A DNA stretch of 64,000 nt from positions 122,316-186,315 of the forward strand of contig JAEEQW010000003.1 in the NCBI GenBank assembly GCA_016285515.1, in the 5' to 3' direction. The stretch is from Bacteroidales bacterium (GTDB lineage Bacteria; Bacteroidota; Bacteroidia; Bacteroidales; BM520). The stretch's first letter is position 1. Each line of letters starts with the position of its first letter. Of this stretch, positions 1 through 64,000 are shown in pieces. The position numbers were made by a program, and so were the translations under genes. Below the pieces are notes generated by a model, which was not told the DNA's origin, ran no database searches, and saw only the letters and a program-made list of their open reading frames with translations.

Positions 1-371
1 GCTAATGCCCCTGTGGTGTATGTCGGGTCAATATCCATGACCATCAGGGAAAGTCCATAGATAGGTGAGTATGTAACCTGAACTTGGAGCAACAGTTGCA
101 TGCCCGAGGCTATTTCGGTATGTGTGATTCTTTTGAATTTGGACGAAATGACGCTGTAAACATCTTTCCATATTATCCCACGCATCTGTGCATTGATTTT
201 GGAGCCTTCCTTTTCAACAAGTTCAGGATAACAATGCCCTGATGAGGCCGCACAGTTGAGTTTCACCAACTCTGCTTTCACCCAGTACAAAGTGTTCATA
301 TCAGTGGCTATCGTTCTCTGTATTAATGTGGTGAGTTCCTTGAGCGACAATATGTTTTTAATGTTAGACAT
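1..371 (-). CDS. xseA: Exodeoxyribonuclease VII large subunit, N-terminal part (gene continues past window start)
   Basis: Absent from the ORF track because it runs off the window. My reverse-strand translation from the ATG at 371 reads MSNIKNILSLKELTTLIQRTIATDMNTLYWVKAELVKLNCAASSGHCYPELVEKEG...MDIDPTYTTGAL, which matches the OB-fold N-terminus of Bacteroidales XseA. Confidence 0.8.
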   Translation of the reverse strand, partial: MSNIKNILSLKELTTLIQRTIATDMNTLYWVKAELVKLNCAASSGHCYPELVEKEGSKINAQMRGIIWKDVYSVISSKFKRITHTEIASGMQLLLQVQVTYSPIYGLSLMVMDIDPTYTTGAL

Positions 372-408
372 AATCAATATTTTGTATGCAAAGTTAATCA
401 AAAAATAT

Positions 409-416
409 TACTTTTG
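409..416 (+). promoter_or_regulatory. Bacteroidota -7 promoter box (TAnnTTTG) for cca
   Basis: TACTTTTG, 18 nt upstream of the ATG at 434. Confidence 0.55.
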
Positions 417-433
417 CATTCCAATTATAACTT

Positions 434-1936
434 ATGACACAGATAAATCTTCTTGAGATAAATAGCATTTTTAAAGTGCTTAAAGAGTCTGTTGAAGAAC
501 TTGACGTCCGGGCTTATGTAATTGGCGGATACGTGCGTGATTATTTCTTGCAGCGCCCTTCGAGTGACATTGATATTGTGTGTATTGGCAGCGGTATCCA
601 ACTGTCTGAAGTTTTCGCCTCAAAAGTCAACAGCGTCAGAACAGCCCATTACAGGCATTTCGGAACTGCAATGGTGCGTTGTAATTTTGAAGGTGTCGAA
701 TATCAGGTTGAATTTGTGGGAGCAAGAAAAGAGTCATACAACAGGAATTCCCGCAAACCAATTGTCGAAATTGGTACATTGGAAGAGGATCAGAGCCGCA
801 GAGACTTCACAATCAATGCATTGACCATATCCTTAAATGCCGACAACTTTGGTGAACTTATCGACCCTTTCAATGGTATTCATGACCTTAACGAAGGAAT
901 AATTAGAACACCTCTTGATCCTGATATCACTTATTCTGATGATCCGCTGCGAATGATGAGAGCCGTAAGATTTGCGACACAACTTGGATTTTCAATCGAA
1001 AATTCTTCGATGGAGGCAATATCACGGAATGTTGACCGTATCTCAATAGTGTCCAAAGAACGTATTGTGGATGAACTGAATAAGATAATACTTGCCCCAC
1101 GTCCTTCCACGGGCTTTCTGATGCTTGATGAGACTGGACTGCTCAGGTATATTCTCCCTGAAATGTTGAAACTCAAGGGAATAGACAATATTAACGGTAA
1201 AGCACATAAAGATGTTTTTTATCATACTCTGAAGGTTCTTGACAATGTCGCTGAAAAATCCGACAACCTTTGGCTAAGATGGGCTGCTATCTTGCATGAT
1301 ATTGCAAAGCCTGACACAAAAAGATTTGATGATGTCAACGGATGGTCGTTTCATGGTCATGAGGTGGTGGGCGCCCGCAAAGTTGCGCAGATTTTCCCAC
1401 GTCTTAAAATGCCGACAAACGAGAAGATGAAATATGTCCAGAAAATGGTTTCCCTCCATCTCCGTCCGCAGGTGCTTTCATCCGAATTCGTTACTGATTC
1501 CGCAGTCCGCCGACTCATTTTCGATGCAGGCGAAGATATTGATGATTTGATGCTCCTCTGCAATGCTGACATTACTTCAGCCAATGAACAGAAGATTAAA
1601 ATGTACAAAGAACATTTCAATCTCGTTGAACAGAAAATCAAGGAACTGGAGAAAAAGGATTTTGTGAGAACCTGGCAGCCGCCTATCAAGGGGGAACATA
1701 TTATGCGGACTTTCGGACTTGAACCTTGCAAGGATGTGGGAGTGATTAAAAATGCAGTCAAAGATGCTATTCTTGACGGCCAATGTGACAATTCATTTGA
1801 GGCCGCATTTCAGTATATGCTCGACATCGCCAAAACGAGAGGCCTGGAACCTGTCAGTTTCGATGTCTTGAATGATTATATATCCAATAAAGAAACAAAT
1901 AATGAAAACTTACACACTACGGATAGTCTGCAATGA
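434..1936 (+). CDS. cca: tRNA nucleotidyltransferase (CCA-adding / poly(A) polymerase family) with HD domain
   Basis: 500-aa ORF with head-domain motifs GGYVRD, DIDIV and RRDFTINAL, plus an HD region (LHDIAKP, HGHEVVG). Confidence 0.85.
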   Translation: MTQINLLEINSIFKVLKESVEELDVRAYVIGGYVRDYFLQRPSSDIDIVCIGSGIQLSEVFASKVNSVRTAHYRHFGTAMVRCNFEGVEYQVEFVGARKESYNRNSRKPIVEIGTLEEDQSRRDFTINALTISLNADNFGELIDPFNGIHDLNEGIIRTPLDPDITYSDDPLRMMRAVRFATQLGFSIENSSMEAISRNVDRISIVSKERIVDELNKIILAPRPSTGFLMLDETGLLRYILPEMLKLKGIDNINGKAHKDVFYHTLKVLDNVAEKSDNLWLRWAAILHDIAKPDTKRFDDVNGWSFHGHEVVGARKVAQIFPRLKMPTNEKMKYVQKMVSLHLRPQVLSSEFVTDSAVRRLIFDAGEDIDDLMLLCNADITSANEQKIKMYKEHFNLVEQKIKELEKKDFVRTWQPPIKGEHIMRTFGLEPCKDVGVIKNAVKDAILDGQCDNSFEAAFQYMLDIAKTRGLEPVSFDVLNDYISNKETNNENLHTTDSLQ

Positions 1937-2513
1937 GGTCGAGGAGTTTTTGAGAGATGTCGAAATTCTTGGAAGCCAGACGTTTCTTGAGCTCCATTCA
2001 TTTCTTGTTGATGTTTGTGGCTTCCGTGACAATGAACTTGCCTCCTTCTATTTGAGCAATGAATTATGGATTAAGGGAGAGGAAATATCTTTGATTGACA
2101 TGATGATAGATGAAGATGACATCGAAGAACTGCAACGTGAAAATGATGAATTATTAATGGTGATGCCTACCAGAACTATGGGAGACACCAAAATTGAAGA
2201 TGTGATTACTCATACCGGTCAAAGAATGGTTTATGAATATGACTTCATGAATCCTATAACATTGTTTATTGAATGCATGGAGATTGCCGATAAAAACGAT
2301 GATGACCTGCCGTGTTGTCTGCAAAGCGAAGGCGACCTCGAGGATTTTATTGAGGCCAAACGCGCTCAGAAGATGGAAATTGATTTCGATGATATCGATG
2401 AAGATAAAGTTGATGATTTTGGCGACGATGATTATTATGACGGAAATTCCGATGATGATTTTGACGACGGCTACAATGATATAACTGATGTCGATACCGA
2501 TTACAACTACTAA
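1902..2513 (+). CDS. Hypothetical protein with a poly-acidic C-terminal tail (possibly pRiA4b ORF-3-like domain)
   Basis: The ORF track gives 1872..2513; I prefer the ATG at 1902 (MKTYTLRIVCNEV). The N-terminal pattern Y.L+I...F.ELH.FL....GF...L..F resembles PF07929-type proteins, but this is tentative. The last ~45 aa are almost entirely D/E/Y. Confidence 0.6.
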   Translation: MKTYTLRIVCNEVEEFLRDVEILGSQTFLELHSFLVDVCGFRDNELASFYLSNELWIKGEEISLIDMMIDEDDIEELQRENDELLMVMPTRTMGDTKIEDVITHTGQRMVYEYDFMNPITLFIECMEIADKNDDDLPCCLQSEGDLEDFIEAKRAQKMEIDFDDIDEDKVDDFGDDDYYDGNSDDDFDDGYNDITDVDTDYNY

Positions 2514-3405
2514 AAATAAAAATCTCATCGTTATTGCTGGTCCGACTGCATCCGGAAAAACCTCTCTTGCGATACGACTTGCACAATCTCTTAACACTGA
2601 AATAGTTTCAGCCGATTCACGTCAGTTCTATAGGGAACTCAACATTGGAACTGCCAAACCTACACCTCAAGAACTTGCCGCAGCGAGACATCATTTTATC
2701 GGACACCTTTCCGTTAACGAAAGATATGATGTGTCACGCTATGAAACCGATGCCATTGCCTTGCTTGACAGACTTTTTCAAACTCACGACAATGTGATAT
2801 TGTGCGGTGGCTCCGGACTCTATATTGATGCCGTAACCAAGGGTATTGATGCTCTTCCTGACCCGGACCCTGAAATCAGAATTTCGCTAAAAAAACTGCT
2901 TGAAACCAAAGGTATTGCTGCGTTACAGGAGGAATTGAAAAGAGTTGACCCCGAATATTATGAAATCGTGGATTTGTCAAATCCTATAAGACTTATTCGT
3001 GCGATAGAGGTATATTACACAGAGGGAAAGAAGTTTTCATCTCTTAGAAACGGTATTGATAAGGAACGCAATTTCAACATTGACAAATACTGCATTTCAA
3101 TTCCGCGTGAACAACTTGTGGAAAAAATAAACCTGCGAGTTGATGAAATGATGAAACAAGGTCTGCTCGAGGAAGTGAAATCTTTGGTTCCACTGAGACA
3201 TCTGACCGCTCTTAATACAGTCGGCTACAAGGAACTGTTTGAATACCTTGACGGAAATTGCACTTTGGATTTTGCTGTGGAAAAAATAAAAACCGATACT
3301 CGGAGATATGCAAAACGCCAGGTCACTTGGTTCAGACGTGACAATGAATATCAATGGCTTTCTTCAGAAGAAATTTTTTTATTACTTTTGCAAAAATATT
3401 ATTAA
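2488..3405 (+). CDS. miaA: tRNA dimethylallyltransferase
   Basis: 305 aa with P-loop IVIAGPTASGKT and a full-length MiaA pattern. The start lies 26 nt inside the upstream acidic-tail ORF. Confidence 0.9.
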   Translation: MSIPITTTKNKNLIVIAGPTASGKTSLAIRLAQSLNTEIVSADSRQFYRELNIGTAKPTPQELAAARHHFIGHLSVNERYDVSRYETDAIALLDRLFQTHDNVILCGGSGLYIDAVTKGIDALPDPDPEIRISLKKLLETKGIAALQEELKRVDPEYYEIVDLSNPIRLIRAIEVYYTEGKKFSSLRNGIDKERNFNIDKYCISIPREQLVEKINLRVDEMMKQGLLEEVKSLVPLRHLTALNTVGYKELFEYLDGNCTLDFAVEKIKTDTRRYAKRQVTWFRRDNEYQWLSSEEIFLLLLQKYY

Positions 3406-3411
3406 ATTAGT

Positions 3412-4791
3412 GTGCAGAAGATATTATTAGTATCGGCTAACAATTTTTCCAATCCATATCCGGTATATCCAATTGGACTTTCCTATCTGTGGACATACCA
3501 AAAGAAGAACCTTAAGAATTATGAGTTTGATTTTTTCGATTTCAACCTGAACTCATTTGATGATTTTGATAATATTCTTAAATCAAACCATTATAGATAT
3601 ATAGAACTGTCACTCCGAAACATAGATGATGTAAATATCTATTCAAGGAATACTTTTATCACACATTATAAGAAAATTACGTCTTATATAAGAAAATATT
3701 CCCAAGCTGTTCTTCTTGTGGGAGGTTCGGGATTTTCTATTTTCCCGGAACTGTTGCTGAAAGAACTTGAGGCCGATTACGGTATCAAAGGGGAAGGCGA
3801 AGAGAGTAACATACAATTAATCAATGCCTTGGATAATGGTGGGAAAGTGTCTGATATTGAGGGACTTGTGTATAGAAATGATGATGGTGATATTATTGTC
3901 AATGGCAGGGCTCATTTTGTCAGAAGTATTGATGTCCAATTTGATGAGCAACTGACGGAATTCTATTGGCCCAAATCGGGTATGCTCAACATACAGACGA
4001 AACGCGGCTGTCCGAAAAGGTGTATTTATTGCAGTTATCCTGTCATTGAGGGAAGAGTCGTCAGAACTCTTGACCCATACAAGGTTGTAGAGAATATTGT
4101 CGAATTAAACAGAAAAAAAGAAATAACATATCTTTTCTTCACTGATTCCATATTCAACATCAACAGGGAGTACAATTACAAACTTTGCAATCTCATAATT
4201 GACAGTGGCGTCAAGATTAACTGGGGTGCTTATTTTTCACCGTCAAACCTCACATACGAAGATCTTAAGCTGTATCAGAAGGCGGGACTTACCCATATAG
4301 AATTTGGCACGGAGTCGTTTTCTGATTCGCAACTTGTTAATTATCAGAAAGATTTTAAATTTGAGGACATATTGAGAACAAGCATATACTGTAATGACCT
4401 TGGGATTTTCTTCGCTCATTTTTTAATCTTGTGCGGTTATGGTGAAACTGAAGATTCGCTTGCGGAGACATTTGAAAACAGCAAAAAGATTGAAAATTCA
4501 GTTTTTTTCCCTTATATAGGGATGAGAATTTATCCGGATACAGATTTGTGTGATGTTGCATTGAAGGAAGGAATAATCAAAGACAAGTCGGAGCTAATAA
4601 ACCCGATATATTACATTTCCAAAGATGTTGATATTTCGCATCTGAAGGAGGATGCTGCAAAAACAGGTATGACATGGGTTTTTCCTGACACTCCTGAAAG
4701 TCCTGTTGTCGTAGTACTGCGCAAGCGCAAAGTCCGCGGTCCGATGTGGGAATATTATCGGTATTATGCGAACAGTGGAGAGTATTTATGA
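3412..4791 (+). CDS. B12-binding-domain radical SAM protein, substrate unknown
   Basis: 459 aa with a GTG start per the ORF track. It has an N-terminal Rossmann-like B12-binding region and the radical SAM motif CPKRCIYCSYP (CxxxCxxC). Confidence 0.8.
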   Translation: MQKILLVSANNFSNPYPVYPIGLSYLWTYQKKNLKNYEFDFFDFNLNSFDDFDNILKSNHYRYIELSLRNIDDVNIYSRNTFITHYKKITSYIRKYSQAVLLVGGSGFSIFPELLLKELEADYGIKGEGEESNIQLINALDNGGKVSDIEGLVYRNDDGDIIVNGRAHFVRSIDVQFDEQLTEFYWPKSGMLNIQTKRGCPKRCIYCSYPVIEGRVVRTLDPYKVVENIVELNRKKEITYLFFTDSIFNINREYNYKLCNLIIDSGVKINWGAYFSPSNLTYEDLKLYQKAGLTHIEFGTESFSDSQLVNYQKDFKFEDILRTSIYCNDLGIFFAHFLILCGYGETEDSLAETFENSKKIENSVFFPYIGMRIYPDTDLCDVALKEGIIKDKSELINPIYYISKDVDISHLKEDAAKTGMTWVFPDTPESPVVVVLRKRKVRGPMWEYYRYYANSGEYL

Positions 4792-4821
4792 GACTTTACA
4801 AAGTTAAAGTGCCAATCGGCG

Positions 4822-5475
4822 TCAGTTATCAAAGACATATTGGATTATATTGGCACCCATACGCAGAGCTTTCTGATGATTCTCCTCGGAGTCATGATGA
4901 ACTGCGGTAGCTTCCCAGCCGTCACCCAAATCACATTCATAAGTGAAAAGACACACCAAACGTCCTTCATAATAAATGCCGAATGCTTGCGGCGGCTTAT
5001 TGTCGTGCTCATGTATCTTGGGCAATCCTGCCTTGAACTCATATTTCTGATGAAAGATGGGATGTGAGAATGGAAGTTCCACAAAATCAGTCTCCGGAAA
5101 TACCTTTTTTATCTCTCTGAAAACATACGGCTTAATGCCATAGTTGTCGTCAATATGAAGAAATCCTCCGGAAATCATGTATTGGCGCAAGTTCCTGACG
5201 TCACTGTCTGAAAATAGGATGTTGCCGTGACCGGTGATATGCACAAAAGGATAATTGAATATGTCTGCACTGCCAACTTCAACAGTTGCGGGTACTGGGT
5301 CAATGGTTGTACCGATGTTCTGATTGCAGAATTCGATTAGATTGGGCAATGATGTCGGATTTGCATACCAATCACCGCCACCGGAATATTTGCACAGCGC
5401 TATTTTGACGGTTGACTGTGCGTAGATGGTCATAGAGCTGGAAATCAGTAATATAACGATTATAAATCTTTTCAT
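4822..5475 (-). CDS. DUF4159-like secreted protein
   Basis: Signal peptide MKRFIIVILLISSSMTIYAQ and the motif KYSGGGDWYANPTSLPNL typical of DUF4159. The start overlaps the rsmE stop by 1 nt (TAATG). Confidence 0.7.
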   Translation of the reverse strand: MKRFIIVILLISSSMTIYAQSTVKIALCKYSGGGDWYANPTSLPNLIEFCNQNIGTTIDPVPATVEVGSADIFNYPFVHITGHGNILFSDSDVRNLRQYMISGGFLHIDDNYGIKPYVFREIKKVFPETDFVELPFSHPIFHQKYEFKAGLPKIHEHDNKPPQAFGIYYEGRLVCLFTYECDLGDGWEATAVHHDSEENHQKALRMGANIIQYVFDN

Positions 5476-6179
5476 TATTCAGTTTTAAAATTTTTGACGG
5501 CCACCATGTTGCAGGCCACAATGGCTGCCGTTTCCACTCTGAGAATGGTGTTGCCGAGTGACACGCCTTTGTAGCCGTTTTCAAAAGCCAGATTCAATTC
5601 CTCTTTTGAGAAATCTCCCTCAGGTCCTATGAGCATTGTATTGCTGCCATCTGTGATTTTGTTGAAATAATAGTCTTTGCTTGTGCTTTCACAATATCCT
5701 ATACATTTGTTGCCTTCTATGGGCCGTTTAATGAATTCCTTGAATGGGGTCAGCGGATTAATCTTGGGCAGATACAGGTTTTTAGACTGTTTCATGGCTG
5801 AGACTGCAATGTTAGCCAGCCGTTCCTCTTTGATGATTTTTCTCTCGGAATGTTCACATAAAATAGGGGTGAGCTCGTCAATTCCTATTTCCATGCATTT
5901 TTCCACAAGCCATTCATAGCGTTCCATCATTTTTGTCGGAGCCACTGCAAGGTGAAGGTAGTAATTGCGTCCGGATTCTCTGACGCTGCTGAACTTTGAA
6001 TTTACAATACACTGCCTCCCGCCTTCAACTATTTCGACGTCATACAGTTTACCGTGACCGTCAGTTATGAGTATCGAATCTCCTGGCACTTTACGAAGAA
6101 CCTTGAGAATATGTTTTGACTCTTCAACTGGCAGGGCAACTATGCCTTCAGTAATATCTTTGTAATAAAAAACTTCCAT
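5475..6179 (-). CDS. rsmE: 16S rRNA (uracil1498-N3)-methyltransferase
   Basis: RsmE pattern with a C-terminal LIGPEGDFSKEE motif. I moved the start to the ATG at 6179 because a -7 box sits at 6198..6205, inside the longer track ORF. Confidence 0.85.
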   Translation of the reverse strand: MEVFYYKDITEGIVALPVEESKHILKVLRKVPGDSILITDGHGKLYDVEIVEGGRQCIVNSKFSSVRESGRNYYLHLAVAPTKMMERYEWLVEKCMEIGIDELTPILCEHSERKIIKEERLANIAVSAMKQSKNLYLPKINPLTPFKEFIKRPIEGNKCIGYCESTSKDYYFNKITDGSNTMLIGPEGDFSKEELNLAFENGYKGVSLGNTILRVETAAIVACNMVAVKNFKTE

Positions 6180-6197
6180 GTTTTGAATTTCAATTCG

Positions 6198-6205
6198 CAA
6201 AAGTA
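6198..6205 (-). promoter_or_regulatory. -7 promoter box for rsmE
   Basis: The reverse strand reads TACTTTTG, 19 nt upstream of the ATG at 6179. Confidence 0.5.
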
Positions 6206-6218
6206 ATAGTTTATTTAT

Positions 6219-6226
6219 TATTTTTG
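6219..6226 (+). promoter_or_regulatory. -7 promoter box for the recQ-like gene
   Basis: TATTTTTG, 34 nt upstream of the ATG at 6260. It is divergent from the rsmE promoter. Confidence 0.5.
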
Positions 6227-6259
6227 CTTCGAGTTATACCATTTATTTTCCAAAAAACG

Positions 6260-8182
6260 ATGCATCAGCATACTGATATAAAACAGGTACTTAGGAATTT
6301 CTGGGGATATGATTCCTTCAGGTCACTCCAGGAAGATGTTATCAGTTCTATCCTTGAAGACAGGGATACTCTTGCATTGCTGCCTACCGGTGGAGGAAAA
6401 TCCATCTGTTTTCAGGTCCCTGCTCTCGCTTGTGATGGATTGTGTCTTGTAATCTCGCCGCTTATTGCGTTGATGAAGGACCAGGTGGCTGCTTTGAAAT
6501 CAAGGGGAATCAAGGCTGATCTTCTGTTTTCCGGACAGACGTTTTATGAGCAGACCTGTGTTATCGACAATGTCATATATAACGAAACAAAGTTCCTGTA
6601 TGTGTCTCCTGAAAGACTTAAAACTGATTTGTTTCAGATTAATATCGAAAAATTAGGTATAAGCCTGATTGCCGTTGATGAAGCACACTGCATATCCCAA
6701 TGGGGCTATGATTTCCGTCCGGCCTATCTTGATATTGCTGAAATCCGCCAGTATCTGCCGAATGTCCCAATTCTTGCACTGACTGCAACTGCAACACCAA
6801 AGGTCGTTAATGACATTCAGGATAAGCTGAAATTCAAATCACACAATGTCCTTAAAACATCCTTTGAACGGCAGAATTTGTCGTATCTTGTCTATAAGGA
6901 GGAAAATAAATTGGGTCGTTTGCTGAGAATAGCAAACAACGTAAACGGTTCCGGAATAGTCTATATGCGAAATAGAAAAGGCACTGTTGAAATTTCCAAA
7001 TTTCTGAATGACAATAACATATCAGCCGATTACTATCATGCAGGACTTGATGACAAAAGCCGTGACCGCAAACAAAATGACTGGAAAAGCAACAAAACCC
7101 GCATTATAGTGGCGACAAATGCCTTTGGAATGGGTATTGACAAGCCTGATGTACGGTTCGTGGTTCATCTTGACATTCCTGATAACATAGAGTCATACTT
7201 TCAGGAAGTGGGGCGTGCCGGAAGGGACAAACTACCGGCTTTCGGAATCCTTCTGTTCAATGACAATGACCTTGATAACCTTCGGAATCGTTTTGAGGAT
7301 TCATATCCTGATATAAAGACGATTCAGTTAATCTATGGCTCGCTGGGGAATTATTATAAACTGCCCGTTGGAGCAGGTGAGAATATGACTTTTGATTTTG
7401 ATATCTTTGATTTCTGCAAAAAATATGACTTTAAGCCGATAATTGTTCATAACGCATTGAAAGTCATTGAAAATCAAGGTGCAATAGCATTGTCGGATGC
7501 ATTTCAGAATCCATCAAGACTTATTGTCAAGGTTGGGCGTGACACTTTGTACGATTATCAGTTGCGTCATCCTGAATTGGATGATTTTATCCAGACTCTG
7601 CTTCGCATTTATGGTGGGATTTTCAGCGAATATGGTAAAATCGAAGAGACTCTGATAGCATCGCGACTTGGTGTGGATGTAAAGCAAGTTGTTGATATTC
7701 TGCAGTTTCTGACAAAACAGGATTTAGTCGATTACATTCCTTACAGCGATTCGCCCAAGATTACTTTTACACATGCTGTGAGCAATAAAAAGTACATGTT
7801 TTCAGATGAATCATTTTACAAACAACGTAAAAAGATAGCGCACGAATACCTTGATTATATTACAGCCTACGTGACGAATACCTCCAAGTGCCGAAGCAGC
7901 ATGTTGTTGCAGTATTTTGGCGAGGATAACAACAATAAACGTTGCGGAATATGTGACTATTGTCGTAAAAGAAGACGTGATATCAAAAATTCCCCTACGA
8001 GTGAGGAAGTTATCAATACTATCTGTGAAAAATTGAGGTCACACGATGCAACATCAGATGAACTCTGTGCGTTATTTCCTGATATTGAGCCACATAGTAT
8101 GATTGATATAATCAGGTGGCTAATTGATTATGGTATTGTCAGGGGAAACAGTGACGGCTCCTATCATCTTGTTGCCTCTTAG
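6260..8182 (+). CDS. recQ: RecQ-family ATP-dependent DNA helicase
   Basis: Motifs TGGGKS, DEAHCISQWGYDFRP and LTATATP, with a Zn-binding region CRSSMLLQYFGE...CGICDYC. The start is set at 6260, downstream of the -7 box. Confidence 0.85.
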   Translation: MHQHTDIKQVLRNFWGYDSFRSLQEDVISSILEDRDTLALLPTGGGKSICFQVPALACDGLCLVISPLIALMKDQVAALKSRGIKADLLFSGQTFYEQTCVIDNVIYNETKFLYVSPERLKTDLFQINIEKLGISLIAVDEAHCISQWGYDFRPAYLDIAEIRQYLPNVPILALTATATPKVVNDIQDKLKFKSHNVLKTSFERQNLSYLVYKEENKLGRLLRIANNVNGSGIVYMRNRKGTVEISKFLNDNNISADYYHAGLDDKSRDRKQNDWKSNKTRIIVATNAFGMGIDKPDVRFVVHLDIPDNIESYFQEVGRAGRDKLPAFGILLFNDNDLDNLRNRFEDSYPDIKTIQLIYGSLGNYYKLPVGAGENMTFDFDIFDFCKKYDFKPIIVHNALKVIENQGAIALSDAFQNPSRLIVKVGRDTLYDYQLRHPELDDFIQTLLRIYGGIFSEYGKIEETLIASRLGVDVKQVVDILQFLTKQDLVDYIPYSDSPKITFTHAVSNKKYMFSDESFYKQRKKIAHEYLDYITAYVTNTSKCRSSMLLQYFGEDNNNKRCGICDYCRKRRRDIKNSPTSEEVINTICEKLRSHDATSDELCALFPDIEPHSMIDIIRWLIDYGIVRGNSDGSYHLVAS

Positions 8183-9109
8183 AAAACTTTCTATATCCAT
8201 CCTTTTCTTTCCTGCGAGCTGTAAGTCTTTCAAGAAAATAATCCCGTCTTGTGTGCTGATACCAAGATATTTTACATTATCGGTGATGACGGTGCCCGGA
8301 GTTTTGAGTTTGGTCTCATCTTCAATTAACTGATATTCGGTTTTGAAGATTTTGATTGACATCATGCGTCCGTCAGTTGATTTCAGGACAGTAAATGCGC
8401 AGGGGGTGGGGGAGAGACCTCGTATTTTATTGAATATATTTATGGAAGTATTGTTCCAATTGATTTGGCAGAATTCTTTGGTTATTTTGGGTGCACCGTG
8501 AATTACTGTGCCTTCGGGAATAAGTTCTGATTGGATGATTGGCTGGTAATCACCTGAGATGAGTTTGTCTATGGTTTTTACGGCGAGGGCGGCACCTGTG
8601 ACCATCATTTTGTCGTGCAGGTCTTCGAGAGTGTCTGTCGGATTGATTTCTACTGACTGTTGGCAAATTATGTTTCCCGTATCAATATTGTCATCAAGCA
8701 GAAAAGTGGTTATTCCCGTTTGGGTCTCACCATTGATGATAGCATGATTCATCGGGGCTGCCCCCCGGTATTGTGGGAGGAGAGAGGCATGCACGTTGAA
8801 GGAGCCGTATTTGGGTATGCTCCAGATGCTTTTGGGAAGTTTGCGGAATGCCACCACAACAATAATATCAGGGTTCAGAGTCTGTATGATGCTTACGAAG
8901 CCGGGATCATTAAGTTTCTCGGGTTGGAACACTGGCAGTCCGTTTTCCTTGGCATATAAACAAACAGAGGACGAGAGCATTTTCAACCCTCGTCCTGCTG
9001 GTTTATCTGGTACGGTAACAACCGCAATTATTTCATGTCCGGCTTCGATTATTTTTTTCAGTGATTCCACAGCGAACTGCGGAGTACCCATAAAAACCAC
9101 CTTGGCCAT
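8120..9109 (-). CDS. fmt: Methionyl-tRNA formyltransferase
   Basis: 329 aa with the motif NVHASLLPQYRGAAPMNHAI and N- plus C-terminal formyltransferase domains. Confidence 0.9.
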   Translation of the reverse strand: MAKVVFMGTPQFAVESLKKIIEAGHEIIAVVTVPDKPAGRGLKMLSSSVCLYAKENGLPVFQPEKLNDPGFVSIIQTLNPDIIVVVAFRKLPKSIWSIPKYGSFNVHASLLPQYRGAAPMNHAIINGETQTGITTFLLDDNIDTGNIICQQSVEINPTDTLEDLHDKMMVTGAALAVKTIDKLISGDYQPIIQSELIPEGTVIHGAPKITKEFCQINWNNTSINIFNKIRGLSPTPCAFTVLKSTDGRMMSIKIFKTEYQLIEDETKLKTPGTVITDNVKYLGISTQDGIIFLKDLQLAGKKRMDIESFLRGNKMIGAVTVSPDNTIIN

Positions 9110-9115
9110 TTAAGA

Positions 9116-9811
9116 TTATTTTATTTCCTGGAGTCTTCCAATGGCTTTCTTTGCATCAATCTGTGTTGTTGATGAAGGATATTTGTCAACGATTTCCTGA
9201 TATGTTGCAAGTGCGCTCTTGTTATCACCGGCAAGTTCGTAGGTGATTGCGAGTTTCTTAAGGAATTCTGGAGTTGTCAGGTCGTTCTCATGGATGTTTG
9301 CAGCGCGTTTGTAGCAGCTGATAGCTGAAGAGTAGTCTTTAAGTTCTACGTAAGCGTCACCCATGGCTGATTTTGACATTGCATATACGAAATAGTCGTT
9401 TGATTTGAACTTCTTGAGATTGTCAATAGCTTTCTGATATTCACCAAGATGAAGGTTGCAGATGCCCATGTAATAGCGTGCCATCTTTCCTGTCTTTGTT
9501 ATTTTGTATTCATCAGCTATCTGTTCAAAACCGAGATATGTTACGTCATCACCGCTTAAAGCCTTTTCATAGTCACCGTTGTTGAATAACTTTTGCGCCT
9601 TATAGATTTCAACTTGTGCCTTGTTTTCCTTTGGTTGGATGTATAATTTCTGAATTGCAAAAATTGCCAACACAATGATGATTATTACGGCAAGAATGAT
9701 AGAAATAGTTTTCTTGTTGTCTTCAAAAAATTGCTCAGCCTTTGATAATGAGCCTTCAATTTGACCGAAATTCTCTTCGGTTTGTTTACGATTGTTATTG
9801 CTATTTGCCAT
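9116..9811 (-). CDS. Membrane-anchored tetratricopeptide-repeat protein
   Basis: 231 aa with one N-terminal TM helix (ISIILAVIIIIVLAIFAI) followed by TPR-like repeats. Confidence 0.7.
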   Translation of the reverse strand: MANSNNNRKQTEENFGQIEGSLSKAEQFFEDNKKTISIILAVIIIIVLAIFAIQKLYIQPKENKAQVEIYKAQKLFNNGDYEKALSGDDVTYLGFEQIADEYKITKTGKMARYYMGICNLHLGEYQKAIDNLKKFKSNDYFVYAMSKSAMGDAYVELKDYSSAISCYKRAANIHENDLTTPEFLKKLAITYELAGDNKSALATYQEIVDKYPSSTTQIDAKKAIGRLQEIK

Positions 9812-9988
9812 TTTATAATGTATTATTTTTCTCTTCTCAAAATTTTTTGCAAAGGTAGATAAATTTTGTCATATTTTAATTTGTTTGTGATAAAAAAAAT
9901 TTCATCAAAAAAGTTTTTTTTTAATAAAAAACACCGATATATAAAAAAAAAGAATTAATTTTACCGCCGAAAATAAAAGGTATTGCTT

Positions 9989-10243
9989 ATGAACAAATCA
10001 GAACTCATTGATTTTATTGCAAAAGATGCTGAAATCACAAAGAAAGACGCTGGAAAAGCTGTTGAATCCTTCATGAAAGCTGTTAAAGGTGAAATGAAGA
10101 AAAAAGACGGTAAGTTAACTCTCGTCGGCTTCGGAACATGGAGCAAGGTTCACAAGGACGCTCGTCAGGGCAGAAATCCAAGAACTCAGGAAGTTATCAA
10201 GATTCCGGCAAAGGATGCTGTGAAATTTAAATCAAGTTTCTAA
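9989..10243 (+). CDS. hup: HU family DNA-binding protein
   Basis: MNKSELIDFIAKDAEITKKDAGKAVESF...GFGTW...ARQGRNPRTQEVIKIPA is a classic HU/IHF pattern. The ATG at 9989 is preferred over the TTG at 9983. Confidence 0.9.
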   Translation: MNKSELIDFIAKDAEITKKDAGKAVESFMKAVKGEMKKKDGKLTLVGFGTWSKVHKDARQGRNPRTQEVIKIPAKDAVKFKSSF

Positions 10244-10253
10244 TCATTCGAGC

Positions 10254-10286
10254 AAAAAAAAAGGAGTGTGAACTCCTTTTTTTTTT
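10254..10286. terminator. Intrinsic terminator after the HU gene (A-run/hairpin/T-run)
   Basis: Stem AAGGAGT (10261-67) pairs with ACTCCTT (10272-78) around a GTGA loop. It is flanked by an A-run and a 10-nt T-run. Confidence 0.7.
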
Positions 10287-10297
10287 GAAAAAAAGTG

Positions 10298-10305
10298 TAT
10301 TTTTG
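10298..10305 (+). promoter_or_regulatory. -7 promoter box for the bTHX gene
   Basis: TATTTTTG, 23 nt upstream of the ATG at 10328. Confidence 0.5.
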
Positions 10306-10327
10306 CAAAAAATTTAAAATCAGAAAA

Positions 10328-10435
10328 ATGGGTAAAGGCGATAAGAAATCAAAACGTGGCAAAATCATCAACGGCACTTATGGTGTCAGACGTCCACGTA
10401 AAATTGCTAAGGATAATACTCCTAAGGAAGCATAA
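10328..10435 (+). CDS. 30S ribosomal protein THX (bTHX)
   Basis: A 35-codon ORF below the track cutoff. My translation is MGKGDKKSKRGKIINGTYGVRRPRKIAKDNTPKEA, a basic peptide matching the bTHX pattern (MGKGDKK..RGK...G.YG..RPR). It has its own promoter box and terminator. Confidence 0.8.
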   Translation: MGKGDKKSKRGKIINGTYGVRRPRKIAKDNTPKEA

Positions 10436-10440
10436 TTAGA

Positions 10441-10472
10441 AAAGGAATCAAACTGCATTGATTCCTTTTTTT
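10441..10472 (+). terminator. Intrinsic terminator after the bTHX gene
   Basis: Stem AAAGGAATCAA (10441-51) pairs with TTGATTCCTTT (10458-68), followed by a T-run. It abuts the stop of the convergent murD-like gene. Confidence 0.7.
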
Positions 10473-10474
10473 AT

Positions 10475-11779
10475 TTAATGCGTCTCCACGTAATCGTGGA
10501 TGCAGGTTACATAATATCTCCCTCTTTCCTCAAAATTCTTATATTGGTCGTAACTTGACGCAGCGGGTGAAAGCAGGCACTTTGTGTCTTTTGGAGTGTG
10601 CTCGAATGCCAATTCAATGATTTCCTTCATGTTGGCAGCATAAAAAATGTTGCAATTGTAGTTTTGTTCCTTGACAAGCTCACATATTCGTTTGCCGGCA
10701 TCACCAGTGGCAATTATGTTCAGACCATTGCATTTTGCCAAGTGTTTTGCAAATTTCTTATAGCTGATGCCACGGTCGAATCCTCCTAATATGATTGTTC
10801 CGACATTACCAAGAGCTGACATTGCAGCCATAGCCGAGTCGGGAATTGTGGAAATGGAATCGTTGTAAAATTCTATTCCCGAATAAGTGCCTACATACTG
10901 CAGTCTGTGAGGCAGTGGCGTGAAGGAACGCGCCCCCTCTTCTATGATTTCACGTGGTATGTTGAAATGTGATACGGCTTCTGCTGCAAATGCGAGATTC
11001 GTTTTGTTGTGCTGTCCTCTCAATTGTGTTTGCATGTCTTTTGTGTTTTCAATATTGATGGACTCAATATGGCTCACAACGGATGTCGGTGAATTCAGAA
11101 TGCGGTCGGTTATTTCTTTTTCCCTTCGGTCAATGATAAGTATGTCGTTTTTGCCTTGTTTTGTGAAAATGTTGCATTTGGCTTTGAAATATTGTTCAAA
11201 TGTGCCGAAATGGTCGAGATGTTCCTCACGAATGTTGAGGAATAATGCGATGTGTGGTGCGGTCTTAATGTGATTTAGCTGATGGGCTGAAAGTTCCATT
11301 ACAATAACCGTTTCATCGTCAATGGAATTTAGGGCTGAAAAGGCCGGGATACCAATATTTCCCACCAATACGTTCTTGATTCCTGCAGTGGTAAGCATGT
11401 GGGCTATAAGCGATGATGTGGTGCTTTTGCCTTTTGTTCCGGTTATTCCAATTACTCTGTTGCGATATTGTTGAAGGAATATGTCGGTCTGAGAAGTGAT
11501 TTTATCTTCAGGTATGCCTTCCATGAAATGTTCTGAGATACCAGGACTTTTGACAATAATGTCAAAATCGTTGATGTTTTCCAAGTAGTTAGGTCCGGTA
11601 ATGCAACGATATTGCTGTTTGATATCCTCCGGGATGCTGCTGTCGTTCTGATCGGCTATTGTTATGAGTTCGGAAGGAATGTATTTGCTGATTAGATTGA
11701 AAGACTCCTTTCCCTCACGCCCAAAACCGAGTATGATAGTCCTTTTCCCGTCGAAAATGGAATGAATCAGGTTGTTCAT
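10475..11779 (-). CDS. Mur ligase family protein, MurD-like (candidate MurD2, UDP-MurNAc-L-Ala--L-Glu ligase)
   Basis: N-terminal Rossmann region ILGFGREGKE, P-loop GITGTKGKSTT, and Mur ligase middle and C-terminal domains. I place the start at the ATG at 11779, giving an ATGA overlap with the upstream stop. The longer track ORF is an extension into the upstream gene. Confidence 0.75.
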   Translation of the reverse strand: MNNLIHSIFDGKRTIILGFGREGKESFNLISKYIPSELITIADQNDSSIPEDIKQQYRCITGPNYLENINDFDIIVKSPGISEHFMEGIPEDKITSQTDIFLQQYRNRVIGITGTKGKSTTSSLIAHMLTTAGIKNVLVGNIGIPAFSALNSIDDETVIVMELSAHQLNHIKTAPHIALFLNIREEHLDHFGTFEQYFKAKCNIFTKQGKNDILIIDRREKEITDRILNSPTSVVSHIESINIENTKDMQTQLRGQHNKTNLAFAAEAVSHFNIPREIIEEGARSFTPLPHRLQYVGTYSGIEFYNDSISTIPDSAMAAMSALGNVGTIILGGFDRGISYKKFAKHLAKCNGLNIIATGDAGKRICELVKEQNYNCNIFYAANMKEIIELAFEHTPKDTKCLLSPAASSYDQYKNFEERGRYYVTCIHDYVETH

Positions 11780-13137
11780 AGTTTCTCCGGAATGAAATTG
11801 CTGGCATTGTAATGGTTTAACATGGCTCCGAACTGAATCAGGTCCATAACTCTTTCCGACCGTGGACATTTATCGATGTATGGTAAAAGTATTCCTTCAG
11901 GCTCGTTTTCCGACAGATACTTTGCGATAGCCGCTCTTGTCTCCTTGACTGTCCCGACACATTCAAACGGCTTTGTTTCGGATAGTCCGGTTAGTTGGTA
12001 AAGAGTTTCTTGAAGATTATCATTGAGTAGCAGATTGCTGCCGAAAATTTCTGTAAGCTTGTCTTTGGGGATGAATGGCATAAGCATTATATATACAAAA
12101 AGACACTTCGGACAGTTGCCGCACCATATATTCCCTTGTTTGCTTCCCACATTGCAACTCCTGAATACCTTGTAATATTGTGGATAGTGGGAGAACTTTT
12201 CTGCAATCTTTAATTCGGTTATTGACCGCAAGTAGCTGAAATAGTTGTAATTACTTGAAATATATTTCTTGTAGTATTTTCTGAAAGAGGACTCGAAGGC
12301 AAATGTTTTTGAGTACTGATGGTTTATAATGTCGTTGTTGTTTGCGACTGTTGATTCATTGGCGCTTTCCTCGTTTGACAGTGCAATCATTGAGGTGTTT
12401 GTCATTTCAGCGGCAAGGAGGGAGCAGAAAGCGACAATTGCTGAAAAAGGAGTATGTCCGTTCAATGCACCTTGTTCGTTGAGTTTCAGAAGGGCAGGGT
12501 CAAGCTGACGGTTGACAACGAAGACGTCATCATCTGAAAATCCGGCGGTTTTAATGCAATCCATCATCGGTTTGTTGGGGTTTATCACAAACGGTATGAT
12601 GTCGTGTCTGTTTTTCAGTTCTTCCATAGTAACCACAGAATCCTTGCCTCCGCCAACGGGGATGATGATTTTATTGACAAAGAGGCTGGAACCGTCGGAT
12701 ATGGGTTTTGGTATGGAATATTTTGGGTTCGGATAGAATTTTATGAAATTATCCTTGTCGGTTGTGATGTGGTTTTTATAGCGGAATTCTCCAAGTCCAT
12801 AGTAGAACAAATCTTTCCACCATTCAATTTGGTTTTCGGAGAGATCGTGACAGGCAACGATGAAATCATGCTGACATGTTGTTTTCCAGTAACTTATTGA
12901 TTCCACCATGCCAAGATTGAAGACTATTTCATTTATGCGTTGGTAGTCAAATATTCCGTCGAAATATTTTTGGGGAATTATGAATTGGAGTGTAGGGTAG
13001 AAGTCAACATGCTTGTCGTTGAAAAAAACTCTGAAGTTATAATATGCTGTCAGGACATTGTCGTCAATAGAAAACTGATACCCGATATATTTGAAAGGTA
13101 CCTCGGTGTTTTCTTTGTCTAAAAGATTATCAGTCAT
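11776..13137 (-). CDS. Candidate MurL-like protein (UDP-MurNAc-L-Ala-L-Glu epimerase family), PP-loop-like
   Basis: 453 aa from the ATG at 13137 (MTDNLLDKENTEV). It has a PP-loop-like motif IIIPVGGGKDSVV and a Cys motif WCGNCPKC, and it is translationally coupled to the MurD-like gene. The track ORF (to 13260) is a spurious extension through the tRNA gene. Confidence 0.55.
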   Translation of the reverse strand: MTDNLLDKENTEVPFKYIGYQFSIDDNVLTAYYNFRVFFNDKHVDFYPTLQFIIPQKYFDGIFDYQRINEIVFNLGMVESISYWKTTCQHDFIVACHDLSENQIEWWKDLFYYGLGEFRYKNHITTDKDNFIKFYPNPKYSIPKPISDGSSLFVNKIIIPVGGGKDSVVTMEELKNRHDIIPFVINPNKPMMDCIKTAGFSDDDVFVVNRQLDPALLKLNEQGALNGHTPFSAIVAFCSLLAAEMTNTSMIALSNEESANESTVANNNDIINHQYSKTFAFESSFRKYYKKYISSNYNYFSYLRSITELKIAEKFSHYPQYYKVFRSCNVGSKQGNIWCGNCPKCLFVYIMLMPFIPKDKLTEIFGSNLLLNDNLQETLYQLTGLSETKPFECVGTVKETRAAIAKYLSENEPEGILLPYIDKCPRSERVMDLIQFGAMLNHYNASNFIPEKL

Positions 13138-13153
13138 GTGATTGTTAGTAAAG

Positions 13154-13226
13154 AGCGGGAAACGGGTCTCGAACCCGCGACCTTCAGCTTGGGAAGCTGA
13201 CGCTCTGCCAACTGAGCTACTCCCGC
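13154..13226 (-). tRNA. tRNA-Gly (anticodon CCC)
   Basis: Manual cloverleaf on the reverse strand: GCGGGAG-TA-GCTC-AGTTGGCA-GAGC-G-TCAGC-TTCCCAA-GCTGA-AGGTC-GCGGG-TTCGAGA-CCCGT-TTCCCGC-T. It is 73 nt and has no encoded CCA. Confidence 0.9.
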
Positions 13227-13237
13227 TTTTGAGGCTG

Positions 13238-13245
13238 CAAAAATA
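13238..13245 (-). promoter_or_regulatory. -7 promoter box for tRNA-Gly (and probably the two downstream CDSs)
   Basis: The reverse strand reads TATTTTTG, 12 nt upstream of the tRNA 5' end. Confidence 0.55.
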
Positions 13246-13296
13246 ATATTTTTTTGACAATGGTTACAATTTTTCAAGTGTATAAAAAAAAATAAT

Positions 13297-13304
13297 TATT
13301 TTTG
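13297..13304 (+). promoter_or_regulatory. -7 promoter box for ppdK
   Basis: TATTTTTG, 51 nt upstream of the ATG at 13355. Confidence 0.5.
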
Positions 13305-13354
13305 CACCTTTGAAATTTGACCAAAGATAATTATTAAAAATTAATAATAATATT

Positions 13355-16081
13355 ATGACTAAAAAAGTAAAGTACGTTTATACTTTTGGTGGAAAAACCG
13401 CTGAAGGTAATGCTGAAATGAAAAACCTATTGGGCGGCAAAGGTGCCAACCTTGCGGAGATGTGCCTGCTCGGTCTTCCAGTTCCGGCTGGTTTGACAAT
13501 TACAACTGAATGTTGCACAGCTTATTATGCTAATAATTGTCAGCTTCCTAATGGTCTCATGAAAGAGGTGTTGGAAGGTTTGAAGAATATTGAAAAAATT
13601 ATGGGAATGAAATACGGTGATCCTGAAAACCCACTTTTGGTTTCATGCCGTTCCGGTGCGCGCAGTTCTATGCCAGGCATGATGGATACCGTTCTCAATA
13701 TTGGATTGTGCTCAAAGACTATCCCTGGTCTTATTAAGAAAACCAATAATCCGCGTTTCGTCTATGACTCATACCGTCGTCTTATTATGATGTATGCTGA
13801 TGTTGTGATGGAGAAGGCTGAAGGAATAGAGCCCGCCGATAACAAGGGTATCAGAAAACAACTTGATGACATACTTGACAATTATAAAATCAAACATGGT
13901 TACAAATCTGATACGGAAATCACCGCCGAAGAATTGAAAAAACTTGCTGACACTTTCAAGAAGAAAGTGAAACAGGTGCTCGGCACTGAATTTCCTGATG
14001 ATGCGATGGCTCAACTTGAAGGTGGTATAAAGGCTGTATTCAAGAGCTGGAACGGCAAGAAGGCTGTTTCATATCGTCGTATCGAGGGTATTCCTGACGA
14101 TTGGGGTACTGCTGTAAACGTTCAGGCAATGGTATTCGGTAATATGGGTGAAACTTCAGCTACGGGCGTTGCATTCACCCGTGACCCGGCTACAGGCGAC
14201 AACAAGTTCTATGGCGAATGGCTCATCAATGCTCAGGGCGAGGATGTTGTGGCAGGTATTCGTACTCCAAATCCTCTCAATGATGACACAAAGAATGCCC
14301 AGAACAAGCATCTTCATTCATTACAGGAATTAATGCCTAACCTTTACGATGAATTGTTTGAAATCCGCAATATCCTTGAGAATCATTACAAGGATATGAT
14401 GGATATCGAATTCACCATTCAAGATAAGAAACTGTATATGTTGCAGTGCCGTGTAGGCAAACGTACCGGCCGTGCTGCTGTCAAGATGGCTCTTGATATG
14501 AAGCATGAGGGCTGGATTGATGAAAAGACATCGGTGTTGCGTGTTCCGGCTGACAAGATTATTGAACTGATTCTTCCTATTTTGGATCCAAAAGAGGAAA
14601 AGAAATATAAACCTATTGCCAAGGGACTCCCTGCAGGCCCTGGCGGTTCTGTAGGCAAGATAGCACTCACAAGCGAAAAGGCAAAGGAATACAAGGCAAA
14701 GAAGACTCCTTGCATCATTGTGCGTGAGGAAACTAATCCTGAAGACGTGGAAGGCATGCGTGCTTCCAACGGTATCCTGACTGCTCGTGGTGGTATGACC
14801 TCCCATGCAGCTCTCGTAGCCCGTGGCTGGGGCAAGTCCTGTATCGTCGGATGCTCGGATGTCGAAATTGACCTTGCAAAGGGTGAGGTGAAAATAGGTG
14901 AAAAGGTCTTCCATGAAGGCGATTACCTTTCATTGAACGGTACTATGGGATTGGTCTATGGCGTTGAGATTCCTCTGATAATTCCTGAAATAGAAAAAGA
15001 CACTTTGTATCAGGAGTTCATGAAGATAGTTGACAAGCATCGTAAGATGGGTGTTCGTACAAATGCTGACACACCTAAGGATGCAACCAATGCCGTGCGT
15101 TTTGGTGCTGAAGGTATCGGACTTTTCCGTATTGAACACATGTTCTATGGTGAAGACGGCAAGGAACCGCTCGTAAAGCTGCGTAACATGATTCTCGCTA
15201 AAACGACCGCAGAACGCAAGTCGGCTTTGGCAGAACTTGAACCTTACATACGCAAATCAGCAAAAGCCACTTTGAAAGTCATGGATGGCAAACCTCTGAC
15301 ATTCCGTTTGATGGATCCTCCATTGCACGAATTTGTTCCTAAGGAAAAGGACAAACAAAAAGAACTTGCAGCAGAACGTCACATGAGATTAAAAGATCTC
15401 CAGGCACGTATCGATGCACTGCATGAGGTTAATCCGATGATGGGACTTCGTGGCGTACGTCTTGGCATTCTTTATCCTGAGATTTCCGAGACACAGTTCC
15501 GCGCTTTGTTTGAAGCAACTGCAGAACTTATGAAGGAAGGTAAGCATCCAATCCTTGAAATAATGGTTCCTCTTACAATCAACGTAAAGGAATTGCAGCA
15601 TCAGAAGGCTATTGCCGACAGAGTACAGGCTGAAGTTGAGGCCAAATTCAAACTGAAGATCGATTATAAGTATGGCACTATGATTGAAATTCCACGTGCC
15701 ACACTGGTAGCAGACAAAATTGCAGAGCTTGCCGAATTCTTCTCATTCGGAACCAATGACCTTACTCAGATGACATTAGGATTCTCGCGTGACGATGTCA
15801 ATAAGATAGTTGGCTTGTATACCAAGGAAGGCATTATCCCTGCCGATCCATTCAACACTTTGGATCAGGAAGGTGTCGGACAGCTTGTCAAGTTGGGCGT
15901 TGAACGTGGACGTGGCACCCGCAAGAACTTGAAGGTTGGTGTCTGCGGAGAGCATGGTGGTGATCCTGCGTCAGTGGAATTCTTCTACAATACAGGCATG
16001 ACCTACGTTTCATGTTCACCATTCCGCGTACCTGTAGCTCGTCTTGCTGCCGCTCAGGCTGCAATCAAGGCCGCTAAATAG
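13355..16081 (+). CDS. ppdK: Pyruvate, phosphate dikinase
   Basis: 908 aa with the phosphohistidine motif RGGMTSHAALVARGWGK, an ATP-grasp N-terminus and a PEP-utilising C-terminal TIM domain. Confidence 0.95.
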   Translation: MTKKVKYVYTFGGKTAEGNAEMKNLLGGKGANLAEMCLLGLPVPAGLTITTECCTAYYANNCQLPNGLMKEVLEGLKNIEKIMGMKYGDPENPLLVSCRSGARSSMPGMMDTVLNIGLCSKTIPGLIKKTNNPRFVYDSYRRLIMMYADVVMEKAEGIEPADNKGIRKQLDDILDNYKIKHGYKSDTEITAEELKKLADTFKKKVKQVLGTEFPDDAMAQLEGGIKAVFKSWNGKKAVSYRRIEGIPDDWGTAVNVQAMVFGNMGETSATGVAFTRDPATGDNKFYGEWLINAQGEDVVAGIRTPNPLNDDTKNAQNKHLHSLQELMPNLYDELFEIRNILENHYKDMMDIEFTIQDKKLYMLQCRVGKRTGRAAVKMALDMKHEGWIDEKTSVLRVPADKIIELILPILDPKEEKKYKPIAKGLPAGPGGSVGKIALTSEKAKEYKAKKTPCIIVREETNPEDVEGMRASNGILTARGGMTSHAALVARGWGKSCIVGCSDVEIDLAKGEVKIGEKVFHEGDYLSLNGTMGLVYGVEIPLIIPEIEKDTLYQEFMKIVDKHRKMGVRTNADTPKDATNAVRFGAEGIGLFRIEHMFYGEDGKEPLVKLRNMILAKTTAERKSALAELEPYIRKSAKATLKVMDGKPLTFRLMDPPLHEFVPKEKDKQKELAAERHMRLKDLQARIDALHEVNPMMGLRGVRLGILYPEISETQFRALFEATAELMKEGKHPILEIMVPLTINVKELQHQKAIADRVQAEVEAKFKLKIDYKYGTMIEIPRATLVADKIAELAEFFSFGTNDLTQMTLGFSRDDVNKIVGLYTKEGIIPADPFNTLDQEGVGQLVKLGVERGRGTRKNLKVGVCGEHGGDPASVEFFYNTGMTYVSCSPFRVPVARLAAAQAAIKAAK

Positions 16082-16124
16082 GACTTTAATAATGCGGATG
16101 ACAGTTCCGCATTGCATGATATTT

Positions 16125-16163
16125 AAACCGGTATCTCCAAAATGGATTTACCGGTTTTTTTTG
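16125..16163 (+). terminator. Intrinsic terminator after ppdK
   Basis: Stem AAACCGGTA (16125-33) pairs with TACCGGTTT (16149-57), followed by a T-run. A smaller hairpin, AATGCGGA...TCCGCATT, lies at 16091-16113. Confidence 0.7.
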
Positions 16164-16472
16164 TGATATTATTAAAAATATGTGTGATGGTATTATCATC
16201 CAGTTATATACAGATACTCAGGCGTTTGTAGGGATATATCAAATACTACAACAACCAACGGCCGTGCTTCGCCATCGGCTATGACACCCCTAAGAACTAT
16301 CGGAAACGATTTTACAATAGGGAACTGCCAAGAAAACAAACTTTTGAGAACATGGTTCTCAGTACCGAACCGAAGTTCGTACAGAAAAAACGGCAAAACG
16401 CTGATAATTAGGATGGTTGCGAAGACGTGTCAACTTTCGGAAAAGAAAAAACCTGAAAAAGACGAAAATTGT

Positions 16473-16480
16473 CTACTTTT
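16473..16480 (+). promoter_or_regulatory. -7 promoter box for the sanA-like gene
   Basis: TACTTTTG, 53 nt upstream of the ATG at 16533. Confidence 0.5.
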
Positions 16481-16532
16481 GTCAATTATTTTACAGTCAG
16501 AGAGTGAAGTAGATGAAAAAGAGGAGCCAGAT

Positions 16533-17177
16533 ATGAAGAATAAAATAATTAAAATATGTGTTTGCACTATTGCCATTGTTGTTATTTTATGTTCGGTATT
16601 AATGCTTGTTTGCAACCAAATTGTGGTGAATAATGCGAAGGGCAAAGTGTCCTCAGACATCGAAAATATTAAATTCAATGAGGTTGGGCTGTTGCTGGGC
16701 ACTACACCACAGGCTCGAATAACTAAAGTTAAGAATTACTTCTTCATTTACCGCATTGACGCAGCTGAAAAACTGTATAAGGCAGGGAAGATAGAGAAGA
16801 TATTGATTAGTGGTGACGATAATAGCCTTGATGGTGTCAATGAGACTGAATGTATGAGGGATTCATTGGTGGCACGTGGAGTACCAGCGAGTGCCATTGT
16901 TTTGGATGGCAAGGGATACAGGACGATATGTTCCGTTATCAATGCTAACAAGGTGTATGGCCTGCAGAGCTTTACCATCATCTCGCAGAAGTTCCATAAC
17001 GAGCGGGCTATCTATCAGGCAGAGCATCTTGGACTGAATGTGGAAAATATTCAGGCATATAATGCTAAATACCCCAAGTCAAGGCGAGCGTACCTTATCA
17101 CAATTCGTGAATACTTTGCAAGGGTGAAATTGTTTTTGGATATTCTGTCATATAAAAAAGACTATGATATATCTTGA
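16533..17177 (+). CDS. sanA: SanA/YdcF (DUF218) family membrane protein
   Basis: From the ATG at 16533 the protein reads MKNKIIKICVCTIAIVVILCSVLMLV (TM helix), followed by the DUF218 pattern GLLLGTTP...ILISGD...SQKFHNERA. The upstream 84 codons of the track ORF contain the promoter box. Confidence 0.8.
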   Translation: MKNKIIKICVCTIAIVVILCSVLMLVCNQIVVNNAKGKVSSDIENIKFNEVGLLLGTTPQARITKVKNYFFIYRIDAAEKLYKAGKIEKILISGDDNSLDGVNETECMRDSLVARGVPASAIVLDGKGYRTICSVINANKVYGLQSFTIISQKFHNERAIYQAEHLGLNVENIQAYNAKYPKSRRAYLITIREYFARVKLFLDILSYKKDYDIS

Positions 17178-17249
17178 AGAATTTCATCTTTTATCAGATG
17201 ACCAGGAATTGAATATCTTTTGCAAAAGATCGATTTGTGAAAAAAGCAG

Positions 17250-17257
17250 TATATTTG
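17250..17257 (+). promoter_or_regulatory. -7 promoter box for nfeD
   Basis: TATATTTG, 22 nt upstream of the ATG at 17279. Confidence 0.5.
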
Positions 17258-17278
17258 CAAAATCAAAACATAACAAAT

Positions 17279-17710
17279 ATGGCAACCTATCAAATTTGGC
17301 TTATTGTAGCAATTCTGCTTCTTATCTTCGAAATCTGTTCGGCGACCTTTGGCGCCATCTGTTTCGCCATTGGAGCAGGCTTTTCGGCTTTAGCTGCTGG
17401 ACTTGGAGCAAATGTCACCTGGCAGATTATCATTTTTGCAGTGGTTTCACTATTGACCTTTATTTTCTTACGTCCTGTTGTGATGCGGTTTTTGGACAGG
17501 AGATCAAAAGATGTGAAAACCAATGCCGATGCCATCATTGGCAGAAAAGGAGTGGTCTCTGAACGTATTGATGCCGAGCAACATACGGGTCGTGTTGCCA
17601 TGGATGGCGACGACTGGAAAGCTGTGTCGGAAGATGGCTCAGTCATCGAGAAGGGTACCACCGTGGAAATCGTGAAATTGGACAGCATTATAGTAACCGT
17701 AAAACAATAA
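17279..17710 (+). CDS. NfeD family membrane protein
   Basis: Two or three TM helices followed by a C-terminal OB-like domain (GRVAMDGDDWKAVSEDG...GTTVEIVKLDSIIVTV). It sits immediately upstream of an SPFH gene, the canonical pairing. Confidence 0.8.
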   Translation: MATYQIWLIVAILLLIFEICSATFGAICFAIGAGFSALAAGLGANVTWQIIIFAVVSLLTFIFLRPVVMRFLDRRSKDVKTNADAIIGRKGVVSERIDAEQHTGRVAMDGDDWKAVSEDGSVIEKGTTVEIVKLDSIIVTVKQ

Positions 17711-17714
17711 CATT

Positions 17715-18671
17715 ATGAATTATGGCATGATTATTCTTTTTGTCTTGATCGCACTCGTCGTGATTTACATCCTTCGAGGCATTAAGATTGTTTCGCAGTC
17801 GGAGACTATGATTGTGGAACGTCTTGGTAAGTACAACCGTACCCTGAACGCTGGCATCAATGTCATCCTGCCTATCATCGAACAGGCCAAGGAAACCATC
17901 GTTCGCCGCCAAAATGGCGCATTGTCTCGCTCCTCGCATATCGACATGCGCGAGCAGGTGTATGATTTTGATAAACAGAGTGTTATCACAAAGGATAATG
18001 TGATGACCGAAATCAATGCCTTGCTTTATTTCCAGATTGTCGACCCGATGAAGGCTGTGTACGAAATCCAAAACCTGCCTGTCGCCATCGAGAAACTGAC
18101 GCAAACCACGCTCCGTAACGTGGTGGGTGAGATGGAACTTGACGAGACCTTGACTTCACGTGACACCATCAACTCGAAGCTGCGCAATGTGCTTGACGAT
18201 GCCACCAATAAATGGGGTGTGAAGGTCAACCGTGTTGAGTTGCAGGATATTACGCCACCTGAGAGTATTCGTCGCACCATGGAGCTCCAGATGCAGGCCG
18301 AGCGTAACCGTCGTGCCGAGATTCTGAAGGCAGAAGGTGAGAAGCAAGCACAGATTCTGAACTCTGAAGGTGAGAAACAAGCCGAAATCAATGCAGCTGA
18401 AGCCGACAAACAGGCTAATATCCTGAAGGCGGAGGGTGAAGCCCGTGCCAAAGTGTTGCAAGCTGAAGCCGAGGCTGCAGCCATCCGCAACATTGCCGAC
18501 GCCGTCGCCGACCGTGGTGCCGACCCTGTCAATTACTTGTTGGCTGTGAAGTATATCGAGACCCTTAAGGAAGTGGCTGGTGGACAACAGAACAAGACCG
18601 TCTATCTGCCTTATGAAGCTTCCAACATATTGGGCTCGTTGGGAGGCATTAAGGATTTGTTCGGGAAATAA
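17715..18671 (+). CDS. SPFH/band 7 (stomatin-like) protein
   Basis: 318 aa with an N-terminal TM helix, an SPFH domain and a C-terminal coiled coil carrying AEGEKQA-type repeats. Confidence 0.85.
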   Translation: MNYGMIILFVLIALVVIYILRGIKIVSQSETMIVERLGKYNRTLNAGINVILPIIEQAKETIVRRQNGALSRSSHIDMREQVYDFDKQSVITKDNVMTEINALLYFQIVDPMKAVYEIQNLPVAIEKLTQTTLRNVVGEMELDETLTSRDTINSKLRNVLDDATNKWGVKVNRVELQDITPPESIRRTMELQMQAERNRRAEILKAEGEKQAQILNSEGEKQAEINAAEADKQANILKAEGEARAKVLQAEAEAAAIRNIADAVADRGADPVNYLLAVKYIETLKEVAGGQQNKTVYLPYEASNILGSLGGIKDLFGK

Positions 18672-18689
18672 ACCGATACGGACATATGT

Positions 18690-18797
18690 TACAAGGAGAG
18701 GGTGACCAAATCCATTGAGAAGTTCTCGGTCGAGTTTGGTTTGGTCGCTCTCGCACACAACTTGAAAAAATACGCGGAAAAGAGGATTGTCTATTTA
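18690..18797 (+). pseudogene. C-terminal remnant of an IS1182/IS5-like DDE transposase
   Basis: The frame continuing after the SPFH stop reads YKERVTKSIEKFSVEFGLVALAHNLKKYAEKRIV. This resembles the conserved transposase C-terminus (...V..E..L.A.A.NLKK...). There is no start codon, no catalytic domain and no inverted repeat. Confidence 0.5.
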
Positions 18798-18845
18798 AGT
18801 CTTGTTGCCTTTTCACTTCATATCATAGGAATAAGAACGATGTCT

Positions 18846-19598
18846 TCAGACTGTTGACAGCTTCTCCCCATATTCAACATGAATAAGGCTTAGCCCCTGC
18901 GCCGGTACTGATTCGCCGGCCTTGCGTCTGTCTTTGGATTCAATTATTTCCCGAAACTGTTGCAGCGTAATCCTGCCATTACCGACCATAAGGAGTGTGC
19001 CTACAATGGAACGAACCATGTTACGTAAAAATCTGTCTGCAGTGATATAAAAATATAATAAGTAGTCTTTCTTTTCCCAATGTGCATCGTAAATCTTGCA
19101 GTTGTTTGTGAAAACCTGCGTACCCGTTTTGGAGAAACACTTGAAGTCAGTGTATTCTTTAAGTGTTTCGGCGGCTTGATTCATTAGGTTGATGTCAAGA
19201 GAATAATGATATTGGTATGAATATTTTGTCAGAAAAGGGGCTTTTTCAGTGGAAATTATATAGCGATATGTCCTGCTGACGGCATCAAAACGGGCATTGA
19301 CCTCATCGTTGACAGGACGCAGTTTTCTGATGATTTTGATATCTTCGGGGAGAATGGCGTTCAGACGGTATAATAGTTCATCCGCCGGAATAATGTCTTC
19401 CTCAATGTCGTAATGAAGGTAGAAATCATGTGAATGGACTCCGGTATCAGTCCTGCCACAGCCTGTTGTTTCGATTTGGGTCCTGTAGAGTGTTGAAAGT
19501 GCTTTTTCAATGACTTCCTGGACGGTTATGCCGTTGGGTTGTTTTTGCCAACCATGATAATTGGTGCCGTCGTATTGTAAGTTTAAAAATATTCTCAT
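18846..19598 (-). CDS. truA: tRNA pseudouridine(38-40) synthase
   Basis: From the ATG at 19598 the protein reads MRIFLNLQYDGTNYHGWQKQ, and the catalytic motif GRTDTGVHS is present. Confidence 0.9.
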   Translation of the reverse strand: MRIFLNLQYDGTNYHGWQKQPNGITVQEVIEKALSTLYRTQIETTGCGRTDTGVHSHDFYLHYDIEEDIIPADELLYRLNAILPEDIKIIRKLRPVNDEVNARFDAVSRTYRYIISTEKAPFLTKYSYQYHYSLDINLMNQAAETLKEYTDFKCFSKTGTQVFTNNCKIYDAHWEKKDYLLYFYITADRFLRNMVRSIVGTLLMVGNGRITLQQFREIIESKDRRKAGESVPAQGLSLIHVEYGEKLSTV

Positions 19599-19659
19599 AA
19601 TCAAATGGCAAAAATAACTATTTTTGTCTTCAATGATAATATTTATGTCCATCAGATGA

Positions 19660-21222
<1,563 letters not shown>

Positions 21223-21228
21223 CAGGTC

Positions 21229-21474
21229 ATGATTCTAAAATTGATTTCACCGGAAAAAACTCATTTTGACGGAGAAGTAAGCTCAGTTGGGGTCCCAGGT
21301 ACGAACGGACGTAATTTCGTGATTCTCAACGATTATGCACCTACTATCTCTGCGCTTGACAAGGGTACTGTGAAATACGCGCATGAAGGGGTCGTTGACA
21401 CTCTTGAAATTGAAGGCGGTTTTATAGAAATATGTGACAATGTTATAGTTATCTGTGCGGAAATTAATTCTTAA
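21229..21474 (+). CDS. atpC: F0F1 ATP synthase subunit epsilon
   Basis: 81 aa. Position directly after atpD and an epsilon N-terminal beta-sandwich pattern support the call. Confidence 0.8.
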   Translation: MILKLISPEKTHFDGEVSSVGVPGTNGRNFVILNDYAPTISALDKGTVKYAHEGVVDTLEIEGGFIEICDNVIVICAEINS

Positions 21475-21486
21475 TTCTGTCTGTAT

Positions 21487-21861
21487 ATGAAGAAGATGCT
21501 GATTATAAGTAATTTGATAACATTCGTTTCAGGTTTGATAGGCTATTTCATACTTAAATATGCTCTGCCGCAGTTTTTTTTCAGCTCATATCCAGTTGTT
21601 ATTGTGTATTATATGGCTATCATAACTGCTTTTTGCATAATCATATTTTCTTCAAAAAACAGGAAGGGAACTGTCTCAACGAGCTTGTATTCTATTCTTA
21701 AAGGAATATTGCTTGTTTTATGCATCATTTTCTTTTGGATAATGATGAAATATTGTGTTGACAGAAGTGTTGTCAAATCACTTGCAATAGTTTTTGTTTC
21801 TATGTATTTGGTAATTATTTTTTTGGAGGCATGGATATTTTTGGAGACAGAAAAAAAATGA
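21487..21861 (+). CDS. Small membrane protein of the ATP synthase operon (AtpI/AtpZ-like position)
   Basis: 124 aa with about 4 TM helices. The stop overlaps the atpB start (ATGA). Confidence 0.6.
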   Translation: MKKMLIISNLITFVSGLIGYFILKYALPQFFFSSYPVVIVYYMAIITAFCIIIFSSKNRKGTVSTSLYSILKGILLVLCIIFFWIMMKYCVDRSVVKSLAIVFVSMYLVIIFLEAWIFLETEKK

Positions 21862-22910
21862 GGTGGAGAATAATTGCAGTTTTGCTTTTAATGTGTCTTC
21901 CTTTTGCCGGATATTCCGAAAAGACAGAAGATAGCACAGGATTCAATATCAACGATGTGATTTTCGGTCATATAGGTGATTCGTATGAATGGCACATTAC
22001 TGAATGGAAAGGGGAACCTGTTGCAGTCTATCTTCCTGTAATTGTGTATAGTAAGACAAGCGGTTTTAATGTTTTTTCATCGAAGAAACTTTGTGAAGGC
22101 AACAATTATAAAGGCTTCCAATATGGGGATCCTGATGGGAAATATTCCGATAAGGTGGTGGAGATTGTTAACGGCAATGAAGTCAAGCCGTTGATTGACA
22201 TATCAATTACAAAAAATGTGCTCGGACTTTTCTTCAATTGTGCTGTGCTGTTAGTATTGGCGTTTTCTGTATCGAGTTGGTATAAAAAACATTCATACGA
22301 AACTCCGCCGAAAGGACTCAGGGGAGGGATTGAAATGTTTATAATCAGCGTTGAGGATGATATCATAAAACCGTGTGTCGGGGAGAATTACAGGAAGTTC
22401 TCGCCTTATCTTCTCACTGCTTTCTTTTTCATCTTTGTCAACAATATCATGGGATTGGTTCCGATTTTTCCTGGCGGAGCAAATTTGACCGGCAATATTG
22501 CCATTACATTCGTTCTGGCTATGTTTACATTCTTCATGGTAAACATCTTCGGTTCCAAGACATACTGGAAGGATATTTTATGGCCTGATGTGCCTGTCTG
22601 GATGAAAGCGCCGATGCCGTTGATGCCACTCATAGAGATTTTCGGTCTCTTCACTAAGCCTTTTGCTTTGATGATCCGTCTTTTTGCCAATACCCTTGCA
22701 GGCCATATCATCATATTATCTCTGACCTGCGTAGTTTTTATAACAGTATCTCTGGGTGCTGTCTTAAATGGTTTTATGTCGGTCGTGGCTATATTGTTCA
22801 TAGTATTTATGGATTTAATGGAAATATTGGTGGCATACATTCAGGCTTATGTGTTTACTATTTTGTCTTCAATTTTCATTGGCATGGCGCAGGTGAAAGA
22901 AGAGGAATGA
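21858..22910 (+). CDS. atpB: F0F1 ATP synthase subunit a
   Basis: The ATG at 21858 is preferred (MRWRIIAVLLL). The conserved Arg region is MIRLFANTLAGHII. Confidence 0.85.
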   Translation: MRWRIIAVLLLMCLPFAGYSEKTEDSTGFNINDVIFGHIGDSYEWHITEWKGEPVAVYLPVIVYSKTSGFNVFSSKKLCEGNNYKGFQYGDPDGKYSDKVVEIVNGNEVKPLIDISITKNVLGLFFNCAVLLVLAFSVSSWYKKHSYETPPKGLRGGIEMFIISVEDDIIKPCVGENYRKFSPYLLTAFFFIFVNNIMGLVPIFPGGANLTGNIAITFVLAMFTFFMVNIFGSKTYWKDILWPDVPVWMKAPMPLMPLIEIFGLFTKPFALMIRLFANTLAGHIIILSLTCVVFITVSLGAVLNGFMSVVAILFIVFMDLMEILVAYIQAYVFTILSSIFIGMAQVKEEE

Positions 22911-22957
22911 AGCAAGAATAAAAGATAATGAGATAATGAATAAGAGTTATATTATAA

Positions 22958-23245
<288 letters not shown>

Positions 23246-23254
23246 TCGTTCGAG

Positions 23255-23752
23255 ATGTCGTTATTAACTCCTGATGGTGGATTGGTCTTCTGGATGCTGC
23301 TTGCGTTCGGAATAGTGTTTTTTATCCTTGCAAAGTTTGCATGGCCTGTAATAACGGGTGCAGCCGAAAAACGCACTAATTTCATCAACACCTCAATGGA
23401 ATCTGCTAAGGAGGCTAATCGCAAACTCGCTGAAATTAAAACAGAAGCTGATGGTATCATCGCAGATGCCTATGAGCAGCGCACTCAAATAATGAAGGAG
23501 ACGGCTGAGTCGAGGGACAAGATAATATCCGATGCCAAAGATAAGGCATCTTCCGAGGCCAGAAAGATCATTGAAGATGCCAATGTTCAGATAGAACGTC
23601 AGAAACAGGAGGTGATGGCCAGCTATCGTAAGGAAGTGTCTGAAGCTGCAGTACAGATTGCGGAAAAGATACTTCGACGCGAACTTGCGAAAGACGGTGA
23701 ACAGATGGCTCTAATCAACTCAATGCTTGACGAACTTAACAAACAACAATAA
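23255..23752 (+). CDS. atpF: F0F1 ATP synthase subunit b
   Basis: 165 aa with an N-terminal TM helix and a long charged helix. Operon position supports the call. Confidence 0.85.
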   Translation: MSLLTPDGGLVFWMLLAFGIVFFILAKFAWPVITGAAEKRTNFINTSMESAKEANRKLAEIKTEADGIIADAYEQRTQIMKETAESRDKIISDAKDKASSEARKIIEDANVQIERQKQEVMASYRKEVSEAAVQIAEKILRRELAKDGEQMALINSMLDELNKQQ

Positions 23753-23755
23753 CAG

Positions 23756-24316
23756 ATGAACAGCAGCTTGATATCAAATCGTTATGCTAAGGCTCTTATG
23801 GATTATGCTGAGTCGATTGGCCAGGACACGAGACTTTATTCGGAGATGAGACTTTTGGATGAGACATTCGATAAGGTTCGTGAACTGGGCAAGGCAATGC
23901 GCAATCAGCTTGTGTCGGTGGAACAACGGAAATCGCTTCTTACTACTGCGGCAGGAGGTAATGTCAGTGACGCTTTCAGCCGATTTTTGGAGATGCTGTC
24001 GGAGAAAGAACGTTTCAGCAATGTCCATCAGATTTCACTGAAATATTGTGAACTGTATCGTCAAAGACATAATATACATTATTGTGTGCTGACAACCGCG
24101 ATACCGCTTACTGATGAAGAGTTGAAACATATAAGTGATGAAATCACGAAATTCTCTCCAAATGTTTCCGAGTTGGAGATACGTAATGATGTTGATGAAA
24201 GTGTTTTAGGTGGATTTGCCATCGAGACAGATTCCAAGCTGTTGGATGCAACGGTACGTCACCAGTTACAGGAAATAAAGAATGTTTTGGTTGGTAATAA
24301 TCAAATTTTGAATTAA
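23756..24316 (+). CDS. atpH: F0F1 ATP synthase subunit delta (OSCP)
   Basis: 186 aa starting ...SNRYAKAL. Operon position supports the call. Confidence 0.85.
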   Translation: MNSSLISNRYAKALMDYAESIGQDTRLYSEMRLLDETFDKVRELGKAMRNQLVSVEQRKSLLTTAAGGNVSDAFSRFLEMLSEKERFSNVHQISLKYCELYRQRHNIHYCVLTTAIPLTDEELKHISDEITKFSPNVSELEIRNDVDESVLGGFAIETDSKLLDATVRHQLQEIKNVLVGNNQILN

Positions 24317-24319
24317 AAA

Positions 24320-25903
24320 ATGACAGACAAAATAAATGTTAGTGAAGTATCGGAAATCCTTCGTATGCAGCTTGAAGGCATTGATTCCAAGGCTCAGTTT
24401 GAGGAAATAGGCAAGGTGCTTCAGGTAAGCGACGGTGTGGTCAGGGTATTTGGTCTTAACAATGCAGAATCCAATGAACTGCTTGAGTTTGAAAGTGGAA
24501 TCAAAGGTGTTGTTATGAATCTTGAGGAGGACAATGTCGGTGCCGTCCTGCTCGGTCCTACCGATCAAGTTGAAGAGGGACAGATGGTGAAACGCACCGG
24601 ACGTATTGCTTCCATCAATGTCGGCGAAGGTTTGCTGGGAAGAATCATTAATCCGCTCGGCGAACCTATTGACGGTGGCGTCCCGGTTACCGGAAAAATG
24701 GTTGAAATGCCACTTGAGCGCAAAGCTCCGGGTGTGATCTATCGTGAACCTGTCAGCCAGCCGCTACAGACGGGCATTAAGGCGATTGATGCCATGATAC
24801 CTATCGGAAGAGGTCAGCGTGAACTCATTATTGGTGACCGTCAGACAGGCAAGACGAGCATAGCGGTCGATACCATTATCAACCAGAAACGAAACTACGA
24901 TGAAAGAGACCCGGTATATTGTATCTATGTTGCCATAGGTCAGAAGGGCTCTACGGTAGCCAATATTGTGAATACATTACGAAACCACGGAGCTATGGAA
25001 TATAGCATAGTTGTGGCTGCTAATGCCTCAGACCCTGCGGCGCTGCAATATTTCGCACCATACGCTGGAGCTGCAATCGGTGAATATTTCCGCGATACAG
25101 GCCGTCATGCTCTCGTTATCTACGATGACCTTTCCAAACAGGCGGTGGCTTATCGTGAGGTGTCTCTTATCCTGAAACGTCCTTCAGGCCGTGAAGCATA
25201 TCCGGGCGATATCTTCTACCTTCATTCTCGTCTTCTCGAGAGAGCTGCAAAAATAATCAGCCAAAAAGAAGTGGCTGTCAAAATGAACGACCTTCCGGAT
25301 TCGTTGAAAGATATGGTTAAAGGCGGAGGCTCATTGACGGCACTTCCTATTATTGAAACACAGGCCGGTGACGTGTCGGCATACATTCCCACAAACGTGA
25401 TTTCTATTACCGACGGCCAGATATTTCTTGATACCGACTTGTTCAATCAAGGCAACCGTCCTGCCATTGACGTTGGAATCTCGGTTTCTCGTGTCGGCGG
25501 CAGCGCACAGATAAAGAGTATGAAAAAAGTTGCTGGCACTTTGAAAATTGACCAGGCTCAATACCGTGAACTTGAAGCATTTACAAAGTTCGGTGAGGAT
25601 ATGGATGCAGTCACTAAAATGACTATTGACAAAGGCCGTAAGAATACTGTCTTGCTTAAACAAAACCTTCATCAAACAATGTTCGTCGAACATCAGATTG
25701 CCGTTCTTTATTGCGGCACTCATGGACTTCTTGCCAGTATAGGTATTGACAAGGTACAACAGTTTGAAAAGGAACTGATTGACAATCTTGAATCACTGCA
25801 CCGAAAAGATGTCCTTGATGTCCTGAAAAGTGGCGTTATCAACGGTGACGTGGAGAATATTTTGCAGGCAGTGGCATCTGATATCTGTAAACAGTTAGAA
25901 TGA
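24320..25903 (+). CDS. atpA: F0F1 ATP synthase subunit alpha
   Basis: 527 aa with Walker A GDRQTGKT. Confidence 0.95.
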
Positions 25904-25910
25904 TTTCATC

Positions 25911-26819
25911 ATGGGATATCTTAATGAAATACGCTCACGTATCAACTCTGTCAATTCCACTCGGCAGATAACGTCTGCTATGAAGATGGTGTCTTCTGCA
26001 AAGCACCATAAGGCTCAGAATGCAATTGACAGATTTTCCGTATATCAACAGAATCTGCTTATGATGCTGCATGATTTTATGGAATACTGTGAAAGAGAAG
26101 AGGTTAGGGTCGATATACCTTTTTCCACTCCAAGGGAGGTGAAAAAGGTGGCAGTCGTCGCTGTTTCATCAAACATGAGTATGTGCGGCGCTTTCAATGA
26201 AAATATTGCGAAGGAGCTTGCCTCAACTATGGAGGGCTATAAGTCATTGGGATGGGAAAATGTGCTGATATATCCAATCGGATTGAAAATTGCCAAAAAA
26301 GCTGCAGCATATCCGAATGTTTACCGTGAGGTTCTCAACGACATGATAAAAAAAACGAATTATTCTGAGACGGTCAAACTTACTGAGCACCTTGTGGATC
26401 TTTATTCCAATGGCGTAATTGACAAGATTGAACTCATTTACAATCACTGCAAGTCGAGTTCAAAACAGATTGTGCTGCGTGAGACTTATTTGCCGGTTTT
26501 ATCCGATGATTTGAAGAAAATGTTTCAGGAAGGGACAAAACTGATAAAAGGGAAATATTCATCGCAGTTCCTTCTTGAGCCTGACCCGCAAACTCTTATC
26601 AATGCTTTGATACCTAAGATCATAAGATTAAAGTTGTATGCCGTATTGCTCGATTCTGCTGCTGCAGAACAGTCGGCACGTATGATGGCAATGCAGATTG
26701 CCACCGATAATGCAGATGAATTGTTGCAATCACTTAGAATCCAATATAACAAACAACGTCAGCAGGCAATTACAAATGAACTGCTTGATATCATGGGCGG
26801 TAAATCTTTAGATAATTGA
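25911..26819 (+). CDS. atpG: F0F1 ATP synthase subunit gamma
   Basis: 302 aa with the conserved C-terminus NKQRQQAITNELLDI. Confidence 0.9.
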   Translation: MGYLNEIRSRINSVNSTRQITSAMKMVSSAKHHKAQNAIDRFSVYQQNLLMMLHDFMEYCEREEVRVDIPFSTPREVKKVAVVAVSSNMSMCGAFNENIAKELASTMEGYKSLGWENVLIYPIGLKIAKKAAAYPNVYREVLNDMIKKTNYSETVKLTEHLVDLYSNGVIDKIELIYNHCKSSSKQIVLRETYLPVLSDDLKKMFQEGTKLIKGKYSSQFLLEPDPQTLINALIPKIIRLKLYAVLLDSAAAEQSARMMAMQIATDNADELLQSLRIQYNKQRQQAITNELLDIMGGKSLDN

Positions 26820-26826
26820 AACAATT

Positions 26827-27855
26827 ATGGAAAATAACATATCACTACTTATAATTTATACTGGTGGAACCATCGGTATGATTCCCAACGAAAAAACAGG
26901 CGCTCTTGAGCCATTCAATTTCGATAATCTTTACAACCAGCTTCCAACGCTGAAACGTTATCCGTACCAAATTGATTTCTACAGTTTTGACCCTTTGATA
27001 GACAGTTCCGATGTCACACCTGAATTCTGGATTAAGATAGTTGATGTGATAGAACAGCGTTATGAGCACTACGATGGATTTATCATCCTTCATGGTACTG
27101 ATACGATGGCATATACTGCATCGGCATTGAGTTTCATGTTGGAGAATCTGAATAAGCCTGTCATCCTTACCGGTTCACAGCTTCCACTTGGCATGCTTCG
27201 TTCCGATGGCAGGGAAAATCTGCTCACATCCATTGAAATTGCTGCCGCCCAAATAGATGAAACACCGGTAGTTCCTGAAGTGTGCATATATTTTCAGGAC
27301 TTTCTGTTCAGAGGCAACAGGACATCAAAAAACAGTTCTGAGAACTTTGATGCCTTTCAGTCAGGAAATTATCCGCCTCTTGCCTCTGTAGGCATAGACG
27401 TGAAATACAATTTTGATAATATCATAAAGCCCAATTTCAAGAAATTGAAGGTTTCACACCGAATGGACAACAATGTTGCCACGATGAAGCTGTTCCCGGG
27501 CATCTCGCAGGCTATGGTGAGAAGTGTATTGCATATTGAAGGTTTGAAGGGTCTGGTGCTTGAAACCTACGGCAGCGGTAATTCGCTGTCTGCGCCGTGG
27601 TTTATTGATATGTTGCAGGATGCAATCAACAGGGGGGTGGTAATAGCAGATGTGACTCAATGCAAGCGGGGCTCGGTGATACTGCACAAATATCAGGCAG
27701 GCTTGCAACTTGCCGAGATAGGTGTTATCAGCGGCACCGATATCACCTATGAGTCGGCTGTCACAAAATTGATGTATCTTTTCGGAAAAGGATATTCTCC
27801 GGATGAGGTTAAGAAATATTTTGCAATGCCGCTTCGTGGCGAAATGATGGCTTGA
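26827..27855 (+). CDS. ansA: Type I L-asparaginase
   Basis: 342 aa with the catalytic motifs IIYTGGTIGM and HGTDTM. Confidence 0.9.
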   Translation: MENNISLLIIYTGGTIGMIPNEKTGALEPFNFDNLYNQLPTLKRYPYQIDFYSFDPLIDSSDVTPEFWIKIVDVIEQRYEHYDGFIILHGTDTMAYTASALSFMLENLNKPVILTGSQLPLGMLRSDGRENLLTSIEIAAAQIDETPVVPEVCIYFQDFLFRGNRTSKNSSENFDAFQSGNYPPLASVGIDVKYNFDNIIKPNFKKLKVSHRMDNNVATMKLFPGISQAMVRSVLHIEGLKGLVLETYGSGNSLSAPWFIDMLQDAINRGVVIADVTQCKRGSVILHKYQAGLQLAEIGVISGTDITYESAVTKLMYLFGKGYSPDEVKKYFAMPLRGEMMA

Positions 27856-27878
27856 CAAGTCAAATGGTATAAAAGCAA

Positions 27879-27912
27879 AACGAAGAATCCTGCTTATACT
27901 GGATTCTTCGTT
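27879..27912. terminator. 12-bp hairpin between convergent ansA and gyrB
   Basis: AACGAAGAATCC (27879-90) pairs with GGATTCTTCGTT (27901-12). The U-run is present only for the minus-strand (gyrB) direction, as AAAAGCAAAA on the plus strand. Confidence 0.5.
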
Positions 27913-28121
27913 GAACAAGACTTCGCAGCCTTTAGTGAAAAGTGTCAATTAATTTTTTAATTCAATAATGGCAAAAATCAAAATGATTATTATTGTTAGT
28001 AACATTTAACTCTAATTTTAATGCTACAAAAGTACATCATTATCATTCAATGATTTTTAGCCATAATTTGGTAAAAAACAGAAATTGATAACTACAGTTA
28101 GGTAGAAGTCAAAAATGACTG

Positions 28122-30119
<1,998 letters not shown>

Positions 30120-30173
30120 CTATCAACAACTTATGAACAAACAAACGTGGTTATCACGTTTATTTACAGTTGA

Positions 30174-31931
30174 TTACATGCTTAATGTGACGCCAACCAT
30201 GGCATTGATAGGATATATCGGATAGCAGTACCAAAGCTGTGCTTTGTTGTTGAAATGAAGCATGTTGTTGATGTTCAGCCATACGCTTATTACATCGTTT
30301 ATTGAATAGTCTGCCGATAAGTTCATGTTGTATAAAGGTTTCAATGTAACCAGACCGCTGGAAAGGCCAAACACATCCTTATCCACTCTGCTCCCGAGGC
30401 AGAACGCTTCAAGTCCCAGTGTGAGTTTATCGTTTAGCAGTCTGTATCTTGCATCGGCAAATACTTCAAATGCAGGCAGATTGTATAATTGGCTTGCAGA
30501 CGAGCCTTCTTTTATCTTGGCTGAATAATAGCTTCCGTGAAGGTTGAAAAGCAGGTTCTTCTTGGTGTCCACAGTTACATCGGCAGATAAAACCAACTCA
30601 TTCAAGTTGACGTACTGTATTACGAATTCATTAAGTGAAAGGGTTGTAGCTGCGCCTGCGTACTGTTTGAAAACATTAGAAGTGTACAGCGGCAGGTTTT
30701 CAATGATGATGTACTTTGCATTTGCCGAGAAATTGACGAATTTGCATATTTTTGAATCAAAACCGGCATATATGTTGAATTTTGTATCGGTGACTTTGGC
30801 AAGATAATCGTTGGTTATTGAAGAACTTGCTTGTCGGCTGATGATATTAGGAGTTGCAATGTAGTGATTTGTGGTGAACAGTTTTTTGAAGGTGTTGCGA
30901 TTACTGTTGCCGTTGACTCCGATATGGATGTTGAAAGTTTGCGGGATGATATTGGCTTTCACCTGAAATATAGGGTGAACTTTAAATTTCGTTTCTTTTG
31001 AGCTGTTGTCGTTTTGTGTGTATAGTGCAAAATCACAGCCTATGTTGAAGTCGAAAGCACCTGTGCTGAACATATATACAGGGGAGAGACTGGTGAGGAA
31101 ATTGTTGCTTGTCAAAGCGTTTGTGGAGACGAACTGCATCTGGAAGTTTATGTTCAACAGGTCATTGTCAAGCCATTTCATATTACGGTTGAAATTTGCA
31201 GGCAGACTTATTATATGCTCTCGGTCGGAGTATTTGTCCTGCAGGTAGGAATATTGCAGTGAGACATTGTAATTCGACTGACCGCGTTGAGCGTTGAACA
31301 AAGCGATTTCAGCATCTATCATGTCAACAGTCTGATGAATGGAGTCATCAGTTAATGCGTCAAAATCGTATGTCGATGCCAATGAAGGATCCACGCCATA
31401 GTAATGAAATCCTTCACGGGTGTATCTGATTGATGGTGCAAGGAGTTGTTTTCCAATCAGGAAGTTACCGTATCCGGTGACTTTAGTTGAACTCATGGTA
31501 TTGTTGGGCACATTTTTCATCTGCCGCCATGCTGAGTTGTGATAAAGGCTGAATCCACCCCATATTTTTTTCTTCTGAATGGAATTTACGTTGATGTCAA
31601 CAAGTGGCTCCAGATTTGTCCCGAATCCCACAATCGCCGAAAGAATGTGTTTCTTTGCCGTTGCATCATAGTTGACTGGCTGGATCAGTTCAAGTTTTGC
31701 AGGCATCTTGATGAAAGATGAATACTTGAACGACTCATAGTTGTACTCCGGTGTCGTTTTCTCAATCTTTATCTTGTATTTTTCCGGCTCTGTGTTTATT
31801 TTGTTGGCATCGTTTACCGATGGCTGATAGGGAGCTGTAATGTCGATTTGTTCGTTGTAGGTCTGAGCGTATGCTGAGGTGATGGCAAACATACTGAATG
31901 CCAGGACTGTTAAAAAGATTCTTTTATTCAT
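30174..31931 (-). CDS. Putative outer-membrane beta-barrel protein (unknown family)
   Basis: 585 aa with signal peptide MNKRIFLTVLAFSMFAITSAYAQ and alternating aromatic/polar strands throughout. The start overlaps the upstream TPR gene by 8 nt. Confidence 0.6.
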   Translation of the reverse strand: MNKRIFLTVLAFSMFAITSAYAQTYNEQIDITAPYQPSVNDANKINTEPEKYKIKIEKTTPEYNYESFKYSSFIKMPAKLELIQPVNYDATAKKHILSAIVGFGTNLEPLVDINVNSIQKKKIWGGFSLYHNSAWRQMKNVPNNTMSSTKVTGYGNFLIGKQLLAPSIRYTREGFHYYGVDPSLASTYDFDALTDDSIHQTVDMIDAEIALFNAQRGQSNYNVSLQYSYLQDKYSDREHIISLPANFNRNMKWLDNDLLNINFQMQFVSTNALTSNNFLTSLSPVYMFSTGAFDFNIGCDFALYTQNDNSSKETKFKVHPIFQVKANIIPQTFNIHIGVNGNSNRNTFKKLFTTNHYIATPNIISRQASSSITNDYLAKVTDTKFNIYAGFDSKICKFVNFSANAKYIIIENLPLYTSNVFKQYAGAATTLSLNEFVIQYVNLNELVLSADVTVDTKKNLLFNLHGSYYSAKIKEGSSASQLYNLPAFEVFADARYRLLNDKLTLGLEAFCLGSRVDKDVFGLSSGLVTLKPLYNMNLSADYSINDVISVWLNINNMLHFNNKAQLWYCYPIYPINAMVGVTLSM

Positions 31932-34900
31932 TTTTGTTCAATGCGTTTAATTTTGCCTGGGCTTCATCCTTTAAGTCTTGGCCCTGATAGTTGTCAATGA
32001 TACTCTGCAAAGTCTGTTTGGCCTGGAATTCATTGCCTGTCTTGGTGTATATGTCAGCGAGCAGTATGAAGCCTTTGGCATACCAATAGTCATATTCACC
32101 ATAGTTTTGAATAAGGTCGAATGTTTCGGTTTCGGCTTCATCGTACTGTGCCTTGTTATATTTTATCAAACCGCACAAATACTTGGCTTCAGCACTTCTT
32201 TCACCTTGGTTTCCGGCAGCGATTTCAGCAAATTCTGTATAGGCTTTGTCGGTTTTTCCAAGATTATACAAAGCTTGAGCGTAATAGTATTTTGCATCAT
32301 CTTTGATTTCATCCGCGTTGGACTGATTGTTCATAACGGTTTCAGAAACGGTTAAAAGTTTCTGATAATCAGGGAGATAATAATAGCAGTACATCAGTTC
32401 TGTATTTGCATCATCAATGATATAGTCATATTCGGCATTTGAGATGACCTGTTCGAACAGAGAGGCTGCCGAGTTGTAGTTTTTCTTATAGCGTTGTATC
32501 TTGGCGGCTTTCAGTCTTGCATTTTCAGCATAAATGGAAGGGGCCCCGTTATATACAACTGCGTAATGTTTCAGGGCTTCGTCATATTTTTTCTCATTGA
32601 ACAGACATTCGCCGAGATAGAAATTAACATCTGAAACGTAAGAACCGTTCGGATATTTGTTGAGGTATGCAATGCAGGCATCCTTTGTCTTGTTGCCTTG
32701 TCCGGAGAGATATAAATTCTGGACTGCTGCGTAGCTGAGCGAGTCGGCTTCAGAGGTGGATGTCTTGATGTTTGCAGTATTGTTGGTGAAATTCAGATAA
32801 TCATCGACATTGCCTTCTTCAACGTAGATGTTTTTCAGAAGCACCAAGCATTCGGAGGCTTCTTTGGACCCTGGATATTTTGTGACAACGTCCTTGAACT
32901 GTTCAATTGCTTTTGCATTGTCATTCTTGTTGTAATAAAGCATGCCGAGTTTCTGTTTTGCCTTGCCTACGAGCACATTCTTAGGGTATTCGCTGATGAA
33001 TTTGTTGTAGGTATCAATGGCTTCTGAAGTTTTATTTGTGAGAGTGTATGTGTTTCCGAGCTCAAAAAGCGCACTGTTTCTCATCGAAGTCTGTTTAGGC
33101 ATGGCGACAATCTGTTTCAGAGTTGAAATCTTGTCCGAAAGTTTGTTCATTGCTCCGTATGCCAAAGCCTTGTAATAAAGTGAATAGTCGTTTTGATTGC
33201 CGTTGTAAGACATCGCCTTGTCGTATGCTGTGATAGCATTGTTGTGTTTCTGCTGAATGAAATTGCAGTCTCCGATTCTGTTGTATGCATCGGCAACTAT
33301 GGTTGGAGCAGAATTTTGGTTTTCCGATTTGACAAATTGATTGAAATAGTTTTCGGCAGACTTATAATCTTTCTGTTTGAAATTACAATATCCGAGAGAA
33401 TATTTTGCAGTGTTGTAATATGTTGATTTCTTGGCGTTTGGCATTTCAATGAAGGCTTTGTAGTTTGCCTTGGCTTTGTCGAGTTTATTCTGGCGGTAAT
33501 AGCTTTCACCAATCCAGTATGTGGCATCGGCTGCAAGCTGTGGGTCCTGAGGATATGTTTTTGATTTCTCAAGAAGTGTTATGGCATTTGTGTATTTTTT
33601 GTTGTTGAAACTGCTGATGCCGCTTGAATAGTTTATTTTTTGATATGCCGATTTCAGCTCCGGTGTAAGGCTGTTGAGACTTTCAATCGCCTCAAGAGCC
33701 TGTCGATAGTTGTTTGTCGAAATGAAAAGTTTTGCAAGATACGAGTATGCTTCCTCTTTTCTTTCGGAATCAGGGTTTTCGTTGATATAATTCTGAAGGA
33801 TTGCCAATGCATCATTGTATGGGTCAATACCTGATTCATAGACGAGTTTGATGTAATTGAACAGGGATTTTTCAGAGATTTCCTTGTCGTGCTGCAGTTT
33901 ATATGCGTTGTGAAATGCTGTGGCTGCGAAGTTTTTGTTGTTTGTCTTCATCTGGCAGACACCGATGTGATAAAGTGCGTTCTGACTCAGAACATCCTTG
34001 TTGTCGGCTGCATTTTCAAAATAAGGAATCGCCTTGTTGTATTCTTTTTTTGTGTAATATGAGTAGGCGAGTTGATAGCTTTCCTCAGGTGACAAACTGT
34101 TACTGACTGATTCATAGAGTTCTATCGCTTTGTCGAAGTTACCTGTCTTGTAGAAAGCATCAGCAAAGATTTTTATGTTTTCCTGATTGTCTTTTTTCTC
34201 TTTTTTGCTTGTGCCGATCAATTCTTTGTCATAAGCGTCGATAACAGCGTCGTATTGCCGTTTCACCGAATTGATTCTGGTGATGTATTGGAGAGAAGGG
34301 TTACGGAAGTCAGGATTATCGGTAAGTGTATTGAAATATTTGAGGGCCGCATCGTAATTGTTTTCATCGTAAATTATTGTGGCATAATAATATGTGGCCG
34401 CATCACTATATTCGGAATTGTTGCCTATGGCTTTGTATAAAGCGTTTTTGGCTTCTTCGGTTTTTTTGCCTTTGAGATAGCAGTAGCCTACCTTGTAATA
34501 ATACTCATCGAGCAGATCGCTGTCAATATTTTTGGTATCGATGCTTTGGAAAGTCTCCAATGCGGTTTTGTAGGATTTGTTGCCGAACTGGATTTGTCCC
34601 ATAGCGAATCTTGCCTCGTTGTTGTGGATATTTTCCGGATAATTGACGAGGAAGTTGTTGAAATAGATTTCAGCGAGGTTGGTGTCACCCACGAGTTTGT
34701 GACACATTGCGAGATAATAGCTTGAAGAGGACTTCTCGAAATATGTGGCCTGTATGTTGTTTGAGCTCAAATCCTCGAACAGATTCATCGCGGCAGTATA
34801 GTTGTGGAGTTCATACAATTCCATAGCCTTGATGAATTTCGGTGACAGTTGTGACGATGAGACCTGATTCTGACAGAAGGCGACAGAAGAAGTCATAATG

Positions 34901-34935
34901 AAGGCTGCGACAGCTAAAATATGTTTGAGTTTCAT
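31924..34935 (-). CDS. Large secreted tetratricopeptide-repeat protein
   Basis: 1003 aa with signal peptide MKLKHILAVAAFIMTSSVAFCQ and TPR-like repeats (A..Y...G.....Y..A) along the full length. Confidence 0.75.
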   Translation of the reverse strand: MKLKHILAVAAFIMTSSVAFCQNQVSSSQLSPKFIKAMELYELHNYTAAMNLFEDLSSNNIQATYFEKSSSSYYLAMCHKLVGDTNLAEIYFNNFLVNYPENIHNNEARFAMGQIQFGNKSYKTALETFQSIDTKNIDSDLLDEYYYKVGYCYLKGKKTEEAKNALYKAIGNNSEYSDAATYYYATIIYDENNYDAALKYFNTLTDNPDFRNPSLQYITRINSVKRQYDAVIDAYDKELIGTSKKEKKDNQENIKIFADAFYKTGNFDKAIELYESVSNSLSPEESYQLAYSYYTKKEYNKAIPYFENAADNKDVLSQNALYHIGVCQMKTNNKNFAATAFHNAYKLQHDKEISEKSLFNYIKLVYESGIDPYNDALAILQNYINENPDSERKEEAYSYLAKLFISTNNYRQALEAIESLNSLTPELKSAYQKINYSSGISSFNNKKYTNAITLLEKSKTYPQDPQLAADATYWIGESYYRQNKLDKAKANYKAFIEMPNAKKSTYYNTAKYSLGYCNFKQKDYKSAENYFNQFVKSENQNSAPTIVADAYNRIGDCNFIQQKHNNAITAYDKAMSYNGNQNDYSLYYKALAYGAMNKLSDKISTLKQIVAMPKQTSMRNSALFELGNTYTLTNKTSEAIDTYNKFISEYPKNVLVGKAKQKLGMLYYNKNDNAKAIEQFKDVVTKYPGSKEASECLVLLKNIYVEEGNVDDYLNFTNNTANIKTSTSEADSLSYAAVQNLYLSGQGNKTKDACIAYLNKYPNGSYVSDVNFYLGECLFNEKKYDEALKHYAVVYNGAPSIYAENARLKAAKIQRYKKNYNSAASLFEQVISNAEYDYIIDDANTELMYCYYYLPDYQKLLTVSETVMNNQSNADEIKDDAKYYYAQALYNLGKTDKAYTEFAEIAAGNQGERSAEAKYLCGLIKYNKAQYDEAETETFDLIQNYGEYDYWYAKGFILLADIYTKTGNEFQAKQTLQSIIDNYQGQDLKDEAQAKLNALNKNE

Positions 34936-34963
34936 AAAGAAATGTGTTTAGATTATATAACTG

Positions 34964-34971
34964 CAAAGATA
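34964..34971 (-). promoter_or_regulatory. -7 promoter box for the TPR/beta-barrel pair
   Basis: The reverse strand reads TATCTTTG, 29 nt upstream of the ATG at 34935. Confidence 0.5.
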
Positions 34972-35002
34972 TAATTTTTATTGTTAGCTTGAAAAATAAT
35001 TG

Positions 35003-35010
35003 TACTTTTG
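35003..35010 (+). promoter_or_regulatory. -7 promoter box for rnpB
   Basis: TACTTTTG, immediately upstream of the predicted RNase P RNA 5' end. Confidence 0.5.
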
Positions 35011-35011
35011 C

Positions 35012-35378
35012 AGAGTGGTTTGTTCTATCGCTGCGAAGAGATTCGGAGAGGAAAGTCGGGACAACACAGAGCACCATACTTCCTAACAGGAAGGGGCAGG
35101 GGAGACTCTGTCACAGATAGCGTCGCAGAAACTATACCGCCGTGGAATTTTATTTCGCGGTAAGGGTGAAAACGTGAGGTAAGAGCTCACGCTATGATAT
35201 GGCAACATATTGTGGGGACAAGCCTTATGGGTTGAAATGCCAAATAAACCGGAGAGTCTGCTTTGCAGGCTAAGGGTTGCTCGTCCGATTCCGGGGGGTA
35301 GGCAGATAGAGGTGCGAGGTGACTCGCATCGTAGATAAATGATAGGACACGACAGAATCCCGCTTATAGAGCCACAAG
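35012..35378 (+). ncRNA. rnpB: RNase P RNA, bacterial type A
   Basis: The universally conserved blocks GAGGAAAGTCGGGAC (near 35050) and ACGACAGAATCCCGCTTAT (near 35350) are present. P1 pairing is GTGG...CTAT with ATAG..CCAC, and a strong terminator follows. The ends are approximate (about +/-5 nt). Confidence 0.9.
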
Positions 35379-35417
35379 GAAATCTTCCGGGTTTTTCTCG
35401 GAAGATTTCTTTTTTTG
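35379..35417 (+). terminator. Intrinsic terminator after rnpB
   Basis: An 11-bp stem, GAAATCTTCCG (35379-89) with CGGAAGATTTC (35399-409), followed by a T-run. Confidence 0.75.
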
Positions 35418-35429
35418 TCAAGAATTAAT

Positions 35430-35437
35430 TATCTTTG
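35430..35437 (+). promoter_or_regulatory. -7 promoter box for hdeD-like gene
   Basis: TATCTTTG, 52 nt upstream of the ATG at 35489. Confidence 0.5.
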
Positions 35438-35488
35438 TGGCATGAAAACTATAAATTTCAAATAATTAACTAATAAAATCAAACAAGT

Positions 35489-36052
35489 ATGAAGAAAAGT
35501 ACAAAAATCATGCTCGTTGTTACGGGCATTCTACTAATCGTCTTGGGGATCGTTTGCATCTGCAATCCAGTCGAGACCCTCTTCTCTATGGCATGGCTCA
35601 TAGGTTTCTTAACACTCTTGGCAGGTGTTAGTAAACTTGTATTCGGACTCAGAACGCAGAATTTCCTGCCTAATAGCGGTACACGTATCCTGACAGGTGT
35701 TTTTGATGTCATATTAGGTATCTTCTTGTTGTTCAACAACATCTTCGTTGCCATATCTCTTCCTTTGATTTTCGCTATATGGCTCATTATTGAGGGTATT
35801 ATTCTTGTTGTTCAGTCGTTCGACTACAAAAAAGCTGATTACCAAGGTTGGTGGTGGCTCCTGCTTATGGGTATCGCCGTGGTTGTCCTCGGTTTCTTTG
35901 CCATGAAGAACCTTGAGGTGACTGGCATGACCATTTCGATTATGTTCGGTTGCGCTGTCATGCTTCTCGGTTTCGCTTATCTCATTGCCTTTTTCGGCAT
36001 CAACAAGTTTCAGAAGAAAGTGAAACAGGTTAAAGACGCTTTCCGCGAATAA
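35489..36052 (+). CDS. HdeD/DUF308 family membrane protein
   Basis: 187 aa with six TM helices and the repeated DUF308 pattern (GILLIVLGIVCI.NP). Confidence 0.75.
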   Translation: MKKSTKIMLVVTGILLIVLGIVCICNPVETLFSMAWLIGFLTLLAGVSKLVFGLRTQNFLPNSGTRILTGVFDVILGIFLLFNNIFVAISLPLIFAIWLIIEGIILVVQSFDYKKADYQGWWWLLLMGIAVVVLGFFAMKNLEVTGMTISIMFGCAVMLLGFAYLIAFFGINKFQKKVKQVKDAFRE

Positions 36053-36058
36053 ATTTCA

Positions 36059-36092
36059 TAAAAAAAAGCTTGCGATCGCAAGCTTTTTTTTT
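36059..36092. terminator. Bidirectional intrinsic terminator (perfect palindrome)
   Basis: AAAAAAAAGCTTGCGATCGCAAGCTTTTTTTTT. It lies between the convergent hdeD-like and ATPase genes and overlaps the ATPase stop codon. Confidence 0.75.
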
Positions 36093-38127
36093 ACACTTTC
36101 AATGCCCGCATAGAGTTGAACACTGCCAAAACAGTGACACCTACGTCGGCGAAGACGGCCATCCACATCGTTGCAATGCCAAATGCGGCGAGGACGAGTA
36201 CGGCAACTTTCACGCCGATGGCAAACCAGACATTTTGCTTGGCGATGCTCAACGTACGCCGTGCAATACGGATTGCGATGGCGATTTTCGATGGCTGGTC
36301 GTCCATTAGCACTACGTCGGCTGCTTCGATGGCGGCATCGCTGCCGAGACCGCCCATGGCAATGCCCACGTCGGCACGGGCCAAACCAGGCGCGTCATTG
36401 ATGCCGTCGCCCACGAAAGCGAGAAATCTGCCTTCTTGTTTTTCATGAAGCAGTTGCTCCACATACTGAACCTTGTCGGCGGGCAGTAGCTCAGCGTGAT
36501 ACTCGCTCAAACCGAGTTTCTGTGCAACGTCCTCGCCAACTTCCTTACGATCGCCGGTGAGCATAACCGTGCGGCTTATGCCAAGCGACTTCAAGGCGGC
36601 GATGGCTTCCGCGCTGTCTTCCTTAATCTTGTCGTTGATGACGATATGCCCCGCATATTCGCCATCGATGGCGACATGTATAATCGTGCCGACATGATGG
36701 CAGTCGTGCCACATTGCGCCGATGGAATCCATCATCTTTGTGTTGCCTACGCAAACAATCTTGTCGTCCACCTTGGCGCGGATGCCGTGGCCGGCAATTT
36801 CCTCTACCTCGCTGATGCGGCAACCATCGTTGGCTTCATCCGGGAAGGCGTCGCGCAAGGCTGCTCCTATTGGATGTGTGGAGAAATGCTCCACATGTGC
36901 GGCGAGGTGTAATAACTGATGCTCATCGCAAGTGCCTGGATGTACCGCTGTAACCTCAAAACGGCCGTGCGTAAGTGTGCCTGTCTTGTCGAAAACCACC
37001 GTGCCGACCTTGGCCAACACGTCCATGTAGTTTGAGCCTTTGACGAGGATTCCTTTGCGCGAGGCACCTCCGATGCCTCCAAAGAATGTGAGTGGCACAC
37101 TGATGACTAATGCGCAGGGACATGACACCACAAGGAACATCAGGGCGCGATAGAGCCAGATTGGGAATACACCTGCAAAGTTGCCGGAGAACAACGGCGG
37201 AAGCAGAGCAAAGGCGATTGCGGCAAAGACCACTATCGGGGTATAGACGCGGGCAAATCTCGAGATGAAAGTCTCGCTTTTCGACTTGCTTTCGGTGGCG
37301 TTTTCCACTAAATTTATGATTTTAGAGACCGTGCTTTCGCCGAAACTCTTTGTCGTACGCACCTTGATGACGCCCGAAAGGTTAATGCAGCCGGAAATAA
37401 CCTCATCGCCTTCGACGATTTCGCGTGGGACGCTTTCGCCAGTCAAGGCTACGGTGTTCAAAGAGGTGTTGCCTTCGATGACAATGCCATCGAGCGGCAC
37501 TTTCTCGCCTGGTTTGATGATGATGGTTTCAGCAACCTCAACCTGTTCGGGGTTGATGCTTTCCACCTTGCCGTTGCGTTCCACATTGGCCACGTCGGGG
37601 CGAATGTCCATCAGATGTGCGATGCTTTCGCGGCTCTTGCCTTCGGCGTAGGACTCAAAGAGTTCGCCGACTTGGAAGAACAGCATGACAAAGACCGCTT
37701 CGGGGAACTGTGTCTCTGCATTAGGCAGGAAGCCGATGCAGAGTGCCCCAATGGTCGCAATCGACATAAGGAAATGTTCGTTGAAAGCCTCGCCGTGTGC
37801 CAAACCTTCGGCAGCTTCTTTGAGAGTGTTGAAGCCTATGAACAGGTAAGGGATGAGATAGACTAGGAGCAGCTGCCACGTAGGTAGGTCGCAGCGTTTC
37901 TCGATGATGACCGCTGCGACGAGCAGCGCCACCGCAATGACAATCTTGATTATTTGGCTTTTCAGACTGTCTTCGTGCTCGTGGTGATGGTGTTCGTGAT
38001 CGTGACCATGTTCATGCTCATGATGGCGCTCGTGTTCGCAGCACTCATGTTCATGGTGCTGTTGTTTGTGTTGATGCTCATGTTCATGTGAGTAGCATTT
38101 TTGTTCGTGATGATGTTCGTGTGCCAT
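36091..38127 (-). CDS. Heavy-metal-translocating P1B-type ATPase (Zn/Cd/Co-type) with a His-rich N-terminus
   Basis: 678 aa with motifs TGES, SCPC (TM6), DKTGTLT and GDGINDAP. The N-terminal ~54 aa are HEHEH-type His/Glu-rich with one CC pair, not a ferredoxin-fold CxxC HMA domain. Confidence 0.9.
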   Translation of the reverse strand: MAHEHHHEQKCYSHEHEHQHKQQHHEHECCEHERHHEHEHGHDHEHHHHEHEDSLKSQIIKIVIAVALLVAAVIIEKRCDLPTWQLLLVYLIPYLFIGFNTLKEAAEGLAHGEAFNEHFLMSIATIGALCIGFLPNAETQFPEAVFVMLFFQVGELFESYAEGKSRESIAHLMDIRPDVANVERNGKVESINPEQVEVAETIIIKPGEKVPLDGIVIEGNTSLNTVALTGESVPREIVEGDEVISGCINLSGVIKVRTTKSFGESTVSKIINLVENATESKSKSETFISRFARVYTPIVVFAAIAFALLPPLFSGNFAGVFPIWLYRALMFLVVSCPCALVISVPLTFFGGIGGASRKGILVKGSNYMDVLAKVGTVVFDKTGTLTHGRFEVTAVHPGTCDEHQLLHLAAHVEHFSTHPIGAALRDAFPDEANDGCRISEVEEIAGHGIRAKVDDKIVCVGNTKMMDSIGAMWHDCHHVGTIIHVAIDGEYAGHIVINDKIKEDSAEAIAALKSLGISRTVMLTGDRKEVGEDVAQKLGLSEYHAELLPADKVQYVEQLLHEKQEGRFLAFVGDGINDAPGLARADVGIAMGGLGSDAAIEAADVVLMDDQPSKIAIAIRIARRTLSIAKQNVWFAIGVKVAVLVLAAFGIATMWMAVFADVGVTVLAVFNSMRALKV

Positions 38128-38184
38128 ATTCTTGCAATTAAATATATTTCATCGAAATTTCGACTGCAAAGAAACGGCAAAAGT

Positions 38185-38203
38185 TTTGCAACTGAGTTGC
38201 AAA
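38185..38203. promoter_or_regulatory. Perfect 8-3-8 inverted repeat upstream of the metal ATPase (candidate operator)
   Basis: TTTGCAAC-TGA-GTTGCAAA, 58-76 nt upstream of the ATPase ATG at 38127. A second palindrome, TCGAAATTTCGA, lies at 38152..38163. Confidence 0.4.
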
Positions 38204-38259
38204 GATGATGGAGTTGAAACATGCGAAGAATCACCACGCCCTGACTGATAACTGATATT

Positions 38260-38742
38260 TCAGTGCGGAGATGCAAACTCTTTCACCACGTCTTCTGTCA
38301 TGCGTTGCACAGTCCATTCGTCCAATGGAATGGCTCCGATGGAGCGATAGAATGCCAGCGAAGGAGCATTCCAGTCGAGACATATCCATTCCATGCGACC
38401 GCAGTTGCGCTCAATGGCGATGTCAGCCAGGTATTTCAGGATGGCCTTGCCATAGCCCAAGCCGCGTTTTTCGGGGATAATGAAGATATCTTCGAGATAA
38501 AGCCCTTTGCGCCCGACGAAAGTCGAGAAGTTGTGGAAAAATAAGGCAAAGCCGATGACCACACCGTCTTCTTCGGCAAAGATGACCTCAGCGGCCTTCT
38601 CCACGAAAAGCGATTGGTACAAGGTGGCTTCGTCGGCGACGACTTCATCGGAACATTTTTCATAGGCGGCTAATTTCTTGATGAACTCAAGTACGAGGCT
38701 GGTTTCTTCAGGCTTTGCCGGACGGATATTGAACTTTGGCAT
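38260..38742 (-). CDS. GNAT family N-acetyltransferase (diamine/spermidine acetyltransferase-like)
   Basis: From the ATG at 38742 the protein reads MPKFNIRPAKPEETSLVLEFIKKLAAYE. The acetyl-CoA motif RGLGYGKAIL is present. Confidence 0.8.
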   Translation of the reverse strand: MPKFNIRPAKPEETSLVLEFIKKLAAYEKCSDEVVADEATLYQSLFVEKAAEVIFAEEDGVVIGFALFFHNFSTFVGRKGLYLEDIFIIPEKRGLGYGKAILKYLADIAIERNCGRMEWICLDWNAPSLAFYRSIGAIPLDEWTVQRMTEDVVKEFASPH

Positions 38743-38781
38743 GATGCAGAGTTTATACGGTTTATACGTTGATAATGTCTG

Positions 38782-38789
38782 CAAAAATA
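38782..38789 (-). promoter_or_regulatory. -7 promoter box for the GNAT gene
   Basis: The reverse strand reads TATTTTTG, 40 nt upstream of the ATG at 38742. This supports the shorter start. Confidence 0.5.
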
Positions 38790-38883
38790 AAGAATTTATG
38801 TGATTATTGCCGAAACTTTTCGCGAGTCGCCATGGGGTGCGTTTATCGGTGGCCATGCCCGTTGGCGGAAGGCACAGATTTCG

Positions 38884-39252
38884 CTATTTGAGAAATACGA
38901 AGAAAACCGCCAACACCAAGCAGAAGAAAGCCGCCAGGTGATTCCATTGAATGGTCTGGCCTTTGAATGCGAACATCACGATAACCGTAAAAACAGTAAG
39001 TGAAATCACTTCCTGAATCACCTTAAGTTGCAGAAGATTGAAGGGGCCGCCGTTCCCCTGGAAACCAATCCGGTTGGCAGGTACCGTCAGACAATACTCG
39101 AAGAAAGCGATTCCCCACGAAAACAGGATAACAACGATAAGTGGCCAGCCGGTCGAAATTTTCATTTCACTGAGTTTGAGATGTCCATACCATGCGAATG
39201 TCATGAAAACATTCGAAAATACAAGCATGATGACAGTCCAGATTCCTTGCAT
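38884..39252 (-). CDS. DMT-superfamily small membrane protein (DUF486-like)
   Basis: 122 aa with four TM helices, starting MQGIWTVIMLVFSNVFMTFAWYGHLK, which is typical of DUF486. Confidence 0.7.
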   Translation of the reverse strand: MQGIWTVIMLVFSNVFMTFAWYGHLKLSEMKISTGWPLIVVILFSWGIAFFEYCLTVPANRIGFQGNGGPFNLLQLKVIQEVISLTVFTVIVMFAFKGQTIQWNHLAAFFCLVLAVFFVFLK

Positions 39253-39378
39253 AGCTTTATTTTGGTTTATTTTTATTGCAAAAAATCAACTACGAACTTT
39301 TGCGATGCAAAAATAGGTGTTTTTGTTTTACTGTCCGTATGTTTTTTCAAAAAAACTTCTGCGTAAAATTGGCTTTCG

Positions 39379-39783
39379 TTATTTCTTTTTACAACGATAT
39401 TCCCTGTACCCTCCACCTCCAAGACCACCATAGGAACAGTTTATATATAGGCTGTCCGATTGAGAGAAACGGCCATCAAAATGGCGACAATAGGAACTGC
39501 TTTCAATAAGTTTTAAGTTTCCATCAGAAGAAACCTGACAACGCCAGTACCAAGTGGAGTCGGACAACATAATCATGACACAACTATCCTCTGAGTCCTC
39601 TACAAATAGATTACCAGATTCATATTGAACAACCATATTGCTATCATTAAGCATCCAAGAATTGATCGTCACATCATAACTAAATTGCCCCATCCAGCTC
39701 ATACGGTAGTCTTTTTCACATGCGCATGTCAACAGTACAAGCAAGGCTGTCACTGTTAACAAAAATAATCTGCCTTTTTTCAT
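39379..39783 (-). CDS. Hypothetical Cys-rich lipoprotein
   Basis: 134 aa with lipobox LLTCAC after a signal peptide. The mature part has about 9 Cys and a GGLGGGG run. I recognise no family. Confidence 0.55.
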   Translation of the reverse strand: MKKGRLFLLTVTALLVLLTCACEKDYRMSWMGQFSYDVTINSWMLNDSNMVVQYESGNLFVEDSEDSCVMIMLSDSTWYWRCQVSSDGNLKLIESSSYCRHFDGRFSQSDSLYINCSYGGLGGGGYREYRCKKK

Positions 39784-39948
39784 TTTGTGTTTTGTTTTGA
39801 TTTCATTTTATGTTACAAAAATAAATTACCTTATTGGGAATTAATATTTTTTTAGTTTTTTTTAAGAAATTTTTCTTCTTACCTCTTGACATTTTTATGT
39901 CAACTCATTGTTTTTGTGTTGGTTTCCTTTTTTCGGCGACAGTTGAAA

Positions 39949-41226
39949 TTAATTGTTGATGACCGTCTCGATGTGTTGCAGGAACGCTTCCAGGGGGACC
40001 AATCCATCCGCATTGGGTTCTAATCCGTTGAAACGTATCGGGAATGAGACTGGAGGGTTGTCCAAGTCAAGGAGACTCATCTGGCGCAGTTGTTCCGTGC
40101 TTTGATAAACGAGGCGGACGCAGGTGAAATTCTGCCCTTCCTTATCTTCCCATTTTTCTATGACGAGCTTGGCGCCTATCGGTGTTTTTCTCTCGATGGT
40201 TTGTGGCAGAAGGTACTCTTCGACGTTGAGCGCTGCTAGTACGCTGCCTATATTGGAGTCATGGCCGCAGAGAAATGTGAATTTCCTGTCATCCTTTTGC
40301 AATTCGTCGAGTATCGTCTGCAGCAGCGGGCGGGCAACCTGACGAGCTACGATGGGAGCGGTGAAGAGTACATCGCCGTACCAGTCCTTAATTTCCGAAA
40401 TTTTCATCCATTCATTGGTAGTCAGCGTGTCACCGAAAGAAGCCTTAAGGTCGTCAGCCTCTTCATAATATTGCAGCACGAGTGCATCGGCGGCCTGACA
40501 TGCCAACCGGAATGAGCCGCCTAAAGCAGGTTCACGGTTTTGTACCAGATGAATAATAAGGTCATCGGTATGAAAGCAACAGGTGGCGCCGTTGCGGCAG
40601 GCTTCGCTTTGGCTCATGTCGAGCACCTCTTCAAGGAGACGGAAGTTTTCCGACATCTTCTCACTGATGCCGTTCAGTCCATTTTCGCCTCCCATGGCTT
40701 CAAACTGTTTCATTGCATCAGCCCTGAATTTTTCATCCACTTGTGTGAGTTGTGGATTGAATACAGGGTCCATTCTTCCTATATCGCAATGGCGTTCGAT
40801 GTGGATGTTGGCCAAAGGCAGCATCCCTGACGAAAAAAATTGTGCCGTTGCCACCGTGCGCTGTAAGGAGTTGGCGTAGAACCGTATGGTGCTTTCTTCG
40901 GGGATTTCATGTTCATCTATCAGTCCTTCGTTGACGAGCCACTTCCGGAAATACTGTCCCATCATTGTTTCCAACACGCCACCGCGCAACGAAAGTTCGC
41001 CTGGTGCAGAAGACCACATGAACCATTTGTGTGGAGTGATGCGCATCAGCGTAGAGCGTTTGCCCGAAATAGGGGAGCGGATGTTGTGCCGGCTCAGCAC
41101 CACCACTTCTTTCAAGGTGTATCTTTCATGGAAATCGGCAGGATGTCCGTTTTGCGCTGAAACGGAAGTAGGCAAAAGCGCATATATCGTGAGGATGGCG
41201 ATAATACAAAGATGTGAGGTTTTCAT
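39949..41226 (-). CDS. Histidine acid phosphatase (AppA/Agp-like phytase or glucose-1-phosphatase)
   Basis: From the ATG at 41226 the protein starts with signal peptide MKTSHLCIIAILTIYALLPTSVSAQ. The catalytic motifs are SRHNIRSP (RHxxRxP type) and CGHDSNI (HD). Confidence 0.8.
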   Translation of the reverse strand: MKTSHLCIIAILTIYALLPTSVSAQNGHPADFHERYTLKEVVVLSRHNIRSPISGKRSTLMRITPHKWFMWSSAPGELSLRGGVLETMMGQYFRKWLVNEGLIDEHEIPEESTIRFYANSLQRTVATAQFFSSGMLPLANIHIERHCDIGRMDPVFNPQLTQVDEKFRADAMKQFEAMGGENGLNGISEKMSENFRLLEEVLDMSQSEACRNGATCCFHTDDLIIHLVQNREPALGGSFRLACQAADALVLQYYEEADDLKASFGDTLTTNEWMKISEIKDWYGDVLFTAPIVARQVARPLLQTILDELQKDDRKFTFLCGHDSNIGSVLAALNVEEYLLPQTIERKTPIGAKLVIEKWEDKEGQNFTCVRLVYQSTEQLRQMSLLDLDNPPVSFPIRFNGLEPNADGLVPLEAFLQHIETVINN

Positions 41227-41309
41227 GACTTGGAATATAGTGATAGTTTCTATATCAGCTACAAAGATAATCATGTAAGAGACATTTTTGTCCATTTCAT
41301 AAAAAAATA

Positions 41310-41317
41310 TATCTTTG
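41310..41317 (+). promoter_or_regulatory. -7 promoter box for the L,D-transpeptidase gene
   Basis: TATCTTTG, 30 nt upstream of the ATG at 41347. Confidence 0.5.
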
Positions 41318-41346
41318 TACTCGATAAATGACTATGATATCTTACA

Positions 41347-41979
41347 ATGAATAAATTGACTATTATATTTTGTTTGTTAATGGCTATGTTCCTCATGACA
41401 TCGTGCGGCTATTCATCGGTCAGAGCTGCCGAGGAACATAGTGAAACTTCAAGTGTGGATACAACGGAAGTTGCCGTAGGAAGTATTGACTCTATTAAGC
41501 CTGATAGTGCAACTTTCTATTCGGAAGTTGTTGACAAAATGAACTGTTTTATACTTGTCTCGAAGCCTGAATACAGGCTTTATGTCTGCGAGGTGGTGGG
41601 CGATGATACCGTAAAGCGGGTGCATTATCCTGTTTGCGTGGCACTCAATAAAGGGCAGAAACAAAAGAGAAAAGATATGCGCACGCCGGAATGCTCTTTT
41701 GATAATCCTTTCACTATCATACAGATACAAGACGCCTCCAATTGGTATCATGATTTTGGAGATGGTCGTGGCTCGATTTTGGCATACGGCAACTGGTTCC
41801 TGCGCTTGGACACGCCTGGCTTTTCGGGTATTGGCATTCATGGGAGCACCAACAACGAGAGTTCGGTGCCGGGTAGGGGCAGCGAGGGGTGCATTCGCCT
41901 CCGGAACGATGATTTGGACGACTTGAAGGAAAAATATGCTTTTGTTGGAATGCGTGTGGTGATTCTTCCCGATGAATAG
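41347..41979 (+). CDS. L,D-transpeptidase (YkuD domain) lipoprotein
   Basis: 210 aa with lipobox LMTSCG and the catalytic motif GIHGST...GRGSEGCIRL. Confidence 0.85.
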   Translation: MNKLTIIFCLLMAMFLMTSCGYSSVRAAEEHSETSSVDTTEVAVGSIDSIKPDSATFYSEVVDKMNCFILVSKPEYRLYVCEVVGDDTVKRVHYPVCVALNKGQKQKRKDMRTPECSFDNPFTIIQIQDASNWYHDFGDGRGSILAYGNWFLRLDTPGFSGIGIHGSTNNESSVPGRGSEGCIRLRNDDLDDLKEKYAFVGMRVVILPDE

Positions 41980-42006
41980 GAGCACCCACTTGCAGATATC
42001 CTATTT

Positions 42007-43170
42007 TTACAACGATGCCACCAAAATCTCTTTGATGTCCTGCTCAGTCAGCGGTGCGTATGCGTTCTCCAGTCCTTCGTTGACAGCGATGTGGTGTGCC
42101 ATTTCGTCGAGGCGGCTGTCATCGATACCCACTTCGCGCAAGTGCATCGGAATGTTGATGCTCTCGAAGAAACGGTAGGTCTCGTTGATGGCTCTCTCGG
42201 CAATTTCTTGCTTAGGCAGCGTGGAATCGATGCCGAATACGTTGACGCCATATTTCACGAAACGGTCGATGGTCTTCTCGTTGAGGATATGACGCATCCA
42301 GCGTGGGGTGATGATGGCCAGGCCTTCGCCGTGTGTGATGTCGTAGTAAGCGCTCAGAGCGTGCTCGATTCCATGACAGGGCCAACCTGAAGGGCTATTG
42401 CCGAGCGATAGGATACCGTTGCATCCGTAGGTGCAGCAGAGCATCATTTCGGCGCGTGCAGTGTAGTCTTCCGGGTTTTCTAAACATTTGCGACCGTTGA
42501 CCATCAGCGAGCGCAGCATTGACTCGCAGAAACCATCGTTGAGTAGGGTGGTGTCGGCAGCGAAGTACTGCTCGATGGTGTGGTTCATCGCATCGGCGAT
42601 ACCGGCAGCGGTTTGTTTGCGGCTTACAGTAAAAGTGTAGGTGGGGTCAAGAAACGAGACGCGCGGGTAAAGCAGCGAGTCAATATAGCCTATTTTGTCG
42701 TTGGTCTCGGTGCGTGAGATGACGCCGCCGGCATCGTATTCGCTACCTGTTGCGGCGAGGGTTATGATATCGACTATAGGCAGGGCTGCCTTCGCTTTTA
42801 CTTTGTAGGTGATGAGGTCCCACGGGTCGCCATCATAGCAGGCTCCGGCGGCGATAGCCTTCGAGCAGTCGAGCACTGAACCTCCGCCCACTGAAAGGAT
42901 TACATCCACATTATGTTCTTTGCACAGGCGTACACCGTCCAATACGCTGGGGTCATATTTTGGGTTGGGCTGGATGCCGCCAAGTTCCACGATTTCGTAC
43001 CCTTTCAGCAGTTCCATCACTTTCTGGTATAGTCCTATTTTCTTGATGCTCCCACCGCCGTAGGTGAGAAGTATTCTCTTTCCGAACTGCTCCATCACCT
43101 TAGGCAGTTTCTCGACAACGCCCTTGCCAAAAATAAGGCGTGTTGGAGTCATGTAATTAAAGTTCTGCAT
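42007..43170 (-). CDS. Iron-containing alcohol dehydrogenase (butanol dehydrogenase/YqhD-like)
   Basis: 387 aa with GGGS nucleotide-binding motifs (TYGGGSIKK, SVGGGSVLD) and metal-binding His residues (HGIEHALS). Confidence 0.9.
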   Translation of the reverse strand: MQNFNYMTPTRLIFGKGVVEKLPKVMEQFGKRILLTYGGGSIKKIGLYQKVMELLKGYEIVELGGIQPNPKYDPSVLDGVRLCKEHNVDVILSVGGGSVLDCSKAIAAGACYDGDPWDLITYKVKAKAALPIVDIITLAATGSEYDAGGVISRTETNDKIGYIDSLLYPRVSFLDPTYTFTVSRKQTAAGIADAMNHTIEQYFAADTTLLNDGFCESMLRSLMVNGRKCLENPEDYTARAEMMLCCTYGCNGILSLGNSPSGWPCHGIEHALSAYYDITHGEGLAIITPRWMRHILNEKTIDRFVKYGVNVFGIDSTLPKQEIAERAINETYRFFESINIPMHLREVGIDDSRLDEMAHHIAVNEGLENAYAPLTEQDIKEILVASL

Positions 43171-43256
43171 AGTGTTATTTATTTCATTTTTTTACCTGAT
43201 ATAGTTCATGTCCTTACGCATTTCGCGCTCGGGATATTTATGTTGGAATCTGTTTG

Positions 43257-43264
43257 CAAAAGTA
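43257..43264 (-). promoter_or_regulatory. -7 promoter box for the Fe-ADH gene
   Basis: The reverse strand reads TACTTTTG, about 87 nt upstream of the ATG at 43170. Confidence 0.4.
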
Positions 43265-43341
43265 CAACTATTTCTGACATACTGCTTTCACATAATTCGA
43301 CAATATTTTCAAAATTTGCCAGTTGAATCTATTTAATTATG

Positions 43342-43349
43342 TATTTTTG
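43342..43349 (+). promoter_or_regulatory. -7 promoter box driving the cobalamin riboswitch leader
   Basis: TATTTTTG, about 6-10 nt upstream of the predicted aptamer 5' end. Confidence 0.5.
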
Positions 43350-43353
43350 TCGC

Positions 43354-43512
43354 CGGATTCAGGTTCCAAAAGATTAATAGGGAATCCTGTGGAAATCAGG
43401 AGCTATGCCCGTAGCTGTAAGTTCAATGATAGACCTGCGGCATCAACGTCACTGACCTTGTGTCGGGAAGACGTCGCTGGTTTGAACAAGCCAGAAGACC
43501 TGCCTGTATCCT
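43354..43512 (+). promoter_or_regulatory. Cobalamin (B12) riboswitch aptamer
   Basis: Conserved core elements are present: TTAATAGGGAATCCTGTGGAAATCAGGAGCTATGCCCGTAGCTGTAAG, then GTCACTG...GGGAAG, and the B12 box GCCAGAAGACCTGCC at 43490..43504. P1 pairs CAGGT (43360-64) with ACCTG (43498-502). Confidence 0.85.
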
Positions 43513-43526
43513 ATATTCGCAGCTTT

Positions 43527-43585
43527 CGGGAACAAAAGCGTGGGAATCAAAGTGAAACGGATTTCCCGTTTCTTTTTCTCATTTT
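43527..43585 (+). terminator. Riboswitch expression platform / candidate intrinsic terminator
   Basis: There are alternative pairings: CGGGAA (43527-32) with TTCCCG (43563-68), and GGGAATC (43542-48) with GATTTCCC (43560-67). The U-rich tract GTTTCTTTTTCTCATTTTG follows. Confidence 0.45.
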
Positions 43586-43631
43586 GTCCTATTGCTGCTG
43601 TTTTTAAGTTGAACATGTAACAATTGTGTTT

Positions 43632-44799
43632 ATGAAGAAACAGTATCAAGCAGTTACGGCCGAGGAAGCCGTCAAAGTCATCAAGTCGGGCGACCATGTC
43701 CACATCAGCTCGGTGTCGAATGTGCCGCAATGTTTGGTTAAAGCGCTATGCGACCGGGGACGTGCCGGTGAATTGAAAAATGTTTACATCCATCACCTTC
43801 ACACTGAAGGCGCCGCTCCTTACGTACAGCCGGAATTTGAAGGCATCTTCCAGCACAACGCCTTTTTCGTCGGATCCAATGTGAGGGAGAGTGTGCAGAA
43901 AGGATTGGCGGACTACATTCCCGTTTTTCTTGGCGAGACCTCAAAACTCTATCGTGAGCGTTATATCAAGTGCAATGTGGCGATGATTCAGGTGTGTCCG
44001 CCTGACAAGTTCGGATACGTCTCTTTGGGGCCGTCAGTGGATGCCACATTAGCCGCCATGGAGAGTGCTGAGTTCGTCATTGCCGTGGTCAACAAGTATG
44101 TGCCCCGAACCTTCGGCGATGCTTTGGTACATATCAGTAGAATCAATGTCTTTGTAGAAGATGACACTTCATTACTCACCGTTGACATGCCTGAACCCAA
44201 TGAAGTTGAGAAGACTAAAGGAGGGCGTTATCACGGGCAACAACAAGAAGCTCAACAAAGGCAAAATAGTCTCAACTTTTGTGATGGGTTCACAGAAAAT
44301 TTACAATTTCATCGATGGCAATCACGAAGTGTTGCTGATGGACGTGGAATACACCAACGACCCCTTCATCATCGCACAACAACCCAAGATGACTTCCATA
44401 AACTCTGGCATTCAGATTGACTTGTCGGGACAAGTTTGTGCCGACTCCTTGGGCGAGCGCATTTATTCTGGTGTAGGTGGACAGATCGATTACGTCTATG
44501 GCGCTTCGCGCTCCATAGGTGGCAAGGCCATCATCGCAATGCCTTCCACAACACGCAAGGGTATCAACAAGATTGTACCCACATTGGACTTGGGTTCAGG
44601 TGCTGTCACCACACGCAACCACATCCACTGGTTCGTCACAGAATACGGCGCTGTGAACCTATATGGTCGCTCGTTGCAAGAACGTGCCAAACTTATCATC
44701 TCGGTGGCACACCCACAGTTCCAGGAGATGCTTGATGAGGCAGCCTTCAAACGTTTTGGACCACATTATCATTACATTTGCAAAACCAATATCATTTAA
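43632..44799 (+). pseudogene. 4-hydroxybutyrate/acetyl-CoA CoA-transferase family gene, disrupted by an internal deletion plus frameshift
   Basis: Two overlapping ORFs in different frames (43626..44420 and 44161..44799). Frame A matches the family N-terminal half up to ...MPEPNEVEK (about 44214). Frame B matches the C-terminal half from ...LKEGVITGNNKK (about 44215) to the end. About 50 residues expected between them, including the GIG.IP and GIHTEM catalytic-Glu region, are absent. Confidence 0.65.
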
Positions 44800-44810
44800 T
44801 TAAAGTAATT

Positions 44811-45107
44811 ATGGTAAATTTCAGTATTTGGGAGGTCTTGTTCCTCTGTTGCTTTGCGATTAGCTGGCCGGTGTCCATCGCAAAGTCGCTTCGCACCAAG
44901 ATAGTCATAGGTAAAAGCCCGCTTTTCATGTCTCTTGTTATCTTGGGATATATCTTTGGTATTATCCATAAACTATTGTATAGCAGGGATATAGTAATAT
45001 GGCTATATGTATTTAATGCCTTATTGGTTAGTTTTGACCTATTCTTGTATTTTCTATATATCGGACGGAATCGCAAACAGTTGGAAAGCAACAACGGCAA
45101 ACTATAG
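44811..45107 (+). CDS. Small 3-TM membrane protein, PQ-loop/SemiSWEET-like (tentative)
   Basis: 98 aa from the ATG at 44811. The pattern FAISWPVSIAKSLRTK after TM1, followed by two more TM helices, resembles PQ-loop/LAB_N-type 3-TM proteins. Confidence 0.5.
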   Translation: MVNFSIWEVLFLCCFAISWPVSIAKSLRTKIVIGKSPLFMSLVILGYIFGIIHKLLYSRDIVIWLYVFNALLVSFDLFLYFLYIGRNRKQLESNNGKL

Positions 45108-45113
45108 GATGAT

Positions 45114-45707
45114 ATGGGAAAGATTAATTTTGTAGAGATCTTCGGCTCATTTATTGTGATGTTCGCCATCATTGACATTTTTGGGTCTATCCCCATTTTC
45201 ATTAGTATCCGGGAGAAACAACAGAACATCAAGGCGGCGCAAGCCTGCCTCACGGCTTTGGGGCTTTTTCTGCTCTTCTTCTTTGCCGGTGATGCCCTAT
45301 TAAGGCTGTTTGGCATCAATTCGGCCTCTTTTGCAGTAGCTGGCGCGTTTGTTCTGTTCATTTTGGCGGTTGAGATGGTGTTGGGGCGCGACATCATCAA
45401 AAACGAGCCAAACAGTAGCAGTGTGAGTGTTGTGCCTGTCGCTTTTCCGCTTATTGCCGGTCCGGGAGCCATTACCGCCCTGCTTTCCCTCCGTGCAGAC
45501 CACGCCACATGTAACATTCTGCTGGGATTGCTGTTGAATATTATTTTGGACTATATGGTAATCAAGTATCTTGACAAGATTCAGCGTCTGTTAGGCAACA
45601 ATATGATATTCATCATCCGCAAATTTTTTGGTGTTATTTTGCTGGCTATGGCTGTGAATATGTTTGTAAGCAACATAGCCGTTATTATATCACAAGTGAC
45701 GAAGTAA
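45114..45707 (+). CDS. MarC family (UPF0056) membrane protein
   Basis: 197 aa with N-terminus FGSFIVMFAIIDIFGSIPIFISI and an internal PLIAGPGAIT motif typical of MarC. Confidence 0.8.
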   Translation: MGKINFVEIFGSFIVMFAIIDIFGSIPIFISIREKQQNIKAAQACLTALGLFLLFFFAGDALLRLFGINSASFAVAGAFVLFILAVEMVLGRDIIKNEPNSSSVSVVPVAFPLIAGPGAITALLSLRADHATCNILLGLLLNIILDYMVIKYLDKIQRLLGNNMIFIIRKFFGVILLAMAVNMFVSNIAVIISQVTK

Positions 45708-45711
45708 CAAG

Positions 45712-45754
45712 ATTCGTTATTATACTTTAACCATAAAGCCTCAATAACGAATCG
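45712..45754. terminator. 11-bp hairpin between the convergent marC-like and hydrolase genes
   Basis: GATTCGTTATT (45712-22) pairs with AATAACGAATC (45744-54). There is no clear U-run. Confidence 0.3.
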
Positions 45755-45796
45755 GATTACTTGTTTTGTATGCGGCAAGTGTAAAGATGGATTGTA

Positions 45797-47143
45797 TTAT
45801 TTCAAGGCATTTATCCATTCTGCAATATCGCTGAGAACCTCGGGTGATATAGTCTCTTCTATCTGACGGTACTCGTTCATAAGACCGGTATTGCAGTGTT
45901 GGAAAAGGTGGTTGAGTCCGGCGTATTCCTTCGTCACGTTCTTCTTTGACTTAGGTAATAGCCGCTCGATGGCGGTAAGGTTGAGAGAGGAAATGACCTG
46001 AAAGTCGCGGTCACCGTTGAGCGCGAATACAGGGCAGCGTGTGGCGGCAATGTTGGCAGATGGGTCATAGTCTATAAACCACTTATACCAAGGAACTTGC
46101 TGGATTTCCGGCGAATGTCGTACTGAGTCGGCGGTCATGGTGCCTTTTCCTCCATATATTTCAACCATGCGGTTTTGTTGTGATGCTATAAGCGTGTCGC
46201 CCTTTACACCAGGCCCAGCTAACGAAACGAGGAAGTCTGTCTTTCCTTGTGCAGCAAGCATGAAGCCTATCAGTCCGCCTTCGCTATGACCAATTAGTCC
46301 GACTTTAGAGAATGCTTTGAGGCTACGCAGATATTCCAGTCCTGCAGCTGCATCACGAGCGAAGTCCTCGCTCGTGGCATTCTTCAAATCGCCACCTACG
46401 GATGCACCCGTGGCGCGGTCGTCGTAGCGTAGCGAAGCAATTCCCTGACGTGCCAGATAGTCGGCAATGACGAGGAATGGCTTATGGTCGAAGATTTCTT
46501 CGTCCCGGTTCTCCTCACCACTGCCCGTAACAAACAAGAGAACAATGGGTTTCTTTTCTGACTTTGCGTTGTATCCTACAGGCCACGTTAGAGTTCCGGC
46601 CAGTGTGGCACCGTCACTTTCATTTCTGAACGTCACCTCTTCTGTCTCGTATGGAAATGGCGGCTTTGGTGTCTGCGGACGATTAAGCACTTCTTCACCC
46701 TTTATCAGCACCAGCGGAAGAGACATGCCATTTTGGGTGAACGTTCCGTCGAGTTTGCCATCTTTTAGCCGTGCTGCGTAAGTGAGGTTGAGCTGCTTTA
46801 CCGATACTGCCAAAGAATCATCCGACAGAAAATCCTTATAGCAACCGATGCCTTTGACACTCTGGTCGGGGCTATCCATCGTCACTGTCACGTAGCCGTC
46901 GGCCTGCTCAAGATTAAATACCAGCGTCAGATTTGCTACGCCTAAGTCAAGTTTGCCTGACCAAGAACCGAGCAGGGTAGTGGTGGACTGAACTTTGTTT
47001 TGGGCAAATGTGACCATCGATGCGAGCATCAGAAGGAAGGTGATGATGTGTTTTTTGTTTTCCAGTTTCTTCGCTATGATGTTCAGTACGGTGTAAATGC
47101 AGCCGTTAGCGTGTGGGCTGCCATTGATATGGAGTGCATTCAT
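45797..47143 (-). CDS. Secreted alpha/beta hydrolase (serine hydrolase)
   Basis: 448 aa with nucleophile elbow GHSEGG and a C-terminal alpha/beta fold. The N-terminal ~25 aa before the signal-like segment (KKHIITFLLMLASMVTFAQ) look odd, so the start is uncertain. Confidence 0.7.
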   Translation of the reverse strand: MNALHINGSPHANGCIYTVLNIIAKKLENKKHIITFLLMLASMVTFAQNKVQSTTTLLGSWSGKLDLGVANLTLVFNLEQADGYVTVTMDSPDQSVKGIGCYKDFLSDDSLAVSVKQLNLTYAARLKDGKLDGTFTQNGMSLPLVLIKGEEVLNRPQTPKPPFPYETEEVTFRNESDGATLAGTLTWPVGYNAKSEKKPIVLLFVTGSGEENRDEEIFDHKPFLVIADYLARQGIASLRYDDRATGASVGGDLKNATSEDFARDAAAGLEYLRSLKAFSKVGLIGHSEGGLIGFMLAAQGKTDFLVSLAGPGVKGDTLIASQQNRMVEIYGGKGTMTADSVRHSPEIQQVPWYKWFIDYDPSANIAATRCPVFALNGDRDFQVISSLNLTAIERLLPKSKKNVTKEYAGLNHLFQHCNTGLMNEYRQIEETISPEVLSDIAEWINALK

Positions 47144-47184
47144 ATTTTGGATGTTTGGAATATATATCTGTAAGTTAATCAGAG

Positions 47185-47192
47185 CAAAAATA
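47185..47192 (-). promoter_or_regulatory. -7 promoter box for the alpha/beta hydrolase gene
   Basis: The reverse strand reads TATTTTTG, 42 nt upstream of the ATG at 47143. Confidence 0.45.
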
Positions 47193-47233
47193 CTAATAAT
47201 CTACAAAATGAAACTTATTATGAAAAAAATGTC

Positions 47234-47241
47234 TAACTTTG
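47234..47241 (+). promoter_or_regulatory. -7 promoter box for the orphan 157-aa gene
   Basis: TAACTTTG, 42 nt upstream of the ATG at 47283. Confidence 0.5.
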
Positions 47242-47282
47242 CATCGTATCCTTGAAAACCAAAGATTTAAGAACACCTCAAT

Positions 47283-47756
47283 ATGACCAATTTGACAGAA
47301 GAACAGCATAAAGCTCAAATGGAGGATATGAAGTCGTTCGACGAACAGATGCCTTCAGTGGGTATATTTTGGTACGACCCCAATGACCATACCCTTTTCG
47401 GAGTACGCAAGAAAGAACTGACACCACGCGAAGTGGAAGAGGCTGCCGTCAAAGGGAAGCCGTTTATCAATTACCCACAACTGCATCGGCAAGTGTGGGC
47501 CAGGGAGTATTTCCGCGCACAAGCCAAACATTCAGATACGAAATTCAAGGGCGATTATACGCAGATTCCACGCGGACGCGTGACATGGACAATCGACAAG
47601 TTCATTGTTTTGGTAGGCCATTGGGCTGAGCCTATTCAAGATGAGTTGTCTGAACTGCTGGAACAGGAGTTCTCGCTGCCATACTTCGAATTTGTGTATG
47701 ATGAGCACTGGGATCTAGGTCACGGATGGTCGGGTGACATGCCCACAAGCAGGTAG
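47283..47756 (+). CDS. Hypothetical cytoplasmic protein, family not recognised
   Basis: 157 aa with no TM helix or signal peptide and its own promoter box. It is the only plus-strand gene between minus-strand blocks. Confidence 0.6.
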   Translation: MTNLTEEQHKAQMEDMKSFDEQMPSVGIFWYDPNDHTLFGVRKKELTPREVEEAAVKGKPFINYPQLHRQVWAREYFRAQAKHSDTKFKGDYTQIPRGRVTWTIDKFIVLVGHWAEPIQDELSELLEQEFSLPYFEFVYDEHWDLGHGWSGDMPTSR

Positions 47757-47804
47757 CATTCTTGCCAGTCTGATTCAGTTTCTTTCATGTTGTTAGAATA
47801 ATCT

Positions 47805-49025
47805 TTACCATTCTACCTCTTTTGTTTCACCTTCAGGAGTGCGGAACACCATGCTTGTCACCTTCTCTTTATCTAATAACATGACGTAGGTGCAAAGGTC
47901 GTCAATTGGCGTCCCATTGGCGGTGACCAAATAGTCACCCGTGCGGATTCCCTTTCGGTAGGCCTTCGAGCCATTGCGCACCACTGCCTGTATTGCCCCA
48001 AGGCTATCGTTTTCAGATGCTGCGATAAAATTGACCCCATTTCCCTCGTTTTTCACTACTTGCTCAAGGTTTCCATCATGCGGAAGAAGCACAAGGCGCT
48101 TCTTATGCGCATTGATAATCAGAGAATTGTGTTTTAACAAAGCCGAACCTGTTTTCATGCTATGGGAGTTTGTCGACAGCCACACGTCTTTGAGCGTAAG
48201 ACCGTCCAACTTCACAGTGGGGATGCGAAGTGTCCTATATGAGATGGTGTCCGCGGAACGGCCAAAAAAGCCATATTGCGCAACAACCGAGGTGTCCCTC
48301 TGCACTGTCAGCCCGTCGATGGTTTGCTGCATCTTCTCGTCGTTTTTCGACCAGCGCTTCAGCCAATATTCAGGAAAGTCGAACCAGCCTCCGAGCCATC
48401 CCGTATCAAAGAGCATTTTGGCACGAACGAAGGGAAAACCCACCTTCACCCTTGGCACGTCGTCCTCGAGATATTTCAGCGTAGGTTGTCCTTTCTCCTC
48501 TTTGGCAAAGAAGCGCTTGCGGTCGGTCATGATCAGCAGGCTGTCTTTCGTGTCGAGCTTGAACGACAGGCCTTTGGCGACAAGGTTAAAGCCCAAGCCG
48601 CCATCGAACTTTCCGCATAAAATTTCGTTCATCTCTTCTTGTGCGATGATAGGGTAACCAGTAATAACGGTGGAGCCCAACGTCATCGATGGGACCATAA
48701 AGATGGGAATTTTATGCTTTGTGTTTTGGGAATCGGTAATCGTTATGTTATCGCCTGATGGTTGCATCCAAGCCTCATCGCCCGCGATCCAAAATCCATA
48801 CTCTGATCCCGTGTCGAACATCATACGTTTGAGTTCTCCGTCAATTTCCACCGGAACAATCACTGCACCATCGACAATCTCGACCTTGATGGTATCCACA
48901 AAATCGTGACGGGAAAGGGTGAAGTCCGTGAAATCCATTACTTGGGCTGTTGCCGACAACGATGTCAACACCAACAAGAAGACGGCGATAATTCTAAAAA
49001 CTCTTGTTTTCATCTTTTGATTCAA
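47805..49025 (-). CDS. Secreted retropepsin-like aspartyl protease with a C-terminal PDZ domain
   Basis: 406 aa with a signal peptide and two D-T-G type motifs (MFDTGSEYG and LFDTGWLGG). A PDZ-like C-terminus is present (GSKAYRKGIRTGDYLVTANGTPIDD). Confidence 0.7.
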   Translation of the reverse strand: MNQKMKTRVFRIIAVFLLVLTSLSATAQVMDFTDFTLSRHDFVDTIKVEIVDGAVIVPVEIDGELKRMMFDTGSEYGFWIAGDEAWMQPSGDNITITDSQNTKHKIPIFMVPSMTLGSTVITGYPIIAQEEMNEILCGKFDGGLGFNLVAKGLSFKLDTKDSLLIMTDRKRFFAKEEKGQPTLKYLEDDVPRVKVGFPFVRAKMLFDTGWLGGWFDFPEYWLKRWSKNDEKMQQTIDGLTVQRDTSVVAQYGFFGRSADTISYRTLRIPTVKLDGLTLKDVWLSTNSHSMKTGSALLKHNSLIINAHKKRLVLLPHDGNLEQVVKNEGNGVNFIAASENDSLGAIQAVVRNGSKAYRKGIRTGDYLVTANGTPIDDLCTYVMLLDKEKVTSMVFRTPEGETKEVEW

Positions 49026-50068
49026 TCTTGTAACAACTCGGCGAGCATCGCATCCAATTCGTCAGGTCCTTTGTCACGGGCGATGATCACGCCTGTTTGG
49101 CCTTCGATTAGCAACGTGCAAGGATAAGCATCAAGAGCATAATCGTACCGGGCTTTAGAGTCTTTTCTTCCTCCGCTGAAGTCACAAACGTTGACCCATG
49201 TCATATTTTTTTCGGCGAGACAGGATTTCCATAATTCGTAACGTCCTTTAGTATCGGCAGACATACCGTATATCTCAAGACCTTTATCATGATATTTTGC
49301 GTATAGCTCCACTAATTTAGGCAGAGTTTCTACGCATCCACTACACCAGGTGGCCCAGAAATCAACGAGAATATAACGGTTGGCAGGGTTGTTAACCACT
49401 GAACTCAAGCTGATAAGGTTGCCGTCCACATCAGGATACTCCATATCGATGTACATTCCACCAGGTTCGGTCTTCAGGCGGCGTGTCAATTCTTCCCTCA
49501 ATTCGGCGACAAAGTCCAAATTGGCCAATTCGGGCGACAAGCGGTTCAAAGCGTCCAACCCCTGTGCCGAAGAATTGCACCTGTTGCTGACTATATCCAA
49601 CGCCAACGCTCCTGTTTGTTCGGCATTAAGAACCGAATCCATTAAGGCATTGGCAGCCTCCCGGTTTCCACTATCGAAAAATGCTTTACATCTGCGATCC
49701 ACGTCGTTAGAAGGAGTGCCAATGGCTCCGGTACCGTAATCGTCTTCATCAGTGGCATCCACTTCCACGAGAATGGTCCCCGGTTCAAGGATGAAATCTT
49801 TCAATTGGTCCTCATCTTTGGTGTATAGATACACATGGGTTGGTGCGGAAATGTTGGGATGAAACTCGAAGGCTCCATCTTTTACAGTGGTAGTCGCTAT
49901 CACTTTAAAATGCTGGAACTCATCCAGCAGTTCAAGTTTTGTGCCGTCTTTTAGTCCTTTCACGGTACCCTTGACGGTGCAATAGTCAGATTGTTTTTGG
50001 TTGGAATGGCATCCGACGAAACCAATCAGTATCGATAATGCAATAGATAATAATGTTTTTGTTTTCAT
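49022..50068 (-). CDS. TlpA-family thiol:disulfide oxidoreductase lipoprotein (DUF4369 N-terminal domain)
   Basis: 348 aa with lipobox LIGFVGCHS and thioredoxin motif WATWCSGC. There is a 4-nt overlap with the downstream protease gene. Confidence 0.85.
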   Translation of the reverse strand: MKTKTLLSIALSILIGFVGCHSNQKQSDYCTVKGTVKGLKDGTKLELLDEFQHFKVIATTTVKDGAFEFHPNISAPTHVYLYTKDEDQLKDFILEPGTILVEVDATDEDDYGTGAIGTPSNDVDRRCKAFFDSGNREAANALMDSVLNAEQTGALALDIVSNRCNSSAQGLDALNRLSPELANLDFVAELREELTRRLKTEPGGMYIDMEYPDVDGNLISLSSVVNNPANRYILVDFWATWCSGCVETLPKLVELYAKYHDKGLEIYGMSADTKGRYELWKSCLAEKNMTWVNVCDFSGGRKDSKARYDYALDAYPCTLLIEGQTGVIIARDKGPDELDAMLAELLQD

Positions 50069-50087
50069 ATAAGTAATTATTAAGTAA

Positions 50088-50906
50088 TTATTTAAGAGCT
50101 TTCACAGGACATTCTTTAGTGCATTTGTGGCACAGGATGCATTCGGTTGCGTTTTTGCGCTTGCGGGAATCGTTGTTCACTTCGACTTCCATTGGGCAGA
50201 CCTTTAGGCATTTGCCACAGTTGATGCATTTGCTTTCATCGCAGTGGATGCGGAGCAGAGAAAAATAACTCATCGGTTTGAGGAAGACCGTGATAGGGCA
50301 GATATATTTGCAGAAGGCGCGGTTGTCCTTAAACACCACAGCGAGGGTGATGCCGACCACGTAATAGACCAAGTTGCCGATGAGGAACAGCATGAACATT
50401 GTGTGCTTGTTGGCTTTGTCAAAATGGAACAGCAGGAGGACAAGGATTAACGATAAGGCGAACACGATATATCGTATGAAGCCTATCTTCTTTCTTGGGC
50501 CCTGTGGCTGTTTGAAGGGGAGAAGGTCGAGAATCATGGCTGTCCAACAGGCGTAGCCGCACCAGCCGCGGCCGAAAAGCATCGGTCCGAAGATCTTGGC
50601 GATAAGATAATGCAACACGCCAGCACCAACCACACCGGAAAACAGATAGTACCAGAAGCCTTCAATCTGCATGTTTTCCTTGCAAATCAAACCGAGAAAG
50701 ACGAGAATGTAGGCGCCAACGCCGAACTGGACGAACTCGCGGGCGTATTTCTTTCCCGCTGCCTGCAAGATTCCACCGATTCCGATACAGAGGCCAATGT
50801 AGGTGAAGTTGAGCAAATAGAACAGATTTCCCGTTGCCAGCCAGAGTGATATGGCTATGGCTTCAAATACGGCAAATATGATTATAGGTGATTTGTACTT
50901 TTTCAT
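50088..50906 (-). CDS. Membrane-bound 4Fe-4S ferredoxin-type protein (NapH/MauN-like)
   Basis: 272 aa with about 6 TM helices and two C-terminal CxxCxxCxxxCP clusters (CINCGKCLKVCP and CILCHKCTKECP). Confidence 0.8.
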   Translation of the reverse strand: MKKYKSPIIIFAVFEAIAISLWLATGNLFYLLNFTYIGLCIGIGGILQAAGKKYAREFVQFGVGAYILVFLGLICKENMQIEGFWYYLFSGVVGAGVLHYLIAKIFGPMLFGRGWCGYACWTAMILDLLPFKQPQGPRKKIGFIRYIVFALSLILVLLLFHFDKANKHTMFMLFLIGNLVYYVVGITLAVVFKDNRAFCKYICPITVFLKPMSYFSLLRIHCDESKCINCGKCLKVCPMEVEVNNDSRKRKNATECILCHKCTKECPVKALK

Positions 50907-50922
50907 TTTTTCATCAACATCT

Positions 50923-51477
50923 TTACAACTCCGTAAACTTCACAAACTGCTCCGCCTGCTCCTTCAGTTGAGCCATCTGCTCGTCGGTAAGGTGGAACTC
51001 GCCTTTGGTCCAAGCCTCCACGCCGAGAGCAATGCCCGTTTGCGGCTCTTTCATAACGTCCATTTTTATGAACTCTAAAAGTTCGTTCAGTTTGGCGCGA
51101 CATGAGGCGGTCTGGTTCTTGCCACCGGCACCGCTTACCGTGATTTTCTTGCCCACAACAGCCGAAGGATTGGCGAAATTGCTCATATCCATCGGGCGCG
51201 AGAGCCAGTCGAAAAGGTTCTTCAGCAGGCCAGGATAACTGAAATTGTATTCCGGCGTGAAAATCCAAATGCCGTCGGCATTCAGAATCTGCTGGCGCAC
51301 ACGGCTTACCGCGGTCGGAACTGAAGTCTCCAAGTCCTGATTCATCAGCGGAACGTCTTCAAATTCGAGGTATGTGATGCTGAGACGGTCAGCCAGTATA
51401 TGTTCTGCAATTTTGGCCAACTGTCGATTGAATGATTGCTTACGCAGCGAGCCAATAATAAAAATGATATTTTTCAT
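50923..51477 (-). CDS. NADPH-dependent FMN reductase family protein
   Basis: 184 aa starting MKNIIFIIGSLRKQSFNRQLA, with the pattern PEYNFSYPGLLKN. Confidence 0.85.
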   Translation of the reverse strand: MKNIIFIIGSLRKQSFNRQLAKIAEHILADRLSITYLEFEDVPLMNQDLETSVPTAVSRVRQQILNADGIWIFTPEYNFSYPGLLKNLFDWLSRPMDMSNFANPSAVVGKKITVSGAGGKNQTASCRAKLNELLEFIKMDVMKEPQTGIALGVEAWTKGEFHLTDEQMAQLKEQAEQFVKFTEL

Positions 51478-51544
51478 AGCGTGTCTTTTTAATGATTGTA
51501 TTTCCCAATGATGAACAGGCGATGGTGTTCATCCAAAACGAATA

Positions 51545-52864
51545 TTACTTTGCGTAGAGTGCAACGAGCGTCTCGTACTTCTCTTGCTTGCCGCTGGTGG
51601 TCTTTGGCTCGCCAACATGCTTGCCATAGTCGTAGATTTGTTCGAAGCTGAGTTTGCCCTCCTCGAATTCACGACCAATGCCACTGTCGAAGGAGGCATA
51701 GCGGGCTTTTTTCATGGCTGGCAGTTCACTGTGCTCGAAGATGTCAGCAGCACTGAGCAATGCGCGTGCCATGGCATCCATGCCACTGATATGGGCGATG
51801 AAGATGTCCTCGGGGTCGGTGCTGTTGCGGCGCAACTTGGCATCAAAGTTAGTCCCACCAGTGGTGAAGCCTCCTCCACGGATGATCTCCATCCAAGCTT
51901 GTGTCAGTTCATAGTTGTCAATGGGGAACTGGTCGGTGTCCCAGCCGTTTTGCATGTCACCGCGGTTGGCATCGATGCTGCCCAACATGCCGTTATCTAC
52001 AGCGCAGGCCAGCTCATGCTCGAAGGTATGTCCTGCAAGCGTGGCATGGTTGACTTCAATATTTACCTTGAAATCCTTGTCCAATCCATGAGCGCGTAGG
52101 AAGGCAATGACGGTCTCGGTGTCCACGTCGTACTGGTGCTTCATGGGTTCCATAGGCTTGGGCTCGATGAGGAAGGTGCCCTTGAAACCGTGGGCGCGAC
52201 CGTAGTCACGGGCTTTGGTGAGCATCATGGCGAGGTGGTCTTTTTCACGCTTTTGGTCGGTGTTGAGCAGGCTCATGTAACCCTCGCGGCCGCCCCAGAA
52301 GACGTAGTTCTCACCGCCGAGCTTGATAGTGGCGTCGATGCTGTTTTTGATTTGTACCACGGCACGGGCCACCACATCGAAGTCTGGATTGGTGGCGGCG
52401 CCGTTCATGTAACGCTTGTGGCCGAAGACGTTGGCGGTGCCCCACAGCAGATGGATGTCGGGATACTGACGCATCTTCTCCAACGCATAGTCAGTGATGA
52501 TGCGCATGCGTTCCTCGTATTCCTCCACCGTGGCACCCTCTTCAACGAGGTCCACATCGTGGAAACAGAAGAAGTGGATGCCGAGTTTGTCCATCAACTC
52601 GAAACCAGCGTCCATTTTGTCCTTGGCGCGTTGGATGGGGTCGGTGGCTTTGTCCCATTCATAAGAGCGTGTTTGTCCGCCGAAAGGGTCGCCGCTGGCC
52701 TGACCAAGCGAGTGCCACCAGGCCATCGCGAAGCGCATCCAGTCTTTCATCTTCTTGCCCAGCACTACACGTTCGGGCTCATAATAATGGAATGCCAATA
52801 CATTCTTACTTTCTATTCCCTCGAAGGGAATTATGCCGATTTGAGGGAAAAATTCTTTTGCCAT
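51545..52864 (-). CDS. xylA: Xylose isomerase
   Basis: 439 aa with the full-length class II XylA pattern (FCFHDVD, WGGREGY, LIEPKP, NIEVNHATLAGH). Confidence 0.95.
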   Translation of the reverse strand: MAKEFFPQIGIIPFEGIESKNVLAFHYYEPERVVLGKKMKDWMRFAMAWWHSLGQASGDPFGGQTRSYEWDKATDPIQRAKDKMDAGFELMDKLGIHFFCFHDVDLVEEGATVEEYEERMRIITDYALEKMRQYPDIHLLWGTANVFGHKRYMNGAATNPDFDVVARAVVQIKNSIDATIKLGGENYVFWGGREGYMSLLNTDQKREKDHLAMMLTKARDYGRAHGFKGTFLIEPKPMEPMKHQYDVDTETVIAFLRAHGLDKDFKVNIEVNHATLAGHTFEHELACAVDNGMLGSIDANRGDMQNGWDTDQFPIDNYELTQAWMEIIRGGGFTTGGTNFDAKLRRNSTDPEDIFIAHISGMDAMARALLSAADIFEHSELPAMKKARYASFDSGIGREFEEGKLSFEQIYDYGKHVGEPKTTSGKQEKYETLVALYAK

Positions 52865-52885
52865 ATATTATTTAATTTTAAATTT

Positions 52886-53365
52886 CTAAAAACGCCGTCT
52901 TTTGCGGCAGTATGCCTCATACTCCTCACCGAAATCGCGGCGGAGACGGCTTTCTTCGCTAAGTACCTGCACGAACATTATGACGAAGAAAACTGCCCAT
53001 ACCAAACAGGCTTGCCAACACCACAGCCACACCGCCCATCCGGCAAGATAGGTAAGGGTACCTGTCAGCATCGGGTTGCGGTTGAGGCGATAAGGACCGT
53101 CAGTCATCAGATGTTGTGTGCGCGGTGCAACCTCATGTCCGAAGGCGTCCATGGGGTTGCCTTTGCCGCATCGACGCATGTAGATGATGGTCCATACGCT
53201 CAGAGACAAACCGCCTATAGTCAGAATGCCGATGATGATGGCTTTCATCGCACCTACATGACCCAGTACAGGCATTCCCGATGCAAACCACATCACAGCG
53301 GGTATCAGAGCTACAAAGAGCAGCCCACCAAGCAGATATCCTGCTATTTCTTTCAATTGCTTCAT
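52886..53365 (-). CDS. Isoprenylcysteine carboxyl methyltransferase (ICMT/PEMT-like) family membrane protein
   Basis: 159 aa with 4 TM helices. The C-terminal motif is LMTDGPYRLNRNPMLTG...SEESRLRRDFGEEYEAY. Confidence 0.75.
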   Translation of the reverse strand: MKQLKEIAGYLLGGLLFVALIPAVMWFASGMPVLGHVGAMKAIIIGILTIGGLSLSVWTIIYMRRCGKGNPMDAFGHEVAPRTQHLMTDGPYRLNRNPMLTGTLTYLAGWAVWLWCWQACLVWAVFFVIMFVQVLSEESRLRRDFGEEYEAYCRKRRRF

Positions 53366-53685
53366 ACTTTCTTCTTCTTTGGTTTGGAATCAGGTAGGGC
53401 AGCACAGGTGGACTTCACCAATGCCGCCAGATAGTTGCGGTCATCCACATCCTCGATGTAGAAGTAGGGCTTTGCGCCATCGTAGGGCGGTCGCATGTCT
53501 TCGACTTTCAGTAAGGCACGTCCCGTGTCGGTGGGCTTCACATAGAAGCCGTTGTCACACACCAGACCGAATACTTTGCCATTGCAATAGACGCAATAGT
53601 CGCCCATCATTTTGCGGGCCGTAATCTCGCCCGCTCCACCGCACTGTTCGACGATATATTGTACGAAGTCAGGATTACTTGCCAT
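53362..53685 (-). CDS. TfoX N-terminal-domain protein
   Basis: 107 aa; MASNPDFVQYIVEQCGGAGEITARKMMGDYCVYCNGKVFGLVCDNGFYVK matches the TfoX_N pattern. There is a 4-nt overlap with the ICMT-like gene. Confidence 0.7.
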   Translation of the reverse strand: MASNPDFVQYIVEQCGGAGEITARKMMGDYCVYCNGKVFGLVCDNGFYVKPTDTGRALLKVEDMRPPYDGAKPYFYIEDVDDRNYLAALVKSTCAALPDSKPKKKKV

Positions 53686-53695
53686 GAAATATTGG

Positions 53696-55132
53696 TTAAT
53701 GGTTAAAGGTTAATGATAGTTCTAATAATGATTTCCAATGTTGGTATGTATCCTTTAATGGATTCATATAATCTTTACGAGGTTCGACGGTGGCCAGCTG
53801 GTGGAGTGGGGCAAAGGCTTCGTTTTCGTTGGCGTAGATGCCTGAGCCAAGTCCTGCACCACGGGCGGCTCCAACGCTTCCATCAGTGTCAAACAGGCTG
53901 ATAGTGGCACCGCTGATAGTGGCCAATGTATCACGGAAGAGTGGAGAGAGGAACATATTGGCGTGGCCGGCATGAATTTCTTTGATGTCGCCCATAAGTT
54001 CCATACCGTACATAAAGGCAAAGGCGATTCCTTCCTGAGCGGCACGCAGCAGGTGAGCACGGTTGTGGCGGTTGAAGTTGAGGCCGTGTATGGAGGAACC
54101 GATATCCTTGTTTCCCAGCACACGTTCAGCTCCGTTGCCAAAGGGGATGATACTGACACCTTCGCTACCAACTGGAACGGTGGCAGCGAGGTCGTTCATC
54201 TGACCATACGACAGGTCGGCAGCCAAATTGTGCCGTAACCACGAATTGAGGATGCCACAACCGTTGATGCAATGCATCAGGCCGAGATTGTGGTTGACAT
54301 GCAAGAATGTGTTGATTTCATTCTTCGTTCTGCATTCTTCATTCTGCACTATTCCATAGACAACCCCAGAGGTGCCAGCTGTGGCTGCAATCTCGCCAGG
54401 GTTGAAGACATTTAGCGAGAGGGCATTGTTGGGCTGGTCGCCTGCCCTGTAAGTTACTGGGATGCCCTCATGAAGCCCCAACTCGGCAGCAGTTCTGGCA
54501 CTCACGCGTCCCTGCTCGCCAAAGGTGGGCACCAATGGCGGTAGAATGCTTTTAGAAAAGCCGAAGTAATCCATCATAGATGATGAGACGTCATTTGCTT
54601 TGAAGTCCCATAACATCATCTCGCTCAGTCCACAGGCGGTGGTGGCAGGTGTTCCCGTAAGGCGCAAAGCCAAGTAGTCGCCTGGAAGCATGATGTAGTG
54701 TATCTTATCAAACAAAGCGGGCTCGTTTTCTTTCACCCATGCCAGCTTCGAAGCGGTGAAATTGCCTGGTATTGGGGCATGTTTGCCGTATGGCACACCA
54801 CGTGAGTCGCACCAGATGATGGCGTCACGCAAAGGCTGAAAATCCTTGTCGAGACAGACAAGTCCATGCATCTGGTAGCTGATGCCAATGGCCTCGATTA
54901 TGTTGGGCTTTGAAAGTGATGAGTTAAGTTTTGAATTGGCTTTTTGCAAGGCCATTTTGAAATAATGCCACCAGTCGTCGGATTTCTGCTCAGCCCAGCC
55001 AGGCTGCAAAGCCTTGATGGGTGCCTCGGTCTCTGGCCAATACGCTGATGCCTTGCACTCGCCACTTTCGGCTTCCACCAGCGACACTTTCACACTGCTG
55101 CTGCCTAAGTCTATTCCTAATAAATAACTCAT
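53696..55132 (-). CDS. xylB: Xylulokinase (FGGY carbohydrate kinase)
   Basis: 478 aa starting MSYLLGIDLGSSSVKV, with both FGGY domains and a xyl-operon context. Confidence 0.85.
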   Translation of the reverse strand: MSYLLGIDLGSSSVKVSLVEAESGECKASAYWPETEAPIKALQPGWAEQKSDDWWHYFKMALQKANSKLNSSLSKPNIIEAIGISYQMHGLVCLDKDFQPLRDAIIWCDSRGVPYGKHAPIPGNFTASKLAWVKENEPALFDKIHYIMLPGDYLALRLTGTPATTACGLSEMMLWDFKANDVSSSMMDYFGFSKSILPPLVPTFGEQGRVSARTAAELGLHEGIPVTYRAGDQPNNALSLNVFNPGEIAATAGTSGVVYGIVQNEECRTKNEINTFLHVNHNLGLMHCINGCGILNSWLRHNLAADLSYGQMNDLAATVPVGSEGVSIIPFGNGAERVLGNKDIGSSIHGLNFNRHNRAHLLRAAQEGIAFAFMYGMELMGDIKEIHAGHANMFLSPLFRDTLATISGATISLFDTDGSVGAARGAGLGSGIYANENEAFAPLHQLATVEPRKDYMNPLKDTYQHWKSLLELSLTFNH

Positions 55133-55171
55133 AACACTTGCAACTTTATACTTTCAACTGACTCCAAGTCC

Positions 55172-56641
55172 TCAACTTTTCTTCTTCCACAAGCGACTCA
55201 TATCCTCCAGCGTCTTGCCCTTGGTTTCAGGCACGAGGCGCCAAACGAAGACTGCTGCAACGATGCACATCACACCATAAAGACCATAGGTAAACCAGTG
55301 ACCGAAGTCATCACCCGCGGTAATATGCATATTGAACATCGGCACAAAGGTGCTGCTGACGATGAAGTTGAATATCCATTGGGCGGCAACGGCAATGGCG
55401 ACGGCAGTACCGCGGACTGTGTTGGGGAAAATCTCCGAGATAAGCACCCAGCAGATGGGACCCCAAGAAAACATGAACGATGCGCTGTAGAGCATAATGC
55501 TTACCATCGCGACAAGCTCCAGACCTGCCTTACCAAAAGTCAGCGCTACACCAAATGCACCCAAAGCCATTCCTAATGAGCCAGTGATAAGCAGAGGCTT
55601 ACGTCCCCAACGCTCAACGGTGAAGATGGCCACTAAAGTAAAGAGGATGTTCACAACGCCCATCATCACGGTGTTGAACATCGGGTTGGAAAGACCCATG
55701 TCGCCAAAAATGCGCGGCGCATAATAGAGCACGGCATTAATACCAACCACTTGCTGGAACACACTAAGCATCACACCGATGAAGATAACAAGCCATCCGT
55801 AGGTGAAGAGGCGCTCGGTGCGAACGGTTACAGTGCTCTTTATGTCGGAGAGAATTTCCTGCGCTTGGGCCGTACCATTGATGCGCGACAAGATGCCTAA
55901 GGCCCGGTCGTTCCTGCCGACCATCACCAAATAGCGTGGCGACTCAGGCACAAAGCAAATCAAAATGGTGAAAATAGCTGCGGGGATGGCCTCGGACCCA
56001 AACATATAACGCCACCCGGTTTCGATGGTCCATGGGTCGCTGCCAGCGGCGACTTGGTTGAAACCATGCCCGATCTGCTCGATGACGGGATTAGTGTGGC
56101 TTCCCAATATCAAAAAGTTGACAAAATATACAACCAACTGCCCAAAAATGATGGCGAACTGGTTCCAACTCACCAACTGTCCGCGTTTCGATGCAGGGGA
56201 AATCTCGCCGATGTACATGGGACAAATGGCTGATGCCAGTCCCACTCCCATACCGCCAATGACACGATAGAAGTTAAACATCCACAGAAGACTCAGCGTC
56301 GGAACGCCCTTCTCGAAGAAGAGAAATTCAGGACGCATCGAACCTAATGCCGACACGAAGAAAAGCACTCCTGCCAGCACCAACGACTTTTTACGACCGA
56401 GTTGAGTGGCCAGCAGGCCGCTAAGCAGAGCTCCTATGATACAGCCTATCAAAGCGCTACTTGAGGTAAAACCGTGCATGAAGTCGCTGTATTGGAAGTC
56501 GGTGGCACCGAGGAAAAACGCCTGTAACCCTTTTTCTGCCCCTGAGATGACGGCAGTGTCATAGCCAAAGAGCAGTCCGCCGAGAACAGCCACCAGCACG
56601 ATGCTGTACAAATAGCCTTTGTTACCATTGTTTGTATTCAT
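55172..56641 (-). CDS. xylE: MFS sugar porter (D-xylose:H+ symporter-like)
   Basis: 489 aa with 12 TM helices and sugar-porter signatures (GRKKSL, PESPRYL, VERWGRKPLL). Confidence 0.85.
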   Translation of the reverse strand: MNTNNGNKGYLYSIVLVAVLGGLLFGYDTAVISGAEKGLQAFFLGATDFQYSDFMHGFTSSSALIGCIIGALLSGLLATQLGRKKSLVLAGVLFFVSALGSMRPEFLFFEKGVPTLSLLWMFNFYRVIGGMGVGLASAICPMYIGEISPASKRGQLVSWNQFAIIFGQLVVYFVNFLILGSHTNPVIEQIGHGFNQVAAGSDPWTIETGWRYMFGSEAIPAAIFTILICFVPESPRYLVMVGRNDRALGILSRINGTAQAQEILSDIKSTVTVRTERLFTYGWLVIFIGVMLSVFQQVVGINAVLYYAPRIFGDMGLSNPMFNTVMMGVVNILFTLVAIFTVERWGRKPLLITGSLGMALGAFGVALTFGKAGLELVAMVSIMLYSASFMFSWGPICWVLISEIFPNTVRGTAVAIAVAAQWIFNFIVSSTFVPMFNMHITAGDDFGHWFTYGLYGVMCIVAAVFVWRLVPETKGKTLEDMSRLWKKKS

Positions 56642-56666
56642 AGTATCAGATGATTTTTAAAAGGTG

Positions 56667-56674
56667 CAAAAATA
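56667..56674 (-). promoter_or_regulatory. -7 promoter box for the xylE-led array
   Basis: The reverse strand reads TATTTTTG, 26 nt upstream of the ATG at 56641. Confidence 0.5.
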
Positions 56675-56813
56675 AGACTTTTTCAAATGCAAACCAAACA
56701 AAAAATCTTCAACTAAAGCCTGCTCAAAATAAGCGGGATAAAACAAACCATCAGGAAAAGTCCCTTTCGAGTGCGCTTAAATCCATTTGAAATTCTCCTT
56801 TCCTGCGCCTATC

Positions 56814-57989
56814 TCAAAATGGTTTGTCGTCCAATGGGCGGGTGCAGCCCCAACCTTGGGCAAATTCTTCGAAACCTTTATTTATTTTGGCCAAAAACGC
56901 CAGACTAATTAACTTGCGCACTATCCAAGGGTACTGTTCCGGACCGGTGAACTTGGCGACTTTGGGAGTGAGAAAATTGCCTTTCTGCGCAAACAGACGC
57001 CCCATTTTTGCGTAGGGTGCCACCATTTTTGCGGCCATGTCGGGCTTGGAAGTGCGAATCAGAAAACTGCCTCCGTGAATCAGGCTTCCTCCGTAGCTAC
57101 AGCCGAGTTGTGCGGGCAATTCCTTTAGGAAACGCTCGCATAAACGATACTCATTCCCTTCGTCCATGCCTCCATGAAGGAGGAAAGAAATCTCGCCTTT
57201 TTGCGTTCGTTCGACAGGTAGCGTCTCTAAAAACTCCAGCATCAGGCCAGGCACGCACTCCACATAAAGTGGGAAGGCGATAAGGGTGCGCTCATGGGTA
57301 AGGAAGGCTTCGCGAGCAGCATTCCATTCATTGCGGTTGGAGAGGTTGTGGAGTTCCCAAGTGATGCCAGCTTTTTCCAGTCCTTTGGTGAATGAATGGA
57401 TAATCTTGTCCGTGTTGCTGAACTTTTCCACACGTGGGCTGCCGTTGATGATGACCAGGTGGGAGAGTTGAGAGTTTAGTGTTGTGAGGTGTGGATTTTG
57501 AATCCTGTCAGGCGTTTCTTTCAGAGCGATAGCCCCTATAGAATGCCCGCCTATATTTGCAGCGGTACGCTTGCACCAGTCTTCCATCATCGACTGTTCG
57601 GCAGCACCTTTGTACAGAAGGCCGATGTTCAGAGCGTGGTAGCGCAACTCGTGCCGCATCCATCCGTCGCGGAAGCCGAGCGTCATGTTCAGCATGGGCA
57701 TAATGCGGTCCATCAGCCGTTTTCCCTTGTGGCTCAGAAAGCCGAAATGTGTATCGGAAACAATCCATAGGTTTTCGGCTTGTATCAGCTTTTTGAGGAT
57801 GTCTTCATAATCGTCCTTGATGGCGCAAATGCCGGGTGTCTTGAGCCAGCACTGGTTGCAGCCCATGCAATGCGCAATCTTCATGTCGGAGGTGTCGATG
57901 ATTTCCACATCGCCATCTTTCTGTGGAATCAGTGTCCTTATCTGTTCCAAAACTTCCTCACCCAATGTGTTTAATACGATAGTCTTCAT
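56814..57989 (-). CDS. Double flavodoxin-like-fold protein (NAD(P)H-dependent oxidoreductase / iron-sulfur flavoprotein-like)
   Basis: 391 aa. The first half carries the compact Cys motif CMGCNQCWLKTPGIC typical of Isf-like flavoproteins. The second half (LVIINGSPR...) is a second flavodoxin-like unit. Confidence 0.65.
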   Translation of the reverse strand: MKTIVLNTLGEEVLEQIRTLIPQKDGDVEIIDTSDMKIAHCMGCNQCWLKTPGICAIKDDYEDILKKLIQAENLWIVSDTHFGFLSHKGKRLMDRIMPMLNMTLGFRDGWMRHELRYHALNIGLLYKGAAEQSMMEDWCKRTAANIGGHSIGAIALKETPDRIQNPHLTTLNSQLSHLVIINGSPRVEKFSNTDKIIHSFTKGLEKAGITWELHNLSNRNEWNAAREAFLTHERTLIAFPLYVECVPGLMLEFLETLPVERTQKGEISFLLHGGMDEGNEYRLCERFLKELPAQLGCSYGGSLIHGGSFLIRTSKPDMAAKMVAPYAKMGRLFAQKGNFLTPKVAKFTGPEQYPWIVRKLISLAFLAKINKGFEEFAQGWGCTRPLDDKPF

Positions 57990-57998
57990 AATAGTTCA

Positions 57999-58499
57999 CT
58001 ATACGGTTTTATTTGTTCTTATGAAATGTCCTTCCTGAATGGCTGCAAAGGTAGCAAAAAAGCAAACTACTGCCCCGGTGTATTTTAAATCGATGAAGGA
58101 AATTGTCAACGGGAGGATAAACAGCAGCAATCCCGAAACTTTGTTCATTGTGCTGTGAACCGCAACGAATTGTTTTTGAACGACAAAACCAGAAATGATA
58201 TTGATGATTTTAATTAAAGCGATGACACCTATCCAAATACAGAGCCAAACGGGGATGTCCAGAATAGGAAGCAGCTTCACCAGACAAACGATGACAAAAA
58301 CAATATCTGCAATCGTGTCCAACTTATCACCCAACTCGCTTGCTGTATGAGTTCGTCTCGCGACCCAGCCATCCACCATATCGGAAACTCCGGCAGTGAG
58401 GTATAAGGCGTAAAAAGCCGACGAAAACGCTGGACAAAACAATAGTATGATGCTACAGAGAATCCGGATAATCGTTATGCCGTTGGCGAGTGCTTTCAT
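57999..58499 (-). CDS. CDP-alcohol phosphatidyltransferase family protein
   Basis: 166 aa with the signature DMVDGWVARR...G..LD.IAD (DG..AR...G...D...D). Confidence 0.85.
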   Translation of the reverse strand: MKALANGITIIRILCSIILLFCPAFSSAFYALYLTAGVSDMVDGWVARRTHTASELGDKLDTIADIVFVIVCLVKLLPILDIPVWLCIWIGVIALIKIINIISGFVVQKQFVAVHSTMNKVSGLLLFILPLTISFIDLKYTGAVVCFFATFAAIQEGHFIRTNKTV

Positions 58500-58614
58500 G
58501 GCCGCAAAGGTACGATTTGTATTTGAAACTACAAATAATCGACCTCAAGCTTGGCCTGATTGTCGCTGAGAATCATGAGACGGTTGCTGAGATGAAGATG
58601 TTACGATTTTCGGG

Positions 58615-59418
58615 TTAGTGGTTAATGAAATTGTCTTGAATTTCGTTTTCTGTTTCCGTTTTTCCTTCCGGTTCACCTTTTTTCGTCTTCATGCGCCGGT
58701 TCAACTCCTGCATGTATCCTGCGGTGATAATACTTGACGGCAGAGCGATGGTGGCGATTCCGAACAGGGAAGAGATGATGCTGAGTGTTTTGCCCAGGTT
58801 GGAGACGGGATACAAATCGCCATAACCAACTGTGGCCAGCGTGATTGTAGCCCAATAGAAAGCATCATAAAAGTTTTTGAAGATGTATTCACCTGTCACA
58901 GGGTCTATTTCATGCTCCGACTGGAAGATGACGATGGCGGTGATGAGGATGACGAAAAAGGCCACAAGCAATACGGCCATCAGCAGTTTCCACTGTTTCT
59001 TTATCACCGTGACAAAGATATCTAAAGGGCCAATGTAATAGACTATTCTGGTGAATCGAAGTATCTTCAGCAAACGCATAGCCTTGGTCAGTTTGTATGC
59101 GGGTGCCAGCAAATTGAATGTAGGCAAGATGGAAAGGAGGTCCAAGATGGCCATCGGGGTGAACGGATAGAGGAGAAAAGCCTTCCATTTGGGTTTGTCG
59201 GAGCGAAGGTCGCAAGTGATCCAACGAAGGAGGTAATCCACCAAATAGATGGCACCGGAGATGATGTCAAAATACCAAAAAAGCTTTATTTGCTCGCGGT
59301 ACAGCAAGGGCACCGTACCGATGATGATTGCCACAATCATCAGGTAGTCGTAAGCCCGGAAGAAAGTGCCCTCTTTCCTTGGCTCCACCAAATCGCTAAT
59401 CCATTTCCTGTTTATCAT
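58615..59418 (-). CDS. Potassium channel (6-TM ion transport family)
   Basis: 267 aa with selectivity filter TVGYGD and an S4-like segment with spaced basic residues (MRLLKILRFTRIV). Confidence 0.85.
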   Translation of the reverse strand: MINRKWISDLVEPRKEGTFFRAYDYLMIVAIIIGTVPLLYREQIKLFWYFDIISGAIYLVDYLLRWITCDLRSDKPKWKAFLLYPFTPMAILDLLSILPTFNLLAPAYKLTKAMRLLKILRFTRIVYYIGPLDIFVTVIKKQWKLLMAVLLVAFFVILITAIVIFQSEHEIDPVTGEYIFKNFYDAFYWATITLATVGYGDLYPVSNLGKTLSIISSLFGIATIALPSSIITAGYMQELNRRMKTKKGEPEGKTETENEIQDNFINH

Positions 59419-59437
59419 AAACTATCAAGTTTATTTT

Positions 59438-59620
59438 CTAAACTTTTGCCGGTTCCCACTTGCAGCGAACAGGCGACACGATGGCGCCTTCTTTTTTCAA
59501 GGCATCAAAGGCTTTGTCAACGATTTTACGGTCCAGACCAGTCATCTCGGCCACTTTGCCAGCGTTCACAGGCTCTCCAGCCTCACGCATAGCTTTCAAT
59601 ACTTGTTCTTTTGCTTCCAT
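59438..59620 (-). CDS. Small winged-helix DNA-binding protein
   Basis: 60 aa; the sequence ...AGKVAEMTGLDRKIVDKAFDALKKEGAIVSP forms an HTH plus wing. The coding strand was chosen over the antisense 60-aa ORF because of this motif. Confidence 0.65.
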   Translation of the reverse strand: MEAKEQVLKAMREAGEPVNAGKVAEMTGLDRKIVDKAFDALKKEGAIVSPVRCKWEPAKV

Positions 59621-59755
59621 TGTTGTGTGTTTTTTGGATTAAATGTTCTGCAAAGATATAAAATGTTGCGCACAAACAACACTTTTTTAAATAATGCTGT
59701 CTGTGCGCAACAAATTTTTTTCCCCCGATTGTCGTTTTTGAACGACTCCGAGCAC

Positions 59756-60367
59756 TTAGTTTTCAAATTCCTTTAGCTCTTCCAGTCCGCGTTCTATCTC
59801 CTGCATCTGCTGGGCGTGACGACGATGTTGCCACAATCCGATAACAAAAGCCAGAGCGAAGGTGAGCAGGGTGAGGACAACAACGAGCAATACTCTGTTG
59901 GTGCTAAGCTGGTAGTTCGCTTCAGTGTTGAAGCACAATTCGGAGATATAGAAAGCGATGAAGGCGGTGGCTACAATGGCAATAGTCCAATACTTCTCTT
60001 TGTGACACACCTTCTTGTAGTGCAGCACCAGCCCGTTGAGTTCGCTGGCAGTCTTATCTTCGAGGTTAAACTTCGACAACATGAGGAGTTTCCAAATCTG
60101 TATGATAAGGCCTAATGCCATGGCACACTCAATAATGATAAACGAGGTTAGAGTGATATGGGTATGCATCCAGACGTTTGGAAAGACAATGCCCATGATA
60201 ATAAGGGTGACTACTAAGCTGTAGATGTTGTGCCCCACGATGCCGTTAAAGGCCGATTTGGTTTTCTGAGATACCATCTCCTTAACCATACGCATATTCA
60301 CTATTTCTGTTTCTGCCAAACGCTTGTCGAGTGCGTTCCAACTGTTTTTTAATTCGTCAAGTTCCAT
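59756..60367 (-). CDS. 4-TM membrane protein downstream of an ECF sigma factor (candidate anti-sigma/partner)
   Basis: 203 aa with a cytoplasmic N-terminus (MELDELKNSWNALDKRL), 4 TM helices and a charged C-terminal helix. It starts 13 nt after the sigma gene stop. Confidence 0.6.
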   Translation of the reverse strand: MELDELKNSWNALDKRLAETEIVNMRMVKEMVSQKTKSAFNGIVGHNIYSLVVTLIIMGIVFPNVWMHTHITLTSFIIIECAMALGLIIQIWKLLMLSKFNLEDKTASELNGLVLHYKKVCHKEKYWTIAIVATAFIAFYISELCFNTEANYQLSTNRVLLVVVLTLLTFALAFVIGLWQHRRHAQQMQEIERGLEELKEFEN

Positions 60368-60380
60368 TTTACTTTGAATT

Positions 60381-60872
60381 TTAACTGTTAGACATTTTCT
60401 GGAGTTTTTCTTTGATACGATTGAGTTTAACGGCGACGTTTGCCTTAGAGATGCCGAGTATATCGGCCATTTCCTGATAGCTTCGCTCTTCTAACCATAG
60501 GAGAATCAGCGCGCGTTCCAATTTACCCAGTTGGTTGATGAGTTTGTAGAGTTCCCTGAGCTGACTTGTCGATTCTTCATCGGCCTCCAGACTGTTTGCC
60601 ACTTGTGCCGTTATCGGAACGGTCTGTAGGCGAGAGTTAGAGTGACGTAGAAACGTGATGCAGGTGTTCATTGCGATGCGATATACCCATGTGTTGAATT
60701 TACTGTCGCCACGATAGCGTGGAAAACTCTTCCACAGGTTTAGCACCGTTTCCTGAAACAGGTCGTCCAGGTCGTCTTGATCTTTGGCATACATGTAACA
60801 CACCTTATAGATGGTACGTTTCTGCTCCTCAATCATGTTCAGGAATTCTTTCTCTAATTCTTTTGTCTCCAT
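60381..60872 (-). CDS. ECF-type RNA polymerase sigma-70 family factor
   Basis: From the ATG at 60872 the protein reads METKELEKEFLNMIEE. Region 2 is DLFQETVLNLWKSF...FNTWVYRIAMN, and region 4 is the HTH SYQEMADILGISKANVAVKLNRIK. Confidence 0.85.
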   Translation of the reverse strand: METKELEKEFLNMIEEQKRTIYKVCYMYAKDQDDLDDLFQETVLNLWKSFPRYRGDSKFNTWVYRIAMNTCITFLRHSNSRLQTVPITAQVANSLEADEESTSQLRELYKLINQLGKLERALILLWLEERSYQEMADILGISKANVAVKLNRIKEKLQKMSNS

Positions 60873-61035
60873 TTTTTTTACTTTTTCGTTTGACCTATTA
60901 GTCGCAGAAAAAGTGAAATAATTACAGATTATCAGATTTTTTTCTTTTGCAATCTTGGTAACGATGAAGTAATTCGGTTTTGCGTTGAATATCTCCGCCT
61001 GCCTTATATGGATGAAGTGGCAGAATGTAGTCAGT

Positions 61036-61317
61036 TTAGTGTGGACGTTCATAAAAAGTGACATGCACCGGATCTCCGAAACTCTTGCCGATCTTTTTGC
61101 GGATGTTTTTCCGAACCCCGATGATATAGCACGGCGTTCCCATCTTCACAATCTGGCCGTCGTAAGGTACTCCGTCGAATGTGGCGTGAACCAGCAGTCG
61201 GCCTTTGTCGAAGAGTGCCTTGATGTCGAACGGCACCTCCACGTAGGCGGCATCCATGTCCTCGTTCTGCAGGATTACCGCATCGAATTCCAATATGCGA
61301 GTTTCTTTGGGTTTCAT
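61036..61317 (-). CDS. DUF1905 domain protein
   Basis: 93 aa; the pattern ...[40 protein letters not shown] is typical of DUF1905/YdeI N-terminal domains. Confidence 0.7.
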
Positions 61318-61364
61318 TGCAGTATTAATTGGTTGTGTCCTTCACAATCGAGAAAGGGCATTTC

Positions 61365-61910
61365 TTACCGATACACTTTTTTAATCCAATCATCCAAAAA
61401 CCGCATCTGCGCTTCGGTGTGAAACCAATGCTCACCGCCTTCCATAACGGTCAGTGTGGCGTTGTGCTTTTCCGCAAAATCGCTAACGGTATCGAGCAAA
61501 ATCAGGTCGTCTTCACTTCCATAAAGAATATGTGTCGGCACGTTCCACTCAATTGGATGATTCTTGATAAAGTGCAACCATTCACCAGCCAACTCAACAC
61601 CATTTAACTTCTCCATATCGACCACGGGCGAAATGAAGAAAGCTTTCTGAATCATTTGGTCGATGCCAGCATTCATGCAAAAATAAGCCCCGATGCTGTT
61701 GGCTATCAGGATGACGTTCTCGTACTTGGTTTTCAGTTCCACCACTGCATCGTGTATTTCCGTCCCTGTTTCCCAAGGGGTAAAAGTCTTGTAGTCCAAA
61801 CCTATGACTTCACAATCTGGAAATAGAGGCTTGTAATGTTCGCTTTCCGATGCGCTTCCATCTTTCCCGTGAATGTATAAAACAGCTTTCATGACAGCAC
61901 ACCTTATCAT
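61365..61910 (-). CDS. Small alpha/beta hydrolase
   Basis: 181 aa with VLYIHGKDGS and the nucleophile-elbow variant ANSIGA. The ATG at 61910 gives an ATGA overlap with the upstream stop; the ATG at 61892 is an alternative start. Confidence 0.7.
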   Translation of the reverse strand: MIRCAVMKAVLYIHGKDGSASESEHYKPLFPDCEVIGLDYKTFTPWETGTEIHDAVVELKTKYENVILIANSIGAYFCMNAGIDQMIQKAFFISPVVDMEKLNGVELAGEWLHFIKNHPIEWNVPTHILYGSEDDLILLDTVSDFAEKHNATLTVMEGGEHWFHTEAQMRFLDDWIKKVYR

Positions 61911-62854
61911 GCTTTATATTTCTTCCCCGGTAAGAACTTGTTCACTTTCTTGCAATATTCGGCATATTCGGGATATTTGTCGCCACTGATGCCTTCCACA
62001 AGGTTGGTGCTGGCCGTAAAGAGGACAATCAGCAGCAGGGCTCCAATCATGCTCCAGTTGATGATACCGACGCCTGCACCTATGGAAAAAATGTAGAAAC
62101 TCACCCAAATGGCTTGCTCAGCCATGTAATTGGGGTGACGGCTCACGTTCCATAGCCCGAGGGTGTTGAATCCTTTGTTGTAGGGTTCAGGAAGTTCTTC
62201 CAACGTTTTTCCGGACTTGATCATCGCCCATTTCTTGCTTTGGAAATCCCATTGCTGCTTGTCGGCTATGGTCTCATAGACGATGAAGCCAAACATCAAC
62301 ACGGCAGCGACGGCATCCACCCAACCGAAAGGCTCGGTGGCCCCCATGCACACCAGCGCGGGGAAAGTGAACATGAGGATGAGAGCGTTCTGGTAGCCCG
62401 AGATGAAAAAGAGGTCGAAGGCCATCCATACAGCTCTGTTCTGTAAGAAAGGAAGGGCACGGACCTTTTCCCAACGATAGTCTTCTTCTCCCTCCCAAAA
62501 CCGGAGTTTGTAGGCGCCTTTTTTGGCGAAGTTGTAGGTGAGGCGAATGCCCCAAATGGTGACCAGCACAGCCATCACGACGAGACGCGGATGCATGCCG
62601 CCTTTCGCAGCGATAATCCAGCAATAGGCAATGGGGAGAAGACTCCACACCTTGTCGACCTGACTGTTGTTGCCGGTGATTTCGCCCACCGTGAAGCAGT
62701 ACAAGGCGCTGCATCCAGCGATGATACCGAGAATTTTCAGCGTTTCCAATTGTAAGTCATTGAGGGCCGGACCTACATAGATGTATAAAATGGGGCACAC
62801 TACAAGTGAGAGCAAGAGCAGCGCGCACATCAGTGGAATGTTCAATTTTTGCAT
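61907..62854 (-). CDS. DUF1295 family membrane protein (steroid 5-alpha-reductase/ICMT-like fold)
   Basis: 315 aa, polytopic, with the motif NVSRHPNYMAEQAIW. Confidence 0.75.
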   Translation of the reverse strand: MQKLNIPLMCALLLLSLVVCPILYIYVGPALNDLQLETLKILGIIAGCSALYCFTVGEITGNNSQVDKVWSLLPIAYCWIIAAKGGMHPRLVVMAVLVTIWGIRLTYNFAKKGAYKLRFWEGEEDYRWEKVRALPFLQNRAVWMAFDLFFISGYQNALILMFTFPALVCMGATEPFGWVDAVAAVLMFGFIVYETIADKQQWDFQSKKWAMIKSGKTLEELPEPYNKGFNTLGLWNVSRHPNYMAEQAIWVSFYIFSIGAGVGIINWSMIGALLLIVLFTASTNLVEGISGDKYPEYAEYCKKVNKFLPGKKYKA

Positions 62855-62858
62855 AGCG

Positions 62859-64000
62859 TTATTTGTTTATGGGTTTGTCTGGTTGGATTGTTTCTCCGCA
62901 AGTTTTTTCCTGGCCCTGCTTTCCTACAACGAACCTGTCGAAAGCGGCAAGAAGCCCTGGCAAAACGAAGATAATCAGCAATACGGCGGCCAATGCACCT
63001 GTTGCAATGCATCGCAGTATCGTTGCTATGGTCGCATCATCAATCATAATCGACATGGCAAACGGCGCCAGCGTCATAATCGTTCCCGAGGTGAGAATGG
63101 TGTGCATTGAAGCCTGATAAGCCTTGCGGATGGAATCTGTCTTGTTTGTCAATGTTCGAGCTTCGCGGTAGTTGTTGGTGAAAAGTATGCCATAGTCGAT
63201 GGTCGCCCCCATCAGGATACTCTGCATGATGAGGTAGGCCAAATATAGCAGCCTGCCGCCATTCAGTCCGCTCACGGTCACATCGATATACACAGCTGTC
63301 AACACCGTCATCACCAGTATTGCAGGCACGGCAAGCGAACGGAAAGTGAGGGCGACGATGAGGAAAATGGATAATATGGTGATGAGCGTAACAAGAAGCA
63401 TTTCATCGCCGAACTGGTTGCGCATCTCGTTCATCATCACCGACTCTCCGATAAGGTAATGTATGCTTTCCAGCTGATTGTCGCATTTTGCGGCCAAAGT
63501 TTCCACAAAATCATGGGTTGCGTCAGATTCCTTGGGCAGGTCGGAGAAAACAATGGCTTGCGAATACTGGTGCCCGCGCAACTGGCTGAAGTTCTCATCT
63601 ATCATGACATTAACGGTATCCATGCCCGACCTCATTTCATCATTGATTAACGAAGCAAAGTGTGGACGGTTGATGACTGAATCATTCAGCGTTTTGAGGA
63701 TGTCTTCTGCAGACATCTTCACATTTTCATCATCGAAATGGCGGATACCATTGTACAGGTAGGCAAGTTCAATGTCGCGCATTTCCATTTTGGCACCTAA
63801 CGAGGTGAGTAGCCCGTGCATCTCGGCAGAATCAAAACGGCTTCCTTTCTTGGCGATGGCCATAATTTTCTCAGCCTTGTACAGTTTGTCTATGTTTTCC
63901 TTATCCACTTCGGGCATGTCCATGACCGTCTCGGCTTCTTCTTGCTCATCGGCAATCTCCACCAATATGGTTTCCGTAGGATTCTCCTCCAATTCGGCTA
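62859..64000 (-). CDS. MMPL/RND-superfamily transporter, C-terminal half (gene continues past window end)
   Basis: The frame is open to the window edge. A periplasmic-type domain is followed by a 5-6 TM bundle (LLVTLITILSIFLIVALTFRS...) typical of MMPL/SSD transporters. Confidence 0.7.
   Translation of the reverse strand, partial: AELEENPTETILVEIADEQEEAETVMDMPEVDKENIDKLYKAEKIMAIAKKGSRFDSAEMHGLLTSLGAKMEMRDIELAYLYNGIRHFDDENVKMSAEDILKTLNDSVINRPHFASLINDEMRSGMDTVNVMIDENFSQLRGHQYSQAIVFSDLPKESDATHDFVETLAAKCDNQLESIHYLIGESVMMNEMRNQFGDEMLLVTLITILSIFLIVALTFRSLAVPAILVMTVLTAVYIDVTVSGLNGGRLLYLAYLIMQSILMGATIDYGILFTNNYREARTLTNKTDSIRKAYQASMHTILTSGTIMTLAPFAMSIMIDDATIATILRCIATGALAAVLLIIFVLPGLLAAFDRFVVGKQGQEKTCGETIQPDKPINK

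Follow-up and report, generated by a model that had tools for sequence, protein, structure and literature searches.

A base-composition step beside rnpB probably marks the left border of an acquired genomic island in a Bacteroidales bacterium

The base composition of a Bacteroidales chromosome changes abruptly beside rnpB, the gene for the RNase P RNA, and the question raised by this locus is what the GC-richer DNA on its right-hand side represents. The DNA that was analysed (the window) is a stretch of 64,000 nucleotides (GCA_016285515.1, JAEEQW010000003.1:122316-186315). A first-pass annotation made from the sequence had placed the switch at the rnpB/hdeD locus and had offered three explanations: a large intra-phylum acquisition that has lost its mobility genes, a chimeric join in the assembly, or a strong codon bias specific to gene classes.

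Left flank and position of the step

Positions 1-34,935 of the window (~41% GC), as read from Pfam matches and called genes, hold a block of native core genes. The CCA-adding enzyme, miaA, recQ, fmt, Mur ligases, tRNA-Gly, PPDK and truA come first, followed by the F-type ATP synthase, asparaginase, gyrB, a 585-aa protein and a 1003-aa TPR protein. GC at third codon positions (GC3) is 34-50% in this block with a single exception (59% at 17,715-18,671), and GC remains at 41% over 10 kb leftward beyond the window start. The TPR gene adjoins rnpB (35,012-35,382, plus strand), whose identity as bacterial class A RNase P RNA is confirmed (Rfam RF00010, 229.8 bits). The two genes are neighbours in L023, L024, L009 and L011 too, and rnpB is the last element that is syntenic with relatives before the GC-rich DNA. 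One gene, hdeD (35,489-36,052, plus strand), lies alone in the 709 nt between the rnpB end and the step. PF03729 bears out its assignment as a DUF308/HdeD-like membrane protein. Its composition is intermediate (GC 42.9%, GC3 53%) and it is missing from the rnpB-pepC spacer of L023; it may be either a native gene or a part of the GC-rich block. The protein is identical across the assemblies found by exact look-up, with the surrounding DNA 99.0-100% identical. Between hdeD and the convergent ATPase gene is a bidirectional intrinsic terminator, A8-GCTTGCGATCGCAAGC-T8, with a predicted fold of -16.2 kcal/mol. Its palindrome is perfect, as had been noted, and occupies 36,060-36,091, one base in at each end from the 36,059-36,092 given at first.

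The best single change point over the 64-kb window is at 36,103 (log-likelihood ratio 131), at the 3' end of the ATPase gene and immediately to the right of the terminator. GC is 41.4% over 1-36,102 and 47.9% over 36,103-64,000. Per gene, GC3 is 44.5% on the left (27 ORFs) and 58.2% on the right (26 ORFs; Mann-Whitney p = 1.3e-8); GC2 also differs (p = 2e-4), and GC1 shows no significant difference (p = 0.11). GC-normalised tetranucleotide profiles correlate at r = 0.91-0.92 inside each half and at 0.76-0.81 across the halves, and the relative synonymous codon usage (RSCU) of the GC-rich block correlates with that of the left core at only 0.39. The abrupt switch, for which GC had been counted by hand in nine 60-nt lines (all nine exact on recount), is thus confirmed by GC, GC3, tetranucleotides, codon usage and the change point.

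The step is mainly in coding DNA, because intergenic GC barely changes across 36.1 kb (30.9 vs 32.9%, p = 0.16, not significant). Per 10 kb, the left side has 16.3 stop-free frames of 100 codons or more and the right side 26.2, a direct consequence of its lower density of stop trinucleotides (3.65 per 100 positions, against 4.61 on the left); this agrees with the longer and more numerous antisense ORFs reported after about 36 kb. The promoter box TAnnTTTG does occur in both halves, as claimed, upstream of 9 of the 13 left and 8 of the 14 right genes that have a spacer. Third-position GC skew, compared as a possible sign that the block has not equilibrated, gave an estimated replication component of ~0.19 in the core and ~0.10 in the block, which has just four genes on the plus strand.

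Extent, content and strain variation of the block

The left border of the GC-rich DNA is at 36,091-36,103. The right border is outside the window, between a Por_Secre_tail gene and pepC, where GC3, which is 55-75% over the genes from the RND pump to the Por_Secre_tail protein, drops to 41% at pepC. The block of the strain to which the window belongs extends from 36.09 to 91.06 kb in window coordinates (~55 kb). On ERZ1461801 contig-81_31 (180,917 bp), where window position w maps to record position 73,654 + w, it is ~44 kb long, and the series pepC-yqeY-smr-DUF3127-arginase-GT2...gatD-gatB begins ~44-45 kb to the right of rnpB. The division of the window at the step therefore stands, but the two parts are not open-ended halves: the GC-rich DNA is a contiguous block of 44-55 kb with sharp borders, within the range of a genomic island (about 10-200 kb). 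Nor do the GC-richer 28 kb seen at first pass form a single clean unit; they belong to a strain-variable mosaic that ends beyond the window.

These 28 kb (36,091-64,000; 47.9% GC, GC3 58%) begin with the gene of a Cd/Zn-type heavy-metal P-type ATPase (36,091-38,127, minus strand; PF00122/PF00702; GC 53%, GC3 63%). Positions 38,260-43,170 encode a GNAT acetyltransferase, DMT_6, two small ORFs, a histidine phosphatase, a YkuD transpeptidase and an Fe-alcohol dehydrogenase. On the plus strand at 43,344-45,707 are a cobalamin riboswitch (Rfam RF00174, 96 bits), an acetyl-CoA hydrolase/transferase gene, a 98-aa ORF and MarC. The acetyl-CoA hydrolase/transferase gene is split in the window by a 152-nt deletion at 44,216 and is intact in L004/L005 (439 aa). 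An alpha/beta hydrolase, a 157-aa ORF, a PDZ protein, a DUF4369-thioredoxin-like protein, a 4Fe-4S ferredoxin-domain protein and an FMN reductase follow (45,797-51,477), and next to them is a xylose-use cluster on the minus strand (51,545-56,641) with xylA, PEMT, TfoX_N, xylB and an MFS sugar transporter. The remainder, also on the minus strand (within 56,814-64,000), comprises an FMN-reductase-like protein, a CDP-alcohol phosphatidyltransferase, an ion channel, an ECF-type sigma-70 factor with its neighbours, DUF1905, DUF1295 and an MMPL gene that runs off the window. The cargo of the whole block includes RND/MatE efflux genes and a TonB-dependent receptor.

The content varies by strain. In L011 the ATPase gene has been deleted through an 8-nt microhomology, leaving its last 12 nt, and in L009 the 39.4-41.3 kb stretch is swapped for an AAA_14/DUF4143 gene. 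Cassettes differ between strains; one is of low GC (GC3 35-40%), and a strain-specific cassette holds eight ORFs without Pfam matches. The left and right parts diverge together across strains, with identities (left vs right) of 99.2 vs 98.4-99.2% in three strains, 97.9 vs 93-95% in L009 and 96.4 vs 94.6% in L011.

The same site in a relative and the codon regime of the block

L023 (34% GC) is the nearest relative that has a long contig; its atpA, gyrB and TPR proteins are 87%, 85% and 57% identical to those of the host. It keeps the order ATP synthase-asnA-gyrB-585aa-TPR-rnpB and continues as TPR-rnpB-pepC-yqeY-smr-DUF3127-arginase, the host order and orientation minus the block. Only 67 nt separate rnpB from pepC in L023, with no GC step and no remnant of the block seen in this spacer, and the borders of the block coincide to the gene with the synteny gap. 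Conserved synteny of both halves with the same composition pattern in relatives, which would have pointed to ordinary heterogeneity, is thus contradicted by L023. Polarity rests on this one informative relative, because the outgroup L118, looked up to set it, is rearranged at the locus (no rnpB beside the TPR gene) and L024 is cut inside rnpB.

Both flanks of the block, taken together as the reference for the composition of the host chromosome (~75 kb of core), share one codon regime (RSCU r = 0.94, core-left vs core-right). The block is unlike them in GC, GC3, tetranucleotides and RSCU (r = 0.35-0.39), is uniform in RSCU over most of its length, and correlates at 0.92 and 0.91 with non-homologous genes of L105 and L025; the core correlates with L023 at 0.73-0.76. 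Among the matches listed, the closest homologues of the block's genes sit in 49-50%-GC contexts. RUG11296 carries, in the same order over ~10 kb, homologues of the ATPase (83% identical), the CoA-transferase (94-96%, with the same cobalamin riboswitch), MarC (75%) and a phosphatase (65%). L105 (49% GC) has xylA (93%), xylB (78%), the MFS transporter (83%) and DUF1295 (72%), and the genes that flank its xylA/xylB/MFS operon differ from those in the block. The ATPase is 72-80% identical to enzymes of rumen Prevotella/Xylanibacter among the matches listed and nests inside their clade in a neighbour-joining tree (drawn without support values); the best 80 ATPase loci in species-representative genomes are mostly in a 45-60% GC context. 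For seven of eight genes of the block GC3 is below that of their high-GC homologues, as expected for partial amelioration. The host clade itself is sparse: TPR identities fall through 99, 61, 58, 51 and 43%, the atpA cluster at 90% has six members, and conserved core proteins are only 85-89% identical even to the nearest clade members. The clusters that hold proteins of the block are crowded (for the ATPase, more than 120 clusters at 80-90% identity; 280 members for xylA and 393 for the Fe-alcohol dehydrogenase).

Origin of the block

The bounded block, the gap in L023 and the match of codon regimes favour the first of the three original explanations, an intra-phylum acquisition, and the step at 36.1 kb probably marks the left edge of a mosaic genomic island that was gained by horizontal transfer and is no longer mobile. 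It lies between rnpB(-hdeD) and pepC in a rumen Bacteroidales species that is uncultured and has a GC of about 41%, and its cargo comprises predicted genes for the efflux of metals and drugs, for xylose use and for redox enzymes, a CoA-transferase gene under a B12 riboswitch and a TonB-dependent receptor gene. The codon regime that shaped these genes would be that of rumen Bacteroidales near 50% GC, and for the ATPase the affinity appears Prevotellaceae-like. The genes may have drifted only partly toward the host composition, which would explain the common position of the switch in GC, GC3, k-mers and codon usage. The step, the two borders, the gap in L023, the codon match and the strain differences are observed; which lineage gave the DNA and which received it, the family of the donor and the route of entry are inferred. 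RUG11296 and L105 could be co-recipients rather than donor-like lineages. Entry would predate the divergence of the sampled strains; the DNA was probably recombined into the chromosome once conjugation or another kind of transfer had brought it in, possibly in several events, and was later remodelled by deletions and cassette swaps.

The island resembles classical genomic islands in the Hacker-Kaper sense, in their degenerate 'anchored' form, in its size of 44-55 kb, its atypical GC, codon and k-mer composition, the empty site in a related genome, its position next to a stable-RNA gene, its accessory metabolic, transport and resistance cargo and its strain-variable content. It differs in that the anchor is rnpB and not a tRNA or tmRNA gene, in lacking flanking direct repeats, an integrase and other mobility genes, and in a GC above that of the host core. 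Acquired DNA is more often AT-richer than its host. Like the lateral sugar-utilisation and efflux cassettes of gut and rumen Bacteroidales, it carries xylA-xylB-MFS, RND/MatE and TonB-dependent receptor genes at 78-96% protein identity, which have different flanking genes in the other rumen Bacteroidales that carry them. Unlike these cassettes, it has no SusC/SusD pair evident in the window, and its genes form a mixed set, not one functional locus. As a large block exchanged among Bacteroidales, with accessory genes and off-host GC, it also recalls conjugative transposons and ICEs of the CTnDOT type, whose GC is often off-host too; their tyrosine integrase, tra/mob genes, excisionase and att sites were not found in the parts of the island that were read or Pfam-called, and the plasmid collection gave no match to the island.

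A single integrative or conjugative element, aimed at the 3' side of rnpB and later stripped of its integrase and att sites, would explain the adjoining stable-RNA gene, the size, the codon usage that is uniform over most of the island and the ~10 kb of gene order in common with RUG11296. We consider it unlikely. The Pfam calls across the island include no integrase or transposase and no integrase plus conjugation module (tra/mob, T4SS), in agreement with the first-pass annotation, and the one Phage_integrase-family gene, which is XerC/D-like and of native composition (GC3 41.7%), is 12 kb past the right border. No duplicated rnpB 3' segment was found, nor an att-like repeat, in line with the first-pass annotation: the longest word shared by the two borders is an 11-nt A-run, equalled in 19% of shuffles. 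Megablast of 25 kb of the island gave no phage match and, for plasmids, only ~110-nt ATPase-motif matches in Proteobacteria. Moreover, hdeD and the terminator stand between rnpB and the step, the best relatives differ by island segment (L025 vs L105), and cassettes vary by strain, the low-GC one included. Lacking integrase, transposase, conjugation genes and border repeats, the island is now immobile. The literature, searched for rnpB as an integration site of islands, yielded a single paper, on cyanophage integration to judge by its title.

Improbable, too, is an ancestral block that the whole clade once had and the L023 lineage later lost, in which case the gap in L023 would record a deletion and not an acquisition by the host. 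The site is resolved in one relative, L118 being uninformative, and deletions do happen in the region, as with the ATPase gene of L011. Such a loss would leave unexplained why the block shares its codon regime with roughly 50%-GC organisms and not with its flanks, and why its proteins reach 83-96% identity to those organisms when conserved core proteins reach only 85-89% even to the nearest clade members; the 67-nt spacer, moreover, has no remnant. We give slightly less credence still to native heterogeneity, in which selection on gene class would have given an ancestral block its GC-rich codons. The concentration of the step in coding DNA and mostly at third positions, the nearly equal intergenic GC, the Bacteroidota promoter box in both parts and the missing mobility genes would suit it. 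We reject it because one regime is common to the core genes on either flank, whatever their expression class (ATP synthase, PPDK, gyrB, recQ, miaA, gatB, pepC), and because the switch coincides with the synteny break against the step-free locus of L023. GC2 and the tetranucleotide signature normalised for GC shift as well, and the island genes have unrelated functions. That contigs of two organisms were joined at ~36 kb, for which the metagenomic source, the sharp change point at a terminator with A/T runs and the local assembly-like defect at 44,216 might speak, is virtually out of the question, since the TPR-rnpB-DUF308-ATPase junction, which a chimera would show in one assembly only, recurs in more than 10 assemblies that different studies obtained independently with different assemblers (including L120, a 94%-identical sister lineage; metagenome scan with TPR alignment, four loci), both borders occur together on single contigs of 181, 239.5 and 241 kb, and the left and right parts diverge together across strains.

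An acquired island is thus the reading that we prefer, and as such it is an ordinary genomic island that adds no new mechanism. A more speculative idea, which we hold to be improbable, is that the 3' flank of rnpB is a recurrent landing site for integrase-less DNA in this Bacteroidales clade, a recombination hotspot at which Prevotellaceae-type accessory cassettes are taken in and exchanged, perhaps helped by repeated AAA_14/DUF4143 genes. If it were true, islands would have in rnpB a further type of anchor besides tRNA and tmRNA genes, and a site-specific integrase would not be needed. For genome scanning, the locus shows that an island can be told from an assembly chimera by a step in GC3 when synteny is compared with a single relative as well, and composition-based binners could split contigs that carry such islands. 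For the biology of these bacteria, the locus would be a fully bounded case of gene flow between lineages in the rumen, in which a low-GC, sparsely sampled Bacteroidales lineage took up ~50 kb of DNA with xylose-use, efflux, metal-resistance and redox genes, their codon usage matching that of roughly 50%-GC rumen Bacteroidales.

Composition step at 36.1 kb

A likelihood scan of GC along the window gives 36,103 as the single best change point (log-likelihood ratio 131). It coincides with the 3' end of the gene for a heavy-metal P-type ATPase (36,091-38,127, minus strand), directly right of the hdeD/ATPase terminator. GC is 41.4% to the left (the core) and 47.9% to the right (the island). The 27 ORFs on the left have a per-ORF GC3 of 44.5%, against 58.2% in the 26 on the right (Mann-Whitney, p = 1.3e-8); GC2 per ORF is also higher on the right (p = 2e-4), with no significant difference in GC1 (p = 0.11). 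GC-normalised tetranucleotide profiles correlate at r = 0.91-0.92 inside each half and 0.76-0.81 across the halves. Intergenic GC is nearly equal (30.9 versus 32.9%, not significant); thus, the step lies mostly in coding DNA. Stop-free frames of at least 100 codons number 26.2 per 10 kb on the right versus 16.3 on the left, a surplus of long antisense ORFs that arises because stop trinucleotides are fewer there. The abrupt switch and the excess of antisense ORFs described in the first-pass annotation are both borne out, and its nine hand counts of GC in 60-nt lines are all exact.

The structured RNAs in the window are rnpB (35,012-35,382), a cobalamin riboswitch (43,344-43,521) and a tRNA-Gly(CCC) (13,153-13,226, minus strand). 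The tRNA is overrun by the longest ORF (TTG start) of a MurL-like gene (11,776-13,260, minus strand), whose true start must be further downstream; gene callers report 453-494 aa. One core gene, Band_7/SPFH (17,715-18,671), is a GC3 outlier (59% versus 34-50% in its neighbours). Cumulative GC skew rises steadily in the core (about +0.1 per window, independent of gene strand) and levels off in the island, where the minus strand holds 22 of the 26 larger genes. The replication component of third-position skew is estimated at ~0.19 in the core and ~0.10 in the island, the latter with only four plus-strand genes.

Junction, borders and synteny

A chimeric join, one of the explanations first offered for the step, is rejected on the basis of independent assemblies: by exact-protein look-up, more than 10 assemblies from various projects and assemblers share the TPR-rnpB-DUF308-ATPase junction, contigs of 180,917 and 239,514 bp each span the window's left-end gene, the ATPase gene and genes past the right border, and a 241,001-bp contig carries some core and some island genes of the window plus the same right-flank genes. 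The island predates the split of the sampled strains, with the left junction retained even in the 94%-identical sister lineage L120. Across strains, the two parts diverge in step: three strains are 99.2% identical to the window in the left part and 98.4-99.2% in the right, and two variant strains are 97.9% versus 93-95% (L009) and 96.4% versus 94.6% (L011) identical.

Leftward of the window, GC is still 41% over 10 kb more of housekeeping genes. Rightward, the GC-rich DNA goes on through the rest of an MMPL gene, DUF6088, AAA_14/DUF4143, a TonB-dependent receptor, MatE, an OEP-RND-MFP efflux pump, OsmC and DeoC. On ERZ1461801 contig-81_31, whose record coordinates equal window position w plus 73,654, the right border falls at ~153.9 kb of the record, with a Por_Secre_tail gene (GC3 56%) on its left and pepC (GC3 41%) on its right; pepC is followed by yqeY, smr/DUF2027, DUF3127, arginase, GT2, gatD and gatB (GC3 35-46% throughout). 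The island is ~44 kb long in that strain and ~55 kb in the window's own, where it runs from 36,091 to ~91,056 (106-kb contig of GCA_016648615.1). The extra length is a strain-specific right-end cassette of ~9-10 kb, absent from the contig-81_31 strain and located outside the window at ~79.5-89 kb (contigs L113, 11,877-12,963, and L114, 7,754-13,571). It encodes HTH_3, a 177-aa ORF, a caspase-like Peptidase_C14 and a second AAA_14/DUF4143 protein; eight of its ORFs, counting the 177-aa one, have no convincing Pfam match. It is partly low in GC (GC3 35-40%) and may have arisen separately, as a defence-type or surface-protein cassette.

Identity of the TPR protein falls fast among relatives (99, 61, 58, 51 and 43%). 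The 58% relative, L023 (770-kb contig, GC 34%; atpA 87%, gyrB 85% and asnA 74% identical to the window), shares the order ATP synthase-asnA-gyrB-585aa-TPR-rnpB. There, rnpB is followed after 67 nt by pepC-yqeY-smr-DUF3127-arginase...gatD-gatB, the right-flank genes of the island in the same order and orientation, and no GC step is seen at the locus. As the rnpB and pepC blocks adjoin in L023, the island fills the gap between them. In the more distant relative L118 (TPR 43%, GC 37%) the locus is rearranged, and in L024 the contig ends inside rnpB, which leaves L023 as the one relative informative on gain versus loss. GC varies widely within the host clade: at the locus it is 34% in L023, 39% in L024, 41% in the window and 37% in L118, and core orthologues have a GC3 of 25-30% in L023, against 43-44% for L024 and 43-50% for the window. 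The DMT_6 gene lies in the island here (38,884-39,252), and its 57%-identical L023 counterpart (17,998-18,318) is a core gene flanked by asparaginase and atpG, which could reflect relocation or independent acquisition.

Origin of the island

Codon usage, closest homologues and cluster crowding each favour gain of foreign DNA, the acquisition option raised at the outset. For relative synonymous codon usage, r between the island and the core is 0.39 on the left side and 0.35 on the right, versus 0.94 between the two cores and 0.73-0.76 between the cores and L023. Against non-homologous genes of two organisms of roughly 50% GC, the island reaches r = 0.92 (L105) and 0.91 (L025). Gene-class-specific codon bias, another early suggestion, is rejected.

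In L025 (rumen MAG RUG11296, GC 50%), the ATPase (83% identical), histidine phosphatase (65%), riboswitch-CoA-transferase (94-96%) and MarC (75%) stand in the same relative order as in the island. L105 (1.33-Mb scaffold, GC 49%) carries MFS-xylB-xylA (83/78/93%), with neighbours otherwise unlike the window's, and DUF1295 (72%). Conserved core proteins, by comparison, do not exceed 85-89% identity with even the closest members of the clade. The best 80 ATPase loci among species-representative genomes are chiefly from Prevotella, Xylanibacter and Prevotellaceae, in 45-60%-GC contexts, and a neighbour-joining tree without support values places the window's ATPase inside a rumen Prevotella/Xylanibacter clade. 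The 90% cluster of atpA has six members, all on same-species contigs; clusters of xylA and Fe-ADH hold 280 and 393 members, and for the ATPase there are more than 120 clusters at 80-90% identity. GC3 is below that of the high-GC homologues in seven of eight island genes, which fits partial amelioration. Bacteroidota-type TAnnTTTG boxes are present in both parts, in agreement with the intra-phylum source already proposed. Overall, the island is probably of foreign origin.

At 44,216, inside the riboswitch-controlled acetyl-CoA hydrolase/transferase gene (43,626-44,799), 152 nt are missing relative to L004/L005 and RUG11296. Two overlapping ORFs thus stand in place of a gene that is intact at 439 aa elsewhere. 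The L001/L006 contig has a GC-richer, more divergent allele from just before 44,216 and ends 115 nt past it; hence, the gap could come from a strain bubble in the assembly instead of being a true frameshift.

Remodelling and classification

L011 has no ATPase gene, window positions 36,106-38,257 being deleted between 8-nt microhomologies, TTTCA(A/G)TGC. The final 12 nt of the gene remain (L011 9,580-9,610 versus window 36,091-36,105 plus 38,258), which shows loss in L011 and not gain in the other strains. In L009, an AAA_14 gene replaces 39.4-41.3 kb and MBOAT follows YkuD. The island's variable points repeatedly carry AAA_14/DUF4143 genes: the window's strain has three copies, and L009 has one at its replacement (L015 3,388-4,524; L114 6,262-8,998; L009 7,986-9,353); a DUF6088 fragment adjoins one of them. 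Because the best relatives differ by island segment, several events that built up a patchwork are no less likely than a single one.

No integrase, transposase or transfer genes were found among the Pfam-called genes of the island, its border repeats do not exceed chance level, and 25 kb of its DNA gave no match among phages and, among plasmids, only ATPase-motif hits of ~110 nt in Proteobacteria. Neither an ICE nor a conjugative transposon, the block lacks the direct repeats and mobility genes of a genomic island but has the size, composition, absence in a relative, stable-RNA neighbour and accessory cargo of one; "degenerate (or anchored) genomic island" or "region of genomic plasticity" describes it best.

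Follow-up and report, generated by a model that had tools for sequence, protein, structure and literature searches.

A cobalamin riboswitch upstream of a CoA-transferase–MarC operon in rumen Bacteroidales, with a disrupted CoA-transferase gene in one strain

Introduction

Why would a vitamin B12 sensor be placed in front of a CoA-transferase gene? The usual targets of cobalamin riboswitches of the RF00174 family are genes for transport, biosynthesis, or known B12-independent isozymes, unlike the CoA-transferase–MarC operon found at the locus described here. The locus belongs to a Bacteroidales bacterium (GCA_016285515.1, contig JAEEQW010000003.1, positions 122,316–186,315 of the forward strand), and we refer to the whole 64,000-nt stretch of DNA that was analyzed as the window. 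An initial sequence-only reading had placed a B12 aptamer with its own promoter and a terminator-type expression platform directly upstream of a CoA-transferase family gene, and had suggested that the pair might form a metabolic routing switch. Related organisms form a rumen Bacteroidales clade that is abundant yet uncultured, and its function has been described as unclear (PMC9709288). A search of the literature for cobalamin riboswitches in connection with CoA-transferase, acetyl-CoA hydrolase, 4-hydroxybutyrate CoA-transferase, or MarC returned nothing relevant, although this search was partial and does not constitute proof of novelty. What is new appears to lie in the target, a CoA-transferase–MarC module, sometimes including a SemiSWEET-like protein, that is tied to B12 sensing.

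Results and discussion

The RNA element and its promoter

By its sequence, the RNA element is a cobalamin riboswitch of an ordinary kind. The covariance-model scan that had been suggested as a check on the aptamer returned a match to RF00174 across the full model (positions 1–189 of 189) with a score of 96.0 bits, compared with a gathering threshold of 31.5 bits (E = 1.2e-22), and the B12 box lies exactly where it had been read (Table 1). Orthologous riboswitches score between 97 and 112 bits against the Rfam model. Besides the full model match, it has the B12 box and P1 of the btuB/env8 type of RF00174, as well as that type's C-rich L5 and a hairpin with a G-rich L13 located directly after P1.

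The promoter box assigned to this element fits the Bacteroidetes consensus TAnnTTTG and is conserved, occurring just before P1 in all 24 of the 24 orthologous leaders of the window's riboswitch lineage (type A), whose DNA further upstream is unrelated. A −33 TTTG element can be placed tentatively at 43315–43318 with a spacing of 23 nt, and transcription probably starts a few nucleotides downstream of the −7 box, at the foot of P1.

Table 1 Features of the riboswitch-led locus, in window coordinates
Feature	Position	Strand	Evidence or remark
Bacteroidetes-type −7 box TATTTTTG (consensus TAnnTTTG)	43342–43349	+	Read from sequence
Cobalamin riboswitch aptamer	43344–43521	+	Rfam RF00174, full-length match
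P1	≈43355–43364 paired with 43502–43511	+	Full-leader fold
L5 loop UGCCCG	43406–43411	+	Within aptamer
B12 box GCCAGAAGACCTGCC (GCCAGAAGACCUGCC)	43490–43504	+	Read from sequence
Extended P13 hairpin AUUCGCAGCUUU / AAAGCgUGGGAAU	43516–43547	+	Present in all orthologous leaders
Long composite helix, enclosing the apical hairpin	43519–43605	+	RNAalifold consensus
L13 loop CGGGAACA	43527–43534	+	CGGG complementary to L5 CCCG
Apical hairpin GAAACGG-AUUUC-CCGUUUC, then U-rich tract UUUUUCUC	43554–43572	+	Terminator-like match in scan
CoA-transferase pseudogene, N-terminal part (PF02550)	43632–44217	+	90 bits
Deletion junction	44217–44218	+	152 nt missing relative to strain L088 (blastn and exact-match mapping)
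CoA-transferase pseudogene, C-terminal part (PF13336), other frame	44218–44799	+	195.9 bits
Gene for 98-aa, three-helix membrane protein, intact	44811–45107	+	Clade-restricted family
Gene for MarC/NAAT-family membrane protein, intact, last of operon	45114–45707	+	PF01914, TIGR00427
Convergent gene after MarC	45797–47143	−	

The CoA-transferase gene in the window is a deletion pseudogene

The riboswitch is indeed co-oriented with the CoA-transferase coding sequence behind it, but the gene is not intact as had been assumed. Both family I domains are present yet lie on two different frames, and the single open reading frame of ≈435 to 440 aa that is intact in all 80 related species is missing from the window. 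A tblastn search with P0002 matched the C-terminal part to residues 243 to 433, and alignment to 438- to 440-aa homologs shows that profile positions ≈185 to 254 are absent. Strain L088, which is 99 to 100% identical and retains an intact CoA-transferase, carries the missing segment. This segment encodes IGRYCAELIEDGACLQMGIGSIPNAILSCLHNHKDIGIHTEMFSDGILPLI, and its loss removes ≈50 residues and shifts the frame, such that the N-terminal frame runs past the junction into a premature stop at 44418–44420. The breakpoints share a 2-nt microhomology (TA), and the junction itself is clean.

The deleted segment includes the GxG loop and the catalytic glutamate (...MGIGSIP...GIHTEM...), both of which are kept in the orthologs and absent from the window. 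These elements were assigned from their spacing in an alignment with the 2OAS structure and from a study of RipA (PMC3180442). In RipA, residues G228 and E249 are separated by 21 residues (PMC3180442), which is the spacing in the deleted segment and also that between G212 and E233 in 2OAS. The CoA-transferase in the window is a frameshifted deletion pseudogene.

The same deletion allele occurs in five contigs from at least four assemblies, one of which is only 97.7% identical over 1326 nt and therefore represents a different strain. An exact-match look-up of the 262-aa truncated product returned no match, and the 136-aa product was matched. Because all of these records are metagenome assemblies, the deletion might be an assembly or sequencing artefact that hides an intact gene; the contigs that carry it all have JAEEG-series accessions and may stem from one project, and the database protein P0001 has an internal duplication that may be artefactual. 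The recurrence of one junction in this many contigs and assemblies, its cleanness and microhomology, and an independent, in-frame deletion of the same region in eight contigs of another lineage all argue against an artefact, which we regard as very unlikely. Independent loss of the active-site segment in two lineages, with riboswitch and MarC intact, suggests that there are conditions in which the enzyme can be dispensed with or in which selection acts against it.

Because the gene is frameshifted and its catalytic glutamate is lost, the window strain has no CoA-transferase activity to route. In this strain, all that the riboswitch would now govern is the remnant of a dead enzyme and, behind it, the two membrane-protein genes, which are intact.

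The riboswitch–CoA-transferase linkage recurs across the clade

To place the locus among its relatives, we surveyed 80 species-level genomes or loci of the rumen Bacteroidales clade (uncultured rumen and gut relatives of Ca. Limimorpha and "bacterium F082"). A co-oriented cobalamin riboswitch, confirmed with Rfam at 57 to 112 bits, is found upstream in 69 of the 80. The riboswitch lies no more than 150 nt from an intact CoA-transferase gene in 46 of the 80 loci (19 with short and 27 with long direct leaders), five loci have very long leaders, and in 18 the riboswitch is distal, with genes for B12-binding proteins, TonB receptors, or nrdDG located between it and the CoA-transferase gene. The intervening genes encode DUF4465 B12-binders, a TonB receptor together with a CbiK-like protein, NrdDG, or an fn3 protein, and they end 6 to 112 nt before the CoA-transferase gene; DUF4465 is a B12-binding domain (PMC13398666). 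In one species (L079), the CoA-transferase gene is found directly behind a riboswitch-controlled nrdDG. A MarC gene follows the CoA-transferase gene in 76 of the 80 loci. In 11 of the 80 species a riboswitch within 5 kb is lacking, and none was found with the more distant homologs examined (63–66% identity).

The same gene is preceded by two distinct riboswitch lineages. Type A, the one in the window, is present in ≈40 species and is found only directly in front of the CoA-transferase gene. The direct loci, along with those behind riboswitch-controlled B12-uptake or nrdDG genes, bear out the early view of the CoA-transferase as an atypical member of the B12 regulon, and the comparative data indicate that the link is selected rather than accidental.

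An orthologous riboswitch that normally precedes a transporter gene lost here had been named as the finding that would overturn this view, in which case the juxtaposition would be a rearrangement scar without regulatory meaning for the CoA-transferase. Type A riboswitches do not behave in this way, although the explanation may apply to five other loci. Five of the 69 riboswitch loci look like rearrangement products: L008, L015, L016, L024, and L028 carry the leader of the fn3 surface-protein gene followed by a strong hairpin and U-run just before the CoA-transferase gene. The species that lack a riboswitch also count toward a scar. For the window's lineage, however, the promoter box, P13, and the platform are conserved, the platform is complementary to the CoA-transferase gene's own first codons, and the same linkage is reached by another riboswitch lineage and through several fusions of operons. 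We consider a scar highly improbable.

Architecture of the leader

The core stem of P13 pairs 43522–43526 with 43535–43539, and the P13 hairpin is the minimum free energy (MFE) structure of transcripts that end before the 3' arm of the leader. Nearly all riboswitch paralogs retain the complementarity between L5 and L13, in one case (L059) by a compensatory change (CCUG/CAGG), and a predicted L5–L13 kissing loop joins the aptamer to the expression platform. A different kissing interaction, between the terminator loop GAUUUCC and the aptamer loop GGAAAUC, was also considered; it was dropped because the terminator loop varies freely between orthologs and L5 is matched instead by the CGGG of the conserved hairpin that immediately follows P1.

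The long composite helix downstream pairs GCAGC (43519–43523) with GCUGC (43594–43598), GGGAACAAAAG with UUUUGUCC, and GGGAA with UUCUC, and its base is followed by UG and five uridines (43599–43605). The stem of the apical hairpin that it encloses varies in sequence among orthologs, with the pairing always kept. As judged from sequence, both the apical hairpin and the long helix (43519–43598) have the GC-containing hairpin and U-run of a putative intrinsic terminator, and the terminator-type platform proposed earlier does include a hairpin with a U-run. Whether the apical hairpin and its U-tract act as a regulated terminator was considered and rejected. The hairpin forms whether or not P13 is locked and so cannot be the regulated step, and folds of truncated and full leaders show no aptamer segment acting as a classical antiterminator against it.

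The long helix and P13 are mutually exclusive. The long helix is the MFE structure in nine of nine orthologs (−28 to −34 kcal/mol), where its stability exceeds that of the P13-locked fold by ≈10 kcal/mol, and every fold of the full leader that extends through the U-run also returns it. An invariant 14-mer, UUGCUGCUGUUUUU (43592–43605), can in addition pair with codons 2 to 8 of the coding sequence, forming a duplex of −12 to −16 kcal/mol that is reached by only 1 to 5 of 500 shuffles.

The window-type leader thus differs from the btuB/env8 type in having ≈80 nt of extra sequence, in which P13 is set against a long terminator-like helix, and in the additional match of the 3' arm of this helix to the first codons. 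Five long-leader orthologs (L074–L078) keep the competing helix and have no U-run. Short-leader orthologs of the same aptamer lineage lack a terminator, and their P13 is located ≈10 nt upstream of the AUG, which is exactly the placement of P13 at the DUF4465 and TonB-receptor genes. As in classical translational OFF switches, P13 abuts the start codon in many orthologs.

Sign of regulation

With B12 bound, the CGGG of L13 in the extended P13 would dock onto the CCCG of L5 in the aptamer. Without this lock on P13, the pyrimidine-rich 3' arm of the leader would displace P13 to form the long helix that ends in GCUGC and the U-run; alternatively, the 3' arm may base-pair with the gene's first codons. 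In the mechanism that we favor, B12 binding would free the 3' arm, the start region would be masked, and expression would fall, which is the same sign as that of the B12-uptake and nrdDG genes co-transcribed with the module in other species. Genomic context favors this direction, and we believe, with some reservation, that B12 probably represses the operon. The thermodynamic model does not bear this out, in that it gives no difference in start-site accessibility between leaders with P13 free and P13 locked.

The geometry of the platform also counts against repression. The long helix that forms without the P13 lock has textbook terminator geometry, with a GC-rich base, a 2-nt spacer, and five to nine uridines, and this geometry taken alone would imply termination without B12 and read-through with it.

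The window-type leader might instead be a B12-activated ON switch, in which a default terminator gives way when B12-locked P13 allows transcription of the CoA-transferase and MarC genes. P13 shares strands with the 5' arm of the helix ending in GCUGC-UG-U5–9, the energy gap between the two folds is comparable to what ligand binding can supply, and the apical hairpin, being independent of the state of P13, is not the regulated step. Known ON switches such as pbuE share this logic, with a ligand-stabilized helix (here P13, by way of the kissing loop) that shares strands with the 5' arm of a terminator-like hairpin, although they differ from the present leader in ligand class, in that P13 rather than P1 is the stabilized helix here, and in that the genomic context here argues for repression. 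Activation would also be biologically sensible if the role of the enzyme is to provide methylmalonyl-CoA mutase with activated succinate.

Several features of related loci are at odds with activation. The design in sister species that share this aptamer lineage is the classical OFF type, identical to that of B12-uptake genes, and in at least 15 species the CoA-transferase gene lies 6 to 7 nt behind a riboswitch-controlled B12-binder gene. L074–L078 retain the competing helix without the U-run that a terminator would use. Moreover, an ON switch would have no expressing state at all, given that the 3' arm, once freed by B12 binding, would cover the start region. We therefore regard activation as possible but doubtful. 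If it were true, a CoA-transferase for B12-dependent conversion of succinate to propionate would be switched on only when the cofactor is available, and a dominant, uncultured rumen clade would possess a natural B12-activated switch. The platform lends itself well to testing how kissing-loop riboswitches are coupled to transcription or translation in Bacteroidetes.

Enzyme family and possible role of the module

Intact orthologs of 438 to 440 aa align end to end with the structures 2OAS, 3EH7, 3GK7, and RipA (3QLI), with E values of 1e-110 to 1e-127. They resemble the family I 4-hydroxybutyrate and butyryl-CoA:acetate CoA-transferases in keeping the GxG loop and the catalytic glutamate, in contrast to the frameshifted window copy without its active-site segment. 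The best NCBIfam matches of the window fragments fall far under the equivalog cutoffs; for TIGR03948 (butyryl-CoA:acetate CoA-transferase), the two fragments score 95.2 and 148.4 bits against a cutoff of 674.8.

Our main reading, to which we assign a probability of roughly 0.6, is that the CoA-transferase–MarC module is a member of the B12 regulon of this lineage, encoded in a riboswitch-led operon that is repressed by B12 and acting as a bypass. The module would be needed when B12 is scarce, would most plausibly handle an organic acid or acyl-CoA that is not open to processing by the B12-dependent methylmalonyl-CoA mutase route, and its membrane proteins would move the acid. The 11 species without a riboswitch, its absence from the more distant homologs, and the five long-leader orthologs without a U-run count against this reading. 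A bypass for a B12-dependent acyl-CoA route is our best guess for the role of the CoA-transferase, and a tie of the module to succinate-to-propionate metabolism is plausible. Like the B12-independent isozymes encoded by metE and nrdDG, the module would be expressed from a cobalamin riboswitch; unlike them, the CoA-transferase has no defined B12-dependent counterpart enzyme, so that the analogy is a hypothesis.

The company that the module keeps might point to a role in cobamide acquisition or remodeling itself. Its neighbors are B12-capture genes, which encode DUF4465 proteins, a TonB receptor, a CbiK-like protein, and surface proteins of the fn3 kind, along with several riboswitches. The closest solved relatives of the enzyme, however, are 4-hydroxybutyrate and butyryl-CoA transferases, more distant relatives (L093) have the CoA-transferase–MarC pair without any B12 context, and we know of no cobamide-salvage step that uses a family I CoA-transferase. 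A cobamide role is thus very unlikely, and a metabolic bypass is the reading that we retain.

The related loci resemble the btu operons of Bacteroides thetaiotaomicron (riboswitch-controlled BtuB/G/H/J loci, some with two riboswitches) in having several riboswitches, DUF4465 (BtuH-type) proteins, a TonB-dependent receptor, and other surface proteins (PMC13616437, PMC13398666). They differ in that their B12-binders carry T9SS sorting domains, in that the window itself has no uptake gene, and in that neither a CoA-transferase nor a MarC gene is part of the btu operons as reviewed. If the proposed regulation is confirmed, B12 availability would directly adjust the handling of short-chain acyl-CoAs and organic acids, which bears on the balance of propionate and butyrate in the rumen, and the module would offer a way into the function of two families of membrane proteins that are poorly understood.

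The downstream membrane-protein genes

The two genes that follow the CoA-transferase share the orientation of the riboswitch, as had been read, and are tightly spaced, with gaps of 11 nt before the 98-aa protein gene and 6 nt before the MarC gene. The 98-aa protein has 480 homologs with many invariant residues and matches no Pfam family, including the PQ-loop/MtN3 families, even at E = 10. Its AF2 model has a pLDDT of 77, and the top 13 PDB fold matches in Foldseek are all SemiSWEETs (TM 0.54–0.78; probability 0.6–1.0), with E values of only 0.07 to 1.3. With a SemiSWEET as best fold match of the model, the earlier description as a PQ-loop-like protein with three transmembrane helices seems reasonable. 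The MarC-like label given to the last gene is sound, with scores above the cutoffs for both PF01914 (116 versus 23.9 bits) and TIGR00427 (100 versus 99.2 bits), and an identical MarC protein is found in strains whose CoA-transferase is intact.

A cobalamin riboswitch precedes a disrupted CoA-transferase gene

A whole-window Rfam scan found three RNAs, including a full-length match to the cobalamin riboswitch family (RF00174; 96.0 bits against a gathering score of 31.5 bits, E = 1.2e-22), and the window RNA is an ordinary member of this family. The aptamer, B12 box, promoter box and terminator-type element proposed in the sequence-only reading are all present (see table). The −7 box lies immediately 5' of P1 in 24 of 24 orthologous leaders, and because it is kept even though the DNA beyond it is unrelated among these leaders, comparative support for a predicted promoter at this site is good.

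Features of the riboswitch operon and other elements of the window
Feature	Position	Strand	Remarks
tRNA gene	13154-13226	-	66.2 bits, same Rfam scan
RNase P RNA class A	35012-35382	+	229.8 bits, same Rfam scan
Iron-containing alcohol dehydrogenase	42007-43170	-	divergent from riboswitch promoter
-7 promoter box (predicted)	43342-43349	+	TATTTTTG; fits Bacteroidetes consensus TAnnTTTG
Cobalamin riboswitch (RF00174)	43344-43521	+	full length
CCCG of aptamer loop	43408-43411	+	complementary to CGGG of the post-P1 hairpin
B12 box	43490-43504	+	GCCAGAAGACCTGCC; read from sequence
Hairpin then U-run	43554-43572	+	terminator-like
Invariant 14-mer	43592-43605	+	UUGCUGCUGUUUUU
CoA-transferase pseudogene	43632-44799	+	152-nt deletion between 44217 and 44218
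98-aa gene	44811-45107	+	starts 11 nt past CoA-transferase stop codon
MarC	45114-45707	+	starts 6 nt past 98-aa gene

The CoA-transferase gene that had been read downstream is co-oriented and has the expected family domains, but it is split by a frameshift. The ORF listing gives two overlapping ORFs in different frames rather than one gene: the first carries the N-terminal domain (PF02550) and covers positions 8-184 of the 445-position NCBIfam model, and the C-terminal domain (PF13336) is on the second, which covers 255-433. Alignment with 438-440-aa homologs reveals that IGRYCAELIEDGACLQMGIGSIPNAILSCLHNHKDIGIHTEMFSDGILPLV is absent from the window. In L088, a near-identical strain with an intact gene, 152 extra nucleotides sit exactly at the deletion site, with 2-nt microhomology at the breakpoints and flanks 99-100% identical to the window. 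A loss of this length, not divisible by three, puts the remainder out of frame, so that the N-terminal frame stops at 44418-44420. The lost segment encodes the GxG loop and catalytic glutamate of family I CoA-transferases; its GIG-to-Glu spacing of 21 residues matches that of 2OAS (G212-E233) and RipA (G228-E249) (PMC3180442). A search of the 64-kb window found this one CoA-transferase locus and no second gene copy. The CoA-transferase gene of the window is dead, while the riboswitch, the promoter and both membrane-protein genes are intact.

We consider it improbable that the deletion is an artefact. Gene calls show the split in 5 contigs drawn from at least four assemblies; one of these, L087, has the same junction and is only 97.7% identical to the window. 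Two contigs (L090, L091) encode an identical MarC protein beside an intact 439-aa CoA-transferase. In another lineage (P0004, 8 contigs), 51 aa of this region have been lost independently and in frame, and the two deletions together look like recurrent loss of the CoA-transferase. In the P0004 lineage (L081-L085, 6001-7164), the GxG loop is lost and the glutamate kept, with riboswitch and MarC intact. Another homolog, P0001 from an ENA metagenome, contains an internal tandem duplication of ≈25 residues (AQQPKMTSINSGIQIDLSGQVCADS) that may be genuine or may stem from misassembly.

The riboswitch is linked to CoA-transferase genes across relatives

We took a census of one genome per species, comprising 80 loci with intact CoA-transferases in MAGs of rumen or gut Bacteroidales (Ca. 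Limimorpha and "bacterium F082" among them), using nhmmer with a profile of the window-type riboswitch; a subset was confirmed by Rfam at 57-112 bits. The riboswitch lies within 60 nt of the start codon in 19 of the 80 species, 61-150 nt before it in 27, 151-500 nt before it in 5, and 1-4.4 kb upstream on the same strand in 18; 11 have none within the available flank. MarC follows the CoA-transferase at 76 of 80 loci. In the distal loci checked, the gap is filled by co-oriented genes ending 6-112 nt before the CoA-transferase, which encode DUF4465 proteins with T9SS tails, a TonB-dependent receptor with a CbiK-like protein, NrdD with NrdG, a 319-aa T9SS protein or a 1389-aa fn3 protein. The DUF4465 domain binds B12 (PMC13398666). 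No riboswitch was found at distant CoA-transferase homologs (63-66% identity), one of which keeps its MarC partner.

At least two riboswitch lineages precede the CoA-transferase gene. The juxtaposition might be the scar of a lost transporter gene, and the five loci at 151-500 nt do look like rearrangement products: each has an fn3-gene leader followed by a strong hairpin and U-run. For the window's own lineage (type A), however, this explanation does not hold, since the census and lineage data place type A only in front of the CoA-transferase gene. At L008, L015, L016, L024 and L028 (~4560-5000; L024, 226-656), the hairpin with its U-run lies ~35 nt before the CoA-transferase start codon, and loss or relocation of an fn3 gene is the likely cause.

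A second cobalamin riboswitch lineage precedes genes for fn3-repeat proteins of >1300 aa (L002, 7086-7268; L012, 6928-7109; L003, 395-577; L016, 7496-7687). The ORF is complete in L003 (1389 aa) and runs off the contig end in L002, L012 and L016 (partial, 1176-1354 aa); in these three, the riboswitch is located 3' of the CoA-transferase-MarC module, and in L002 and L012 it follows MarC directly. The proteins, in which DUF4465 is absent, may represent B12-regulated surface proteins not yet described.

An expression platform with probable repression by B12

All orthologs keep a hairpin, GCUUU-CGGGAACA-AAAGC, right after P1, with a CGGG loop complementary to CCCG of the aptamer loop. Because this complementarity is kept across the riboswitch paralogs of these loci, the sole CCUG L5 being matched by a CAGG L13, we assigned the hairpin as the putative P13, whose loop would be the L13 partner in the classical kissing loop. 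In about half of the orthologs, P13 stands ~10 nt before the AUG with nothing else, the design seen before DUF4465 and TonB-receptor genes. The window belongs to the other half, whose leaders have ~80 extra nucleotides. Here P13 extends to ~11 bp (AUUCGCAGCUUU paired with AAAGCgUGGGAAU) and is the MFE structure for transcripts that stop short of the 3' arm. With this pyrimidine-rich arm included, a long helix (GCAGC/GCUGC, GGGAACAAAAG/UUUUGUCC, GGGAA/UUCUC) is the MFE in 9 of 9 orthologs at -28 to -34 kcal/mol, ~10 kcal/mol better than the P13-locked fold. It encloses a hairpin of ortholog-variable stem sequence and is followed by UG and 5-9 U. The invariant 14-mer can alternatively pair at 14 of 14 nucleotides with codons 2-8 of the gene (-12 to -16 kcal/mol), a value reached by only 1-5 of 500 shuffles.

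Taken together, the three predicted pairings are a classical three-element OFF design, and we put the probability that B12 represses the operon at about 0.6. Without B12, the long helix would hide the anti-start strand; with B12, that strand would be free to mask the start region. Viewed by itself, the mutual exclusion of P13 and a terminator-shaped helix follows ON-switch logic, in which termination is the default and a ligand-locked P13 acts as antiterminator; the nearly ideal terminator geometry and a thermodynamic model giving equal start-site accessibility in both states also count against repression. We nevertheless consider activation less likely: the freed strand would then mask the start codon in the sole read-through state, and five orthologs with long leaders have the competing helix but no U-run. 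Repression is favored by the design that short-leader orthologs share with B12-uptake genes and by at least 15 species in which the CoA-transferase lies 6-7 nt behind a riboswitch-controlled B12-binder gene.

In L079 (1916-2331), a riboswitch with a 246-nt leader lies upstream of nrdD-nrdG; a 5-codon upstream ORF (AUGAAUCAAUUACCCUGA) comes right after a helix that competes with P13, and the CoA-transferase starts 62 nt after nrdG.

Two membrane-protein genes complete an apparently mosaic operon

The MarC-like call stands (PF01914, 116 bits; TIGR00427, 100 bits against a cut-off of 99.2), and a convergent gene lies 3' of MarC. The 98-aa protein, earlier read as a PQ-loop-like 3-TM protein, has no Pfam match even at E = 10; its 480 homologs all fall within this clade, and over half of its positions show no variation in 26 of them. 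The three helices are borne out in the predicted structure (pLDDT 77). Because SemiSWEET transporters are the best structural matches (TM 0.62-0.78; next, mitochondrial pyruvate carrier and cystinosin), the PQ-loop-like label is reasonable if weakly supported.

In comparisons with L001-L010 and L064-L072, the CoA-transferase DNA is closer to one species group (82-88% versus 76-81%) and MarC to the other (76-78% versus 68-71%), the only one with the 98-aa gene. These differing affinities suggest recombination within the operon (43632-45707), giving it a mosaic look.

Adjacency of the alcohol dehydrogenase, whose weak NCBIfam matches include 4-hydroxybutyrate dehydrogenase, is not conserved, since a tblastn probe found it near the module only in L053 among 80 relatives.

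A possible role in B12 starvation

The protein families in the operon are already known, and the CoA-transferase-MarC pair is a probable lineage-specific addition to the B12 regulon; we found no report in the searchable literature of a cobalamin riboswitch before such a CoA-transferase or MarC. Among solved structures, 4-hydroxybutyrate and butyryl-type CoA-transferases are the nearest to the intact orthologs, and the window's two fragments score well below NCBIfam equivalog cut-offs. The module recurs in the B12-starvation regulon, beside nrdDG in one species, and the simplest hypothesis is that it acts, as metE and nrdDG do, as a bypass that spares B12. Whenever methylmalonyl-CoA mutase is without cofactor, the bypass would unload or provide propionyl-, succinyl- or a similar acyl-CoA, with transport of the acid through the membrane falling to MarC and the SemiSWEET-like protein. 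If B12 were an activator, the role of the module would be to feed the mutase pathway. The finding is weakened in the window because its enzyme gene is dead. Within the clade is a group that ranks among the most abundant in the rumen and whose function has been called unclear (PMC9709288).
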